Shown here one piece after another: positions 1 to 32,000 of a stretch of DNA of 32,000 bases (positions are counted from its first letter, which is position 1; each line of letters opens with the position of its first letter). The notes beneath the pieces were generated by a model. That model searched no databases. It was given only the letters and a program-made list of their open reading frames with translations, and was not told the DNA's origin. A program made the position numbers and the translations under genes. Source of the stretch: Raphidiopsis brookii D9 (GTDB lineage: Bacteria; Cyanobacteriota; Cyanobacteriia; Cyanobacteriales; Nostocaceae); contig ACYB01000016.1 in NCBI GenBank assembly GCA_000175855.1, positions 51,532-83,531 of the forward strand, in the 5' to 3' direction.

Positions 1-261
1 CAGAAGTTGGTTCCGAGAGTTGTTCAACAGCTGACGGCAAAAAATTGGTTTGAGAACCTGGCGGCTGATTTTTGGACATTTTTGGACACTCCTGTTCGGT
101 TTTAGGCAGAAGTGGGTAGACATTTACAAGCAGAACATAGAAGCTGGCTTTAGAGTTTGGGTGATAAGCCCAAATATCAAAATTTTGCCAGATCATCATT
201 ACATGTTACCAAATCCCCTACAATAAATATCACTGATACAGAAATTCAGGAGAGTTAAGCC

Positions 262-609
262 ATGCCAATGGCAGTTGGCGTTATCGAAACTTTAGGTTTT
301 CCCGCAGTTTTGGCCGCAGCAGATGCTATGGTTAAGTCTGCTGCTGTCACAATCGTATACTATGGCATTGCAGAAAGTGGAAGGTTATTGGTTGCTGTTA
401 GAGGACAGGTAGCAGAGGTGAAAACCGCTGTTGCAGCTGGAATAGCTTCCGAAGAAACTGTTTATGGTGGTCAGGTAATTACTCATTACATAGTTCCCAA
501 TCCACCGGAAAATGTGGAAACAATTCTACCTATCCATTTCACTTCTGAGTCTGAACCTTTTCGCTATTTTTTAACTTGTACCGGTAATTTTATTTATACA
601 GGAGATTAG
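262..609 (+). CDS. ccmK3: Carboxysome shell protein CcmK3 (BMC-H domain)
   Basis: The N-terminus [26 protein letters not shown] and the motif [10 protein letters not shown] match my recollection of CcmK3. An AGGAG ribosome-binding site lies upstream. The gene sits directly upstream of a CcmK4-like gene. Confidence 0.85.
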
Positions 610-611
610 TA

Positions 612-962
612 ATGTCCCTACAGGCCGTTGGATCTTTAGAAACAAAGGGTTTTCCCGCAGTTTTAGCCGCAGCAGATGCTATGGTTAAAGCTGGAAGGGT
701 AACTTTGGTCGGTTATATCCGAGTTGGTAGCGCCCGCTTTACAATCAATATTCGTGGTGATGTTTCTGAGGTGAAAACCGCCATGGCCGCTGGTGTGGAA
801 GCAGCACAAAATGTCTATGGTGGTACTCTAGAATCCTGGGTAATTATCCCCCGTCCCCATGAAAACGTAGAAGCTGTCTTACCTATTGCTTACACGGATC
901 AAGTCCAGCAATATCGAGATTCGGTGGAAAACCCCATCGTCCGCTCCTCCAGTGGTAGATAG
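612..962 (+). CDS. ccmK4: Carboxysome shell protein CcmK4 (BMC-H domain)
   Basis: [55 protein letters not shown] and [11 protein letters not shown] are typical of CcmK4. Its ATG starts 2 nt after the ccmK3 stop. Confidence 0.85.
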
Positions 963-1058
963 TTCTTGTTAACTATCTTAAACCTATCTTTTTGGAATAA
1001 AAATGATTTTTGTTAATGCCGACTTAAATGGTGCAGCAAATATTTTAGGCGATTTACC

Positions 1059-2195
1059 ATGGAACTAAGTGCAGCAAATATAGCAGAATATTGGCAGAAA
1101 CTACTCGCTGCTGAGTCTCCTGAAAACAGTGATGACGCTAGAAATAGTATTATGCTTTGGCTTTTGGGGTCGGACTTAACTAGATTTGCAGGGTTAACAC
1201 CCAAAGAATTGGAGATTGCTCAAAAGGCTATGGAATATCGCTGGCGAGTTCTACGACAGCGATATCTAGGTGTGGGAAGAGAACAGGCCTATCGTAATTT
1301 GATGGTTCGTTTGGCCAGTGTCACAACGATTAGAAATAAAATTCAAACCTGGATTTCTTTGAGTCGCGATCGCCAGCGTGGTGTGATAGATGTACTGCAA
1401 GAGATAATTCAGGAAATGCTGCAAAGTGATTCTTATATGCAGCAGCAAATGAGTCTAATTGCTGATGCAACTAGGGATAGAAGGTTGCGAGACATGTTAC
1501 TATTTGCCAGCTTGGAAGAATACTGTTTGCGACCTGTGCGTAATCAGCCTTTATTGACACATCGGTTTGTCAATTATTTACGCCGAATTCAGCGAGGGGG
1601 GTTGACTCAAATTCCTGGTAAGGACGTAATTAGACTGGTTTCTGACGAAATATTAACAGAAGATACGGAAAGCAGCTTAAATCTTTTAGATGACGAAGCG
1701 ATCGCCCAATATCAGGAAGCGCAAAAGGTAGAAGAGCAACAATTGTTACGTCAGGAAGTGCGAGAGAAATTCGAGGAATACCTATTGGAGAAGCTAGGAC
1801 AAACAGCGGTGGAGTGGTTGAGCTTATATTTAGAGGGTAAGAGTCAAGAGGAAATTGCTAAAAAGCTGAATCAGCCAATTAGGGAGTTATACAGATTAAG
1901 GGAGAAAATTAGTTACCATGCTGTTAAGGTTTTTGCCATCAAGGATAAACCGGAGTTGGTAGAGAATTGGTTATCAACCTCTTTGAAGGAAGATGGGTTA
2001 GGTCTAACGCCAAAACAATGGGAGCAGTTAGGGGAGAAGATAAGTCCCCTAGGTAAGGAGATTCTTGATAGAAGGAAAGCGGGGGATTCTTTAGCAGGAA
2101 TAGGGGAGAAATTACAGTTGAAGACCCATAAGGTGATAGGTGAGTGGACAAAGGTTTATTTAGTCGCTCAGAATTTAAGGGGCCAAAATAATTAA
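1059..2195 (+). CDS. Putative DNA-binding regulator with C-terminal sigma-70 region-4-like HTH segments, possibly HetZ-related
   Basis: This is a 378-aa ORF with good coding character. HTH-like segments are SQEEIAKKLNQPIRELYRLREKISYHAV and SLAGIGEKLQLKTHKVIGEW. The HetZ-related label comes from memory only. The N-terminal boundary is uncertain (see the TnpB-relic finding). Confidence 0.5.
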   Translation: MELSAANIAEYWQKLLAAESPENSDDARNSIMLWLLGSDLTRFAGLTPKELEIAQKAMEYRWRVLRQRYLGVGREQAYRNLMVRLASVTTIRNKIQTWISLSRDRQRGVIDVLQEIIQEMLQSDSYMQQQMSLIADATRDRRLRDMLLFASLEEYCLRPVRNQPLLTHRFVNYLRRIQRGGLTQIPGKDVIRLVSDEILTEDTESSLNLLDDEAIAQYQEAQKVEEQQLLRQEVREKFEEYLLEKLGQTAVEWLSLYLEGKSQEEIAKKLNQPIRELYRLREKISYHAVKVFAIKDKPELVENWLSTSLKEDGLGLTPKQWEQLGEKISPLGKEILDRRKAGDSLAGIGEKLQLKTHKVIGEWTKVYLVAQNLRGQNN

Positions 2196-2220
2196 AATTA
2201 ATTAAAAGAATTTTGGTTTC

Positions 2221-2244
2221 AGACAGGGAATTCATTCCCTGTCT
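2221..2244 (+). terminator. Perfect inverted repeat AGACAGGGAAT-TC-ATTCCCTGTCT, 26 nt downstream of the 1059-2195 stop
   Basis: The 11-bp arms are visible in the sequence. There is no U-tail, so function as an intrinsic terminator is uncertain. Confidence 0.3.
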
Positions 2245-2364
2245 CAGATCGAAATGCGATCGCTTTCTGGAACTACTGTAGAGTCAACTACTGTAGTGTA
2301 AGTTAACATTGCCAATAAAATTTCTAGTCTGTGCCATAATTTGATTACCTCTGAGTAAAGGGGT

Positions 2365-2413
2365 GTAAGGTGATCTGGAATTCTTGGCCGAACCGCCCGA
2401 TCACCTTACTTTT
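2365..2413 (+). terminator. Hairpin GTAAGGTGATC-N23-GATCACCTTAC followed by TTTT
   Basis: The 11-bp arms (2365-2375 and 2399-2409) are perfect and a T4 tail follows. No ORF lies upstream. It could end a short non-coding transcript. Confidence 0.3.
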
Positions 2414-2636
2414 AAGTATAAAACTAATTGAACAGATATGCAAGGGGTTTATAGAAAATAATTAATAAAATTTGTAAATCTTTTCGACTTGTCAAGCATA
2501 AATGAAAATATAGGAATTTCTGACTCACCCTAGCTTTAAAACCCAATCTAGGTTACATTTATATATTTACTGTATTCGTATAGGCGTGTTTTCATACAAC
2601 TCCAGGAATTTTTAGGAAATCCCCCGGTCTAGAAGT

Positions 2637-2775
2637 AGCAATTAAGTTGGCTGAAAAGACTAATGATGTGGTTATTGGTTTATGTATATTGTATGAGTTA
2701 CCAATTAGGGTTCTAGGAACCTAATTGCTTGAATCAGGGTGTGACCGTTCAATTGAGATTAAGGATAGTTGATCT
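2637..2775 (+). promoter_or_regulatory. Conserved upstream leader element, copy 1, the most diverged
   Basis: Shares the box GCAATTAAGTTGG...TAATGATGTGGTTATTGGTTTATGTATATTGTAT with the other four leaders. It then forms its own hairpin, CAATTAGGGTTC-TAG-GAACCTAATTG (2702-2727). Confidence 0.4.
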
Positions 2776-2943
2776 ATGAATTTAATCGACAATAACGTGC
2801 TATTCACCCAGGTTTTTGATAGAGAATCAGTTAGTATTAATGGTGGTAGTCTGTTGGAAATAGTTAATGTGCCTAATGACGTGCTAAATTTCTTTCAGAA
2901 TTTACCATCAGAGTTAGAAAATTGGATTCTCGGATATCTTTAA
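2776..2943 (+). CDS. Double-glycine-leader peptide 1 (55 aa), distinct acidic core
   Basis: Not in the ORF track because it is under 60 aa. My translation is MNLIDNNVLFTQVFDRESVSINGG|SLLEIVNVPNDVLNFFQNLPSELENWILGYL. The 24-aa leader aligns with the four downstream peptides. An AAGGA ribosome-binding site lies upstream. Confidence 0.7.
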   Translation: MNLIDNNVLFTQVFDRESVSINGGSLLEIVNVPNDVLNFFQNLPSELENWILGYL

Positions 2944-3074
2944 GTAAAAGTCATTGAATTTGGGTTTCAGGTATTGGTGTTTGCGAGAACGCCTACCTGA
3001 CACTCAATTTTACTTATAAACCCTTTCCTAAGATAGAAATTAGATTGCCAACCTGAAGTTTTTAAAAATAAGGT

Positions 3075-3106
3075 CCCCAATTTCTTTATGGAAGTTGGGG
3101 ATTTAT
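3075..3106 (+). terminator. Intrinsic-terminator-like hairpin CCCCAATTTC-TTTATG-GAAGTTGGGG with tail ATTTAT
   Basis: The 10-bp stem has one G-U pair and a T-rich tail. The same element recurs after peptides 3 and 4. Confidence 0.55.
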
Positions 3107-3116
3107 TGTGAGCAGA

Positions 3117-3292
3117 GATGTATTTTTGAGAAGTTGTTTTTCCTCAAGGTGGTAATTAGGTTGGTTGGAAATATCAATGATCTGGCTATTGGTTTCTGGA
3201 TATTGTATTAACAAGCAAGCGGTTGAGGAACTTGCAAAGAAGGAATCAACCTCTAGCTGAAAACAAATCTAAAGATTATAACTTATACTATC
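3117..3292 (+). promoter_or_regulatory. Conserved upstream leader element, copy 2
   Basis: Homologous to 4028-4211. Contains ATCAATGATCTGGCTATTGGTTTCTGGATATTGTATTAACAAGCAAGC and the hairpin GGTTGA...TCAACC (3221-3226 and 3246-3251). Confidence 0.4.
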
Positions 3293-3493
3293 ATGCAAGT
3301 AACAGGAAATAATGCTCTATTTACGGAAGTTTATGGTGAAGAGTCTGCTATTGTGAGTGGTGGTCAACGCTCTTATAACTTTATTGGGTTAGCTACGTTT
3401 TTTATGCTGGCTCTGATATTGTGGGGACTTGATGAGGGGTTACTATATCCTAATTTTAATAACTATACCCGGTTTGGAGGTATGTCTACTTAG
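3293..3493 (+). CDS. Double-glycine-leader peptide 2 (66 aa)
   Basis: MQVTGNNALFTEVYGEESAIVSGG|QRSYNFIGLATFFMLALILWGLDEGLLYPNFNNYTRFGGMST. It shares the leader and the SYNFIGL...LW.LDE.LL core module with peptides 3-5. Confidence 0.75.
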   Translation: MQVTGNNALFTEVYGEESAIVSGGQRSYNFIGLATFFMLALILWGLDEGLLYPNFNNYTRFGGMST

Positions 3494-3586
3494 GACTCAG
3501 AGTCTATTTTTTTAAAAAGAATTTGTTTTTTTGTCTAAAAAAGTTCTCAGATTCTCCAAAAAGTCTGGGAATTTTTTATGCTTAAA

Positions 3587-3768
3587 GGTGTGTATTTTTA
3601 AGAAATATTTTCTCATAAATATGGCAATTAAAACTACTAAAAGTATCAATGATCTTATTATTGATTCCATCTATTGTATTAGTAAGCAAGCAGTTGAGGG
3701 ACTTACAAATAGGCAATCAACTTCTAGCTGAAAATAAACCTAATCAAAAGATCAAGGAGTACTGTATC
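3587..3768 (+). promoter_or_regulatory. Conserved upstream leader element, copy 3
   Basis: Homologous to the other leaders (GTATTTTTAAGAAAT...ATCAATGATCTTATTATTGATTCCATCTATTGTATTAGTAAGCAAGC). Hairpin AGTTGA...TCAACT at 3692-3697 and 3717-3722. Confidence 0.4.
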
Positions 3769-3927
3769 ATGCAAGTAATCGAAAACAATGCATTATTCGC
3801 TCAAGTTTCTGTCGAAGATGCCGCTGTTTCTTCAGGAGGCTCTTATAACTTCATTGGACTACTTACCTACACTACATTAGGTACACTAATCTGGGCACTT
3901 GACGAAGCTTTACTTCCTGGTGTGTAA
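3769..3927 (+). CDS. Double-glycine-leader peptide 3 (52 aa)
   Basis: MQVIENNALFAQVSVEDAAVSSGG|SYNFIGLLTYTTLGTLIWALDEALLPGV. AAGGAG lies 9 nt upstream of this ATG. The longer track ORF from 3649 runs through the conserved non-coding leader. Confidence 0.8.
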   Translation: MQVIENNALFAQVSVEDAAVSSGGSYNFIGLLTYTTLGTLIWALDEALLPGV

Positions 3928-3987
3928 AAATTGATTTTACCTTTTGACCCAGAATTTTTCTATCAATAGTTTATGATTCCTATATAT

Positions 3988-4018
3988 CCCCAACTTCTCT
4001 GTGGAGTTGGGGATTTGT
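3988..4018 (+). terminator. Intrinsic-terminator-like hairpin CCCCAACTTC-TCTGT-GGAGTTGGGG with tail ATTTGT
   Basis: A GC-rich 10-bp stem 60 nt after the peptide 3 stop, followed by a T-rich tail. Confidence 0.6.
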
Positions 4019-4027
4019 AGTAGTTAT

Positions 4028-4211
4028 AGATATGTATTTTTGAGAAGTTGTTTTTCCTCAAGGTGGTAATTAAGTTGGTTAAAAATATCAATGATCTGGC
4101 TATTAGTTTGTGGATATCGTATTAACAAGCAAGCAGTTGACGAACTTACAAAGAAGCAATCAACTTCCAGCTTAAAACAAATCTAATCACAAGATCAAGG
4201 AGTACTGTATC
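4028..4211 (+). promoter_or_regulatory. Conserved upstream leader element, copy 4
   Basis: Nearly identical to copy 5. Contains the ATCAATGATCTGGCTATTAGTTTGTGGATATCGTATTAACAAGCAAGC box and the AGTTGA...TCAACT hairpin (4135-4140 and 4160-4165). Confidence 0.4.
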
Positions 4212-4370
4212 ATGCAAGTAATCGAAAACAATGCATTATTCGCTCAAGTTTCTGTCGAAGATGCCGCTGTTTCTTCAGGAGGCTCTTATAACTTCATTGG
4301 ACTACTTACCTACACTACATTAGGTACACTAATCTGGGCACTTGACGAAGCTTTACTTCCCGGTGTGTAA
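4212..4370 (+). CDS. Double-glycine-leader peptide 4 (52 aa), protein identical to peptide 3
   Basis: Not in the ORF track because it is under 60 aa. It differs from 3769-3927 by one synonymous change (CCT to CCC). Confidence 0.8.
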   Translation: MQVIENNALFAQVSVEDAAVSSGGSYNFIGLLTYTTLGTLIWALDEALLPGV

Positions 4371-4430
4371 AAATTGATTTTACCTTTTGACCCAGAATTT
4401 TTCTATCAATAGTTTATGATTCCTATATAT

Positions 4431-4461
4431 CCCCAACTTCTCTGTGGAGTTGGGGATTTGT
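4431..4461 (+). terminator. Intrinsic-terminator-like hairpin, identical copy of 3988-4018
   Basis: Same sequence, displaced by 443 bp. Confidence 0.6.
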
Positions 4462-4470
4462 AGTAGTTAT

Positions 4471-4654
4471 AGATATGTATTTTTGAGAAGTTGTTTTTCC
4501 TCAAGGTGGTAATTAAGTTGGTTAAAAATATCAATGATCTGGCTATTAGTTTGTGGATATCGTATTAACAAGCAAGCAGTTGACGAACTTACAAAGAAGC
4601 AATCAACTTCCAGCTTAAAACAAATTTAATCACAAGATCAAGGAGTATTGTATC
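4471..4654 (+). promoter_or_regulatory. Conserved upstream leader element, copy 5
   Basis: Tandem duplicate of 4028-4211, with two substitutions by eye. Confidence 0.4.
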
Positions 4655-4879
4655 ATGGAAGTAATCGAAAAAAACGTATTGTTCTCCCAAATTTCTGTTG
4701 AAGAGTCTGCCATCTTTAGTGGTGGCTCTAATCCTACTCCTCCTACTCCTCCTACTCCTCCTACTCCTCCTACTCCTTCTGGTAATCCAGGTTCTTATAA
4801 CTTCATTGGACTACTTACCTACATTGGGGTAGGTACGCTAATCTGGGCACTTGACGAAGCTTTACTTCCTGGTGCGTAA
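4655..4879 (+). CDS. Double-glycine-leader peptide 5 (74 aa) with Pro/Thr-rich insert
   Basis: MEVIEKNVLFSQISVEESAIFSGG|SNPTPPTPPTPPTPPTPSGNPG-SYNFIGLLTYIGVGTLIWALDEALLPGA. An AAGGAG ribosome-binding site lies upstream. Confidence 0.8.
   Translation: MEVIEKNVLFSQISVEESAIFSGGSNPTPPTPPTPPTPPTPSGNPGSYNFIGLLTYIGVGTLIWALDEALLPGA
4733..4777 (+). repeat. Perfect 9-nt tandem repeat (CCTACTCCT) x5, encoding (PTP)5
   Basis: Read directly from the sequence. It is in frame within peptide 5. Confidence 0.9.
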
Positions 4880-4966
4880 AATAAGGCCCTTGTCTATATC
4901 TCACTCTCCTTAATGCAAAACTCCCACAATTTCTAGGTATTAATAGGAGATATGACAACCCACAAA

Positions 4967-5005
4967 AGAGTGAAATGAACCATTCTTGGATTTCACTCTT
5001 TTGTT
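4967..5005 (+). terminator. Intrinsic terminator AGAGTGAAAT-N13-ATTTCACTCT followed by TTTGTT
   Basis: A perfect 10-bp stem, extendable through flanking A and T runs, with a T-rich tail. It lies between the last peptide gene and the ABC exporter. Confidence 0.6.
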
Positions 5006-5184
5006 ATATACTCGGAAATTGGATAATTTTCTCAACCTTCTTACTGCGATAGTACATTAATGCTCTAGGTTTTTAAAAACCCTATTATGAAAATTACTCA
5101 CTAAAATCTATACCCCCTTGTTATATCTTACTAATCCAAAACAATAGGATTAGATCCCATAAACATGATAAACATTCAAAGATT

Positions 5185-7335
5185 ATGAAATACGCCCATA
5201 TTTCCCAACACAGCATCGAAGACTGTGGCGCTGCTTGCTTGGCTGCGATCGCCAAATATTATGGCAAAAATTTCACCTTGACTCGCACCAGAGAAGCTGT
5301 AGGTACAGGTCAATTCGGTACCACTTTATTAGGTCTACAAAGAGGAGCTAAAACCTTAGGTTTTAAAGCTTCAACAGTTAGAACTTCACCAGAAATTCTC
5401 AAAAGATTAAACGAAGCACCCCTACCGGCAATCATTCACTGGCACGGAAATCATTGGGTGGTTTTTTATGGTAAAAAGGGGGAAAAGTATATAATCTCTG
5501 ACCCAGGAGTAGGGGTACGCTACCTCTGTGAAGAAGACTTTATAGAGGGTTGGAATGATTGGTTAATGCTATTGCTAGAACCTAGTCCAGAAGAGTTTTT
5601 AAAAACAGAAGAAGATAAAATAGGTGGCTTTTGGCGTTTCTTTAAACAGGTGTGGACTTTTCGGGGAATTCTTGCCCAAGCTCTACCTCTCAATTTATTA
5701 TTGGGACTGTTATCTTTGGCTTCTCCCTTTTTATTACAAATTCTGACTGATGATGTGCTAGTACGAGGTGATACCAAATTACTCACCACCATGGTCATTG
5801 CCGTGGTCGTGATGAACCTCATTTCTAGCAGTTTATCTTGGGTCCAATCTAATTTAATCGCCCATTTTGCCCAACGTCTCCAATTGGGACTGGTGATGGA
5901 ATTTGGCAGACAAATTTTGCATCTACCTCTATCCTATTATGAAGCTCGTCGCAGTGGAGAAATTACTAGTCGTCTCCAAGATATTAAGCAAATCAATCAG
6001 TTGGTTACTCAAGTAGTTGTCAGTTTACCTAGCAAATTTTTTATTGCTCTGATTTCTCTTGGTCTGATGGCTTTTTATAGCTGGAAGTTAACTTTGGTGG
6101 CTATGATAATTGCTGGGATTATGACTATTACTCCTTTAGTGTTTCAACCTAAATTACAGCAAAAAACCCGTGAACTACTGGTTAAAGATGCGGAAACCCA
6201 AGGTGTATTGGTAGAAACTTTCAAGGGTGCTCTAACTCTCAAAACTACTACCGCTGGCAATCAATTCCTAGAAGAGTTCCAAGTTCGATTTGGCAAGTTG
6301 GCTAATTTAACTTTGAACAGTATGCAAATTGGTATTATCAATAATACCTTTTCTGGCTTTATCTCTTCCATTGGTAGTATTATCCTCCTTTGGTTTGGTG
6401 GTCATTTAGTTATTAATCCTAGTGAAAATCTCAGTATTGGTCAACTCCTGGCTTTTAATTCAATGAATGCTAATTTCCTGGGTCTCATAACGACCGTTAT
6501 CAGTTTTGTCCAGGAATTTACCCGCGCTAAAACAGCAGTTCAAAGACTCACAGAAGTGATAGATACCACTTCAGAAAATGACTATGATGGCAAAAAGCCT
6601 TTTGCTGAAATTCCCAGTGATGCTACAATCACTTGCACTAATATTAATTTCCATTATGCTGGTAGACTTGACCTATTAGAAGATTTTTCCTTAACTATTC
6701 CCGGTGGTCAAGTTGTGGCTTTGATTGGTAAATCAGGATGTGGTAAAAGTACCCTGGCTAAATTAATTGCTGGGCTATATACCCTCCAATCTGGTAATAT
6801 TCGCATCGGACTCTATAACCAACAAGATTTGTCTTTAGAATCTTTACGTCAACAGGTGATTCTAGTTCCTCAAGAACCCCATTTCTGGAGTCGTTCTATT
6901 GTGGAAAACTTCCGTTTGGGCGCACCTCATGTTAGTTTTGAGCAAATTGTCCGAGCTTGTGAAATTGCTGGTGCTGATGAATTTATCAGTAAATTACCCG
7001 CAAAATATCAAACTATATTGGGTGAATTTGGTGCCAATATTTCCGGTGGTCAAAGACAACGATTAGCTATAGCTAGAGCTATTGTTACAGATCCACCAAT
7101 TCTAATTTTGGATGAGTCTACGGGGGGACTAGACCCGGTTAGTGAAGCACAGGTTTTAGATCAGTTATTTAAACACCGTCAAGGAAAAACTACTATTTTA
7201 ATTACCCATCGTCCCCAGGTAATCAATCGCGCTGATTGGATTATTGTATTGGATGGAGGAAAACTCCAATCTCAAGGATCTTTGGAAGAATTGAAATTCA
7301 GACGGGGGGAACACCAAGAATTCATTATGGTCTAA
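5185..7335 (+). CDS. Peptidase-C39-domain ABC transporter (double-glycine peptide cleavage and export, HetC/SunT/LagD-like)
   Basis: The N-terminal C39 domain has a candidate catalytic Cys (SIEDCGAACLA), His (GNHWVVF) and Asp (ISDP). A six-helix-type membrane domain follows. Walker A is GKSGCGKST, the ABC signature is ISGGQRQRLAIARA and Walker B is ILILDEST. Confidence 0.9.
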   Translation: MKYAHISQHSIEDCGAACLAAIAKYYGKNFTLTRTREAVGTGQFGTTLLGLQRGAKTLGFKASTVRTSPEILKRLNEAPLPAIIHWHGNHWVVFYGKKGEKYIISDPGVGVRYLCEEDFIEGWNDWLMLLLEPSPEEFLKTEEDKIGGFWRFFKQVWTFRGILAQALPLNLLLGLLSLASPFLLQILTDDVLVRGDTKLLTTMVIAVVVMNLISSSLSWVQSNLIAHFAQRLQLGLVMEFGRQILHLPLSYYEARRSGEITSRLQDIKQINQLVTQVVVSLPSKFFIALISLGLMAFYSWKLTLVAMIIAGIMTITPLVFQPKLQQKTRELLVKDAETQGVLVETFKGALTLKTTTAGNQFLEEFQVRFGKLANLTLNSMQIGIINNTFSGFISSIGSIILLWFGGHLVINPSENLSIGQLLAFNSMNANFLGLITTVISFVQEFTRAKTAVQRLTEVIDTTSENDYDGKKPFAEIPSDATITCTNINFHYAGRLDLLEDFSLTIPGGQVVALIGKSGCGKSTLAKLIAGLYTLQSGNIRIGLYNQQDLSLESLRQQVILVPQEPHFWSRSIVENFRLGAPHVSFEQIVRACEIAGADEFISKLPAKYQTILGEFGANISGGQRQRLAIARAIVTDPPILILDESTGGLDPVSEAQVLDQLFKHRQGKTTILITHRPQVINRADWIIVLDGGKLQSQGSLEELKFRRGEHQEFIMV

Positions 7336-7381
7336 CTGAACCGTTCCCAACTTCTACCCAACTACTCTTCATCTACCCAAT

Positions 7382-8780
7382 ATGCTCTATACTCATCGAC
7401 GTAAATTTATATCTTCTGTAGATAATCCCCAGTTCCTCCCTCCTGTTAGTCGTTGGACTTCTTTAGCAGGAATATTCCTAGTTGGTACTGTTGCTACTGC
7501 TATTGCTCTTGCTTCTTGGGTTAAATATAATGTCACAGTGAAAGCGGATGCTGTGGTTCGTCCTATGGGAGAAATTCGTGTAGTTCAACCGGAAATAGAG
7601 GGAACTATTAAAAGTATTTTGGTCAAACCAAATCAAACAGTGAAAATAGGTGATGTAATTGCCTATTTAAATACGGATGATTTGCTCATACAAAAAAAGT
7701 CAGTTACAAGAAAATATCCAACAGGGTAATTTACAAATATTGCAAATTCATGCCCAAGTCCGTATTTTAGATCGGCAAATTTTGGCTGAAACTCAAGTTG
7801 CTCAAAATGCTATTAATTCCGCAAGGGTGGATTTGTTACGTAACCAAAGGGAATATCAACAACAGCAGGTTAGCACCCAAGGTGAATTTCTGTCCGCTCA
7901 AGCTAACTGGCAAAAGGCTAAAGCTTCTTTGGATAAAGCTCGAGCAGATCTGAATTTTGCCAAAATGGATAAGGAACGCTATCAGGAACTATCCCAAATT
8001 GGAGCTGTGGGTAGACGGGAATTGGAACAAAAAGCTTTGACTGTTCAGCAAACACAATCAATCCTGGATACTGAGAGGAAATCTCTGGAAATGGCTAAAA
8101 TTAAGGTTCAATCAGCTCAAGTTGCTATTAATCCAACTCCAGCAGCAGTGATGATAGCACAGGAACGTATCGCTCAAGAAACTGCTAGGGGTGTGTCTAA
8201 TATTGCTAGTCTCAATAAGGAAAAACAAGCTTTAATTGAGCGTCGAGTTCAACTAGAAACCCAAATTAAACAATCTATTAAGGAATTAGAGCAGGTAGAA
8301 AATCAGATGCGTAAAAGTATGATTTTAGCTACGAGTAATGGTATTATTCTCAAACTCAATTTACGCAATCCCGGACAGGTGATCCGTCCCAGCGAATCTG
8401 TAGCAGAAATTGTACCTGATAGTTCGGAACTGTTGATTAGAGCTTTAATTCCCACTGAGGAAATACAAAAGGTCAATATAGGTCAACAAGTTAAATTACG
8501 GGTTGGTGCTTGTCCCTATCCTGATTATGGAACACTCCATGGGGTGGTTCAAACTATTTCTCCTGATGTGATTACCAATCAACCTAATAATCCAGGAACG
8601 ACTACTAATAGGATGGGTTATTTTGAAGCTATGGTTAAACCAGCAAGTTTGCAATTTGGTCAAGGTCGACATCAATGTTATCTCCAATCGGGAATGGAGG
8701 TGAAAGCTGATATTATTTCTAAACAGGAAACAGCTCTAGAATTTATGTTCAGAAAAGCAAGGTTAATTACTGATTTGTAA
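7382..8780 (+). pseudogene. HlyD-family membrane fusion protein, split into two frames at an A7 run (7692-7698)
   Basis: 7382-7729 encodes the TM anchor and lipoyl-like hairpin (VVRPMGEIRVVQPEIEGTIKSILVKPNQTVKIGDVIAYL). 7677-8780 encodes the coiled coil and beta-barrel. Removing one A gives the continuous reading ...DDLLIQKSQLQENIQQ... Confidence 0.75.
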
Positions 8781-8830
8781 TTTTTATCAGGTGGGGAATA
8801 GGCAATAGACTAAAAAAATCGGTGTAGATC

Positions 8831-9583
8831 ATGGGTCTCAAAAAGTTCAAACTAGCATTAAATTGGTTGTTTTATAAACAATCTATAAAGCTATATGGGG
8901 AATCAGAAAAAATTCGAGATGATTTGTTACAGGAGTCTTTTACTATCCGTCGCGGTTTGGAAGCATTGAAAATTCAACACTGTAATTTATTAAATAACCA
9001 AGTAATGGGTTATCCATCGCCAGGTTTTTATCCTGTAAGTTCTCAACTAATCAGTGCTTATTTACCACATAATGAATCACCAAATCAATCATTTAATACT
9101 TCAATTTCTGAACATATTAAAAGGGTGGAAAACTTTCATCACTCCCTAGTTGATTTAAGCGATCGCCTGTTTCCAATTTATATTGAAGAGAGTCTACCTT
9201 TATCCATTCAGTGTTTGCTAGATTCTTGTTTTCTTGCTCATCCTCACATATCAGTTGATTTTGACATGCCCAGTTATTGGAGGAAGGAGTCAGCACAATT
9301 TAGTCTGCTGACTTTAAGAACTCTTCAGGAATTAATGTCTATAACTGTACCAACTTTTTCCGATCCTCTATCAATTTATATAAATTTGAAAGACCGGAAA
9401 AATATTCGGGAACTAACTCTGGAAATTATTTACCCCGATATTTCTACTTTGTTATTTTATTCTGGTTTACCGGAATTAAAATATCTCAGTAGTAGCTGGG
9501 AATTTTTAATTTCTGGTAAATGTTTTTATCATATAGTCAATTACAAAAGTAACTACAAAATAGCCTGGTTTTTTTGCTGGTGA
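8831..9583 (+). CDS. Degenerate histidine-kinase-like protein lacking recognisable H, N and G boxes
   Basis: EKIRDDLLQESFTIRRGLE resembles a HisKA_3 H-box but lacks the His. LVDLSDRLFPIYIEESLPLSIQCLL and LRTLQELMSITV resemble the dimerisation and N-box regions but lack the Asn. No DxGxG motif and no TM segment is present. Confidence 0.4.
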   Translation: MGLKKFKLALNWLFYKQSIKLYGESEKIRDDLLQESFTIRRGLEALKIQHCNLLNNQVMGYPSPGFYPVSSQLISAYLPHNESPNQSFNTSISEHIKRVENFHHSLVDLSDRLFPIYIEESLPLSIQCLLDSCFLAHPHISVDFDMPSYWRKESAQFSLLTLRTLQELMSITVPTFSDPLSIYINLKDRKNIRELTLEIIYPDISTLLFYSGLPELKYLSSSWEFLISGKCFYHIVNYKSNYKIAWFFCW

Positions 9584-9763
9584 ATTGAGGTAAATCCCGA
9601 TAAATCGCCAGGATAGAAATTCAGATCTTAGCTTTCTGACTAGCAGAATAGGTTCTAAATCTTTCTCTAAAGTTCAGGAATTTTCTCCATGAGGGGTGAA
9701 GTACCTCATCCTCAACTAAATAGAATCCATACAATTTATTAGGTAAAGGTTCATCATTTTTTA

Positions 9764-10492
9764 ATGTTGATAATGCAACATCAAATACAACATTTATTAC
9801 CTGATCAATTAACCGTTCAATCCACTAATCAAACTAATAAACTGCTGAAGATATTAGTCATTGATGACCATGAATCGGTTCTGAACGGGACGATTTACAT
9901 TTTGCGTAAAAACTATCCCAGTGCTGAATTTATAACTGCAACAGATGTGCAAACAACTGTGGACCAGGTAACTAATAGACAACCTGATCTCATAGTTATG
10001 GATCTTTCCATACCTGAAAGACAAGGAATGACTGCTCGCACTGATAATGGTATTCAACTACTAAAGACCTTGATGAAACAACATCCCCATCTGAATATTG
10101 TTGTTCAAAGCGCCCACAGCAAAACCCTAGTGCGAATTCGGTTAAATATTGACAGTCATCAAGGAGGTTTTACCATTGCTAATAAAAGTGTTTCTATTCA
10201 GGAGATGTTAACCAGGGTTGATTGGGCATTACAAGGACTAACTCACACTAAGGATATTAAGGGAATTAACTCGGGAATGGAGGTAAAACCAGAGTGGTTA
10301 AAAGTTTTATATTTGGCCTTTGAGCGGGGATTACAAGATAAAGCTATTGCTCAAGAAATGTGTGTTTCTGAACGAATGGTACGTCATTATTGGAATAAGT
10401 TACAAGATGCTCTCAATATCTATCCAGAGGTCGGTAAAAATATTCGTATTCAAACGGAAAAACAAGCTAGGGAGGAGGGATTGATTGATTAG
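9764..10492 (+). CDS. Response regulator, NarL/FixJ (LuxR-type HTH) family
   Basis: The receiver domain has VIDDHE, DLIVMDLSIPE (phospho-acceptor Asp), SAHS and ANKS. The C-terminal HTH is QDKAIAQEMCVSERMVRHYWNKLQDAL. Confidence 0.85.
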   Translation: MLIMQHQIQHLLPDQLTVQSTNQTNKLLKILVIDDHESVLNGTIYILRKNYPSAEFITATDVQTTVDQVTNRQPDLIVMDLSIPERQGMTARTDNGIQLLKTLMKQHPHLNIVVQSAHSKTLVRIRLNIDSHQGGFTIANKSVSIQEMLTRVDWALQGLTHTKDIKGINSGMEVKPEWLKVLYLAFERGLQDKAIAQEMCVSERMVRHYWNKLQDALNIYPEVGKNIRIQTEKQAREEGLID

Positions 10493-10547
10493 TTAATAAT
10501 AGGAAGTGGGGCGGGAGAAAACCGAAGAATAATCAAGGGCTAAAATT

Positions 10548-11528
10548 ATGCAGTCTAAACCTTGGAAAAAGATTAGGGTGGTTTTACCAATCAACCATTT
10601 ATTAAACCATATATCAATCTGTATATTAAACTATCTATCAAACCATCTATCTAACATTTACCAAAAACGGATTCTTGGTTATTTGGGAATTTTTAATTTA
10701 CTCAGTATTACCTATCTAATAGTAAATTGGGATTATTTAAACTCTCCTATTTTGGCAGTTTATATTATTATTGCTAATCTGTTGGAATTGATAATACTAC
10801 AGCACAAAGGTCAAAACCTAAAATTAGAAGTTAAATCCAGACAAACAATCATTGAAATTATCTTTGAAACCATCCATAATGGTCCCCTACAAACCCTAGA
10901 TAAAATTTTAAGAATAGTCAATCAAGTCAATCAGCAAGAATTCTCTTCAGATACACTAATCAAAACCACAATTCCAGAATTAACCACAGAACTGGAAAAA
11001 TTAAACCAAGAACTCAGAGGAATCTATGAATTTTGGCACCGAGAAACCATCTCTCCACACGCTAACCTCTACCTAGATAAAAATCTAGTCATTAATTTAG
11101 AAGCTCCCCTACCAGAAATCCTCTATCAGGTCTATACCCATACCCTGGAACGAAATTTCTCCTGTTTTCAAACCATTAGATTAAAAGTCCGCAGTTTTGA
11201 CCCACTGGATGAAACTGGGTTAACCCTGGAACATAAACGCGGAATTTGTCGTTTCTTGGAAGAATCACTATGTAATGTGGGTAAATATGCAACAGAAGTA
11301 ACCTGTCTTAAAGTTAGTGGCCTCTCATATATGGGTTGGTACACGCTCAGTATTATCGATAATGGTTTAGGTGTGAACTCATGTAAAGAAGGAGAAGGAA
11401 CAAAGCAGTTCAAATATTTAGCTCAACAAATTCAAGGTAAATTTCAGAGAATTCCTCAACATCCCCAAGGAACTATTTGTGAATTATCTTGGCCTATAAG
11501 TTCTGTGGTCAAGAATCATCAAACTTAG
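10548..11528 (+). CDS. Sensor histidine kinase (HisKA_3 plus HATPase_c) with two TM helices and a minimal external loop
   Basis: TM segments are ILGYLGIFNLLSITYLIV and ILAVYIIIANLLELIIL. The H-box is ETIHNGPLQTL, the N-box-like motif is LEESLCNVGKYA, G1 is IIDNGLGV, and the G2-like motif is GEGTKQFKYLAQQIQG. Confidence 0.75.
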   Translation: MQSKPWKKIRVVLPINHLLNHISICILNYLSNHLSNIYQKRILGYLGIFNLLSITYLIVNWDYLNSPILAVYIIIANLLELIILQHKGQNLKLEVKSRQTIIEIIFETIHNGPLQTLDKILRIVNQVNQQEFSSDTLIKTTIPELTTELEKLNQELRGIYEFWHRETISPHANLYLDKNLVINLEAPLPEILYQVYTHTLERNFSCFQTIRLKVRSFDPLDETGLTLEHKRGICRFLEESLCNVGKYATEVTCLKVSGLSYMGWYTLSIIDNGLGVNSCKEGEGTKQFKYLAQQIQGKFQRIPQHPQGTICELSWPISSVVKNHQT

Positions 11529-11590
11529 CTATATTGTGAATATAATAGCTAAGTGTGGAACTTTGACTCAAAGGAAGGCTAAAAAACACT

Positions 11591-12523
11591 GTGCAGATCA
11601 CATTTTTAGGCACAAGTTCTGGTGTACCTACAAGATCACGTAATGTTTCCAGTGTGGCGCTAAGACTACCACAACGCGCAGAACTCTGGTTGTTTGACTG
11701 TGGTGAAGGTACACAACATCAAATTTTGCGCAGTGACCTGAAAATTAGTCAACTGTCACGCATTTTTATCACCCATCTCCATGGTGATCACATTTTTGGC
11801 TTGATGGGACTTTTAGCTAGTTGTGGTTTAGCTGGTAATGTGGAACGGGTTGATATCTATGGACCTGCTGGATTAAATGAGTACCTGCAAGGTGCTTCAC
11901 GTTACTCCCACACTCATTTTTCCTATCCTATTAAGGTTCATACTGTTCAACCTGGTGTGATTTACGAAGATGAGGAATTTACTGTTACCTGTGGAATGCT
12001 CCATCACCGCATTACTGCTTTTGGTTATCGTGTAACGGAAAAAAACAGATCTGGACGATTTGATGTAGAACAAGCCAAAGCCCTACAAATACCTTCCGGA
12101 CCAATTTATGGAAAACTTAAACGGGGGGAAATTGTCAAATTGGAAGATGGTCGAATCATTAATGGTAAGGAATTATGTGGTCCAACAGAAATTGGACGTA
12201 AATTTGTCTATTGTACAGATACTGTTTATTGTGATGGGGCTGTTAAATTGGCCAAGGATGCGGATGTGTTGATTCACGAAGCTACTTTTGCTCATCAAGA
12301 TGCAGAAATGGCTTTTCAAAGATTACACTCTACCAGTACAATGGCAGCACAAACAGCTTATGTGGCTGGAGTAAATCAACTGATTATGACCCATTTTAGT
12401 CCCAGATATACTCCGGGGAATGACATTGAGTTAAAAGATTTACTTAAAGAAGCTCGTGCAATTTTTCCTAATACCATTATGGCTCATGATTTTATGGTTT
12501 ATGACATACCCAGAAGAAGATAA
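11591..12523 (+). CDS. rnz: Ribonuclease Z (tRNA 3' endonuclease)
   Basis: GTG start. [25 protein letters not shown] and the metallo-beta-lactamase motif HLHGDH are present. Confidence 0.9.
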
Positions 12524-12685
12524 ACAATAGCGATCGCATCTTCTAAAGTGGTTGCTTTACAATGTTTCGCTGTTAATTGGAATAGTATATACCACATCAT
12601 AAATTGATCGAATCTGTCATCCACATCTGGTAGATAATCCAAACTCTTTAAAATTTAAGATCATTTAAATCCTTAAAGATTAAAC

Positions 12686-13732
12686 ATGAATTACTGTTTC
12701 AATCCCCACTGTGATCAACCTACAAACCCAGAAGGTGTTAATTTTTGCCTAAATTGTGGTGCCAATCTACTTCTAAAAGAGCGCTATCGCTCAATTAAAC
12801 TCATTGGAAAAGGAGGATTTGGTAGAACTTTTTTAGCAGTGGATGAAGACAAACCCTCAAAACCATTTTGCGTAATTAAACAGTTCTATACTCAATCATC
12901 AGGAAATGATACACTTCAAAAAGCAATACAACTATTTAATCAGGAGGCTATTCGCTTAGATGAACTAGGAACACATCCTCAAATCCCAGAACTGTTGGCT
13001 TATTGTACTCAGGAAGATAGACAATACTTAGTTCAGGAATTTATTAACGGTTTGAATTTAGGACAGGAACTAGTTCAAAATGGTGCATTTACAGAAGACA
13101 AAATTCGACAATTACTCATTGATTTATTACCAGTTCTGCAATTTTGCCATCGGCACCAGGTAATTCATCGAGATATTAAACCAGAAAATATTATTCGTCG
13201 CACTAGTGATAATAAACTAGTTATAGTTGATTTTGGAGCAGCAAAATCAACCACAGGAGAAACCGGAAATCGCACGGTAACAAGCATTGGCACTCCTGAA
13301 TATGTCGCGCCAGAACAAATGCGCGGAAAAGCAATATTTGCCAGCGACATTTATGGACTGGGCGTGACCTGTATTAACCTGTTAACCGGGCGATCGCCTT
13401 TTGACTGTTATTATAGTCATGAAGCTACATGGATATGGAGAAAGTTTTTAAAAACCCCGATAACTGATGATTTAGGGCAAATAATAGATAAAATGATAGC
13501 TACGATTCCCAGTCAACGCTATCAAACTGTTACAGATGTAATAGAAGACTTAAAATTACACTCCACTTCAACAACTAGCCCTATTTTTATCAAAAATACT
13601 GTAAATATTCCCACCACTATAATTAGTCCACCAAAACCACAAGCGCCCACATCTAAAAATTATCCCCATGTTCCAGATATTATAGATCAAGAACTAGCAG
13701 AAATCAAATCTAAGTTCCTAGATAATGGTTAA
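12686..13732 (+). CDS. Ser/Thr protein kinase with N-terminal 4-Cys zinc-ribbon prefix
   Basis: CFNPHCDQPTNPEGVNFCLNCG, then GKGGFGRT, HRDIKPENI, DFG and GTPEYVAPE. Confidence 0.9.
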   Translation: MNYCFNPHCDQPTNPEGVNFCLNCGANLLLKERYRSIKLIGKGGFGRTFLAVDEDKPSKPFCVIKQFYTQSSGNDTLQKAIQLFNQEAIRLDELGTHPQIPELLAYCTQEDRQYLVQEFINGLNLGQELVQNGAFTEDKIRQLLIDLLPVLQFCHRHQVIHRDIKPENIIRRTSDNKLVIVDFGAAKSTTGETGNRTVTSIGTPEYVAPEQMRGKAIFASDIYGLGVTCINLLTGRSPFDCYYSHEATWIWRKFLKTPITDDLGQIIDKMIATIPSQRYQTVTDVIEDLKLHSTSTTSPIFIKNTVNIPTTIISPPKPQAPTSKNYPHVPDIIDQELAEIKSKFLDNG

Positions 13733-13737
13733 TATTA

Positions 13738-13768
13738 TAAAAAGGCGGGGTTTCCCCGCCCAAAAAAC
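13738..13768. terminator. Bidirectional intrinsic terminator GGCGGGG-TTT-CCCCGCC flanked by A runs
   Basis: A GC-rich 7-bp stem (13744-13750 and 13754-13760) lies between the convergent kinase and gnd genes. The downstream A run gives a U-tail for gnd on the minus strand. Confidence 0.6.
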
Positions 13769-13806
13769 TTTAGAAATGCTCAAAATCAAAGTCAACTTCC
13801 TAAGAA

Positions 13807-15237
13807 TTACTTCTTAGCTTCAGCAATAGGAACCCACTCAGTATGGAAAGTTCCTTCTATATCAACCCGTTTGTAAGTATGAGCGCCAAAATAATCCCGT
13901 TGAGCTTGGGTTAAATTTTGAGGTAATTTTTCCCGACGGTAGCTATCAAAATAATCCAGAGAAGCACTAAAAGCAGGAACAGGAATACCCGTCTTAGCAG
14001 CTGTGACAATAATTTCCCGCCATGCAGACTGTCTATCCAGAATTGTTTGCTTAAATTCAGGTGCTAACAACAAGTTAGGTAAAGCGGGATTTTCGTCAAA
14101 TGCTTTCTTAATCTTATTCAAGAAACCAGCACGAATAATACAACCACCTTTCCAAATTCGAGCCATTTCACCCAAATTCAGATCCCAATTATAGGTTTTA
14201 GAAGCACTGGAAATTAATGCCATACCCTGAGCATAAGAACAAATTTTAGAACAATAAAGTGCATCCTGCACCATGTTCACAAAGGTTCTCGTATCTTCAA
14301 ATTGAGTGGGAGCAGGACCTGTTAATTGTTTAGATGCGGCAATTCTCTCTTCCCTAATAGAGGAAATAATTCGAGAATTGACCGCAGCAGTAATTGTAGG
14401 AATAGCAACCCCTAATTCCAAAGCAGTTTGCACAGTCCAACGACCAGTACCTTTTTGCCCTGCAGCATCGACAATTAAATCTACCAAGGGTTGTTTAGTC
14501 CCAGGATCAATATAGGGGAAAATATTGGCTGTAATCTCAATCAAAAATGAGTTCAGCTCGTCTGTTTGATTCCACTCTGTAAATACCTCATGCAGTTGGG
14601 TAGCATCTAGTCCACCAACGTTCTTGAGTAAATCATAAGCCTCTGCAATTAATTGCATGTCGCCATACTCAATTCCATTATGAACCATTTTCACATAGTG
14701 ACCAGAACCACCGGGTCCAATATAAGTCACACAGGGACCATCATCAACTTGTGCAGCGATTCTGTTAAAAATTGGGGAGAGATACTCATAAGAACTTTTT
14801 GTACCACCTGGCATGAGGGAGGGACCATTCAGTGCTCCCTCCTCACCACCACTTACACCCATACCAATGTAGCGTAAACCGGTGGTTTCTAATTCCTGGG
14901 TGCGTCTTTCCGTATCTTCAAACCAAGAGTTACCACCATCAATAATGATGTCTCCTTCTTCAAGTAATGGTTTGAGCTGTTGAATAACTGCATCAACAGG
15001 TTTGCCAGCTTGTACCATTACTAAGATTTTACGAGGACGTTCCAGTGAAGCAACAAATTCTTCTAGGGTAAAGGCTGCCTTAACGTTTCTGCCACCAGCT
15101 CGGTTTGACATAAACGCATCTGTTTTTTCACGAGATCTGTTGTAAACTGCAATTGGAAAACCATTACGCTCAACATTGAGGGCAATATTTTCGCCCATAA
15201 CGGCTAGTCCAATTATGCCAAAGCTTTGTAGTGTCAT
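13807..15237 (-). CDS. gnd: 6-phosphogluconate dehydrogenase, decarboxylating
   Basis: 476 aa. GIIGLAVMGENIALN is the NADP-binding fold, and GGSGHYVKMVHNGIEYGDMQLIAEAY is present. The whole length has a Gnd-like pattern. Confidence 0.95.
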   Translation of the reverse strand: MTLQSFGIIGLAVMGENIALNVERNGFPIAVYNRSREKTDAFMSNRAGGRNVKAAFTLEEFVASLERPRKILVMVQAGKPVDAVIQQLKPLLEEGDIIIDGGNSWFEDTERRTQELETTGLRYIGMGVSGGEEGALNGPSLMPGGTKSSYEYLSPIFNRIAAQVDDGPCVTYIGPGGSGHYVKMVHNGIEYGDMQLIAEAYDLLKNVGGLDATQLHEVFTEWNQTDELNSFLIEITANIFPYIDPGTKQPLVDLIVDAAGQKGTGRWTVQTALELGVAIPTITAAVNSRIISSIREERIAASKQLTGPAPTQFEDTRTFVNMVQDALYCSKICSYAQGMALISSASKTYNWDLNLGEMARIWKGGCIIRAGFLNKIKKAFDENPALPNLLLAPEFKQTILDRQSAWREIIVTAAKTGIPVPAFSASLDYFDSYRREKLPQNLTQAQRDYFGAHTYKRVDIEGTFHTEWVPIAEAKK

Positions 15238-15432
15238 AGTTGTTTTTGGGTTTGGCTAACTCTTGCAGATGCTTTCATCTTTAAGGGTAATCCGAGATTT
15301 TCGGTTCACTTCTAAAGAAGATATTAAGAGTTGATGTGTAAGACAATAAACCATAACTACTAAACTCTAGAATCTGATTTTGATTTGTATTTTCCCGAAC
15401 AGATAAAACTTATAAAACAGGAGTTGCAAAAT

Positions 15433-16032
15433 ATGCTTGTTTATATTCTATCCTTGGTAGTGGCAATTGCCAGTTTAACTATTTACGCCAGTGCTTTCTT
15501 TTTCCCGGAAGTTCACCGCAAAGACGATTTTATTTGGAGCGGGGTTGGTTTGTTTTATGCTTTGGCATTATGGGTTTTTGCATCCCGCATTACCGGGGGT
15601 CTATTACTGGGTCATGTAGCTAGTGTGTCACTTTTGTTATGGTTTGGTGGGCAAACTCTCTCTTTGCGTGGTCAACTTGTCCCTAAGGGAAAACCAATCT
15701 CAGTCTCCACTGCACAACCGGAGATTAAGGAGATTCAGCAACCAGTATCTAAGATATCTTTACCGGAAAAGCTGCAACAGTTACTATCATTAATTATTAG
15801 GCCGTTTAATGATCTTATAGTCAAAGTTCAGCAAGTGGTTTTTAAAAACCCCTCTGTAAATACTCAAATATCTCCGTCACCAGCTCCAGAACCATCTACC
15901 CCAGAACCATCTACCCCAGAACCATCTACCCCGGAACCATCTACTCCAGAACCATCTACCCCGGAACCATCTACTCCAGAACCATCTACCCCGGAACCAT
16001 CTACTCCGGAACCATCTACTCCCGAATCCTAA
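15433..16032 (+). CDS. ycf66: Ycf66-like membrane protein with C-terminal (PEPST)9 repeat
   Basis: The ATG at 15433 follows an AGGAG. The track start at 15385 is a TTG. The N-terminal two-TM region (IYASAFFFPEVHRKDDFIWSGVGLFYALALWVF...LSLRG) resembles my recollection of the Ycf66 N-terminal domain. Confidence 0.6.
   Translation: MLVYILSLVVAIASLTIYASAFFFPEVHRKDDFIWSGVGLFYALALWVFASRITGGLLLGHVASVSLLLWFGGQTLSLRGQLVPKGKPISVSTAQPEIKEIQQPVSKISLPEKLQQLLSLIIRPFNDLIVKVQQVVFKNPSVNTQISPSPAPEPSTPEPSTPEPSTPEPSTPEPSTPEPSTPEPSTPEPSTPEPSTPES
15886..16020 (+). repeat. 15-nt tandem repeat x9 encoding PEPST, with synonymous variation between units
   Basis: Read directly: CCAGAACCATCTACC and variants using CCG and ACT. 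Confidence 0.95.
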
Positions 16033-16183
16033 GTGATTGGAAGCATAAGTTTAGCCAGAACGCCTATCCAGACAGCTGAACCCTGTCTATGTCTATAGCG
16101 TTCTGTTCCACTAAGTCGGGTTGCTGTACAACTTTAAGTTAGGTGCCAAAGTACCGTTTCTAGTATCAGCGAGTACTTGAACT

Positions 16184-16483
16184 CTAATCTATTCTTTGAT
16201 ATTCTTCTTGGGGTTTGATGTTTTCTGGATCACCCCAATCATTTGTGGTTGGACTTGGAAACTCATAGTCCCTATAGTCGCTGGGATAGTCCTTTAATTG
16301 TGTCAGATATTCTTGCGGGTCGTCCAGTTCTAAATCCTTATACCAGAATTCGCTTAAACTAGTTTTTACAAACTGATCTTCTCCCAATAGGTTCCAAATC
16401 TCCTCTTTTAGGTCAACTGGCATAGTTGTTACCCCCTTATTAATGTCAAATGTTACTTTTTGATTTGAGCTGGTGAACAACAT
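16184..16483 (-). CDS. Hypothetical small acidic protein
   Basis: A 99-aa ORF with no recognisable motif. An internal Met (MPVDLKEEIW) is an alternative start. Confidence 0.35.
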   Translation of the reverse strand: MLFTSSNQKVTFDINKGVTTMPVDLKEEIWNLLGEDQFVKTSLSEFWYKDLELDDPQEYLTQLKDYPSDYRDYEFPSPTTNDWGDPENIKPQEEYQRID

Positions 16484-16720
16484 ACTATGAAGTTATAAGG
16501 AAATTATAAGGAAAAATAGGTAGCACAGTTAAGAAATATTGCTAAAGTGAGCCCCAATATTGTTTCACTGCTATATAAAACCTAGACAAAACTAGACTTT
16601 ACTTTCTACTTCAACGGGAGCGAGCGGTTATCCCTCAGTAGACTTGCACGCTTTAGCCAGACGCGATAACATGATTGCTGCATTACTTATCCTTAGCACT
16701 GTATTTCTTTGTTTTCTGAG

Positions 16721-17287
16721 TCACCAACTAGCTCTTTGGCGAATTGCCAGAAGGTTAGATCGTAGATCATTAGCGAGGCGATCTTCAACTATCCCTATTG
16801 GCATAGTTAGCTTTGGCCAAACTCGAATTGTATAGCACAAATCAGTTCCCTCTCCGGTTTCCAATTTATAAGGTTCTAAGCGCCAAAAACCAGAAAAACC
16901 CTTGAAATCACCCTCTACCATTGCAAATTTGATTAATTTAGGAAAAACCTCTTCCAAGTCTAGCACCACACGGGCACAAAACTTAAAGTTCAGCAAACAC
17001 TGAGACCCTATCTGTTCTAAACGTATACCACCTTCGGGGTGTTCTATCAAAGAACTTTTGGTCAAGTTAGGTATAAACTCCACCAAGGACTCATAATCAG
17101 TGAGAATTTTCCATACCTTTTGTACTGGTTGGTGGATTTGCACCTGAGCGGTAATTTGTCTTTGTCTGTCGGATAGTTTTTCTACCTGGATGCTAACCCC
17201 ATCTGAATTTTGCTCCAGAGCATTCTTATCCTTTGACCGGATGATATTTGGGGAATCAAGTCCCGGATTGTGGTTTTGTATGGTCAC
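16721..17287 (-). CDS. SRPBCC-superfamily protein (cyclase/dehydrase, START-like)
   Basis: The pattern VQKVWKILTDYESLVEFIPNL...FKGFSGFWRLEP is typical of polyketide_cyc2/SRPBCC proteins. Confidence 0.65.
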   Translation of the reverse strand: MTIQNHNPGLDSPNIIRSKDKNALEQNSDGVSIQVEKLSDRQRQITAQVQIHQPVQKVWKILTDYESLVEFIPNLTKSSLIEHPEGGIRLEQIGSQCLLNFKFCARVVLDLEEVFPKLIKFAMVEGDFKGFSGFWRLEPYKLETGEGTDLCYTIRVWPKLTMPIGIVEDRLANDLRSNLLAIRQRASW

Positions 17288-17454
17288 TTTTGAGAAGTAA
17301 AACTAAGATAGGCAATCTCAAGACTTTTCAAAATAGCAGTGGAAAGTTCATCCACTATTCTTTCCTAATACTAACAGCATCAGGTATAATTTCCGTTCTT
17401 CCAAAGCCTAGTTGGTTATTTTTTTGTTCAAAGTGCTTTACATTTCGTTTTACT

Positions 17455-17485
17455 CCAAAAGCCTACACTGTAAACAGTGTAGGCT
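17455..17485 (-). terminator. Intrinsic terminator of rplL: AGCCTACACTG-TTTA-CAGTGTAGGCT followed by TTTGG on the minus strand
   Basis: A perfect 11-bp stem (17460-17470 and 17475-17485) lies just downstream of the rplL stop, with a T-rich tail. Confidence 0.65.
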
Positions 17486-17492
17486 CAAGATA

Positions 17493-17882
17493 CTACTTAA
17501 TAACTACCTTACCACCAGCTTCAGCAATCTTCTTACTAATTTCTTCAGCAGATTCTTTGTTTACACCCTCTTTAACCGCTTTAGGAGTAGACTCTACTAA
17601 CTCCTTAGCTTCTTTCAAGCCTAAACCAGTGATTTCACGCACAATCTTCAGAACCGCGATTTTCTTGTCCGCAGGTACTTCTTCCAGAACTACATTGAAT
17701 TCGGTCTGCTCTTCAACTGGTTCTGCTGCTGCTGCTCCGGGTGCGGCCATGACCATCATCCCACCAGCGGGTGCTGCAGCACTTACACCAAAAGCTTCCT
17801 CAATCTGCTTAACTAATTCCGCAGCTTCCAACAGGGTCAAGACTTTTAACTGTTCTAAAATTTGATCGGTTGCAGTAGACAT
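17493..17882 (-). CDS. rplL: 50S ribosomal protein L7/L12
   Basis: [26 protein letters not shown], an Ala-rich hinge, and [24 protein letters not shown]. Confidence 0.95.
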
Positions 17883-17951
17883 TGATATAACTCCTAAGAA
17901 ATTGTCGTTTTTGTTGATTAGTGGAAATACGAAAAGTAAAGCTAAACGCTC

Positions 17952-18497
17952 CTATTCAGGTGTAGTTGCGCCTTCCTTATCCTTGTCAGCAATAGCTTGA
18001 ATACCACGAGCCAAAGAACTGGGAACCTCCTTGATACCCACAGCAACTTTTGTGGCCAATGCGTTGATAGCTCCCGCAATTTGCGCCATCAGCTGTTCCT
18101 TGGATGGCAAATCTCCCAAGGCTTTGACATCCTCATCCTTGAGCAAGCGCCCTTCCATCACTCCGCCACGCAGTTCGGTCTTCTTAGTGGCTTTTTGAAA
18201 TTCTTGGTAGGCTTTAATTGCTGAAGAGAAATCTTCCTTAACTAGCAAAAAAGCAGAAGAGCCCTTAAGCAACTCTGACATCGGTTGCCATTTTTTGTCC
18301 TCCTGAATGGCTAGTCCCATAAAGGTGTTTTTAGTCACCTTACAGATCGTACCACTAGGACGTAAACGCCTTCTCAAGTCGGTGATTTCAGCAACGGTTA
18401 GACCTTGATAATCAATTACCAGTGCCAAAGTTGACTGACTTAGAGTCCCCTTTAAGTCCGCTACTATCTCTTTTTTGTTTTCTAACGTTCTACCCAT
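17952..18497 (-). CDS. rplJ: 50S ribosomal protein L10
   Basis: KKEIVADLKGTLSQSTLALVIDYQGLTVAEITDLRRRLR, located upstream of rplL. Confidence 0.95.
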   Translation of the reverse strand: MGRTLENKKEIVADLKGTLSQSTLALVIDYQGLTVAEITDLRRRLRPSGTICKVTKNTFMGLAIQEDKKWQPMSELLKGSSAFLLVKEDFSSAIKAYQEFQKATKKTELRGGVMEGRLLKDEDVKALGDLPSKEQLMAQIAGAINALATKVAVGIKEVPSSLARGIQAIADKDKEGATTPE

Positions 18498-18733
18498 ACT
18501 TGTGTCACCTCCTAGGGTAAATGCTCAGTCGTGAGTAATTTAGTTATGGCCATGTTGACTTACCGAAAACAACAAACCCCAGCGATCTTGGCCGGGGTTT
18601 CATAGTAGTATTTTTAATGCTGTAGTTCCCACGTCTGGTTAACGGATGTGGAATTACTTCAGTCAGTTAAAATTACAACCTCGGCAGGATATTAAGCTAT
18701 ACGCACCTGCTATCTCCGGCTTAATTATGCAAA
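18498..18733 (-). promoter_or_regulatory. rplJ leader region with attenuator-like hairpin
   Basis: The rplA-rplJ spacer is 236 nt. On the minus strand, AAACCCC-N13-GGGGTTT (18600-18574) is followed by GTTGTTTTCGG. Confidence 0.35.
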
Positions 18734-19450
18734 TTATGCAGCGTCAGTTGTTTTTAAATCTCTCAGGGCGTTAATATCAACTTTAATTGATGGACCCATG
18801 GTAGAAGAGATGTAGAATGTTCGCCAATACCGACCTTTGGCTCCTGAAGGACGATTACGGTCAATCGTCTCTTGCAATGCTTTGAGGTTGACCAGCAGAT
18901 CTTCCGAAGAAAAGGAAGCCTTACCAAACATAACATGAACAATGCCAGTTCGGTCAGCACGAAATTCTAGTTTACCAGCTTTAAATTCACTAATCGCACT
19001 CGCTATGTCAAATGTTACTGTACCACCTTTAGGAGATGGCATCAATCCACGAGGACCTAATAATTTCCCTAGCTTTGCTACCTGTGGCATCACATCAGGA
19101 GTAGCAATTAGCTTGTCAAAGTCCATCATGCCCCTCTGAATTTCATCAATTAGCTCTTCAGAACCAGCTATGTCCGCACCTGCATTGGTGGCTTCTGTGA
19201 CTTTCTCCCCTCTAGCAATAACTGCTACTCGCACTATCTGACCCGTACCCTTGGGTAACACCACAGTGGTTCGCAGTTGTTGATCCGTGTACTTAGGGTC
19301 AATTCCCAGGCGAATATGTGCTTCAGCAGCTTCGGGAAATTTTGCTGTAGCGGTCTCTTTCAATAGGGATAACGCTTCTAAGGGAGCGTAATCCCGTTCT
19401 TCTACTTTTGCTTGCAACGCCTGTAATCGGCGTGATACTTTCTTTACCAT
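18734..19450 (-). CDS. rplA: 50S ribosomal protein L1
   Basis: [34 protein letters not shown] and [20 protein letters not shown]. Confidence 0.95.
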
Positions 19451-19516
19451 GTTTTCCTCCTGGGGTTGTTTCGAAGTTCCTCACCTCTCCCCCAATATGA
19501 TTTGAGATTGGGAATT

Positions 19517-19942
19517 TTAATCCTTAACGGTCACACCCATATTTTTGGCTGTTCCCTCCACAATGTTCATCGCTGCTTCGATGTCGTTGGCATTGAGGTC
19601 AGGAAGTTTGGTTTGGGCAATTTCTTTTAACTGGGTTCTAGTAATGCTACCAACCTTTTTCTTGTTTGGTTGATCCGAACCTCTCTCAATTTTTGCCGCC
19701 TTACGAATTAAAACCGATGCTGGGGGTGTTTTGAGTACAAAGGTAAAACTCCGATCCTCAAATACGGAAATTTCTACCGGAATTACCATACCAGCTTGGT
19801 CAGCTGTTTTGGCATTGTACTCCTTACAAAACATCATGATATTAACACCATGTTGACCAAGTGCAGGACCAACCGGTGGTGCTGGGTTGGCTTTCCCAGC
19901 ATTTAAGGCCAATTTAATGACCGCCACTACTTTCTTCGCCAT
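19517..19942 (-). CDS. rplK: 50S ribosomal protein L11
   Basis: [35 protein letters not shown]. Confidence 0.95.
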
Positions 19943-19948
19943 TTGGAT

Positions 19949-20578
19949 TTAGCTCTGTTTTTGTACCTGATTAAATTCCAGTTCTACTGGTGTATCTCGT
20001 CCGAAAATCGAGAGTAGAGCTTTTAGTTTACTCCTTTCTGGCGATACTTCAATCACCTCACCCTCAAAATCCTTGAACGGACCAGAAAGTACCATGATCT
20101 TATCACCCGTAGCCATGTCAATTTTAACTACTGGCTCCTGTTCTGTAGTTTGCTTGAATATACGCTCTACTTCTGAGTTGCTTAGAGGAACCGGTTTGAC
20201 GTGACCGCGACTTCTACTGCTACCATGCTTCTGCTCTGCTCCTACAAAATTAATCACATGGCTAGTATTCTTTACTATCTGCCAAGTGTCATCACTCATC
20301 ATCATACGCACTAAAACGTATCCGGGAAAAACTTTCTCTTCTGTTTGTTGACGAGTACCATCTTTACGGATTTTGACTGCTGGAGTGTGAGGTATCTCTA
20401 CCTGAATAATTTTGTCAGCAACATCAAAAGTTTGAATACGCTGTTCTAAAGTCGTTTTTACACGTTTTTCGCAACCAGAGGCTACTTGTACCGCATACCA
20501 ACGTGCTTCATTTACTGTTGTTTCCAGGGTATCTTCTGACTGGAAAGCATCCCTTGGTTCATCTGTTGCATAACTCAT
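19949..20578 (-). CDS. nusG: Transcription termination/antitermination factor NusG
   Basis: WYAVQVASGCEKRVK marks the NGN domain and a KOW region (GDKIMVLSGPFKDFEGEVIEV) follows. I prefer the ATG at 20578, which overlaps the secE stop as TGATG. The track start at 20602 would add 8 aa inside secE. Confidence 0.9.
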   Translation of the reverse strand: MSYATDEPRDAFQSEDTLETTVNEARWYAVQVASGCEKRVKTTLEQRIQTFDVADKIIQVEIPHTPAVKIRKDGTRQQTEEKVFPGYVLVRMMMSDDTWQIVKNTSHVINFVGAEQKHGSSRSRGHVKPVPLSNSEVERIFKQTTEQEPVVKIDMATGDKIMVLSGPFKDFEGEVIEVSPERSKLKALLSIFGRDTPVELEFNQVQKQS

Positions 20579-20799
20579 CAGAACACCTGTTTTGCTGCCC
20601 AAGAAAAGAGTCCATCAACTAGATATATTAAAGATGCGGATAGAGTTACCATTAATAAAACGGCTGCTGACTCACTCACCAGCTGTTTACGACTGGGCCA
20701 AACTACTTTATCAAGTTCTTCTTTTGTTCCCTGGAAAAAGTTGTTGAAGCTAAACCCACCACCACTTTCTGGCATTTCTGCCTCGTTTTTTTTAGTCAC
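20578..20799 (-). CDS. secE: Preprotein translocase subunit SecE
   Basis: KEELDKVVWPSRKQL plus a single C-terminal TM segment. It occupies the classic position upstream of nusG. Confidence 0.85.
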   Translation of the reverse strand: MTKKNEAEMPESGGGFSFNNFFQGTKEELDKVVWPSRKQLVSESAAVLLMVTLSASLIYLVDGLFSWAAKQVF

Positions 20800-21062
20800 G
20801 GTCTTTATACCCCCGTTTCTTAGGTTGCTCTATGGAACTTACATCCTAGTTTAGCACACTAGTCCCAAATTTAGGGGTTAACCCGGTGCGGTTGGCGACA
20901 CTGCGTCACCGAGGATTTTCACACCCTAGCCGCCCTCTGGTAATTTACACTTATGCCATAGAGATAACAACAAATATTATCCTAAGTCTTGCTAAAAAGT
21001 CAAGTCCCCAAAAATGTAAAACCCAAGCTGGTCCATGTTGACCTATTTATTATGACTTTCAG

Positions 21063-21135
21063 CGCGCCCTGGAGGACTTGAACCCCCGACATTAGGTTTT
21101 GGAGACCTACGTTCTACCAACTGAACTAAGAGCGC
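21063..21135 (-). tRNA. trnW: tRNA-Trp (anticodon CCA)
   Basis: The reverse complement is GCGCTCTTAGTTCAGTTGGTAGAACGTAGGTCTCCAAAACCTAATGTCGGGGGTTCAAGTCCTCCAGGGCGCG. It folds as a cloverleaf with anticodon loop CTCCAAA and a GTTCAAGTC T-loop. The 3' CCA is not encoded. Confidence 0.9.
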
Positions 21136-21237
21136 ACAACTTTCAAGTTGTATTATACTAATCTAATTTTTTTCTTCCAGTCAAGGGGTAAGCTAAATTT
21201 GATAAATTTAGCTCTTTATTCCCATCTTATCACTCTA

Positions 21238-21600
21238 TCACAAAGCACGGTCAAAGCGCTGTTTAATTCTGGTAGCTTTACCAGATAGTTGACGGAGATA
21301 ATACAATTTAGCCCGTCTCACTTTACCACGACGCATAATTTTAATATTGTCAATCCGTGGTGAGTGCAGTAAAAATACCCGCTCCACCCCTACGCCCTGA
21401 AATACCCGACGTACGGTAATAGTCTCATTAATCCCCCCATTCCGTTTGCCAATGACTACCCCTTCATAGGGTTGCACACGATATTTATCGCCTTCTTTGA
21501 TTTTTACTCCCACCCGCACCGTGTCACCTACATAGATTTGAGGTAGGTCAGACTTTAACTGTTCCGCTTCAATGGAGCGGATAATTTCTTGAGCGTTCAT
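21238..21600 (-). CDS. rplS: 50S ribosomal protein L19
   Basis: [58 protein letters not shown]. Confidence 0.95.
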
Positions 21601-21685
21601 AGTTCAGTTGTTTTATAGAAAAAACCACAATTAACAATAATAAACCTATAGGTGTCCCACAGTCTAGATCTTTGAGCTAATTTGT

Positions 21686-24600
21686 TCAGCCATTTCTTTT
21701 ATTTCTGCTCACAGATGATTTTATCCACCTGTGTTTTTTCCAACCACCTCCTATCAAATCATGTAGGAGGGTGTAGAAACATGGGATAATAAATAGAGTC
21801 AATAGGGTGGCCACAGACAAACCAGAAAACACCACCACCCCCAGGGGTTGGAGAAATTCGGATCCTTCACCAATGCCTAATGCTAGGGGGAACATGCCCA
21901 AAACCGTGGTAATTGTTGTCATTAGGATTGGGCGCAGACGCTGAGGTGCTGCTTTTAAAATGGCGGCGCGACGGTCTATTCTTTCCCTTTCCCTGATTTG
22001 ATTAGCCAATTCCACCATAATAATGGCATTATTTACCACAATTCCTACCAATAGAACCGCACCCACAATTACGGTTGCACCAACAGCAGTTTCAGTAATA
22101 TAAAGACCAAAAATACCTCCAGCTAGGGCTAGAGGAATGGTAAACAAAATGACTAATGGATCCACAAGGGAATTATATTGTACAGCCATGACAACAAATA
22201 CTAAGAATATGGCCAGACCACCTAAAACTTGTAGTGATTGTTGAATTTGGCGATTAGACTCTGCTGTTGCACTGGGTAATACACTTACATTTGGGGGGAA
22301 CTCCACAGTATTTAAAACTTGATCAACCTGTTCTAAGGCTTGATTTAAACTAGCGCCTTCGGTTAGATTACCTGCAATTACAAATACTTGACGTTGGTTA
22401 ATCCGTTGTATTTCTCCTGGTGCTTTACTAGTAATAATCGTTGCCACATCACTTAGTCTAACTTGTTGATTACCTTGTGTGAATAAAGGCAATCTTGCCA
22501 ACTGGGAAGTGGTTTTTAGCGCATTCTCATTTAATTCCACTCGCACATCCACTAATCGATTATCTCGTTGTATTTGGGTGGGGACACTACCTGTAATAGC
22601 TGTTTGAATTGTTTCCCCAATTTCCTTAGTATTTAACCCCACATTTGTCACTCGCTCCCAGTTGGGTAGAATTTGGATTTCTGGTTGTTTAGCATCTCCA
22701 TCAGGACGAAATCTCAGGGCGGTCACTTTTTCTTCTAGGATTGCTAATAACTGACGACCTTTTTTTTCTAGGATATCCCCATCAGTTCCTTGGAGAATAA
22801 TATCCACATCCGCACCACGAGCGGGTGAGTTACTAAGCAATAAACCCCGTACTTGTCCTCGGGTTAAACGCAGTCGAATATCAACCAAGTTTAGTTCGGT
22901 AAATTTTTTGCTAACCCGCTCAATATAGCTTTCTATGTCTGAACCTGGTTTTAGGGTAATTGTACTGGAACTACGTAGGGGATTGGCCGTGCTATTACTA
23001 CCAAAGAGAAATCCACCAACCGTGGAAAACACATATTTAGTTTCTGGTTGTTTACCGAGGATTTCATCAACCAACCCCATGACTTTTTGATTGGTTTTGA
23101 GGGGAGTACCGGGGGGAAATTGGGCAAACAAGTTGACCTGTCCGGTATTAATTTGGGGGAGAATTTCTTGTTTTAGCTGGGGTGCTATCCAATAGCTACC
23201 ACCACCTAGGAAGAGAGTGGCCATAATAATTGTTAATAAGCGCCAACGTAAAATTCCAGTTAAGAATTTGCCGTATAATCTAGTAGCACCTGCGAATCGT
23301 TGATTAAACTGTTGAAATAACCAAAAATTGGTTAGGGAAATAGGAACTGGCCAACCTAATAATCGAGATGTTAACATAGGGACAACAGTAACAGCTATTA
23401 AAATGGAAGCTGCTACAGCAAAGCTAATGGTGAGAATTAGTTCGTTAAATATTAAGGAAATAAAACCACCAATTAACAAAAATGGTAAGACTGCTACCAG
23501 GTTGGTACTTGTGGAAGCTACCAATGCTGATTCCACTTCTCGACTGCTAAGTTCAGCTTGTTCAATAATTGTGTTTTCTGATAAGTTGCTTAGGTAATTT
23601 TGTCTTTTATTGTGAGTAATACCTGTGGTAATATTTTCTAACATAACAATAGAATTATCCACCACAATTCCCACTCCTAATGCTAAACCACCCAAGCTAA
23701 AAATATTTAGTGATAAACCAAATAACCCCATAAAAATAATGGCTGCTAGTGTAGCTAGGGGAATGGAAATGACAATTATCAAGGTTTGTCGTAAAGACCC
23801 AAGAAATAAAAGAACGGCAAAACCGGCTAATCCCGCACCTATTAAACCAGAGGTGGTAACATTAGCTAGGGAGTTTCTGATAAATATTGATTCATCTAAG
23901 GTAGGTGTTAATGTTGATTCTTCAGGTATTTTACCAGCTTGTTTGAGTTGGGTTATTTTCTCTTTAATTCCATCAACAACATTCACAGTATTAGCATCGG
24001 GTTGTTTTTGAATACTAACTTTTACCGCTTCTTCACCATTGAGCAAAACATAAACTCTCTGTTTTGCCGCACCATCAGTCACCTGGGCAAAATCTCTCAG
24101 GTAAACCCGATTTTTACTGGAGGAATTAGGCGGGGATACTTCTAAGGAAAGATCATTAATCTCCTGGGCATTTTTAAATCTCCCCACCGTGCGAGTTAAG
24201 GGTTCGGAATTACTTCCTAAAATTCTCCCCCCAGAAATATCTTGATTGCGATTTCTGAGTTCGTTTAATACATCTGTTAAACCTACTCCTAGGGCTTGTA
24301 AACGATCTAAATCAATATTCACCCTCACCTCTTCTTCCACTCCCCCAGATACGTCCACCACTGCGACTCCTGGTACTAAACCCAATTCACGCCCTAATTC
24401 TTCTTCGGCAAAAACTCGTAAATCTACTCCTTTAAGGGTGGGTGAGGTAAGAGCAAATTCATATATGGGTAGTTGGGAAGGGTCAAATTTAAATAACCGG
24501 GGTTCTTCTATGGTCTCTGGTAATCTATTTCTGGTGCGGTTAAACGTTGCTGTAGCATCATTGAGAGCTTGATCAATATTTCCTCCCGGTTGAAAATATA

Positions 24601-24898
24601 GGTCTAAACTCACTTGTCCTTCACGAGTACGGGAGACAATTTGAATTACTCCTTCTGTTGCAAAAAAGGCTTCCTCTAATTTTTTGGTAATTTCATCCAC
24701 TGCTACTTCTGGTGAAATCCCCGGTGCTTCTATTCTGACTCCAATCCGAGGATAGGTAATAGATGGTAATAGGTCTACCGGTAATCGTAGGATGAAAAAT
24801 ACACCCATGACAATCACTGCTACAGTTAGCATTAAAGTTCCAATATGTTGGCGAATAGATAGGGCACTTATACTAAAACCTTTGTGGATATTTGACAT
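21686..24898 (-). CDS. RND efflux transporter, AcrB/AcrD/AcrF family
   Basis: 1070 aa, with the 12-TM plus two large periplasmic loop layout. The N-terminus is SIRQHIGTLMLTVAVIVMGVFFILRLPVDLLP. An adaptor gene lies upstream. Confidence 0.9.
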   Translation of the reverse strand: MSNIHKGFSISALSIRQHIGTLMLTVAVIVMGVFFILRLPVDLLPSITYPRIGVRIEAPGISPEVAVDEITKKLEEAFFATEGVIQIVSRTREGQVSLDLYFQPGGNIDQALNDATATFNRTRNRLPETIEEPRLFKFDPSQLPIYEFALTSPTLKGVDLRVFAEEELGRELGLVPGVAVVDVSGGVEEEVRVNIDLDRLQALGVGLTDVLNELRNRNQDISGGRILGSNSEPLTRTVGRFKNAQEINDLSLEVSPPNSSSKNRVYLRDFAQVTDGAAKQRVYVLLNGEEAVKVSIQKQPDANTVNVVDGIKEKITQLKQAGKIPEESTLTPTLDESIFIRNSLANVTTSGLIGAGLAGFAVLLFLGSLRQTLIIVISIPLATLAAIIFMGLFGLSLNIFSLGGLALGVGIVVDNSIVMLENITTGITHNKRQNYLSNLSENTIIEQAELSSREVESALVASTSTNLVAVLPFLLIGGFISLIFNELILTISFAVAASILIAVTVVPMLTSRLLGWPVPISLTNFWLFQQFNQRFAGATRLYGKFLTGILRWRLLTIIMATLFLGGGSYWIAPQLKQEILPQINTGQVNLFAQFPPGTPLKTNQKVMGLVDEILGKQPETKYVFSTVGGFLFGSNSTANPLRSSSTITLKPGSDIESYIERVSKKFTELNLVDIRLRLTRGQVRGLLLSNSPARGADVDIILQGTDGDILEKKGRQLLAILEEKVTALRFRPDGDAKQPEIQILPNWERVTNVGLNTKEIGETIQTAITGSVPTQIQRDNRLVDVRVELNENALKTTSQLARLPLFTQGNQQVRLSDVATIITSKAPGEIQRINQRQVFVIAGNLTEGASLNQALEQVDQVLNTVEFPPNVSVLPSATAESNRQIQQSLQVLGGLAIFLVFVVMAVQYNSLVDPLVILFTIPLALAGGIFGLYITETAVGATVIVGAVLLVGIVVNNAIIMVELANQIRERERIDRRAAILKAAPQRLRPILMTTITTVLGMFPLALGIGEGSEFLQPLGVVVFSGLSVATLLTLFIIPCFYTLLHDLIGGGWKKHRWIKSSVSRNKRNG

Positions 24899-24946
24899 TT
24901 GTTTAAGGGGTTATTTTTGTTAGTTTTAATGCTGTTTTTTAAGTCT

Positions 24947-26311
24947 TTAGTTTGGTAATTCTGACAGGGCTGATAATTTAACTATTTGACCATCCTCAAG
25001 TGGTTTACTACTCCGAAATACATAACTGTCTCCCGGTTTTATTCCAGAGATAATTTCTACTTTGCCATCAGCTTCTTTACCCAACACAACTGGTTGTTCT
25101 TTAACTTTTACTCTCTCTTCTTTCCGTTCAATCACAAAAATAGTACTGTTATTATTCGTTAATGATGTTTCCTGTTCTTGATTATTAATCGCTGTTTTAA
25201 GGATCACTACTCTTGATGATTCTTGTCTGGAAAAATTTACTCTGGCCAACATTCCACTACGAATTTTTCCCTGGCTATTGGGAATCACTATCTCCACGGG
25301 CACAACTCTAGCTGTGCTATCTGCTACCGGTGAAATCCTTTCTATTCTACCCATGATTTTTTCATCAGGAAAAGCATCTAAATTTACTCCTACACTCTTA
25401 CCTATTTCTACTTTCCCCAGTTCTAATTCTGAGACTTTTACCACTACTTTGATCTGACTTAAATCGGCAATTTTTATAACTTCGTTTCCCGTTTGTAAAA
25501 GGTTCCCTGGTTCTGTGATTTTTTCTGTTACCACTCCTGTAATCGGGGAAATTAAATCACTATACGAAAGACGCTCTCTCGCTGCTTTAACTACTGCTCT
25601 CTGGGCTAAGACTCTATTTTGCGCCGCCGCTACTGCTTTCTTTTCGGTCCTCTGCTTTTCTATGGTAGCTTTCAAAATCTGTTGATATGTCCTAACTCTT
25701 GTCAGAGCCTGCTGGGCAGCTTGTTGAGAAATCGCCCCTTCTTGTAACAGTTTCTGCTGTCTGTCTGAGTCAGATTTGGCCTGCATCAGTTCTAATCTGA
25801 CTTTTTCTACCTCCGCTTCTATATTTTTTACCTGTGCCCTAACTCGCTCCACTTCTGATTCACGATTTGCTAACTCCGCTTCCTGTTGCTCTAATCCCGT
25901 CTTCAATAAAATATCATCTAGTCTACCAACCCTCTGTCCCTTGCTTACCTTATCCCCAATCTCTAAATCTAAGCCAATTAGTCTCCCCTCTACTTGCGAT
26001 CGCACGGATATTATTTTCTTGGGAACTGTACTGCCTGTATAAATTAATTCCTCATTTAGGGAGCCTGTTCGAGCGATCGCCACATCTACAGATATGGGTT
26101 TAGCACTTTTTTTTCCAGGTGAACTTTGAGATTGAGCTTCTGCTGATTCTTTGACTGTGGAAACACAGCCAGTTGCTAAAAGTCCCAGAAACAAAACAGA
26201 CACCAGTAATATCTTGTCTTTATTATGGCTGATTTGACTCACCCATGACCCGGCTCCTATGATACTTAATGCCTTTACTGTTATTCGTGACTCATTTGCT
26301 ACTAAAACCAT
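24947..26311 (-). CDS. RND efflux periplasmic adaptor (membrane fusion) lipoprotein
   Basis: Lipobox LLATGC, a coiled-coil hairpin, and a beta-barrel region (ISPITGVVTEKITEPGN). A GTG at 26242 would give a more typical signal peptide than the ATG at 26311. Confidence 0.85.
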   Translation of the reverse strand: MVLVANESRITVKALSIIGAGSWVSQISHNKDKILLVSVLFLGLLATGCVSTVKESAEAQSQSSPGKKSAKPISVDVAIARTGSLNEELIYTGSTVPKKIISVRSQVEGRLIGLDLEIGDKVSKGQRVGRLDDILLKTGLEQQEAELANRESEVERVRAQVKNIEAEVEKVRLELMQAKSDSDRQQKLLQEGAISQQAAQQALTRVRTYQQILKATIEKQRTEKKAVAAAQNRVLAQRAVVKAARERLSYSDLISPITGVVTEKITEPGNLLQTGNEVIKIADLSQIKVVVKVSELELGKVEIGKSVGVNLDAFPDEKIMGRIERISPVADSTARVVPVEIVIPNSQGKIRSGMLARVNFSRQESSRVVILKTAINNQEQETSLTNNNSTIFVIERKEERVKVKEQPVVLGKEADGKVEIISGIKPGDSYVFRSSKPLEDGQIVKLSALSELPN

Positions 26312-26502
26312 AAGTTTACTTTTTTTAGGTCACTATAAATGCGATTACATGTTAATTATTACTGACATTTCCGGGAATTGTAAAATTATTGTAAAAATTG
26401 GTATGGGAATGTTCATTAATAACCATCACCAAAAAATTTTTCCTGTATATTAAGAATAGTGAAGATATCCTAACTTTTTTCCTGATTTGAGGTAAGCGAA
26501 AA

Positions 26503-27039
26503 ATGACAATTTTGGTAAAAACTACTCAAACTGCTGATGAGCAACAAATTGCCGATTTTTTCCGCGACTCTGCAGGTACATGGCGCTCTGAAAGACGCTA
26601 CTATACCCTACCAGAAGGGAAAACCCAAGAATTAATCAGTATGATTACCATTCATTTTCTACCCAAAGGGGATCAGGAATTACTGACATTGGCTCAACTA
26701 CATAATTTACCAAACCTAGATAGTTTGAGCTGTGGAGCAAAGGTCAGTTGGCAAAGTATGGATTTGGAAAACCTGGAAAAAAAATTGCACGGTCAAACCA
26801 TATTTGGTGCTTTAGGCAAGATCTTATATCGAGACAGGGGATTTGCTACAACCAAACCAGTAACTGCTGATTATGTTATTTCTCAAGCTCATACCCTATG
26901 CTTACGAACAGAATATAATCGCGCAGCTTTTGAAGAAGAAATAAAACTAATCGGTGATAAGTATCGCACAAGACAAACCATTATTTCTCGTGATGGAAAA
27001 CCCCTTACAATAGGGCAATACTTAGAGAAACGAGTTTAG
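26503..27039 (+). CDS. Phycobiliprotein lyase, CpcS/CpeS/CpcU family
   Basis: FFRDSAGTWRSERRYY, SCGAKVSW and LRTEYNRAAFEEEIKL follow the CpcS-family pattern as I remember it (FF..SAG.W.S.R, CGA.V.W, TEY...EE). Confidence 0.7.
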   Translation: MTILVKTTQTADEQQIADFFRDSAGTWRSERRYYTLPEGKTQELISMITIHFLPKGDQELLTLAQLHNLPNLDSLSCGAKVSWQSMDLENLEKKLHGQTIFGALGKILYRDRGFATTKPVTADYVISQAHTLCLRTEYNRAAFEEEIKLIGDKYRTRQTIISRDGKPLTIGQYLEKRV

Positions 27040-27280
27040 TCCCATTGTTACTAAGCGCTATAGGTGGAGTTATAGCTGGATTTATATATTTGAGGAAATC
27101 AAAAAAAACTTCTCCAAACCTACCCCAAAAATTAATTTCTATGTCATGATAAAGAAGAGACTTAATTCGGCGATTAGTATTTTGTTGTTAGTATTGACAG
27201 GCTTTTTTTACTTGTGGTATTTACAGACTCCTCTCCGAAATCTAAATCTCTACAAACTAATGATTTTGGAGATATAATTC

Positions 27281-27577
27281 ATGTCGGTTTATGTAGGAAA
27301 TCTTTCTTACGAAGTTACACAGGATGCCTTGACAGCTGTGTTTTCGGAATATGGAGAAGTTAAACGGGTTCAAATTCCCACCGATCGGGAAACGGGTCGT
27401 GTTCGTGGTTTTGCTTTCGTGGAGATGAATTCAGAAGCACAAGAAACTGCAGCGATTGAAGCACTTGATGGTGCAGAATGGATGGGTCGTGATTTAAAAG
27501 TTAATAAGGCTAAACCTAAGGAAGAGCGTGGTGGCGGTGGTCGAAGCGGTTATGGCGGTGCACGCAACCGCTACTAA
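27281..27577 (+). CDS. rbp: RRM-type RNA-binding protein with Gly-rich tail
   Basis: RNP2 is VYVGNL and RNP1 is RGFAFVEM. The C-terminus is RGGGGRSGYGGARNRY. Confidence 0.9.
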   Translation: MSVYVGNLSYEVTQDALTAVFSEYGEVKRVQIPTDRETGRVRGFAFVEMNSEAQETAAIEALDGAEWMGRDLKVNKAKPKEERGGGGRSGYGGARNRY

Positions 27578-27610
27578 TTCCCAACTGTAGCAGTAATTTG
27601 CGATAGTAGC

Positions 27611-27642
27611 AGCTCATACTCCCGGAGTATGAGCTTTTTTCT
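27611..27642 (+). terminator. Intrinsic terminator of rbp: AGCTCATACTCC-C-GGAGTATGAGCT followed by TTTTTTCT
   Basis: A near-perfect 12-bp palindromic stem followed by a T6 run. Confidence 0.75.
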
Positions 27643-27659
27643 CAAATACCAAATATCCC

Positions 27660-27998
27660 ATGAACTACCAAATAGCACGTAAACTATTAATAGATCAAAC
27701 AGAAACTGATCGGGATACCCTCTTAAACCGTCTCCAACAGGGCAAGTTGCCCATACCGGGTCAAATTACATCTATCTTGTTAGCATTAAAACTTGTATTT
27801 GAATCCTCAAAGGATGCCAATACTATAGATAAACAACTAGCCTGGTCACTGCATAAACTAGGCAGTAAATCTTTAGAAATATTGACAACGAACCTAAAAT
27901 CTGACACTGAATGGCAACCACTGTTAAAAGAGGACTTGCAAAGAATTACTCTAGCAGTTGAAAGTATATTTTCCGGTACATGGGAAACCAAAAAATGA
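27660..27998 (+). CDS. Hypothetical protein
   Basis: A 112-aa ORF with plausible composition and no motif I recognise. Confidence 0.4.
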   Translation: MNYQIARKLLIDQTETDRDTLLNRLQQGKLPIPGQITSILLALKLVFESSKDANTIDKQLAWSLHKLGSKSLEILTTNLKSDTEWQPLLKEDLQRITLAVESIFSGTWETKK

Positions 27999-28000
27999 AA

Positions 28001-29032
28001 TCAATGGGGGACAATAGCCACCTTAATTGCCAGGCGTGATTTCATATCATTAAGGGCCTGTTCCAAATCTTCTAGGGAAGCTTGGTTACTAATTAATAAC
28101 TCAAAAGCAATTCTCCGACTTTGTATAAGAGAGAGAGAATCCCTGACGTATTTGGGAGTATTGTGAAAAACACCTTTTACAGTTAATTCATCATAATGAA
28201 GCTGTTCAGTATTGATATTAATCCTAGTGTTTTTAGGACAACCACCAAATAAATTAACAGTTCCACCGGGACGGGAACAGGAAATAGCAGTTTCCCACAC
28301 ACTGGGAACACCAGTAGCTTCTATGACCACATCCGCGCCCCATCCATCCGTCAGTTCCCTGACCGTGGTGGGAATATCCGTGACCTGATGATAATTAAAA
28401 ATCTGGGATGCTCCCAATTGTTGACCAATCTGTAGACGATGATTATTACCACCCCACAGAAATACCTGGGCTTGCAATTCCCGAGCCAAAACCCCTACAA
28501 ACATCAATCCAATAGCTCCATCACCCAAAACAACCACTCGGTCATGGGGTTTAATATGGGAGCGAGCTAATCCATGGAGGACACAGGCTAAAGGTTCAGT
28601 CATAGAAGCTAGGTCCAAGGGTAATCCCACTGGGACTCGCAGCATATTGTACTGAACAATGGGAGCGGGTATTTTCAGATATTGGGCAAAAGTGCCATTG
28701 TTCCAGGTCAGATTTGGACAAAGGGAGTATTCTTGTCGTTGACAAAAGAAACACTTCATGCAGGGAGCGGAGTTATTGGCCACCACCAGCTCTCCTAAAT
28801 GCCAATTATCCACACCAGATCCAATAGCGACAATGGTACCCACCACCTCATGTCCAAATAAGGTGGGAGGTGTCAACATTCGCGGATGCCCGCCACGTCG
28901 CCACACTTTTAGATCTGTACCACAAGTAGTGGCAGTCTCCACCTTAATCACCACTTCTCCCAAGGTGGGAGTTGGTTCTGGTATGTCCTCTAATCTTACG
29001 TCTTCCTTTCCGTAAAGTAAAGCTGCTAACAA
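28001..29032 (-). CDS. Zinc-dependent alcohol dehydrogenase family (MDR) oxidoreductase
   Basis: CGTDLK, GHEVVG, a structural-zinc Cys cluster (CMKCFFCQRQEYSLC) and the Rossmann motif VLGDGAIGL. Confidence 0.85.
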   Translation of the reverse strand: MLAALLYGKEDVRLEDIPEPTPTLGEVVIKVETATTCGTDLKVWRRGGHPRMLTPPTLFGHEVVGTIVAIGSGVDNWHLGELVVANNSAPCMKCFFCQRQEYSLCPNLTWNNGTFAQYLKIPAPIVQYNMLRVPVGLPLDLASMTEPLACVLHGLARSHIKPHDRVVVLGDGAIGLMFVGVLARELQAQVFLWGGNNHRLQIGQQLGASQIFNYHQVTDIPTTVRELTDGWGADVVIEATGVPSVWETAISCSRPGGTVNLFGGCPKNTRININTEQLHYDELTVKGVFHNTPKYVRDSLSLIQSRRIAFELLISNQASLEDLEQALNDMKSRLAIKVAIVPH

Positions 29033-30180
29033 GTTCTCTCACCCAAGCTAATCACCGTGTTTTGTCCTCCAAACCCAAAGCTACAGCATAGAACATGTTC
29101 CACCCGACTTTTTCTTGCTGCTGTCACCAAATTTAAGTTCATTTCCTTGTGCCTTAGTCCCACATTAGGAGGTAATATTTGATTTTTGATGGCCATCAGG
29201 GAAAAAGCTACACCCAATGACCCTGATGCTCCTAAGGTGTGACCGGTAGCACCTTTGGTGGAACTAATGGCTACCTGGGTAGGAAATAACTCCTGTATGA
29301 TTTTACCCTCTATTTGATCATTTATCTTGGTGGCTGTACCATGGGCATGAATATATTCTATATCTACTCCAGTCAAATTACTACGTTCTAAACATTGCTT
29401 GATGGCTAACATCCCACTTTTAGCTTGTGGTTCTGGTCTGCTACCATGAAAAGCATCTGCTGTCAAGCCAAAACCTAGGATTTCTCCGTAAATATTTTCT
29501 GGGGTTAACTGACGCTGTTCTATTGACTCTTGAGATTCCAAGACAAACACTGCTCCCCCCTCACCCAAAACTAAACCCTCTCGATTAACATCAAAGGGAT
29601 AAGCACCTGTCTTAGCCAAAGCTCCCATTTGCTGAAATCCACAAATAGTCAAAGGTGTAATTGGAGACTCAACAGCACCGGCGATCGCCTGATGACATTG
29701 ACCATTTTGAATCAACATTACAGCTTGAGCGATCGCCCAAATACCGGTAGAGCAGGCTGCCATGGGGGCTAAAACAGTTCCCACACAAGAAATTTGTCTA
29801 GCAACTGTGATAGCATTCATCACTGGCAAACTATCCAACCAATGTTCCAGATTTGAGCATGGGGGAGTGCCATCTATATGTTGTGCCAACTTTTCCCAAG
29901 ATGCTTGGTAACTGCGACTAGAACCGATAACCACCGCACAATCAGGTAATGGGGGGGACAACTTAGCATCCTTCAGAGCCTGATCTACAACTTGGGGAGT
30001 CAAAATATTCAAGGATAGTGGTTGGTGATGGATTAAACCCAAGGGAACAGGTGGCAATTCTGGGAATAGCTGGTACAATTTAATGCCACTCTTACCCAAA
30101 AGTAAATTCTGCCAGCTTTCTTGTAAACTCATACCCAGAGAGGAAACTAAACCAATACCAGTAACAAAAACCCTAAGCAA
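29026..30180 (-). CDS. Beta-ketoacyl synthase (KAS I/II-like, short form)
   Basis: TTG start. A Cys-His-His triad is suggested by PMAACSTG, HAHGTAT and GHTLGASG. Its stop overlaps the ADH start by 7 nt. Confidence 0.85.
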   Translation of the reverse strand: MLRVFVTGIGLVSSLGMSLQESWQNLLLGKSGIKLYQLFPELPPVPLGLIHHQPLSLNILTPQVVDQALKDAKLSPPLPDCAVVIGSSRSYQASWEKLAQHIDGTPPCSNLEHWLDSLPVMNAITVARQISCVGTVLAPMAACSTGIWAIAQAVMLIQNGQCHQAIAGAVESPITPLTICGFQQMGALAKTGAYPFDVNREGLVLGEGGAVFVLESQESIEQRQLTPENIYGEILGFGLTADAFHGSRPEPQAKSGMLAIKQCLERSNLTGVDIEYIHAHGTATKINDQIEGKIIQELFPTQVAISSTKGATGHTLGASGSLGVAFSLMAIKNQILPPNVGLRHKEMNLNLVTAARKSRVEHVLCCSFGFGGQNTVISLGERTC

Positions 30181-30196
30181 TTTGAGATATTAATAA

Positions 30197-30904
30197 CTAC
30201 TGTGGAAGTTTTAAATTTGCCAATCCCTTCGTAACCTGAGCCTGGTCAATTCTATCACCCTGCTGAATTTGATTAACCACCTCAATGCCATCAGTGACAT
30301 AACCAAAAACTGCATAGGCACCATCTAAAAATCCTAAATCAGCTAAAGCAAAGTAAAATTGAGATGAGGCAGAATTAGGAGTTTGAGACCTAGCCATAGC
30401 TATAGCGCCTAGTTTATGGGTCAAAACAGGTTTTTCGGAAATTGTTTTGCCGTAGACTGGCTCTTTTTCGCCTCGGGGCTTAATTTCTAGAGGAATGAGA
30501 CGTTCAATGTTCAGTTGTGGATCCATATACCCACCAGTTCCCAATCTAGCTGGGGGAAAGTTGGGATCTTTGCTTTGAGGATCACCACCTTGAACCACAA
30601 AGGGTTGGGGGTCACGCACAACGCGATGAAACATTAGTCCATTGTAAACACCCTTTTGAACCAGGTCTAGGAAATTCCCAGCAGTAATAGGGGCGTTATC
30701 ACCATCTACTTCAATAGTAATAGGTGAACCCTTAACCGTCATTACCACAGTGGCCTTACCCACCAACCGAGGCAAATTTGTATAGTTTGGGGAAGCACTA
30801 GAAGCTATTTGACTGGGGGAACAACCCGTAAATAAGACACTGCTAACTATCAGTGCTAACCACAGAAACCTGAAAGATTTAAATCGGGGGATTTGAAAGT
30901 GCAT
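30197..30904 (-). CDS. Cyclophilin-type peptidyl-prolyl cis-trans isomerase, lipoprotein
   Basis: Lipobox [38 protein letters not shown] and SQFYFAL are present. Confidence 0.9.
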
Positions 30905-30944
30905 TGACTGTATACTAACTCAACTATAATATTAGGACGAATAT

Positions 30945-31514
30945 TTAGAGTCCTTCTAAGGGAACGCCGAGAAACCTAGCCAATTGGGCCCCTTGAGTTT
31001 CCAGCTCTGATAAGGATAGGGGTTGACCAACACGAGTTAAGGGAATATCCCTTCTCCCCTTGACCTTGAGATAAAGTGCCCGTTGAGGATTGAGACCTTC
31101 TTTAATAGAAATGCGGACAGACTGTATATCCCCTATAGAGCTTTCAATGGCAATTTGGCGGTCTTTACCAGGAAACCCCCAACGAAAGATTTTGAACTTA
31201 CCAGTTTCCTGATTAAATTCATTATAACCACCACCTACATCCCACAAAATTACTAGCCATAAATATAAGGCTAAAAGCATACCCGCTATTCCATATATTC
31301 CCATCACTAGTCCTTGAGGTACAAATATTAGCTCAGTTGCATCAGTGACAATTAGTAGATTAACTTTTAAATAGCTAGAAATGCTGGCTAATGAAAAGCC
31401 GGATGCTCCTAAAGTAACAATAGTTGCCCAGGAGTAATTACTCAATCGTCGGGAACCGAGAACCTTTTGATGTAGGGAAATTTCACCTTTGTCAGTCACT
31501 GTTGATGATGTCAT
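30945..31514 (-). CDS. ycf4: Photosystem I assembly protein Ycf4
   Basis: VLGSRRLSNYSWATIVTLGASGFSLASISSYL and the two-TM layout are typical of Ycf4. Confidence 0.9.
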   Translation of the reverse strand: MTSSTVTDKGEISLHQKVLGSRRLSNYSWATIVTLGASGFSLASISSYLKVNLLIVTDATELIFVPQGLVMGIYGIAGMLLALYLWLVILWDVGGGYNEFNQETGKFKIFRWGFPGKDRQIAIESSIGDIQSVRISIKEGLNPQRALYLKVKGRRDIPLTRVGQPLSLSELETQGAQLARFLGVPLEGL

Positions 31515-31899
31515 TTGAAATACATAAATCTAGTTGCTTACGTAGGTGCTCAGTTTCCAGAACTCACCAAAACAACATTTTAACACAACGGCTGACAATA
31601 ATTATCTATGTCCCACCTATTGCTCCAATATCAAAAACAAAATTTTCAACCCAAAATTTTCCATAATGTGATAAGTTAAGAATCATTAAGTTGCCATCAC
31701 CTAAATAACCAGGTAGTGGCAACAGTCGTGGCATAATTTATGAGAAACACCCAAATTGAATGGTTCAATCTCATAATTCCTACCGTATACTGGTAGAGTC
31801 AAGACTCTAAAAAAACGTTTAATTCACCATGCTGAGGAAATAACCGTTCCTACAGCATCCTTAAAAACGTCGCAATTTTAGTAAACAAGAGGATTTTTC

Positions 31900-32000
31900 C
31901 ATGACCATTGCAGTTGGACGTGCCCCCTCGAGAGGGTGGTTTGACGTACTAGACGACTGGTTGAAACGCGATCGCTTCGTATTTGTAGGTTGGTCAGGAG
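31900..32000 (+). CDS. psbD: Photosystem II D2 protein, 5' partial, continuing beyond the window
   Basis: My translation, [33 protein letters not shown], is the canonical D2 N-terminus. Confidence 0.95.

What the first reader, a model, noticed from the sequence alone, without database searches (positions are those of the whole stretch)
2637..11528. Accessory island: five tandem GG-leader peptide genes, a C39-ABC exporter, a HlyD adaptor and an atypical three-gene sensing module
An approximately 9-kb same-strand block lies between core genes (ccmK3/K4 and the HTH gene on one side, rnz on the other).

- **Peptide genes:** five small genes at 2776, 3293, 3769, 4212 and 4655 share a 24-aa leader ending in GG.
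- **Export genes:** an ABC transporter follows whose N-terminal C39 papain-like domain retains candidate Cys, His and Asp residues. This is the enzyme class that cleaves after GG during export. A HlyD-family adaptor comes next.
- **Sensing genes:** a kinase-like protein without catalytic boxes, a NarL/LuxR-type response regulator and a small two-TM HisKA_3 kinase.

The layout recalls peptide-pheromone-regulated class II bacteriocin loci of Firmicutes, which also combine precursors, a GG-exporter with its accessory protein, a histidine kinase and a response regulator. Here it is built from different regulator families, in a cyanobacterium, with non-cationic products. No modification enzyme (LanM/LanB, cyclodehydratase, PatA/G protease, radical SAM) and no obvious immunity gene is present. 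Double-glycine peptide clusters in cyanobacteria are known from genome mining, but their products and functions remain largely untested.
Basis: partly seen in the sequence, partly recalled or inferred. Interest (0 to 1): 0.8.

Follow-up and report, generated by a model that had tools for sequence, protein, structure and literature searches.

The report
Conserved Nostocales double-glycine peptide export locus
This is a real gene cluster that makes, trims and exports small double-glycine-leader peptides next to a three-protein signalling unit, but it is a conserved feature of heterocyst-forming cyanobacteria whose peptides were catalogued in this very genome in 2011, not a strain-specific accessory island.

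Summary
The described genes are present. There are five double-glycine (GG) leader peptide cassettes, then a C39-ABC exporter with an intact Gln/Cys/His/Asp site. A HlyD adaptor follows, split here by one extra A at 7690. Then come a kinase-fold protein without catalytic motifs (X), a receiver/LuxR-like regulator, and a two-TM histidine kinase (Y).

The "accessory island" reading fails. ABC–HlyD–X–regulator–kinase lies in the same order in all 80 other Nostocales loci fetched, with GG peptide genes upstream in all 74 that hold the exporter start, and rnz downstream in about half.

The window is Raphidiopsis brookii D9 contig ACYB01000016. All five peptides are already listed as "group III bacteriocin precursors" by Wang et al. 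2011.

Three points found in none of the papers searched:
- X–regulator–CHASE2-kinase is a portable trio. In other cyanobacteria it sits beside two-partner-secretion genes.
- A conserved ~130-nt upstream element precedes peptide genes in 67 of 83 loci and occurs five times here.
- The Raphidiopsis version is reduced. It has no CHASE2 sensor and no conserved ~105-aa GG protein.

Peptide function is untested. The cores are anionic, Cys-free and lack an immunity gene, so they look more like EbfG-type exoproteins than classical bacteriocins.

The parts
2598..2729 (+). Conserved upstream element, copy 1 (promoter/operator-like plus start of the 5' leader), ahead of peptide gene 1
   Evidence: nhmmer E 4e-30. 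Aligned with the other four copies and with elements from 22 other Nostocales loci.
2776..2943 (+). GG-leader peptide 1 (55 aa). Leader MNLIDNNVLFTQVFDRESVSINGG. The 31-aa core has charge -4 and belongs to its own core family.
   Evidence: It is CRD_00994 in Wang 2011 Table S3.
2957..3101 (+). Hairpins after peptide gene 1: 2957-3010, and 3074-3101 (TCCCCAATTTC/GAAGTTGGGGA followed by a T-rich run)
   Evidence: I4, I6. The terminator role is inferred; the scanning tool did not call them.
3113..3243 (+). Conserved upstream element, copy 2
   Evidence: nhmmer E 7e-38
3293..3493 (+). GG-leader peptide 2 (66 aa). Its core belongs to the SYNFIGL family and carries a longer C-terminal tail.
   Evidence: It is CRD_00995.
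3508..3542 (+). AT-rich inverted repeat after peptide gene 2
   Evidence: I5
3584..3715 (+). Conserved upstream element, copy 3
   Evidence: nhmmer E 2e-29
3769..3927 (+). GG-leader peptide 3 (52 aa). Core SYNFIGLLTYTTLGTLIWALDEALLPGV: charge -2, GRAVY 0.92, no Cys.
   Evidence: It is CDS22 in Wang 2011.
3972..4028 (+). Hairpin (CCCCAACT...AGTTGGGG, then a T-rich run) after peptide gene 3
   Evidence: I1
4026..4158 (+). Conserved upstream element, copy 4
   Evidence: nhmmer E 4e-39
4212..4370 (+). GG-leader peptide 4 (52 aa), identical in protein sequence to peptide 3
   Evidence: It is CDS23.
4415..4471 (+). Hairpin after peptide gene 4
   Evidence: I2
4469..4601 (+). Conserved upstream element, copy 5
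   Evidence: nhmmer E 4e-39
4655..4879 (+). GG-leader peptide 5 (74 aa). The SYNFIGL core is preceded by a (PTP)n linker.
   Evidence: It is CRD_00996.
4723..4789 (+). 9-bp tandem repeat encoding the PTP repeats inside peptide 5. Its length varies between strains.
   Evidence: D7. Strain variants are P0002-P0005.
4962..5004 (+). Perfect 15-bp inverted repeat between peptide gene 5 and the exporter gene, probably a terminator or attenuator
   Evidence: (I3). The function is inferred.
5185..7335 (+). Peptidase-containing ABC transporter (PCAT, 716 aa): C39 domain, six-TM domain and ATPase
   Evidence: It is 100% identical to the C. raciborskii CENA303 protein.
7382..8780 (+). HlyD-family periplasmic adaptor, interrupted by a +1 insertion (A at 7690). 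The two ORFs are 7382-7729 and 7677-8780.
   Evidence: There is an N-terminal TM segment at residues 25-49.
8831..9583 (+). X: cytoplasmic pseudo-histidine-kinase (DHp-like helical hairpin plus CA-like alpha/beta domain, 250 aa). It has no His at the helix-1 motif and no N or G boxes.
9764..10492 (+). Response regulator: receiver domain (Asp80 aligns with the DLIVLD Asp of B. subtilis PhoP) plus a divergent LuxR/GerE-type HTH
10548..11528 (+). Y: two-TM sensor histidine kinase (326 aa) with intact H, N, G1 and G2 motifs. It lacks the CHASE2 domain found in most orthologues.

Best explanation
**What it is.** The block is the Raphidiopsis brookii D9 copy of a locus conserved throughout heterocyst-forming cyanobacteria (Nostocales). 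It dedicates a type-I-like export route to a set of small unmodified peptides.

**Proposed mechanism.**
1. Each of the five peptide genes is a self-contained cassette. It has a conserved ~130-nt upstream element with -35/-10-like boxes, a ~100-nt leader, the ORF and a hairpin. Peptides can therefore be made in large excess over the machinery.
2. The C39 domain of the ABC transporter (Gln8/Cys14/His90/Asp106) cuts the 24-aa leader after GG.
3. The ABC core, with the HlyD adaptor and an unlinked TolC-type channel, moves the 28-50-aa anionic, hydrophobic, Cys-free cores out of the cell.
4. The adjacent trio is one signalling unit: pseudo-kinase X, a NarL/LuxR-type regulator and kinase Y. It most likely sets transcription from the conserved upstream elements. 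X would act as a non-catalytic partner that modulates Y or the regulator.

**Likely role of the peptides.** They are more likely exoproteins or signals with a housekeeping role in filament or population biology, like EbfG/PteB of Synechococcus elongatus, than a strain-specific antibiotic.

**Status of each step.**
- Shown: gene content, catalytic residues, protein folds, order-wide synteny, and the conserved upstream element.
- Inferred: leader cleavage and export, the regulatory link between the trio and the peptide promoters, and the biological role.

**State in D9.** In the assembly as given, the adaptor gene is frameshifted, so the system may be impaired unless this is a sequencing error.
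For: **Export machinery.**
- The transporter has a full PCAT architecture and aligned catalytic residues.
- The adaptor matches HlyD/MFP models.
- The leaders fit the double-glycine pattern. Across 242 peptides from the locus set, positions -16 L, -15 F, -9 E, -4 V and -2 G are conserved.

**Conservation.**
- ABC-HlyD-X-RR-Y lies in the same order in all 80 other Nostocales loci.
- One to ten GG peptide genes lie upstream in each of the 74 of those loci that hold the exporter start.

**Upstream element.**
- It occurs five times in the window, only ahead of the peptide genes.
- It was found in 67 of 83 loci, always on the same strand. Of the 64 loci other than L001-L003, 62 have it 46-97 nt before a GG-peptide ATG.
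- A hairpin follows every peptide gene.

**The signalling trio is a unit.**
- In the five distinct distant contexts examined (eight loci, L084-L091), X is followed directly by the regulator. The gene after that is a CHASE2 kinase wherever Pfam data exist, and a Y homologue by tblastn in L086, L089 and L090. All three proteins are recognisably homologous to the window's.

**Peptide properties.**
- Cores across the locus set are 79% neutral or anionic, and only 4% contain Cys.

**Literature.**
- Wang's group III also contains the S. elongatus ebfG cluster, where GG motifs and the PteB Cys are needed for secretion and biofilm formation (PMC4997328).
- CTB-family genes in Nodularia are transcribed and carry different values in the last column of that paper's table, which I read as transcription-unit numbers (PMC9846622).
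Against: - There are no expression, cleavage or secretion data for this organism.
- The adaptor gene is frameshifted in the window.
- The generic sigma-70 scan did not call a promoter in the conserved element. Its role as promoter or operator rests on position and conservation alone.
- No binding-site evidence links the regulator to the element. The element is absent from the distant X-RR-kinase loci.
- The window's peptides do not match the curated CTB family and show no similarity to EbfG, so the analogy of function is weak.
- The kinase here lacks an extracellular sensor domain, so what it senses is unclear.
Confidence: 0.6

Rival explanations
1. This is a quorum-sensing-regulated class-II-like bacteriocin locus. 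One exported peptide would be an autoinducer sensed by kinase Y. The regulator would then switch on the remaining peptides, which kill competing cyanobacteria.
For: - The layout is peptides, GG exporter, accessory protein, kinase and regulator.
- The peptide genes are tandem and diversifying. The cores fall into 39 families, and the window's two families are restricted to Raphidiopsis/Cylindrospermopsis.
- NCBI names the commonest family 'CTB family bacteriocin'.
- Most orthologous kinases carry an extracytoplasmic CHASE2 sensor.
- Each peptide gene has its own conserved upstream element.
Against: - No immunity-type gene lies in the block.
- The cores are anionic or neutral rather than cationic.
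- The machinery is an order-wide conserved feature rather than a variable weapon.
- CHASE2 is well conserved (69% mean identity) while the cores diverge, so there is no receptor-ligand co-diversification.
- In this window the kinase has no sensor domain.
- The kinase and regulator families differ from the AgrC/ComD and LytTR types of the Firmicute systems.
- No antimicrobial activity has been shown for any member in the papers found.
Confidence: 0.2
2. The two-component trio is merely a conserved neighbour. It controls something else, and the peptide and exporter genes are regulated independently, for example by FUR-type or nutrient regulators.
For: - In other cyanobacteria the same trio sits beside unrelated genes (TPS/ShlB, DUF928, CHAT-TPR) without any PCAT.
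- The conserved upstream element is absent from those loci.
- In Anabaena PCC 7120 the asr5139 promoter bound FurA, FurB and FurC in EMSA (PMC12267927).
- Nodularia CTB genes respond to phosphate starvation.
Against: - Same-strand adjacency holds in all 80 other Nostocales loci, which span several Nostocales lineages (Nostoc, Fischerella, Scytonema, Calothrix and relatives). This is hard to explain without a functional link.
- In the distant loci the trio again neighbours genes for secreted proteins.
Confidence: 0.2
3. In R. brookii D9 the locus is a decaying remnant. The adaptor is a pseudogene, the sensor domain and the conserved long GG protein are lost, and the peptides are no longer exported.
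For: - There is a one-base insertion in hlyD.
- The kinase lacks CHASE2.
- The ~105-aa conserved GG protein is absent.
- From my own knowledge, D9 has a strongly reduced genome.
Against: - All other genes are intact.
- The exporter is 100% identical to CENA303, where the adaptor is intact.
- The short kinase form is shared by 24 loci, including Anabaena, Dolichospermum and Sphaerospermopsis. It is therefore an old, maintained variant.
- The frameshift lies next to an A7 run in a draft assembly that, from my own recall, was made by pyrosequencing. It may be an error.
Confidence: 0.15

Closest known systems
Group III cyanobacterial 'bacteriocin' gene clusters of Wang, Fewer & Sivonen 2011 (PMC3140520)
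   Same: - The content matches: a short-type C39-ABC transporter plus HlyD, with several GG-leader precursor genes upstream and no LanM, CAP_ED or second ABC.
- This exact locus is in their Table S3 as CRD_00994, CRD_00995, CDS22, CDS23 and CRD_00996 of R. brookii D9.
   Different: - That catalogue does not mention the kinase, regulator and pseudo-kinase genes. Its text has zero occurrences of 'two-component', 'histidine kinase' or 'response regulator'.
- It does not mention the conserved upstream element or the order-wide synteny.
- It also lists the two CcmK shell proteins as precursors, which looks like a mis-call.
EbfG1-4 / PteB / HlyD (Synpcc7942_1132-1134) of Synechococcus elongatus PCC 7942
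   Same: - Tandem small GG-motif protein genes are followed directly by a C39-ABC exporter and a HlyD protein.
- It falls in the same Wang group III.
- The GG motifs and the peptidase Cys are required for secretion (PMC4997328).
- The products are non-antibiotic exoproteins, reported to form amyloid in the biofilm matrix (cited in PMC12267927).
   Different: - The mature peptides share no detectable similarity.
- No kinase or regulator is mentioned in that paper.
- Identity between the window's exporter and PteB was not measured here. The only figure available is 54% for Anabaena Alr5147 against PteB, from PMC12267927.
- The biofilm role is untested in any Nostocales member.
CTB family bacteriocin (NCBIfam NF038167, 'cyan_ocin_like')
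   Same: - Peptides in the same genomic slot in Nostoc, Scytonema, Nostocales cyanobacterium HT-58-2 and cyanobacterium PCC 7702 match it above cut-off (E 4.5e-24 to 6.9e-16).
- Their leaders are homologous to the window's.
   Different: - The three window peptides scanned against NCBIfam (1, 2 and 5) give no hit at E<=1, and all five give none in Pfam.
- Their cores (the SYNFIGL family and the peptide-1 family) are confined to Raphidiopsis/Cylindrospermopsis.
Three-component-regulated class II bacteriocin and competence loci of Firmicutes (e.g. pln, spp, ComCDE, BlpRH)
   Same: - The loci contain GG-leader peptides, a PCAT exporter with an accessory protein, and a linked kinase and regulator.
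- Structural genes are followed by hairpins.
   Different: - The kinase is HisKA_3-like with two TM segments or a CHASE2 sensor, not a polytopic AgrC/ComD type.
- The regulator is NarL/LuxR-like, not LytTR.
- An extra pseudo-kinase is present.
- There is no immunity gene.
- The cores are anionic.
- The host is Gram-negative, so an adaptor and an outer-membrane channel are needed.
PCAT1 of Clostridium thermocellum and ComA of Streptococcus (solved PCAT structures 4ry2, 8hf4)
   Same: - The alignment is full-length (E 2.7e-112 and 1e-96).
- The catalytic Gln/Cys/His/Asp positions align.
   Different: The cyanobacterial protein works with a HlyD adaptor in a diderm envelope.

Membership tests
Peptidase-containing ABC transporter (PCAT/AMS) | N-terminal C39 papain-like domain with catalytic Cys and His (plus Gln oxyanion and Asp) | tested here: met
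   Pfam Peptidase_C39 E 4.4e-32. Q8, C14, H90 and D106 align with the PCAT1 residues in 4ry2/7n87.
Peptidase-containing ABC transporter (PCAT/AMS) | Type-I exporter transmembrane domain plus nucleotide-binding domain with Walker A, signature and Walker B motifs | tested here: met
   ABC_membrane 6e-37 and ABC_tran 8e-32. GKSGCGKST, ISGGQRQR and ILILDES are read from the translation. The alignment to PCAT1 and ComA is end to end.
Peptidase-containing ABC transporter (PCAT/AMS) | Cleaves the leader after GG during export | not testable with these tools
   Needs biochemistry or mass spectrometry.
Double-glycine leader peptides | 15-30-aa N-terminal leader ending in GG/GA/GS, with conserved hydrophobic and acidic positions | tested here: met
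   All five ORFs have 24-aa leaders ending in GG. Position-specific conservation holds across 242 peptides from the locus set. A weak Bacteriocin_IIc leader hit (E 0.035) was seen for a Nostoc orthologue only.
Wang et al. 2011 group III cluster | Short-type C39-ABC plus HlyD, precursors nearby, no LanM, CAP_ED, S8 or second ABC | tested here: met
   Domain content. The locus is listed as group III in Table S3 with matching coordinates.
CTB family bacteriocin (NF038167) | Score above the 32-bit cut-off of the curated model | tested here: not met
   Window peptides 1, 2 and 5 give no hit at E<=1. Four of the six variable same-slot peptides tested from other genera score 51.8-84.4 bits.
HlyD-family membrane fusion protein | N-terminal TM anchor, lipoyl-like, coiled-coil and beta-barrel domains in one polypeptide | tested here: inconclusive
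   The domains are present: Biotin_lipoyl_2, HlyD_3, HlyD_D23 and type_I_hlyD at 6.5e-30, with a TM segment at 25-49. The ORF is broken by an extra A at 7690.
Sensor histidine kinase, HisKA_3 / NarX-DesK-VraS class (protein Y) | Phospho-acceptor His in an H-[DN]-x-x-x-Q box, plus N, G1 and G2 boxes of the ATP-binding domain | tested here: met
   H110-N-G-P-L-Q115, N243, D271xGxG and G284-T285 are invariant in 22 homologues. The profile matches the VraS CA domain at 2.1e-05, and also DosT and DevS.
Sensor histidine kinase, HisKA_3 / NarX-DesK-VraS class (protein Y) | Match to Pfam HisKA_3 / HATPase_c above threshold | tested here: not met
   The window protein has no Pfam hit at E 0.01. Orthologues reach only sub-threshold HATPase_c scores of 18-22 bits against a cut-off of 26.4.
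Histidine kinase (protein X) | DHp helical hairpin plus Bergerat-fold CA domain | tested here: met
   AF2 model with pLDDT 76.4. All 50 top Foldseek hits are histidine kinases or close relatives (HK853, HprS, DesK and others, E about 1e-6 to 6e-5, probability 1.00), but TM-scores are only 0.3-0.4.
Histidine kinase (protein X) | Conserved phospho-acceptor His and ATP-binding N/G1/G2 boxes | tested here: not met
   The helix-1 motif EAEKIRDDLLQESFTIRR has no His. No Asn or DxGxG is among the invariant columns. The only near-invariant His (H103) is in helix 2. There is no sequence hit to any kinase.
NarL/FixJ (LuxR-type) response regulator | Receiver domain with a phospho-acceptor Asp | tested here: met
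   Response_reg 3.8e-13. Asp80 in DLIVMD aligns with the DLIVLD Asp of PhoP.
NarL/FixJ (LuxR-type) response regulator | C-terminal GerE/LuxR helix-turn-helix | tested here: inconclusive
   Pfam GerE gives no hit at 0.01. NCBIfam EvgA and FixJ alignments span residues 29-217. The DevR HTH aligns only weakly (domain E 61). A distant orthologue has a precomputed weak GerE hit.
Firmicute three-component class II bacteriocin / pheromone locus | AgrC/ComD-type polytopic kinase, LytTR regulator, cationic bacteriocin and a dedicated immunity gene | tested here: not met
   The kinase and regulator families differ. The cores have charge -4 to 0. No candidate immunity ORF is conserved.
EbfG/PteB biofilm system | Mature-peptide homology to EbfG1-4, and a requirement for biofilm formation | not tested
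The papers report that EbfG has no homologues in other cyanobacteria. The phenotype needs genetics.

The most novel reading that the evidence does not exclude
The pseudo-kinase X, the NarL-type regulator and the CHASE2 kinase form a previously undescribed, cyanobacteria-wide three-component signalling module. Its job would be to control loci for secreted proteins: PCAT-exported GG peptides in Nostocales, and two-partner-secretion exoproteins with DUF928/CHAT genes elsewhere. In Nostocales it would close a feedback loop by sensing exported peptide, or its effect on the envelope, and driving the conserved upstream element. X would act as an obligatory non-catalytic partner. One possibility is a phosphatase-like or scaffold role through its invariant R-D-x-x-x-Q motif, which resembles the H-D-x-x-x-Q box of HisKA_3 kinases with the His replaced.
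Probability: 0.25. Interest if true: 0.7.

Novelty: new variant of a known kind. Interest (0 to 1): 0.45.

Why it matters
GG-leader peptide clusters are among the commonest unexplained gene sets in cyanobacteria. Only one of them, EbfG/PteB, has a demonstrated role.

**What this work adds.**
- One such cluster is a fixed, syntenic feature of the whole heterocystous order.
- It is tied to a specific three-protein signalling unit and a conserved cis element.
- This turns a vague 'putative bacteriocin' annotation into testable hypotheses in genetically tractable relatives such as Anabaena and Nostoc. Open questions include what the regulator binds, what CHASE2 senses, and what the pseudo-kinase does.

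**Possible relevance to blooms.** For bloom-forming Raphidiopsis/Cylindrospermopsis the secreted peptides could bear on filament surface properties, aggregation or competition.

**Limits on novelty.** The finding is not a new kind of system. Its core, the peptides plus exporter, was already catalogued in this genome.

Tried and rejected
- **X against Y (profile-profile):** no relationship (probability 0.1). They are not recent paralogues.
- **X profile against PDB sequences:** only chance hits. The kinase relationship shows only at fold level.
- **Rfam scan of 2200-5300:** nothing near any gathering score. The NsiR1 and miRNA hits are chance.
- **Structured RNA in the 5' leader:** only a 5-bp stem (AGTTG/CAACT) at -1.9 kcal/mol, with two weakly covarying pairs. 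I do not claim an RNA element.
- **Generic sigma-70 and terminator scan:**
  - It did not call the conserved element or the cassette hairpins.
  - The promoter and terminator roles therefore remain inferences.
- **Hydrophobic cores versus loss of CHASE2:**
  - Median GRAVY is -0.175 in short-kinase loci and -0.02 in long-kinase loci.
  - No such trend exists, and the comparison is not phylogenetically independent.
- **Co-occurrence of the conserved ~105-aa GG protein with CHASE2:** rejected. The protein is present in many short-kinase loci.
- **'Horizontally acquired island':**
  - Rejected on synteny.
  - The GC dip is small and fits an intergenic-rich region.
- **Orthology with Anabaena PCC 7120 asr5139-alr5148:**
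  - It has the same gene order and the same Wang group, but orthology could not be verified.
  - The Trichormus variabilis orthologue (L092/L093) has a single called peptide gene and lies near petCA.
  - I therefore call asr5139-alr5148 only a likely counterpart.
- **Minus-strand small ORFs between the cassettes (e.g. 3512-3670):** they overlap the conserved element and are not conserved as ORFs, so I treat them as spurious.

Full report
**1. What is in the window**

ORF listing and domain searches give a same-strand block. Its upstream neighbours are two CcmK shell proteins (262-962) and a gene at 1059-2195 that matches HetZ-related protein 2 (NF037965, 587 bits). Its downstream neighbour is rnz (11591-12523).

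The block holds five small ORFs at 2776, 3293, 3769, 4212 and 4655.
- All five begin with a 24-residue leader ending in GG.
- ORFs 3 and 4 encode identical peptides.
- ORFs 2 to 5 share the core SYNFIGL...W.LDE.LL. ORF 1 has a different core.
- The cores are 28-50 aa long, carry net charge -4 to 0, and have no Cys, Lys or Arg clusters.
- The genes sit in a 443-bp tandem cassette.

Only five relatives were found among 5.8 billion clustered proteins. The two that carry a name are from Cylindrospermopsis raciborskii CENA303, and the context fetched for one unnamed hit is the same locus. In those assemblies the ORFs are kept at 93-100% identity.

**2. Export genes**

- ORF 5185-7335 is a peptidase-containing ABC transporter with C39, ABC_membrane and ABC_tran domains.
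- It aligns over its full length with the solved PCAT1 and ComA transporters.
- In the N-terminal alignment, Gln8, Cys14, His90 and Asp106 fall on the corresponding Gln, Cys, His and Asp of PCAT1. I take these to be its catalytic residues from my own knowledge.
- The HlyD-family adaptor follows but is split into two ORFs.
- Alignment with three relatives shows one extra A at 7690, just before an A7 run. The sequence is otherwise almost identical.
- Relatives encode an intact protein: 465 aa in L001 and L002, called as 453 aa in L003.
- This is either a real frameshift or an error in a draft assembly.

**3. The three 'sensing' genes**

*Protein X (8831-9583).*
- It matches nothing in Pfam, NCBIfam or PDB sequences.
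- An AlphaFold2 model built on 26 homologues (pLDDT 76) shows two long helices followed by an alpha/beta domain.
- All 50 best Foldseek matches in the PDB are histidine kinases or close relatives (HK853, HprS, DesK and others) at 10-17% identity. TM-scores are modest, at 0.3-0.4.
- Its most conserved stretch, EAEKIRDDLLQESFTIRR in helix 1, has no His. No Asn or DxGxG motif is conserved in the C-terminal domain.
- X is therefore best described as a pseudo-kinase.

*The regulator (9764-10492).*
- It has a clear receiver domain.
- Its C-terminal segment aligns only weakly with LuxR-type HTH domains.
- A distant orthologue carries a weak GerE hit.

*Protein Y (10548-11528).*
- It has two hydrophobic segments separated by about three residues.
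- The conserved motifs are H110 (TIHNGPLQ), N243, DxGxG and G284-T285.
- Its profile matches the ATP-binding domains of VraS, DosT and DevS.
- It falls below Pfam thresholds.

**4. Not an accessory island**

- A scan of one genome per species with an X-family profile returned 80 loci, all Nostocales.
- tblastn with the window's proteins shows ABC, HlyD, X, regulator and Y in the same order and strand in every locus long enough to tell. Identity to the window is 73-85% for ABC, 65-81% for the regulator, 38-53% for X and 43-62% for Y.
- rnz lies downstream within the fetched sequence in 40 of the 80 loci. In the Anabaena, Dolichospermum and Sphaerospermopsis loci it follows the kinase directly.
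- The ccmK3/4 and HetZ-related-2 neighbours are found only in Cylindrospermopsis/Raphidiopsis.
- Upstream of the exporter, each of the 74 of these loci that hold the exporter start has one to ten ORFs with a homologous GG leader.
- The cores fall into 39 similarity families:
  - one large family has 119 members in 38 loci;
  - the window's two families are confined to its own lineage.
- Across the set, 79% of cores are neutral or anionic, and 4% contain Cys.

**5. Already in the literature**

- Table S3 of Wang et al. 2011 (PMC3140520) lists CRD_00994, CRD_00995, CDS22, CDS23 and CRD_00996 for R. brookii D9 contig ACYB01000016.
- Their coordinates equal the window coordinates plus 51531, and the lengths are the same: 55, 66, 52, 52 and 74 aa.
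- The window is therefore that contig, and the peptides are catalogued as group III precursors.
- The same group holds the S. elongatus genes later named ebfG1-3.
  - In that system the GG motifs and the Cys of the PteB exporter are needed for secretion and biofilm formation (PMC4997328).
- A 2025 paper proposes the Anabaena cluster asr5139-alr5148 as an EbfG/PteB counterpart. It reports Fur proteins binding the asr5139 promoter (PMC12267927).
- NCBIfam NF038167, 'CTB family bacteriocin', recognises the large peptide family at this locus in other genera but not the window's peptides.
- In Nodularia, CTB genes are transcribed and rise under phosphate starvation (PMC9846622). In that paper's table each gene carries a different number in the last column, which I read as separate transcription units.
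- None of these papers mentions the kinase, regulator or pseudo-kinase genes.

**6. What appears new**

(a) *A conserved upstream element.*
- A ~130-nt sequence precedes each of the five peptide genes and occurs nowhere else in the 32-kb window.
- An HMM of it hits 67 of 83 loci, always on the coding strand. Of the 64 loci other than L001-L003, 62 have it 46-97 nt before a GG-peptide start codon.
- The cross-genus alignment shows:
  - a -35-like ATGACT;
  - a 17-18-nt spacer;
  - a -10-like TATCGT/TATTGT;
  - two conserved upstream boxes;
  - a conserved leader ending in a Shine-Dalgarno sequence.
- Every peptide gene is followed by an inverted repeat, including a perfect 15-bp one before the exporter gene.
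- I read this as five self-contained, co-regulated cassettes. This reading is inferred: the generic scan did not call these sites, and RNA-structure support is weak.

(b) *The trio is a portable module.*
- An exhaustive profile search found 240 X-family cluster representatives. All 150 listed are stand-alone proteins no longer than 326 aa, mostly 200-270 aa.
- In the five distinct distant contexts examined (eight loci, L084-L091), X is followed directly by a homologous regulator (45-63% identity). The next gene is a CHASE2 kinase (34-41% identity) wherever Pfam data exist, and a Y homologue by tblastn in three further loci.
- These trios are not next to a PCAT.
  - Three of the five contexts hold two-partner-secretion genes (TPS domain, with ShlB/POTRA in one).
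  - Three hold DUF928, and three hold CHAT-TPR proteins.
  - One holds a Chlam_PMP-repeat protein.

(c) *The Raphidiopsis version is reduced.*
- In 53 of 77 loci Y is about 627 aa long, with an N-terminal CHASE2 domain in the four long forms scanned (E 1e-58 to 1e-62).
- In 24 loci, including the window and the Anabaena, Dolichospermum and Sphaerospermopsis group, it is about 300 aa without CHASE2.
- A conserved ~105-aa GG protein lies directly before the exporter in at least 40 loci. It is missing here.

**7. Mechanism and alternatives**

The processing and export step is strongly supported by homology. The link between the trio and the peptide promoters rests on invariant synteny, and on the trio's habit of neighbouring secreted-protein genes.

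A peptide-pheromone loop is possible but has two problems:
- the CHASE2 domain is conserved (69% mean identity) while the cores diverge;
- this window's kinase has no sensor domain.

A classical bacteriocin role is disfavoured by the lack of an immunity gene, the anionic cores and the order-wide conservation. It cannot be excluded.

The D9 copy may be impaired if the frameshift is real.

**8. Verdict**

- The 'accessory island' interpretation is wrong.
- The peptide and exporter part is already known from genome mining.
- The conserved signalling trio and the cis element are worthwhile new leads.
- Overall this is a new variant of a known kind, of moderate interest.

Noticed in passing
window 7690: There is a single extra A (CATACAAAAAAAG against CATCAAAAAAAG in three relatives). 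It splits the HlyD adaptor gene into two ORFs. It lies next to an A7 run, so it may be an assembly error or a true pseudogene.
   Followed up: yes
window 4723-4789; P0002-P0005: The segment between the GG site and the conserved core of peptide 5 is a 9-bp tandem repeat encoding (PTP)n. It has five units here and three in a metagenome relative. In CENA303-like strains it is replaced by NKKDD(TD)n. This is a slippage-prone, hypervariable N-terminus of the mature peptide.
   Followed up: partly
L004-L083, directly upstream of the exporter gene (e.g. L007 5708-6019, L022 4690-5016): A conserved ~100-110-aa GG-leader protein lies just before the exporter in at least 40 loci. It has a Ser/Thr-rich middle, an Arg-rich patch and a hydrophobic C-terminal tail. 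It is absent from the window and from L001-L003, and it has no Pfam family.
   Followed up: partly
L007 4303-4752 and 19 other loci: A conserved ~146-aa Cys-rich protein (MA.KQEVKKYLA.WFQLGKK...CGRC.MP.P) lies upstream of the peptide array in 20 Nostocales loci. It has no Pfam hit and is absent from the window.
   Followed up: no
window 8831-9583 (X), residues ~51-82: The Raphidiopsis/Cylindrospermopsis X protein carries a ~28-residue insertion between the two DHp-like helices (pLDDT <50), which other genera lack. Some orthologues (e.g. Chlorogloeopsis) have an N-terminal TM helix that the window's X lacks.
   Followed up: partly
window 8831-9583 (X), residues 29-34: The invariant R29-D30-x-x-x-Q34 resembles the H-D-x-x-x-Q phosphatase/phospho-acceptor box of HisKA_3 kinases, with His replaced by Arg. 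Y has H110-N-x-x-x-Q115. The resemblance comes from my recall of the NarX/DesK literature and is a lead, not a tested result.
   Followed up: no
L001 5194-6684 (minus strand) and 6958-7182: C. raciborskii CENA303 has an extra 496-aa ORF without any Pfam hit, plus a 74-aa ORF. They are inserted between the HetZ-related-2 gene and peptide gene 1. The window lacks them.
   Followed up: partly
window 1059-2195: The 'HTH gene' upstream is a full-length HetZ-related protein 2 (NF037965, 587 bits). In the loci fetched, it neighbours the locus only in Cylindrospermopsis/Raphidiopsis.
   Followed up: partly
window 262-962: Wang et al. 2011 Table S3 lists the two CcmK microcompartment proteins (CRD_00991 and CRD_00992) as group III 'precursors'. 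This looks like a false positive of their screen.
   Followed up: yes
L084-L091: Distant X-regulator-CHASE2-kinase trios sit beside TPS-domain exoproteins, a ShlB/POTRA transporter, DUF928, CHAT-TPR proteins and calpain-like (Peptidase_C2) genes. This is a recurring neighbourhood whose function is unknown.
   Followed up: partly
window 12686-13732: A Ser/Thr protein kinase with an N-terminal Cys-rich (zinc-ribbon-like) segment follows rnz. It is syntenic in the Cylindrospermopsis/Raphidiopsis loci. Apart from one weak minus-strand match in L038, it is not seen in the other genera's loci.
   Followed up: no

Follow-up and report, generated by a model that had tools for sequence, protein, structure and literature searches.

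Five small genes (pep1 to pep5) in the window, the 32,000-nucleotide stretch of contig ACYB01000016 of the Raphidiopsis brookii D9 genome that was analysed, encode what we hold with high confidence to be genuine ribosomal, unmodified cargo of a secretion module conserved in the Nostocales. The best explanation as a whole is that this cargo is exported and has a role like that of the EbfG proteins of Synechococcus elongatus PCC 7942; we put its probability at about 0.4. By analogy, and with low-to-moderate confidence, such a role is favoured over killing in the style of cationic antimicrobials. The genes themselves are not new, as a catalogue of 2011 already gives exactly these ORFs, together with their pI and charge, among the bacteriocin precursors of "group III" (Wang et al. 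2011, Table S3). The defining features of group III are present, namely a short C39-ABC exporter (no N-terminal CAP_ED), HlyD, and nearby GG precursors; LanM, SurA, and an S8 peptidase are absent from the cluster. Judged by sequence, its orthologue in Anabaena is asr5139-alr5148, which has been put forward as the strongest candidate in that genus for a biofilm cluster of the ebfG kind (PMC12267927).

Peptide genes and their upstream elements

The five ORFs of an earlier, sequence-only reading were recovered with coordinates and lengths exact (Table 1). That they are not chance ORFs is argued by their PCAT leader pattern, by the conserved upstream element of each gene, and by recurrence in relatives, since the same proteins were also met in Cylindrospermopsis genomes and metagenomes. 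One type of upstream element is common to the five genes; the same element precedes GG-peptide genes in other genera and in 13/13 metagenome loci with a full element. The hairpin after pep3 has a copy after pep4 (4430-4456) and a weaker counterpart after pep1 (3074-3101), which suggests separate transcription units; each peptide gene would then form its own small unit behind the common element.

The pep4 gene derives from a 443-bp tandem duplication (3672-3971 and 4115-4414 share 96% DNA identity), and the identity of the pep3 and pep4 proteins, as tandem copies, suggests selection for dosage. The Pro/Thr linker of pep5 is coded by a 9-nt tandem repeat. The pep1 core bears no relation to the SYNFIGL module; pep1 was kept in every Cylindrospermopsis/Raphidiopsis strain seen, whereas the remaining peptides vary.

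Table 1. Features of the peptide export cluster; positions are those of the window
Feature	Position	Strand	Remarks
Upstream element of pep1	2600..2775	+	conserved; putative activator site, -10 box, 5' UTR
pep1 precursor, 55 aa	2776..2943	+	24-aa GG leader and 31-aa acidic amphipathic core; CRD_00994 in Wang 2011 Table S3
Upstream element of pep2	3114..3292	+	conserved
pep2 precursor, 66 aa	3293..3493	+	GG leader and 42-aa core; EFA73902.1 = CRD_00995
Upstream element of pep3	3590..3768	+	conserved
pep3 precursor, 52 aa	3769..3927	+	GG leader and 28-aa SYNFIGL module core; CDS22 in Wang 2011
Terminator-like hairpin after pep3	3987..4013	+	TCCCCAACT, 9-nt loop, AGTTGGGGA, then TTT
Upstream element of pep4	4033..4211	+	conserved
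pep4 precursor, 52 aa	4212..4370	+	protein identical to pep3; CDS23 in Wang 2011
Upstream element of pep5	4476..4654	+	conserved
pep5 precursor, 74 aa	4655..4879	+	GG leader, Pro/Thr linker, SYNFIGL module; CRD_00996 in Wang 2011
Short-type C39-ABC exporter (C39, TMD, NBD), 716 aa	5185..7335	+	77% identity to Anabaena Alr5147
HlyD-family membrane fusion protein	7382..8780	+	split into 115-aa and 367-aa ORFs
Conserved protein of unknown function	8831..9583	+	213-272 aa in orthologues
Response regulator	9764..10492	+	receiver domain and probable LuxR/GerE-type HTH
Membrane sensor, histidine-kinase-like output	10548..11528	+	H-box FETIHNGPLQ; divergent HATPase_c

Leaders and predicted cores

All five ORFs begin with a 24-residue double-glycine leader. 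The consensus for PCAT leaders is a GG, GA, or GS end, hydrophobic residues at -4, -7, and -12, and Glu at -8 (PMC6363468). Every leader has G-1, G-2, E/D-8, V/I-12, F-15, and L-16, the PCAT recognition pattern; of the four distinct leaders, those of pep1, pep2, and pep5 have I, V, or F at -4 and that of pep3/4 has Ser, and position -7 is S or A, where the canonical residue is Leu. On these leader sequences, pep1-5 are putative PCAT/AMS double-glycine substrates. The NHLP and Nif11 families were ruled out, because none of the five matched their leader models in Pfam and NCBIfam at E up to 10, and the leaders are 24 aa long as against ~60-80 aa for those families. Cyanobacterial double-glycine precursors of the NHLP and N11P families are mostly negatively charged (Wang et al. 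2011).

With the core taken as the sequence after the first GG (G23-G24), a predicted cleavage site, the cores contain neither Cys nor His and carry net charges of 0 to -4, in agreement with the sequence-only reading, which had called them Cys-free and neutral to acidic. There is no Lys or Arg in the cores of pep1 (31 aa, four D/E), pep3/4 (28 aa, one D and one E), and pep5 (50 aa, two D/E), and that of pep2 (42 aa) balances two Arg against two D/E. Monoisotopic masses calculated for the predicted products are 3053.64, 3601.87, 4850.40, and 5068.61 Da. For pep5, the claim that it has no basic residue holds in D9 but is not a conserved property of this peptide type, since strain variants carry Lys in the linker (NKKDDTD...).

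The module proposed for peptides 2-5 is real: all four share SYNFIGL...W(A/G)LDE.LL, and their alignment shows no variation in S-Y-N-F-I-G-L, W, L-D-E, and L-L-P/Y; in pep2, the module (SYNFIGL...WGLDEGLLYP) is followed by a C-terminal tail. The accompanying stretch of about 20 residues is, in pep2-4, an uncharged run of exactly 20. The 19-residue Kyte-Doolittle means are 1.83 (pep2), 1.48 (pep5), 1.17 (pep3/4), and 0.58 (pep1), and pep2 alone passes the classical TM threshold. Wimley-White octanol sums for pep2-5 are favourable (-9 to -13 kcal/mol), and AlphaFold2 predicted one unbroken helix spanning residues 25-48, in the core; pLDDT is 81-89 in that span and averages 66 across the precursor. 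The products are modelled as Cys-free peptides of 28-50 aa, predicted to form helices, with hydrophobicity uniform along their length and acidic residues towards the C terminus.

No characterised peptide family was found for pep1-5 in Pfam or NCBIfam, the CTB model included, which is how the homology search suggested as a check on the sequence-only reading turned out. A lanthipeptide or other Cys-dependent RiPP was ruled out, since the cores have no Cys and no LanM, cyclodehydratase, or similar modification enzyme lies among the cluster neighbours; for the same reasons, the peptides appear unmodified. Dissimilarity to the cationic, unmodified class II bacteriocins of Gram-positive bacteria had also been claimed correctly, and that class was rejected on the net charge of 0 to -4 and on the absence of a YGNGV box, which marks class IIa, from the pep1-5 cores.

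Export and regulatory genes

The exporter matches Peptidase_C39 (E=4e-32), has the catalytic residues Q8, C14, H90, and D106, and by sequence is the orthologue of Anabaena Alr5147. This neighbouring transporter probably cuts and exports the five peptides: its C39 domain would recognise the 24-residue leader and cut after G24, and exporter, HlyD, and an outer-membrane factor encoded elsewhere would, from what is known of these families, carry the core out.

The protein of unknown function matches no family. Of the 11 orthologous loci that extend far enough, 10 have it after HlyD; in the remaining one, L089, the gene is not called. In response-regulator orthologues, the GerE match has E=0.002-0.005, below the Pfam cut-off. 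Sensor orthologues of Anabaena PCC 7120, Cylindrospermum, and Tolypothrix have an extra N-terminal CHASE2 domain, which the D9 sensor lacks. The LuxR-type regulator and the CHASE2/2-TM kinase-like sensor adjacent to the peptide genes probably drive the upstream element. The two-component system is tied to that element by co-location only.

Conservation across the Nostocales

Across the Nostocales, the genes keep one order, namely peptides, short C39-ABC exporter, HlyD, unknown protein, response regulator, and kinase-like sensor: the architecture recurs in 11 loci from at least eight genera, the exporters are 77-85% identical and 715-719 aa each, and the regulator and sensor lie beside the export genes in every locus examined. 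The cluster is vertically conserved and part of the core genome. Leaders are ~70% identical as against ~25% for the cores, which differ between genera and strains; even within C. raciborskii, the cargo is strain-specific behind a near-identical leader. The SYNFIGL module is limited to Raphidiopsis/Cylindrospermopsis and one metagenomic relative; many types of cargo change places behind the conserved leader, and this module is a lineage-specific one of them.

Acidic, Cys-free, and hydrophobic cores are normal for this cluster in related cyanobacteria. Among 49 predicted cores from orthologous clusters or sharing the leader, 36 are net negative and seven neutral (43/49), and one contains Cys (48/49 do not); the unusualness implied by the sequence-only reading is thus not borne out. 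By inspection, no immunity gene, in the form of a conserved small membrane-protein ORF, was found beside the cargo here or in 11 related loci.

Comparison with known systems

The asr5139-alr5148 cluster of Anabaena/Nostoc PCC 7120 has the same gene order as in D9, down to the RNase Z-like gene at its end, an exporter also of 716 aa, and the same upstream element before its peptide transcription units. Its cargo consists of five CTB-family and three other peptides of 78-91 aa, none with the SYNFIGL module; Alr5145 has only a YNFI.G fragment in common with it. It further differs from D9 in that the sensor has CHASE2, HlyD is intact, and the cluster is not beside a HetZ-related gene. We regard the HetZ-related neighbour in D9 as a coincidence of this lineage and reject it as a functional link.

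Peptides of the CTB family (NF038167/PF28158) occupy the same cluster slot and share with those of D9 a related short GG leader, the lack of Cys, and the upstream element. The CTB leader (MS.ELF.E.S.EQQ.IVAGG) nevertheless differs from that of D9 (MQVIE.N.LF.QV..EES..SGG), and the cores are unrelated. Membership was rejected, as pep1-5 gave no score with the CTB model at E up to 10, whereas control CTB peptides scored 39 and 89 bits (cut-off, 32 bits).

The link to heterocyst development through HetC-type exporters, raised in the sequence-only reading, is not supported. The D9 exporter is a short-type Alr5147 orthologue with HlyD and five cargo genes adjacent, whereas the HetC-type exporter is long, with an N-terminal extension, and no gene for an adaptor or for GG cargo lies near hetC (PMC10986499); moreover, the genus of D9 forms no heterocysts (PMC2821919).

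As in D9, tandem GG proteins precede a short-type C39-ABC exporter and HlyD in the EbfG1-4/PteB system of S. elongatus (group III). EbfG1-4 are secreted and needed for biofilm, and their cores have no homologues elsewhere (PMC4997328); EbfG1-3 form amyloid, with the hotspot motif A-Phi-N-I-(G/S) (PMC9981879). Cleavage occurs at GG/GA, there is no immunity gene, and the system serves a purpose other than antibiosis (PMC4997328, PMC9981879). The mature EbfG proteins, of 6-7 kDa, do not resemble TM segments, and the D9 peptides are much shorter, more hydrophobic, and predicted helical rather than beta; nor is an adjacent response regulator or sensor described for EbfG/PteB, unlike in D9. SYNFIG, the only invariant polar-aromatic block in the D9 cores, resembles LAFNIG but, compared by the published motif, does not fit A-Phi-N-I-(G/S). 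Amyloid and adhesin roles are shown for EbfG only.

Possible functions of the peptides

In the EbfG-like reading, aggregation, matrix, or surface properties would be affected by cores that associate with one another or enter the surface or envelope of producer and kin cells. It is favoured by the 54% identity of Alr5147 to PteB and the naming of asr5139-alr5148 as the ebfG-like candidate (PMC12267927), by the shared architecture (tandem GG proteins, PCAT, HlyD; in D9, GG small proteins of group III type with an exporter 77% identical to Alr5147), and by SYNFIG as a block that resembles the EbfG hotspot. The lack of a candidate immunity gene beside variable cargos, the vertical inheritance of a core-genome cluster, and the identity of pep3 and pep4 point the same way. 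That a non-killing role is plausible, as had been suggested earlier, gains from the proposal for the Anabaena orthologue and from the constant adjacency of regulator and sensor. Counting against an EbfG-like role are the shorter, more hydrophobic, predicted helical peptides, the fact that SYNFIG resembles the hotspot without matching it, and the planktonic habit of Raphidiopsis and Cylindrospermopsis. Strain-level cargo replacement behind a conserved leader is, in addition, a hallmark of bacteriocin loci too.

That last point counts for a possible, though rather unlikely, alternative in which the peptides are microcin-like, narrow-spectrum bacteriocins: hydrophobic anionic helices, exported by PCAT/HlyD, that would kill related strains through receptor-mediated uptake and then insertion into, or membrane-protein binding at, the target inner membrane. 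The differences in cargo among C. raciborskii strains behind a near-identical leader would then reflect an arms race. The argument that non-cationic peptides are not bacteriocins is weak against this alternative, because cyanobacteria are diderm and microcin export uses C39-ABC, an HlyD-type adaptor, and TolC, making class II microcins the proper comparison. These (e.g., MccV, exported by CvaA/CvaB/TolC) have a GG leader, C39-ABC, and an HlyD-family adaptor as in D9, and, also like the D9 peptides, are below 10 kDa, hydrophobic (~61% in the microcins), Gly-rich, mostly neutral or anionic, and little modified if at all (PMC10233263). Sister peptides are annotated "CTB family bacteriocin", those of Nodularia are induced under phosphate starvation (PMC9846622), and there is a report that filamentous cyanobacteria produce bacteriocins that act on related strains (Flores and Wolk 1986, as cited in PMC9846622). 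The "bacteriocin" names are, however, annotation by analogy, and there is no sequence similarity between class II microcins, from enterobacteria, and these cyanobacterial peptides. Class II microcin loci are often borne on plasmids or islands, have proven antibacterial activity, and carry a dedicated immunity gene, the norm being one per toxin; no such gene accompanies the cargo in the loci inspected. The export and regulatory genes are also core, syntenic, and 77-85% conserved across the order, unlike typical accessory bacteriocin islands.

The contiguity of peptide genes, exporter, regulator, and sensor in every locus raises peptide signalling, which we consider improbable. One or more exported peptides would be the autoinducer for the adjacent sensor and regulator, activating the single upstream element common to all peptide transcription units, in a three-component circuit like com, blp, and pln; the SYNFIGL peptides would be effectors under the same control or signals that differ by strain. 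The best signal candidate is pep1, an acidic, amphipathic peptide that all strains conserve, whereas the others vary. As in comCDE/comAB, blp, and pln, where the cargo is also strain-polymorphic, GG peptides, a PCAT, a kinase, and a response regulator are co-located. The sensors of several genera have an extracytoplasmic CHASE2 domain. The D9 sensor, however, lacks CHASE2 and has a HisKA_3-like H-box rather than being a peptide-sensing HPK10 kinase, and the regulator has a LuxR-type rather than a LytTR-type output. The com, blp, and pln peptides are cationic, and those Gram-positive loci include immunity genes. Hydrophobic peptides of TM length are poor diffusible signals, several redundant paralogues are atypical of pheromones, and we know of no case of peptide quorum sensing in cyanobacteria. 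Less probable still is a circuit by which multicellular cyanobacteria would recognise self or kin through the peptides of this conserved Nostocales module. Hydrophobic peptides specific to each strain would leave the cell and settle in the envelope of filaments nearby, where the CHASE2/2-TM kinase-like sensor would detect them, and the LuxR-type regulator would feed back on the common promoter/5' UTR element of each peptide gene; pep1 would signal across the species, and the SYNFIGL peptides would be the cargo that differs by strain. If true, this would give cyanobacteria their first quorum- or kin-sensing system based on ribosomal peptides.

Our preferred reading, that of exported cargo with an EbfG-like role, has one point against it in D9 itself, where a 1-nt insertion near 7690 splits HlyD; the C. 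raciborskii protein is intact (465 aa). Export in D9 may therefore fail, unless the frameshift is a sequencing error. Sequencing by 454/GS20 is prone to errors of the homopolymer type. The indel adjoins an A7 homopolymer, and D9 was sequenced by 454/GS20 (PMC2821919). Were the frameshift real, the peptides would be degraded or kept in the producer membrane, a D9-specific decay that would agree with the reduced genome (PMC2821919) and the sensor without CHASE2. We rate this the least probable of the readings, as the peptide ORFs, exporter, regulator, and sensor are all intact, and the recent duplication of pep3/pep4 argues for ongoing selection.

The Peptide Precursors and Their Cores

The five small ORFs pep1 to pep5 lie in tandem, and each begins with a 24-residue leader terminated by GG. 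The leaders fit the recognition pattern of peptidase-containing ABC transporters (PCATs), with G-1, G-2, E/D-8, V/I-12, and F-15 and a mostly hydrophobic residue at -4; position -7 is Ser or Ala in pep1-5, versus Leu in the PCAT pattern. After the predicted cut at G24, the cores contain no Cys, no His, and no Lys or Arg apart from two Arg in pep2; they have 2-4 acidic residues each and a net charge of 0 to -4, and the sequence-only reading, which described Cys-free, hydrophobic, neutral-to-acidic cores, was correct in this respect. Cores cut at this site would have monoisotopic masses of 3053.64 (pep3/4), 3601.87 (pep1), 4850.40 (pep2), and 5068.61 Da (pep5). It had also noted a shared module in peptides 2-5, and the alignment bears this out: S-Y-N-F-I-G-L ... 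W-(A/G)-L-D-E-x-L-L-(P/Y), hereafter the SYNFIGL module, is invariant and common to pep2-5. Pep3 and pep4 are identical proteins, the products of a 443-bp tandem duplication (window 3672-4414, 96% identical) that also copied their upstream elements and terminator-like hairpins. In pep5, a Pro/Thr linker (window 4723-4789), made of TPP units from a 9-nt tandem repeat, separates the GG site from the module. Among strains, this linker is polymorphic in length and sequence, being either PTPP repeated three to four times or NKKDD(TD)n, the latter in C. raciborskii CENA303 and metagenomes; the variation suggests slipped-strand changes in a tolerated spacer.

A hydrophobic stretch of about 20 residues, of transmembrane (TM) length, had been proposed for these cores. 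The uncharged run in pep2-4 is exactly 20 residues, but on the Kyte-Doolittle scale only pep2 (1.83) passes the classical TM threshold (pep5, 1.48; pep3/4, 1.17; pep1, 0.58). On the Wimley-White octanol scale, pep2-5 have favourable free energies. Helical hydrophobic moments of pep2-5 are low (0.22-0.26), and these cores are therefore uniformly hydrophobic and not amphipathic; pep1 (0.55) is amphipathic and acidic. AlphaFold2, with an input alignment of seven sequences, predicted a single helix over core residues 25-48 (pLDDT 81-89; whole-model mean 66).

Pep2 corresponds to EFA73902.1 (CRD_00995) from Raphidiopsis brookii D9. The five ORFs appear in Table S3 of Wang, Fewer and Sivonen (2011; PMC3140520) as CRD_00994, CRD_00995, CDS22, CDS23, and CRD_00996 on ACYB01000016, at coordinates equal to those of the window plus 51,531. 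They are classed there as group III bacteriocin precursors with a pI of 3.2-4.0 and, for the whole precursors, charges of -6, -3, -5, -5, and -5, so that both the ORFs and their acidic nature were previously on record. According to that paper, most members of NHLP and N11P, two families of double-glycine precursors in cyanobacteria, are negatively charged (PMC3140520). The core family itself had no earlier description. Pfam and NCBIfam gave zero matches to pep1-5 at E up to 10, and the model of the CTB bacteriocin family (NF038167) did not match them; many genera carry CTB peptides as cargo. A word-based homologue search for the module returned five clusters, and when a profile was run exhaustively over 1.84 billion representative proteins, only four clusters contained it at full length, three from Cylindrospermopsis/Raphidiopsis and one metagenomic relative; 18 further profile matches covered the leader only, and 16 of these were short peptides (57-94 aa).

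Coordinates of the upstream elements and cluster genes (window positions unless an orthologous locus, L082-L091, is named)
Feature	Position	Strand	Length or basis
Conserved upstream elements	2600-2775, 3114-3292, 3590-3768, 4033-4211, 4476-4654		
Element copies, L082 (Anabaena PCC 7120)	3647-3759, 6127-6226, 6827-6953		
Element copy, L083	6743-6931		
Element copy, L084	5182-5395		
Element copy, L089 (Cylindrospermum)	6748-6940		
Element copy, L090 (Tolypothrix)	6611-6778		
Element copies, L091			three copies
pep1	2776-2943	+	55 aa
pep2	3293-3493	+	66 aa
pep3	3769-3927	+	52 aa
pep4	4212-4370	+	52 aa
pep5	4655-4879	+	74 aa
Short-type C39-ABC exporter	5185-7335		catalytic Q8, C14, H90, D106 present
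HlyD adaptor	7382-8780		
Protein without family match	8831-9583		
Response regulator	9764-10492		
Membrane protein, kinase-like sensor	10548-11528		H-box FETIHNGPLQ and divergent ATPase region
Sensor form with CHASE2	L082 13598-15457, L089 13044-14930, L090 14180-16063		

A Conserved Module with Exchangeable Cargo

The peptides are the lineage-specific cargo of the secretion module catalogued in 2011, and that module is a core-genomic, vertically conserved, order-wide feature with a common cis-element. Exporter orthologues (715-719 aa, 77-85% identity) occur throughout Nostocales, and a single gene order recurs in eleven loci spanning at least eight genera: tandem GG peptides, exporter, HlyD, the 8831-9583-type protein, regulator, and sensor, usually ending with an RNase Z-like gene. 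In Anabaena PCC 7120 the locus is asr5139-alr5148. Conservation extends to the exporter, adaptor, regulator, and sensor, and the cargo peptides differ in every locus. In a set of 21 peptides whose leader is of the MQVIE type, the leader is 70% identical and the core 25%, about the baseline for unrelated sequences; C. raciborskii strains likewise have near-identical leaders and cores that differ by strain. Strain CENA303 has SYNFIGL cargo and an intact HlyD gene, and the Cylindrospermopsis strains CS-505, Cr2010, and S07 have other sets of cargo. Pep1 is conserved in all strains. The sequence-only reading implied that the peptides are unusual, a view that did not survive comparison: of 49 predicted cores, 36 have a negative net charge, 7 have none, and 6 a positive one, and only one contains Cys. 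Acidic, Cys-free, hydrophobic cores are the rule for the module and no oddity.

Across Nostocales genera, each transcription unit for a GG peptide, of whichever family, has a conserved element of roughly 180 nt on its 5' side; in other genera it precedes MQVIE-type and CTB-type genes alike. Its blocks are, in order, TGGTAATTAAGTTTGCA ... AATGA ... TATTGTATTAA-CAAGC ... GAGTTGA-loop-TCAACTC ... AAGGAG-ATG, where GAGTTGA/TCAACTC would pair as a hairpin and the last block holds a Shine-Dalgarno sequence. A 17-mer scan of metagenomes gave 120 matches, 107 of them by chance and without the remainder of the element; in 13 of 13 loci with the full element, a GG-peptide ORF lay directly 3'. Scanning for consensus sigma-70 promoters and terminators gave fewer matches than in shuffled sequence and missed the element, an Rfam search with it found nothing, and RNAalifold gave no consensus structure. 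A hand-proposed 8-bp hairpin in the 5' UTR was 79% paired versus 22-48% in slid controls; a single divergent copy accounts for most of the changes that affect both sides, and CTB-type copies have a shifted register. Covariation support for the hairpin is moderate and suggestive only, and the element looks like an activator-dependent promoter with a structured 5' UTR.

Exporter, Regulator, and Sensor

An analogy had been drawn with HetC-type exporters and heterocyst development. It fails, as the exporter here is of the short type with adaptor and GG cargo genes adjacent, whereas hetC has neither an adaptor gene nor GG cargo genes nearby (PMC10986499); the host genus of D9 is without heterocysts (PMC2821919).

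The regulator orthologues gave sub-threshold GerE/LuxR matches. Two sensor forms exist, one of ~620 aa with an N-terminal CHASE2 domain and one of ~300-326 aa without it (D9, Okeanomitos, Anabaena WFMT, PCC 7108, and A. aphanizomenioides); their common C-terminal 300 residues are 52% identical. When a sensor profile was compared with PDB sequences, a weak match to the DosT ATP-binding domain (E = 0.55) and a chance match to pediocin were the only results, and a single-sequence structure model was unusable (pLDDT 39). We therefore term the product kinase-like on the basis of its H-box and of sub-threshold HATPase_c matches in three orthologues (E = 0.004-0.02).

The conserved protein encoded at 8831-9583 has no match in PDB, Pfam, or NCBIfam, and its profile is not similar to that of the sensor. 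Of the 11 orthologous loci that extend far enough, 10 encode it after HlyD; in the Cylindrospermum locus (L089) none was called. The N-terminal segment of the protein, EAEKIRD.LLQESF.IRR, is similar to a HisKA_3 H-box in which another residue takes the place of His, and in D9 the protein carries 34 inserted residues that no orthologue has.

Possible Functions

Judged by leader pattern and catalytic residues, these are genuine GG-leader precursors with a competent C39 exporter and adaptor; the regulator and sensor are conserved and co-located, the upstream element is shared, and the cargo is strain-variable. The exporter would cut the precursors after G24, type I secretion would proceed via an outer-membrane factor encoded elsewhere, and the adjacent two-component system would control the peptide genes. 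We tentatively favour, at a probability of about 0.4, a surface, matrix, or self-association role by analogy with EbfG1-4 of Synechococcus elongatus, which, as in the window, are tandem GG proteins served by a group III exporter, PteB (PMC4997328). EbfG1-4 are needed for biofilm (PMC4997328), and EbfG1-3 form amyloid (PMC9981879). The best counterpart in Anabaena, according to Olivan-Muro et al. (2025; PMC12267927), is asr5139-alr5148, whose Alr5147 shares 54% identity with PteB. Roles other than killing, which the sequence-only reading preferred, are still credible; the observation of that reading was confirmed and its interpretation partly supported.

Microcin-like antagonism is somewhat less probable. 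The contrast drawn with cationic class II bacteriocins holds against the Gram-positive peptides but not against the class II microcins, the equivalent Gram-negative architecture; these rely on receptors instead of electrostatics, and the majority are accordingly neutral or anionic and very hydrophobic (PMC10233263); charge by itself is no argument against antagonism. No candidate immunity gene was found beside the cargo in any locus examined. Peptide signalling seems improbable. Least probable is that the system is decaying in D9, where one inserted base at ~7690, beside an A7 run, breaks the HlyD gene into ORFs of 115 and 367 aa. The orthologue in C. raciborskii (L086 3064-4461, 465 aa, 98% DNA identity) is intact, and D9 was sequenced by 454 (PMC2821919); the split means either that the gene is truly a pseudogene or that the draft contains a 454 homopolymer error. 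These readings, the EbfG-like one included, are not mutually exclusive. A recent paper (PMC13188072) describes Acinetobacter microcins that both self-assemble and promote biofilm.

The main value of the cluster lies in an order-wide conserved module and cis-element that offer a route to functional test. The system lends itself well to the question of whether double-glycine peptides serve competition, aggregation, or signalling in bloom-forming cyanobacteria. Cargo variants occur naturally in Cylindrospermopsis strains, and Anabaena PCC 7120 could provide a genetic host.

Neighbouring Genes

Upstream of the peptides lie a ccmK-like pair and a gene for "HetZ-related protein 2" (1059-2195, 587 bits), which together (window 262-2195) form a syntenic block in 80 Nostocales loci. 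HetZ-related protein 2 was rejected as a dedicated regulator, as the peptide/exporter block is never downstream in those 80 loci. Elsewhere the HetZ-related gene stays with ccmK without the peptide block, and its adjacency here is therefore a lineage-specific accident with no functional link; with HetC, this removes two misleading leads. The peptide/exporter module lies directly downstream of the ccmK/HetZ-related block only in Raphidiopsis/Cylindrospermopsis. Rfam also identified a ribosomal protein L10 leader and a tRNA at 18562-18737 (-) and 21063-21135 (-), housekeeping features unrelated to the peptides.
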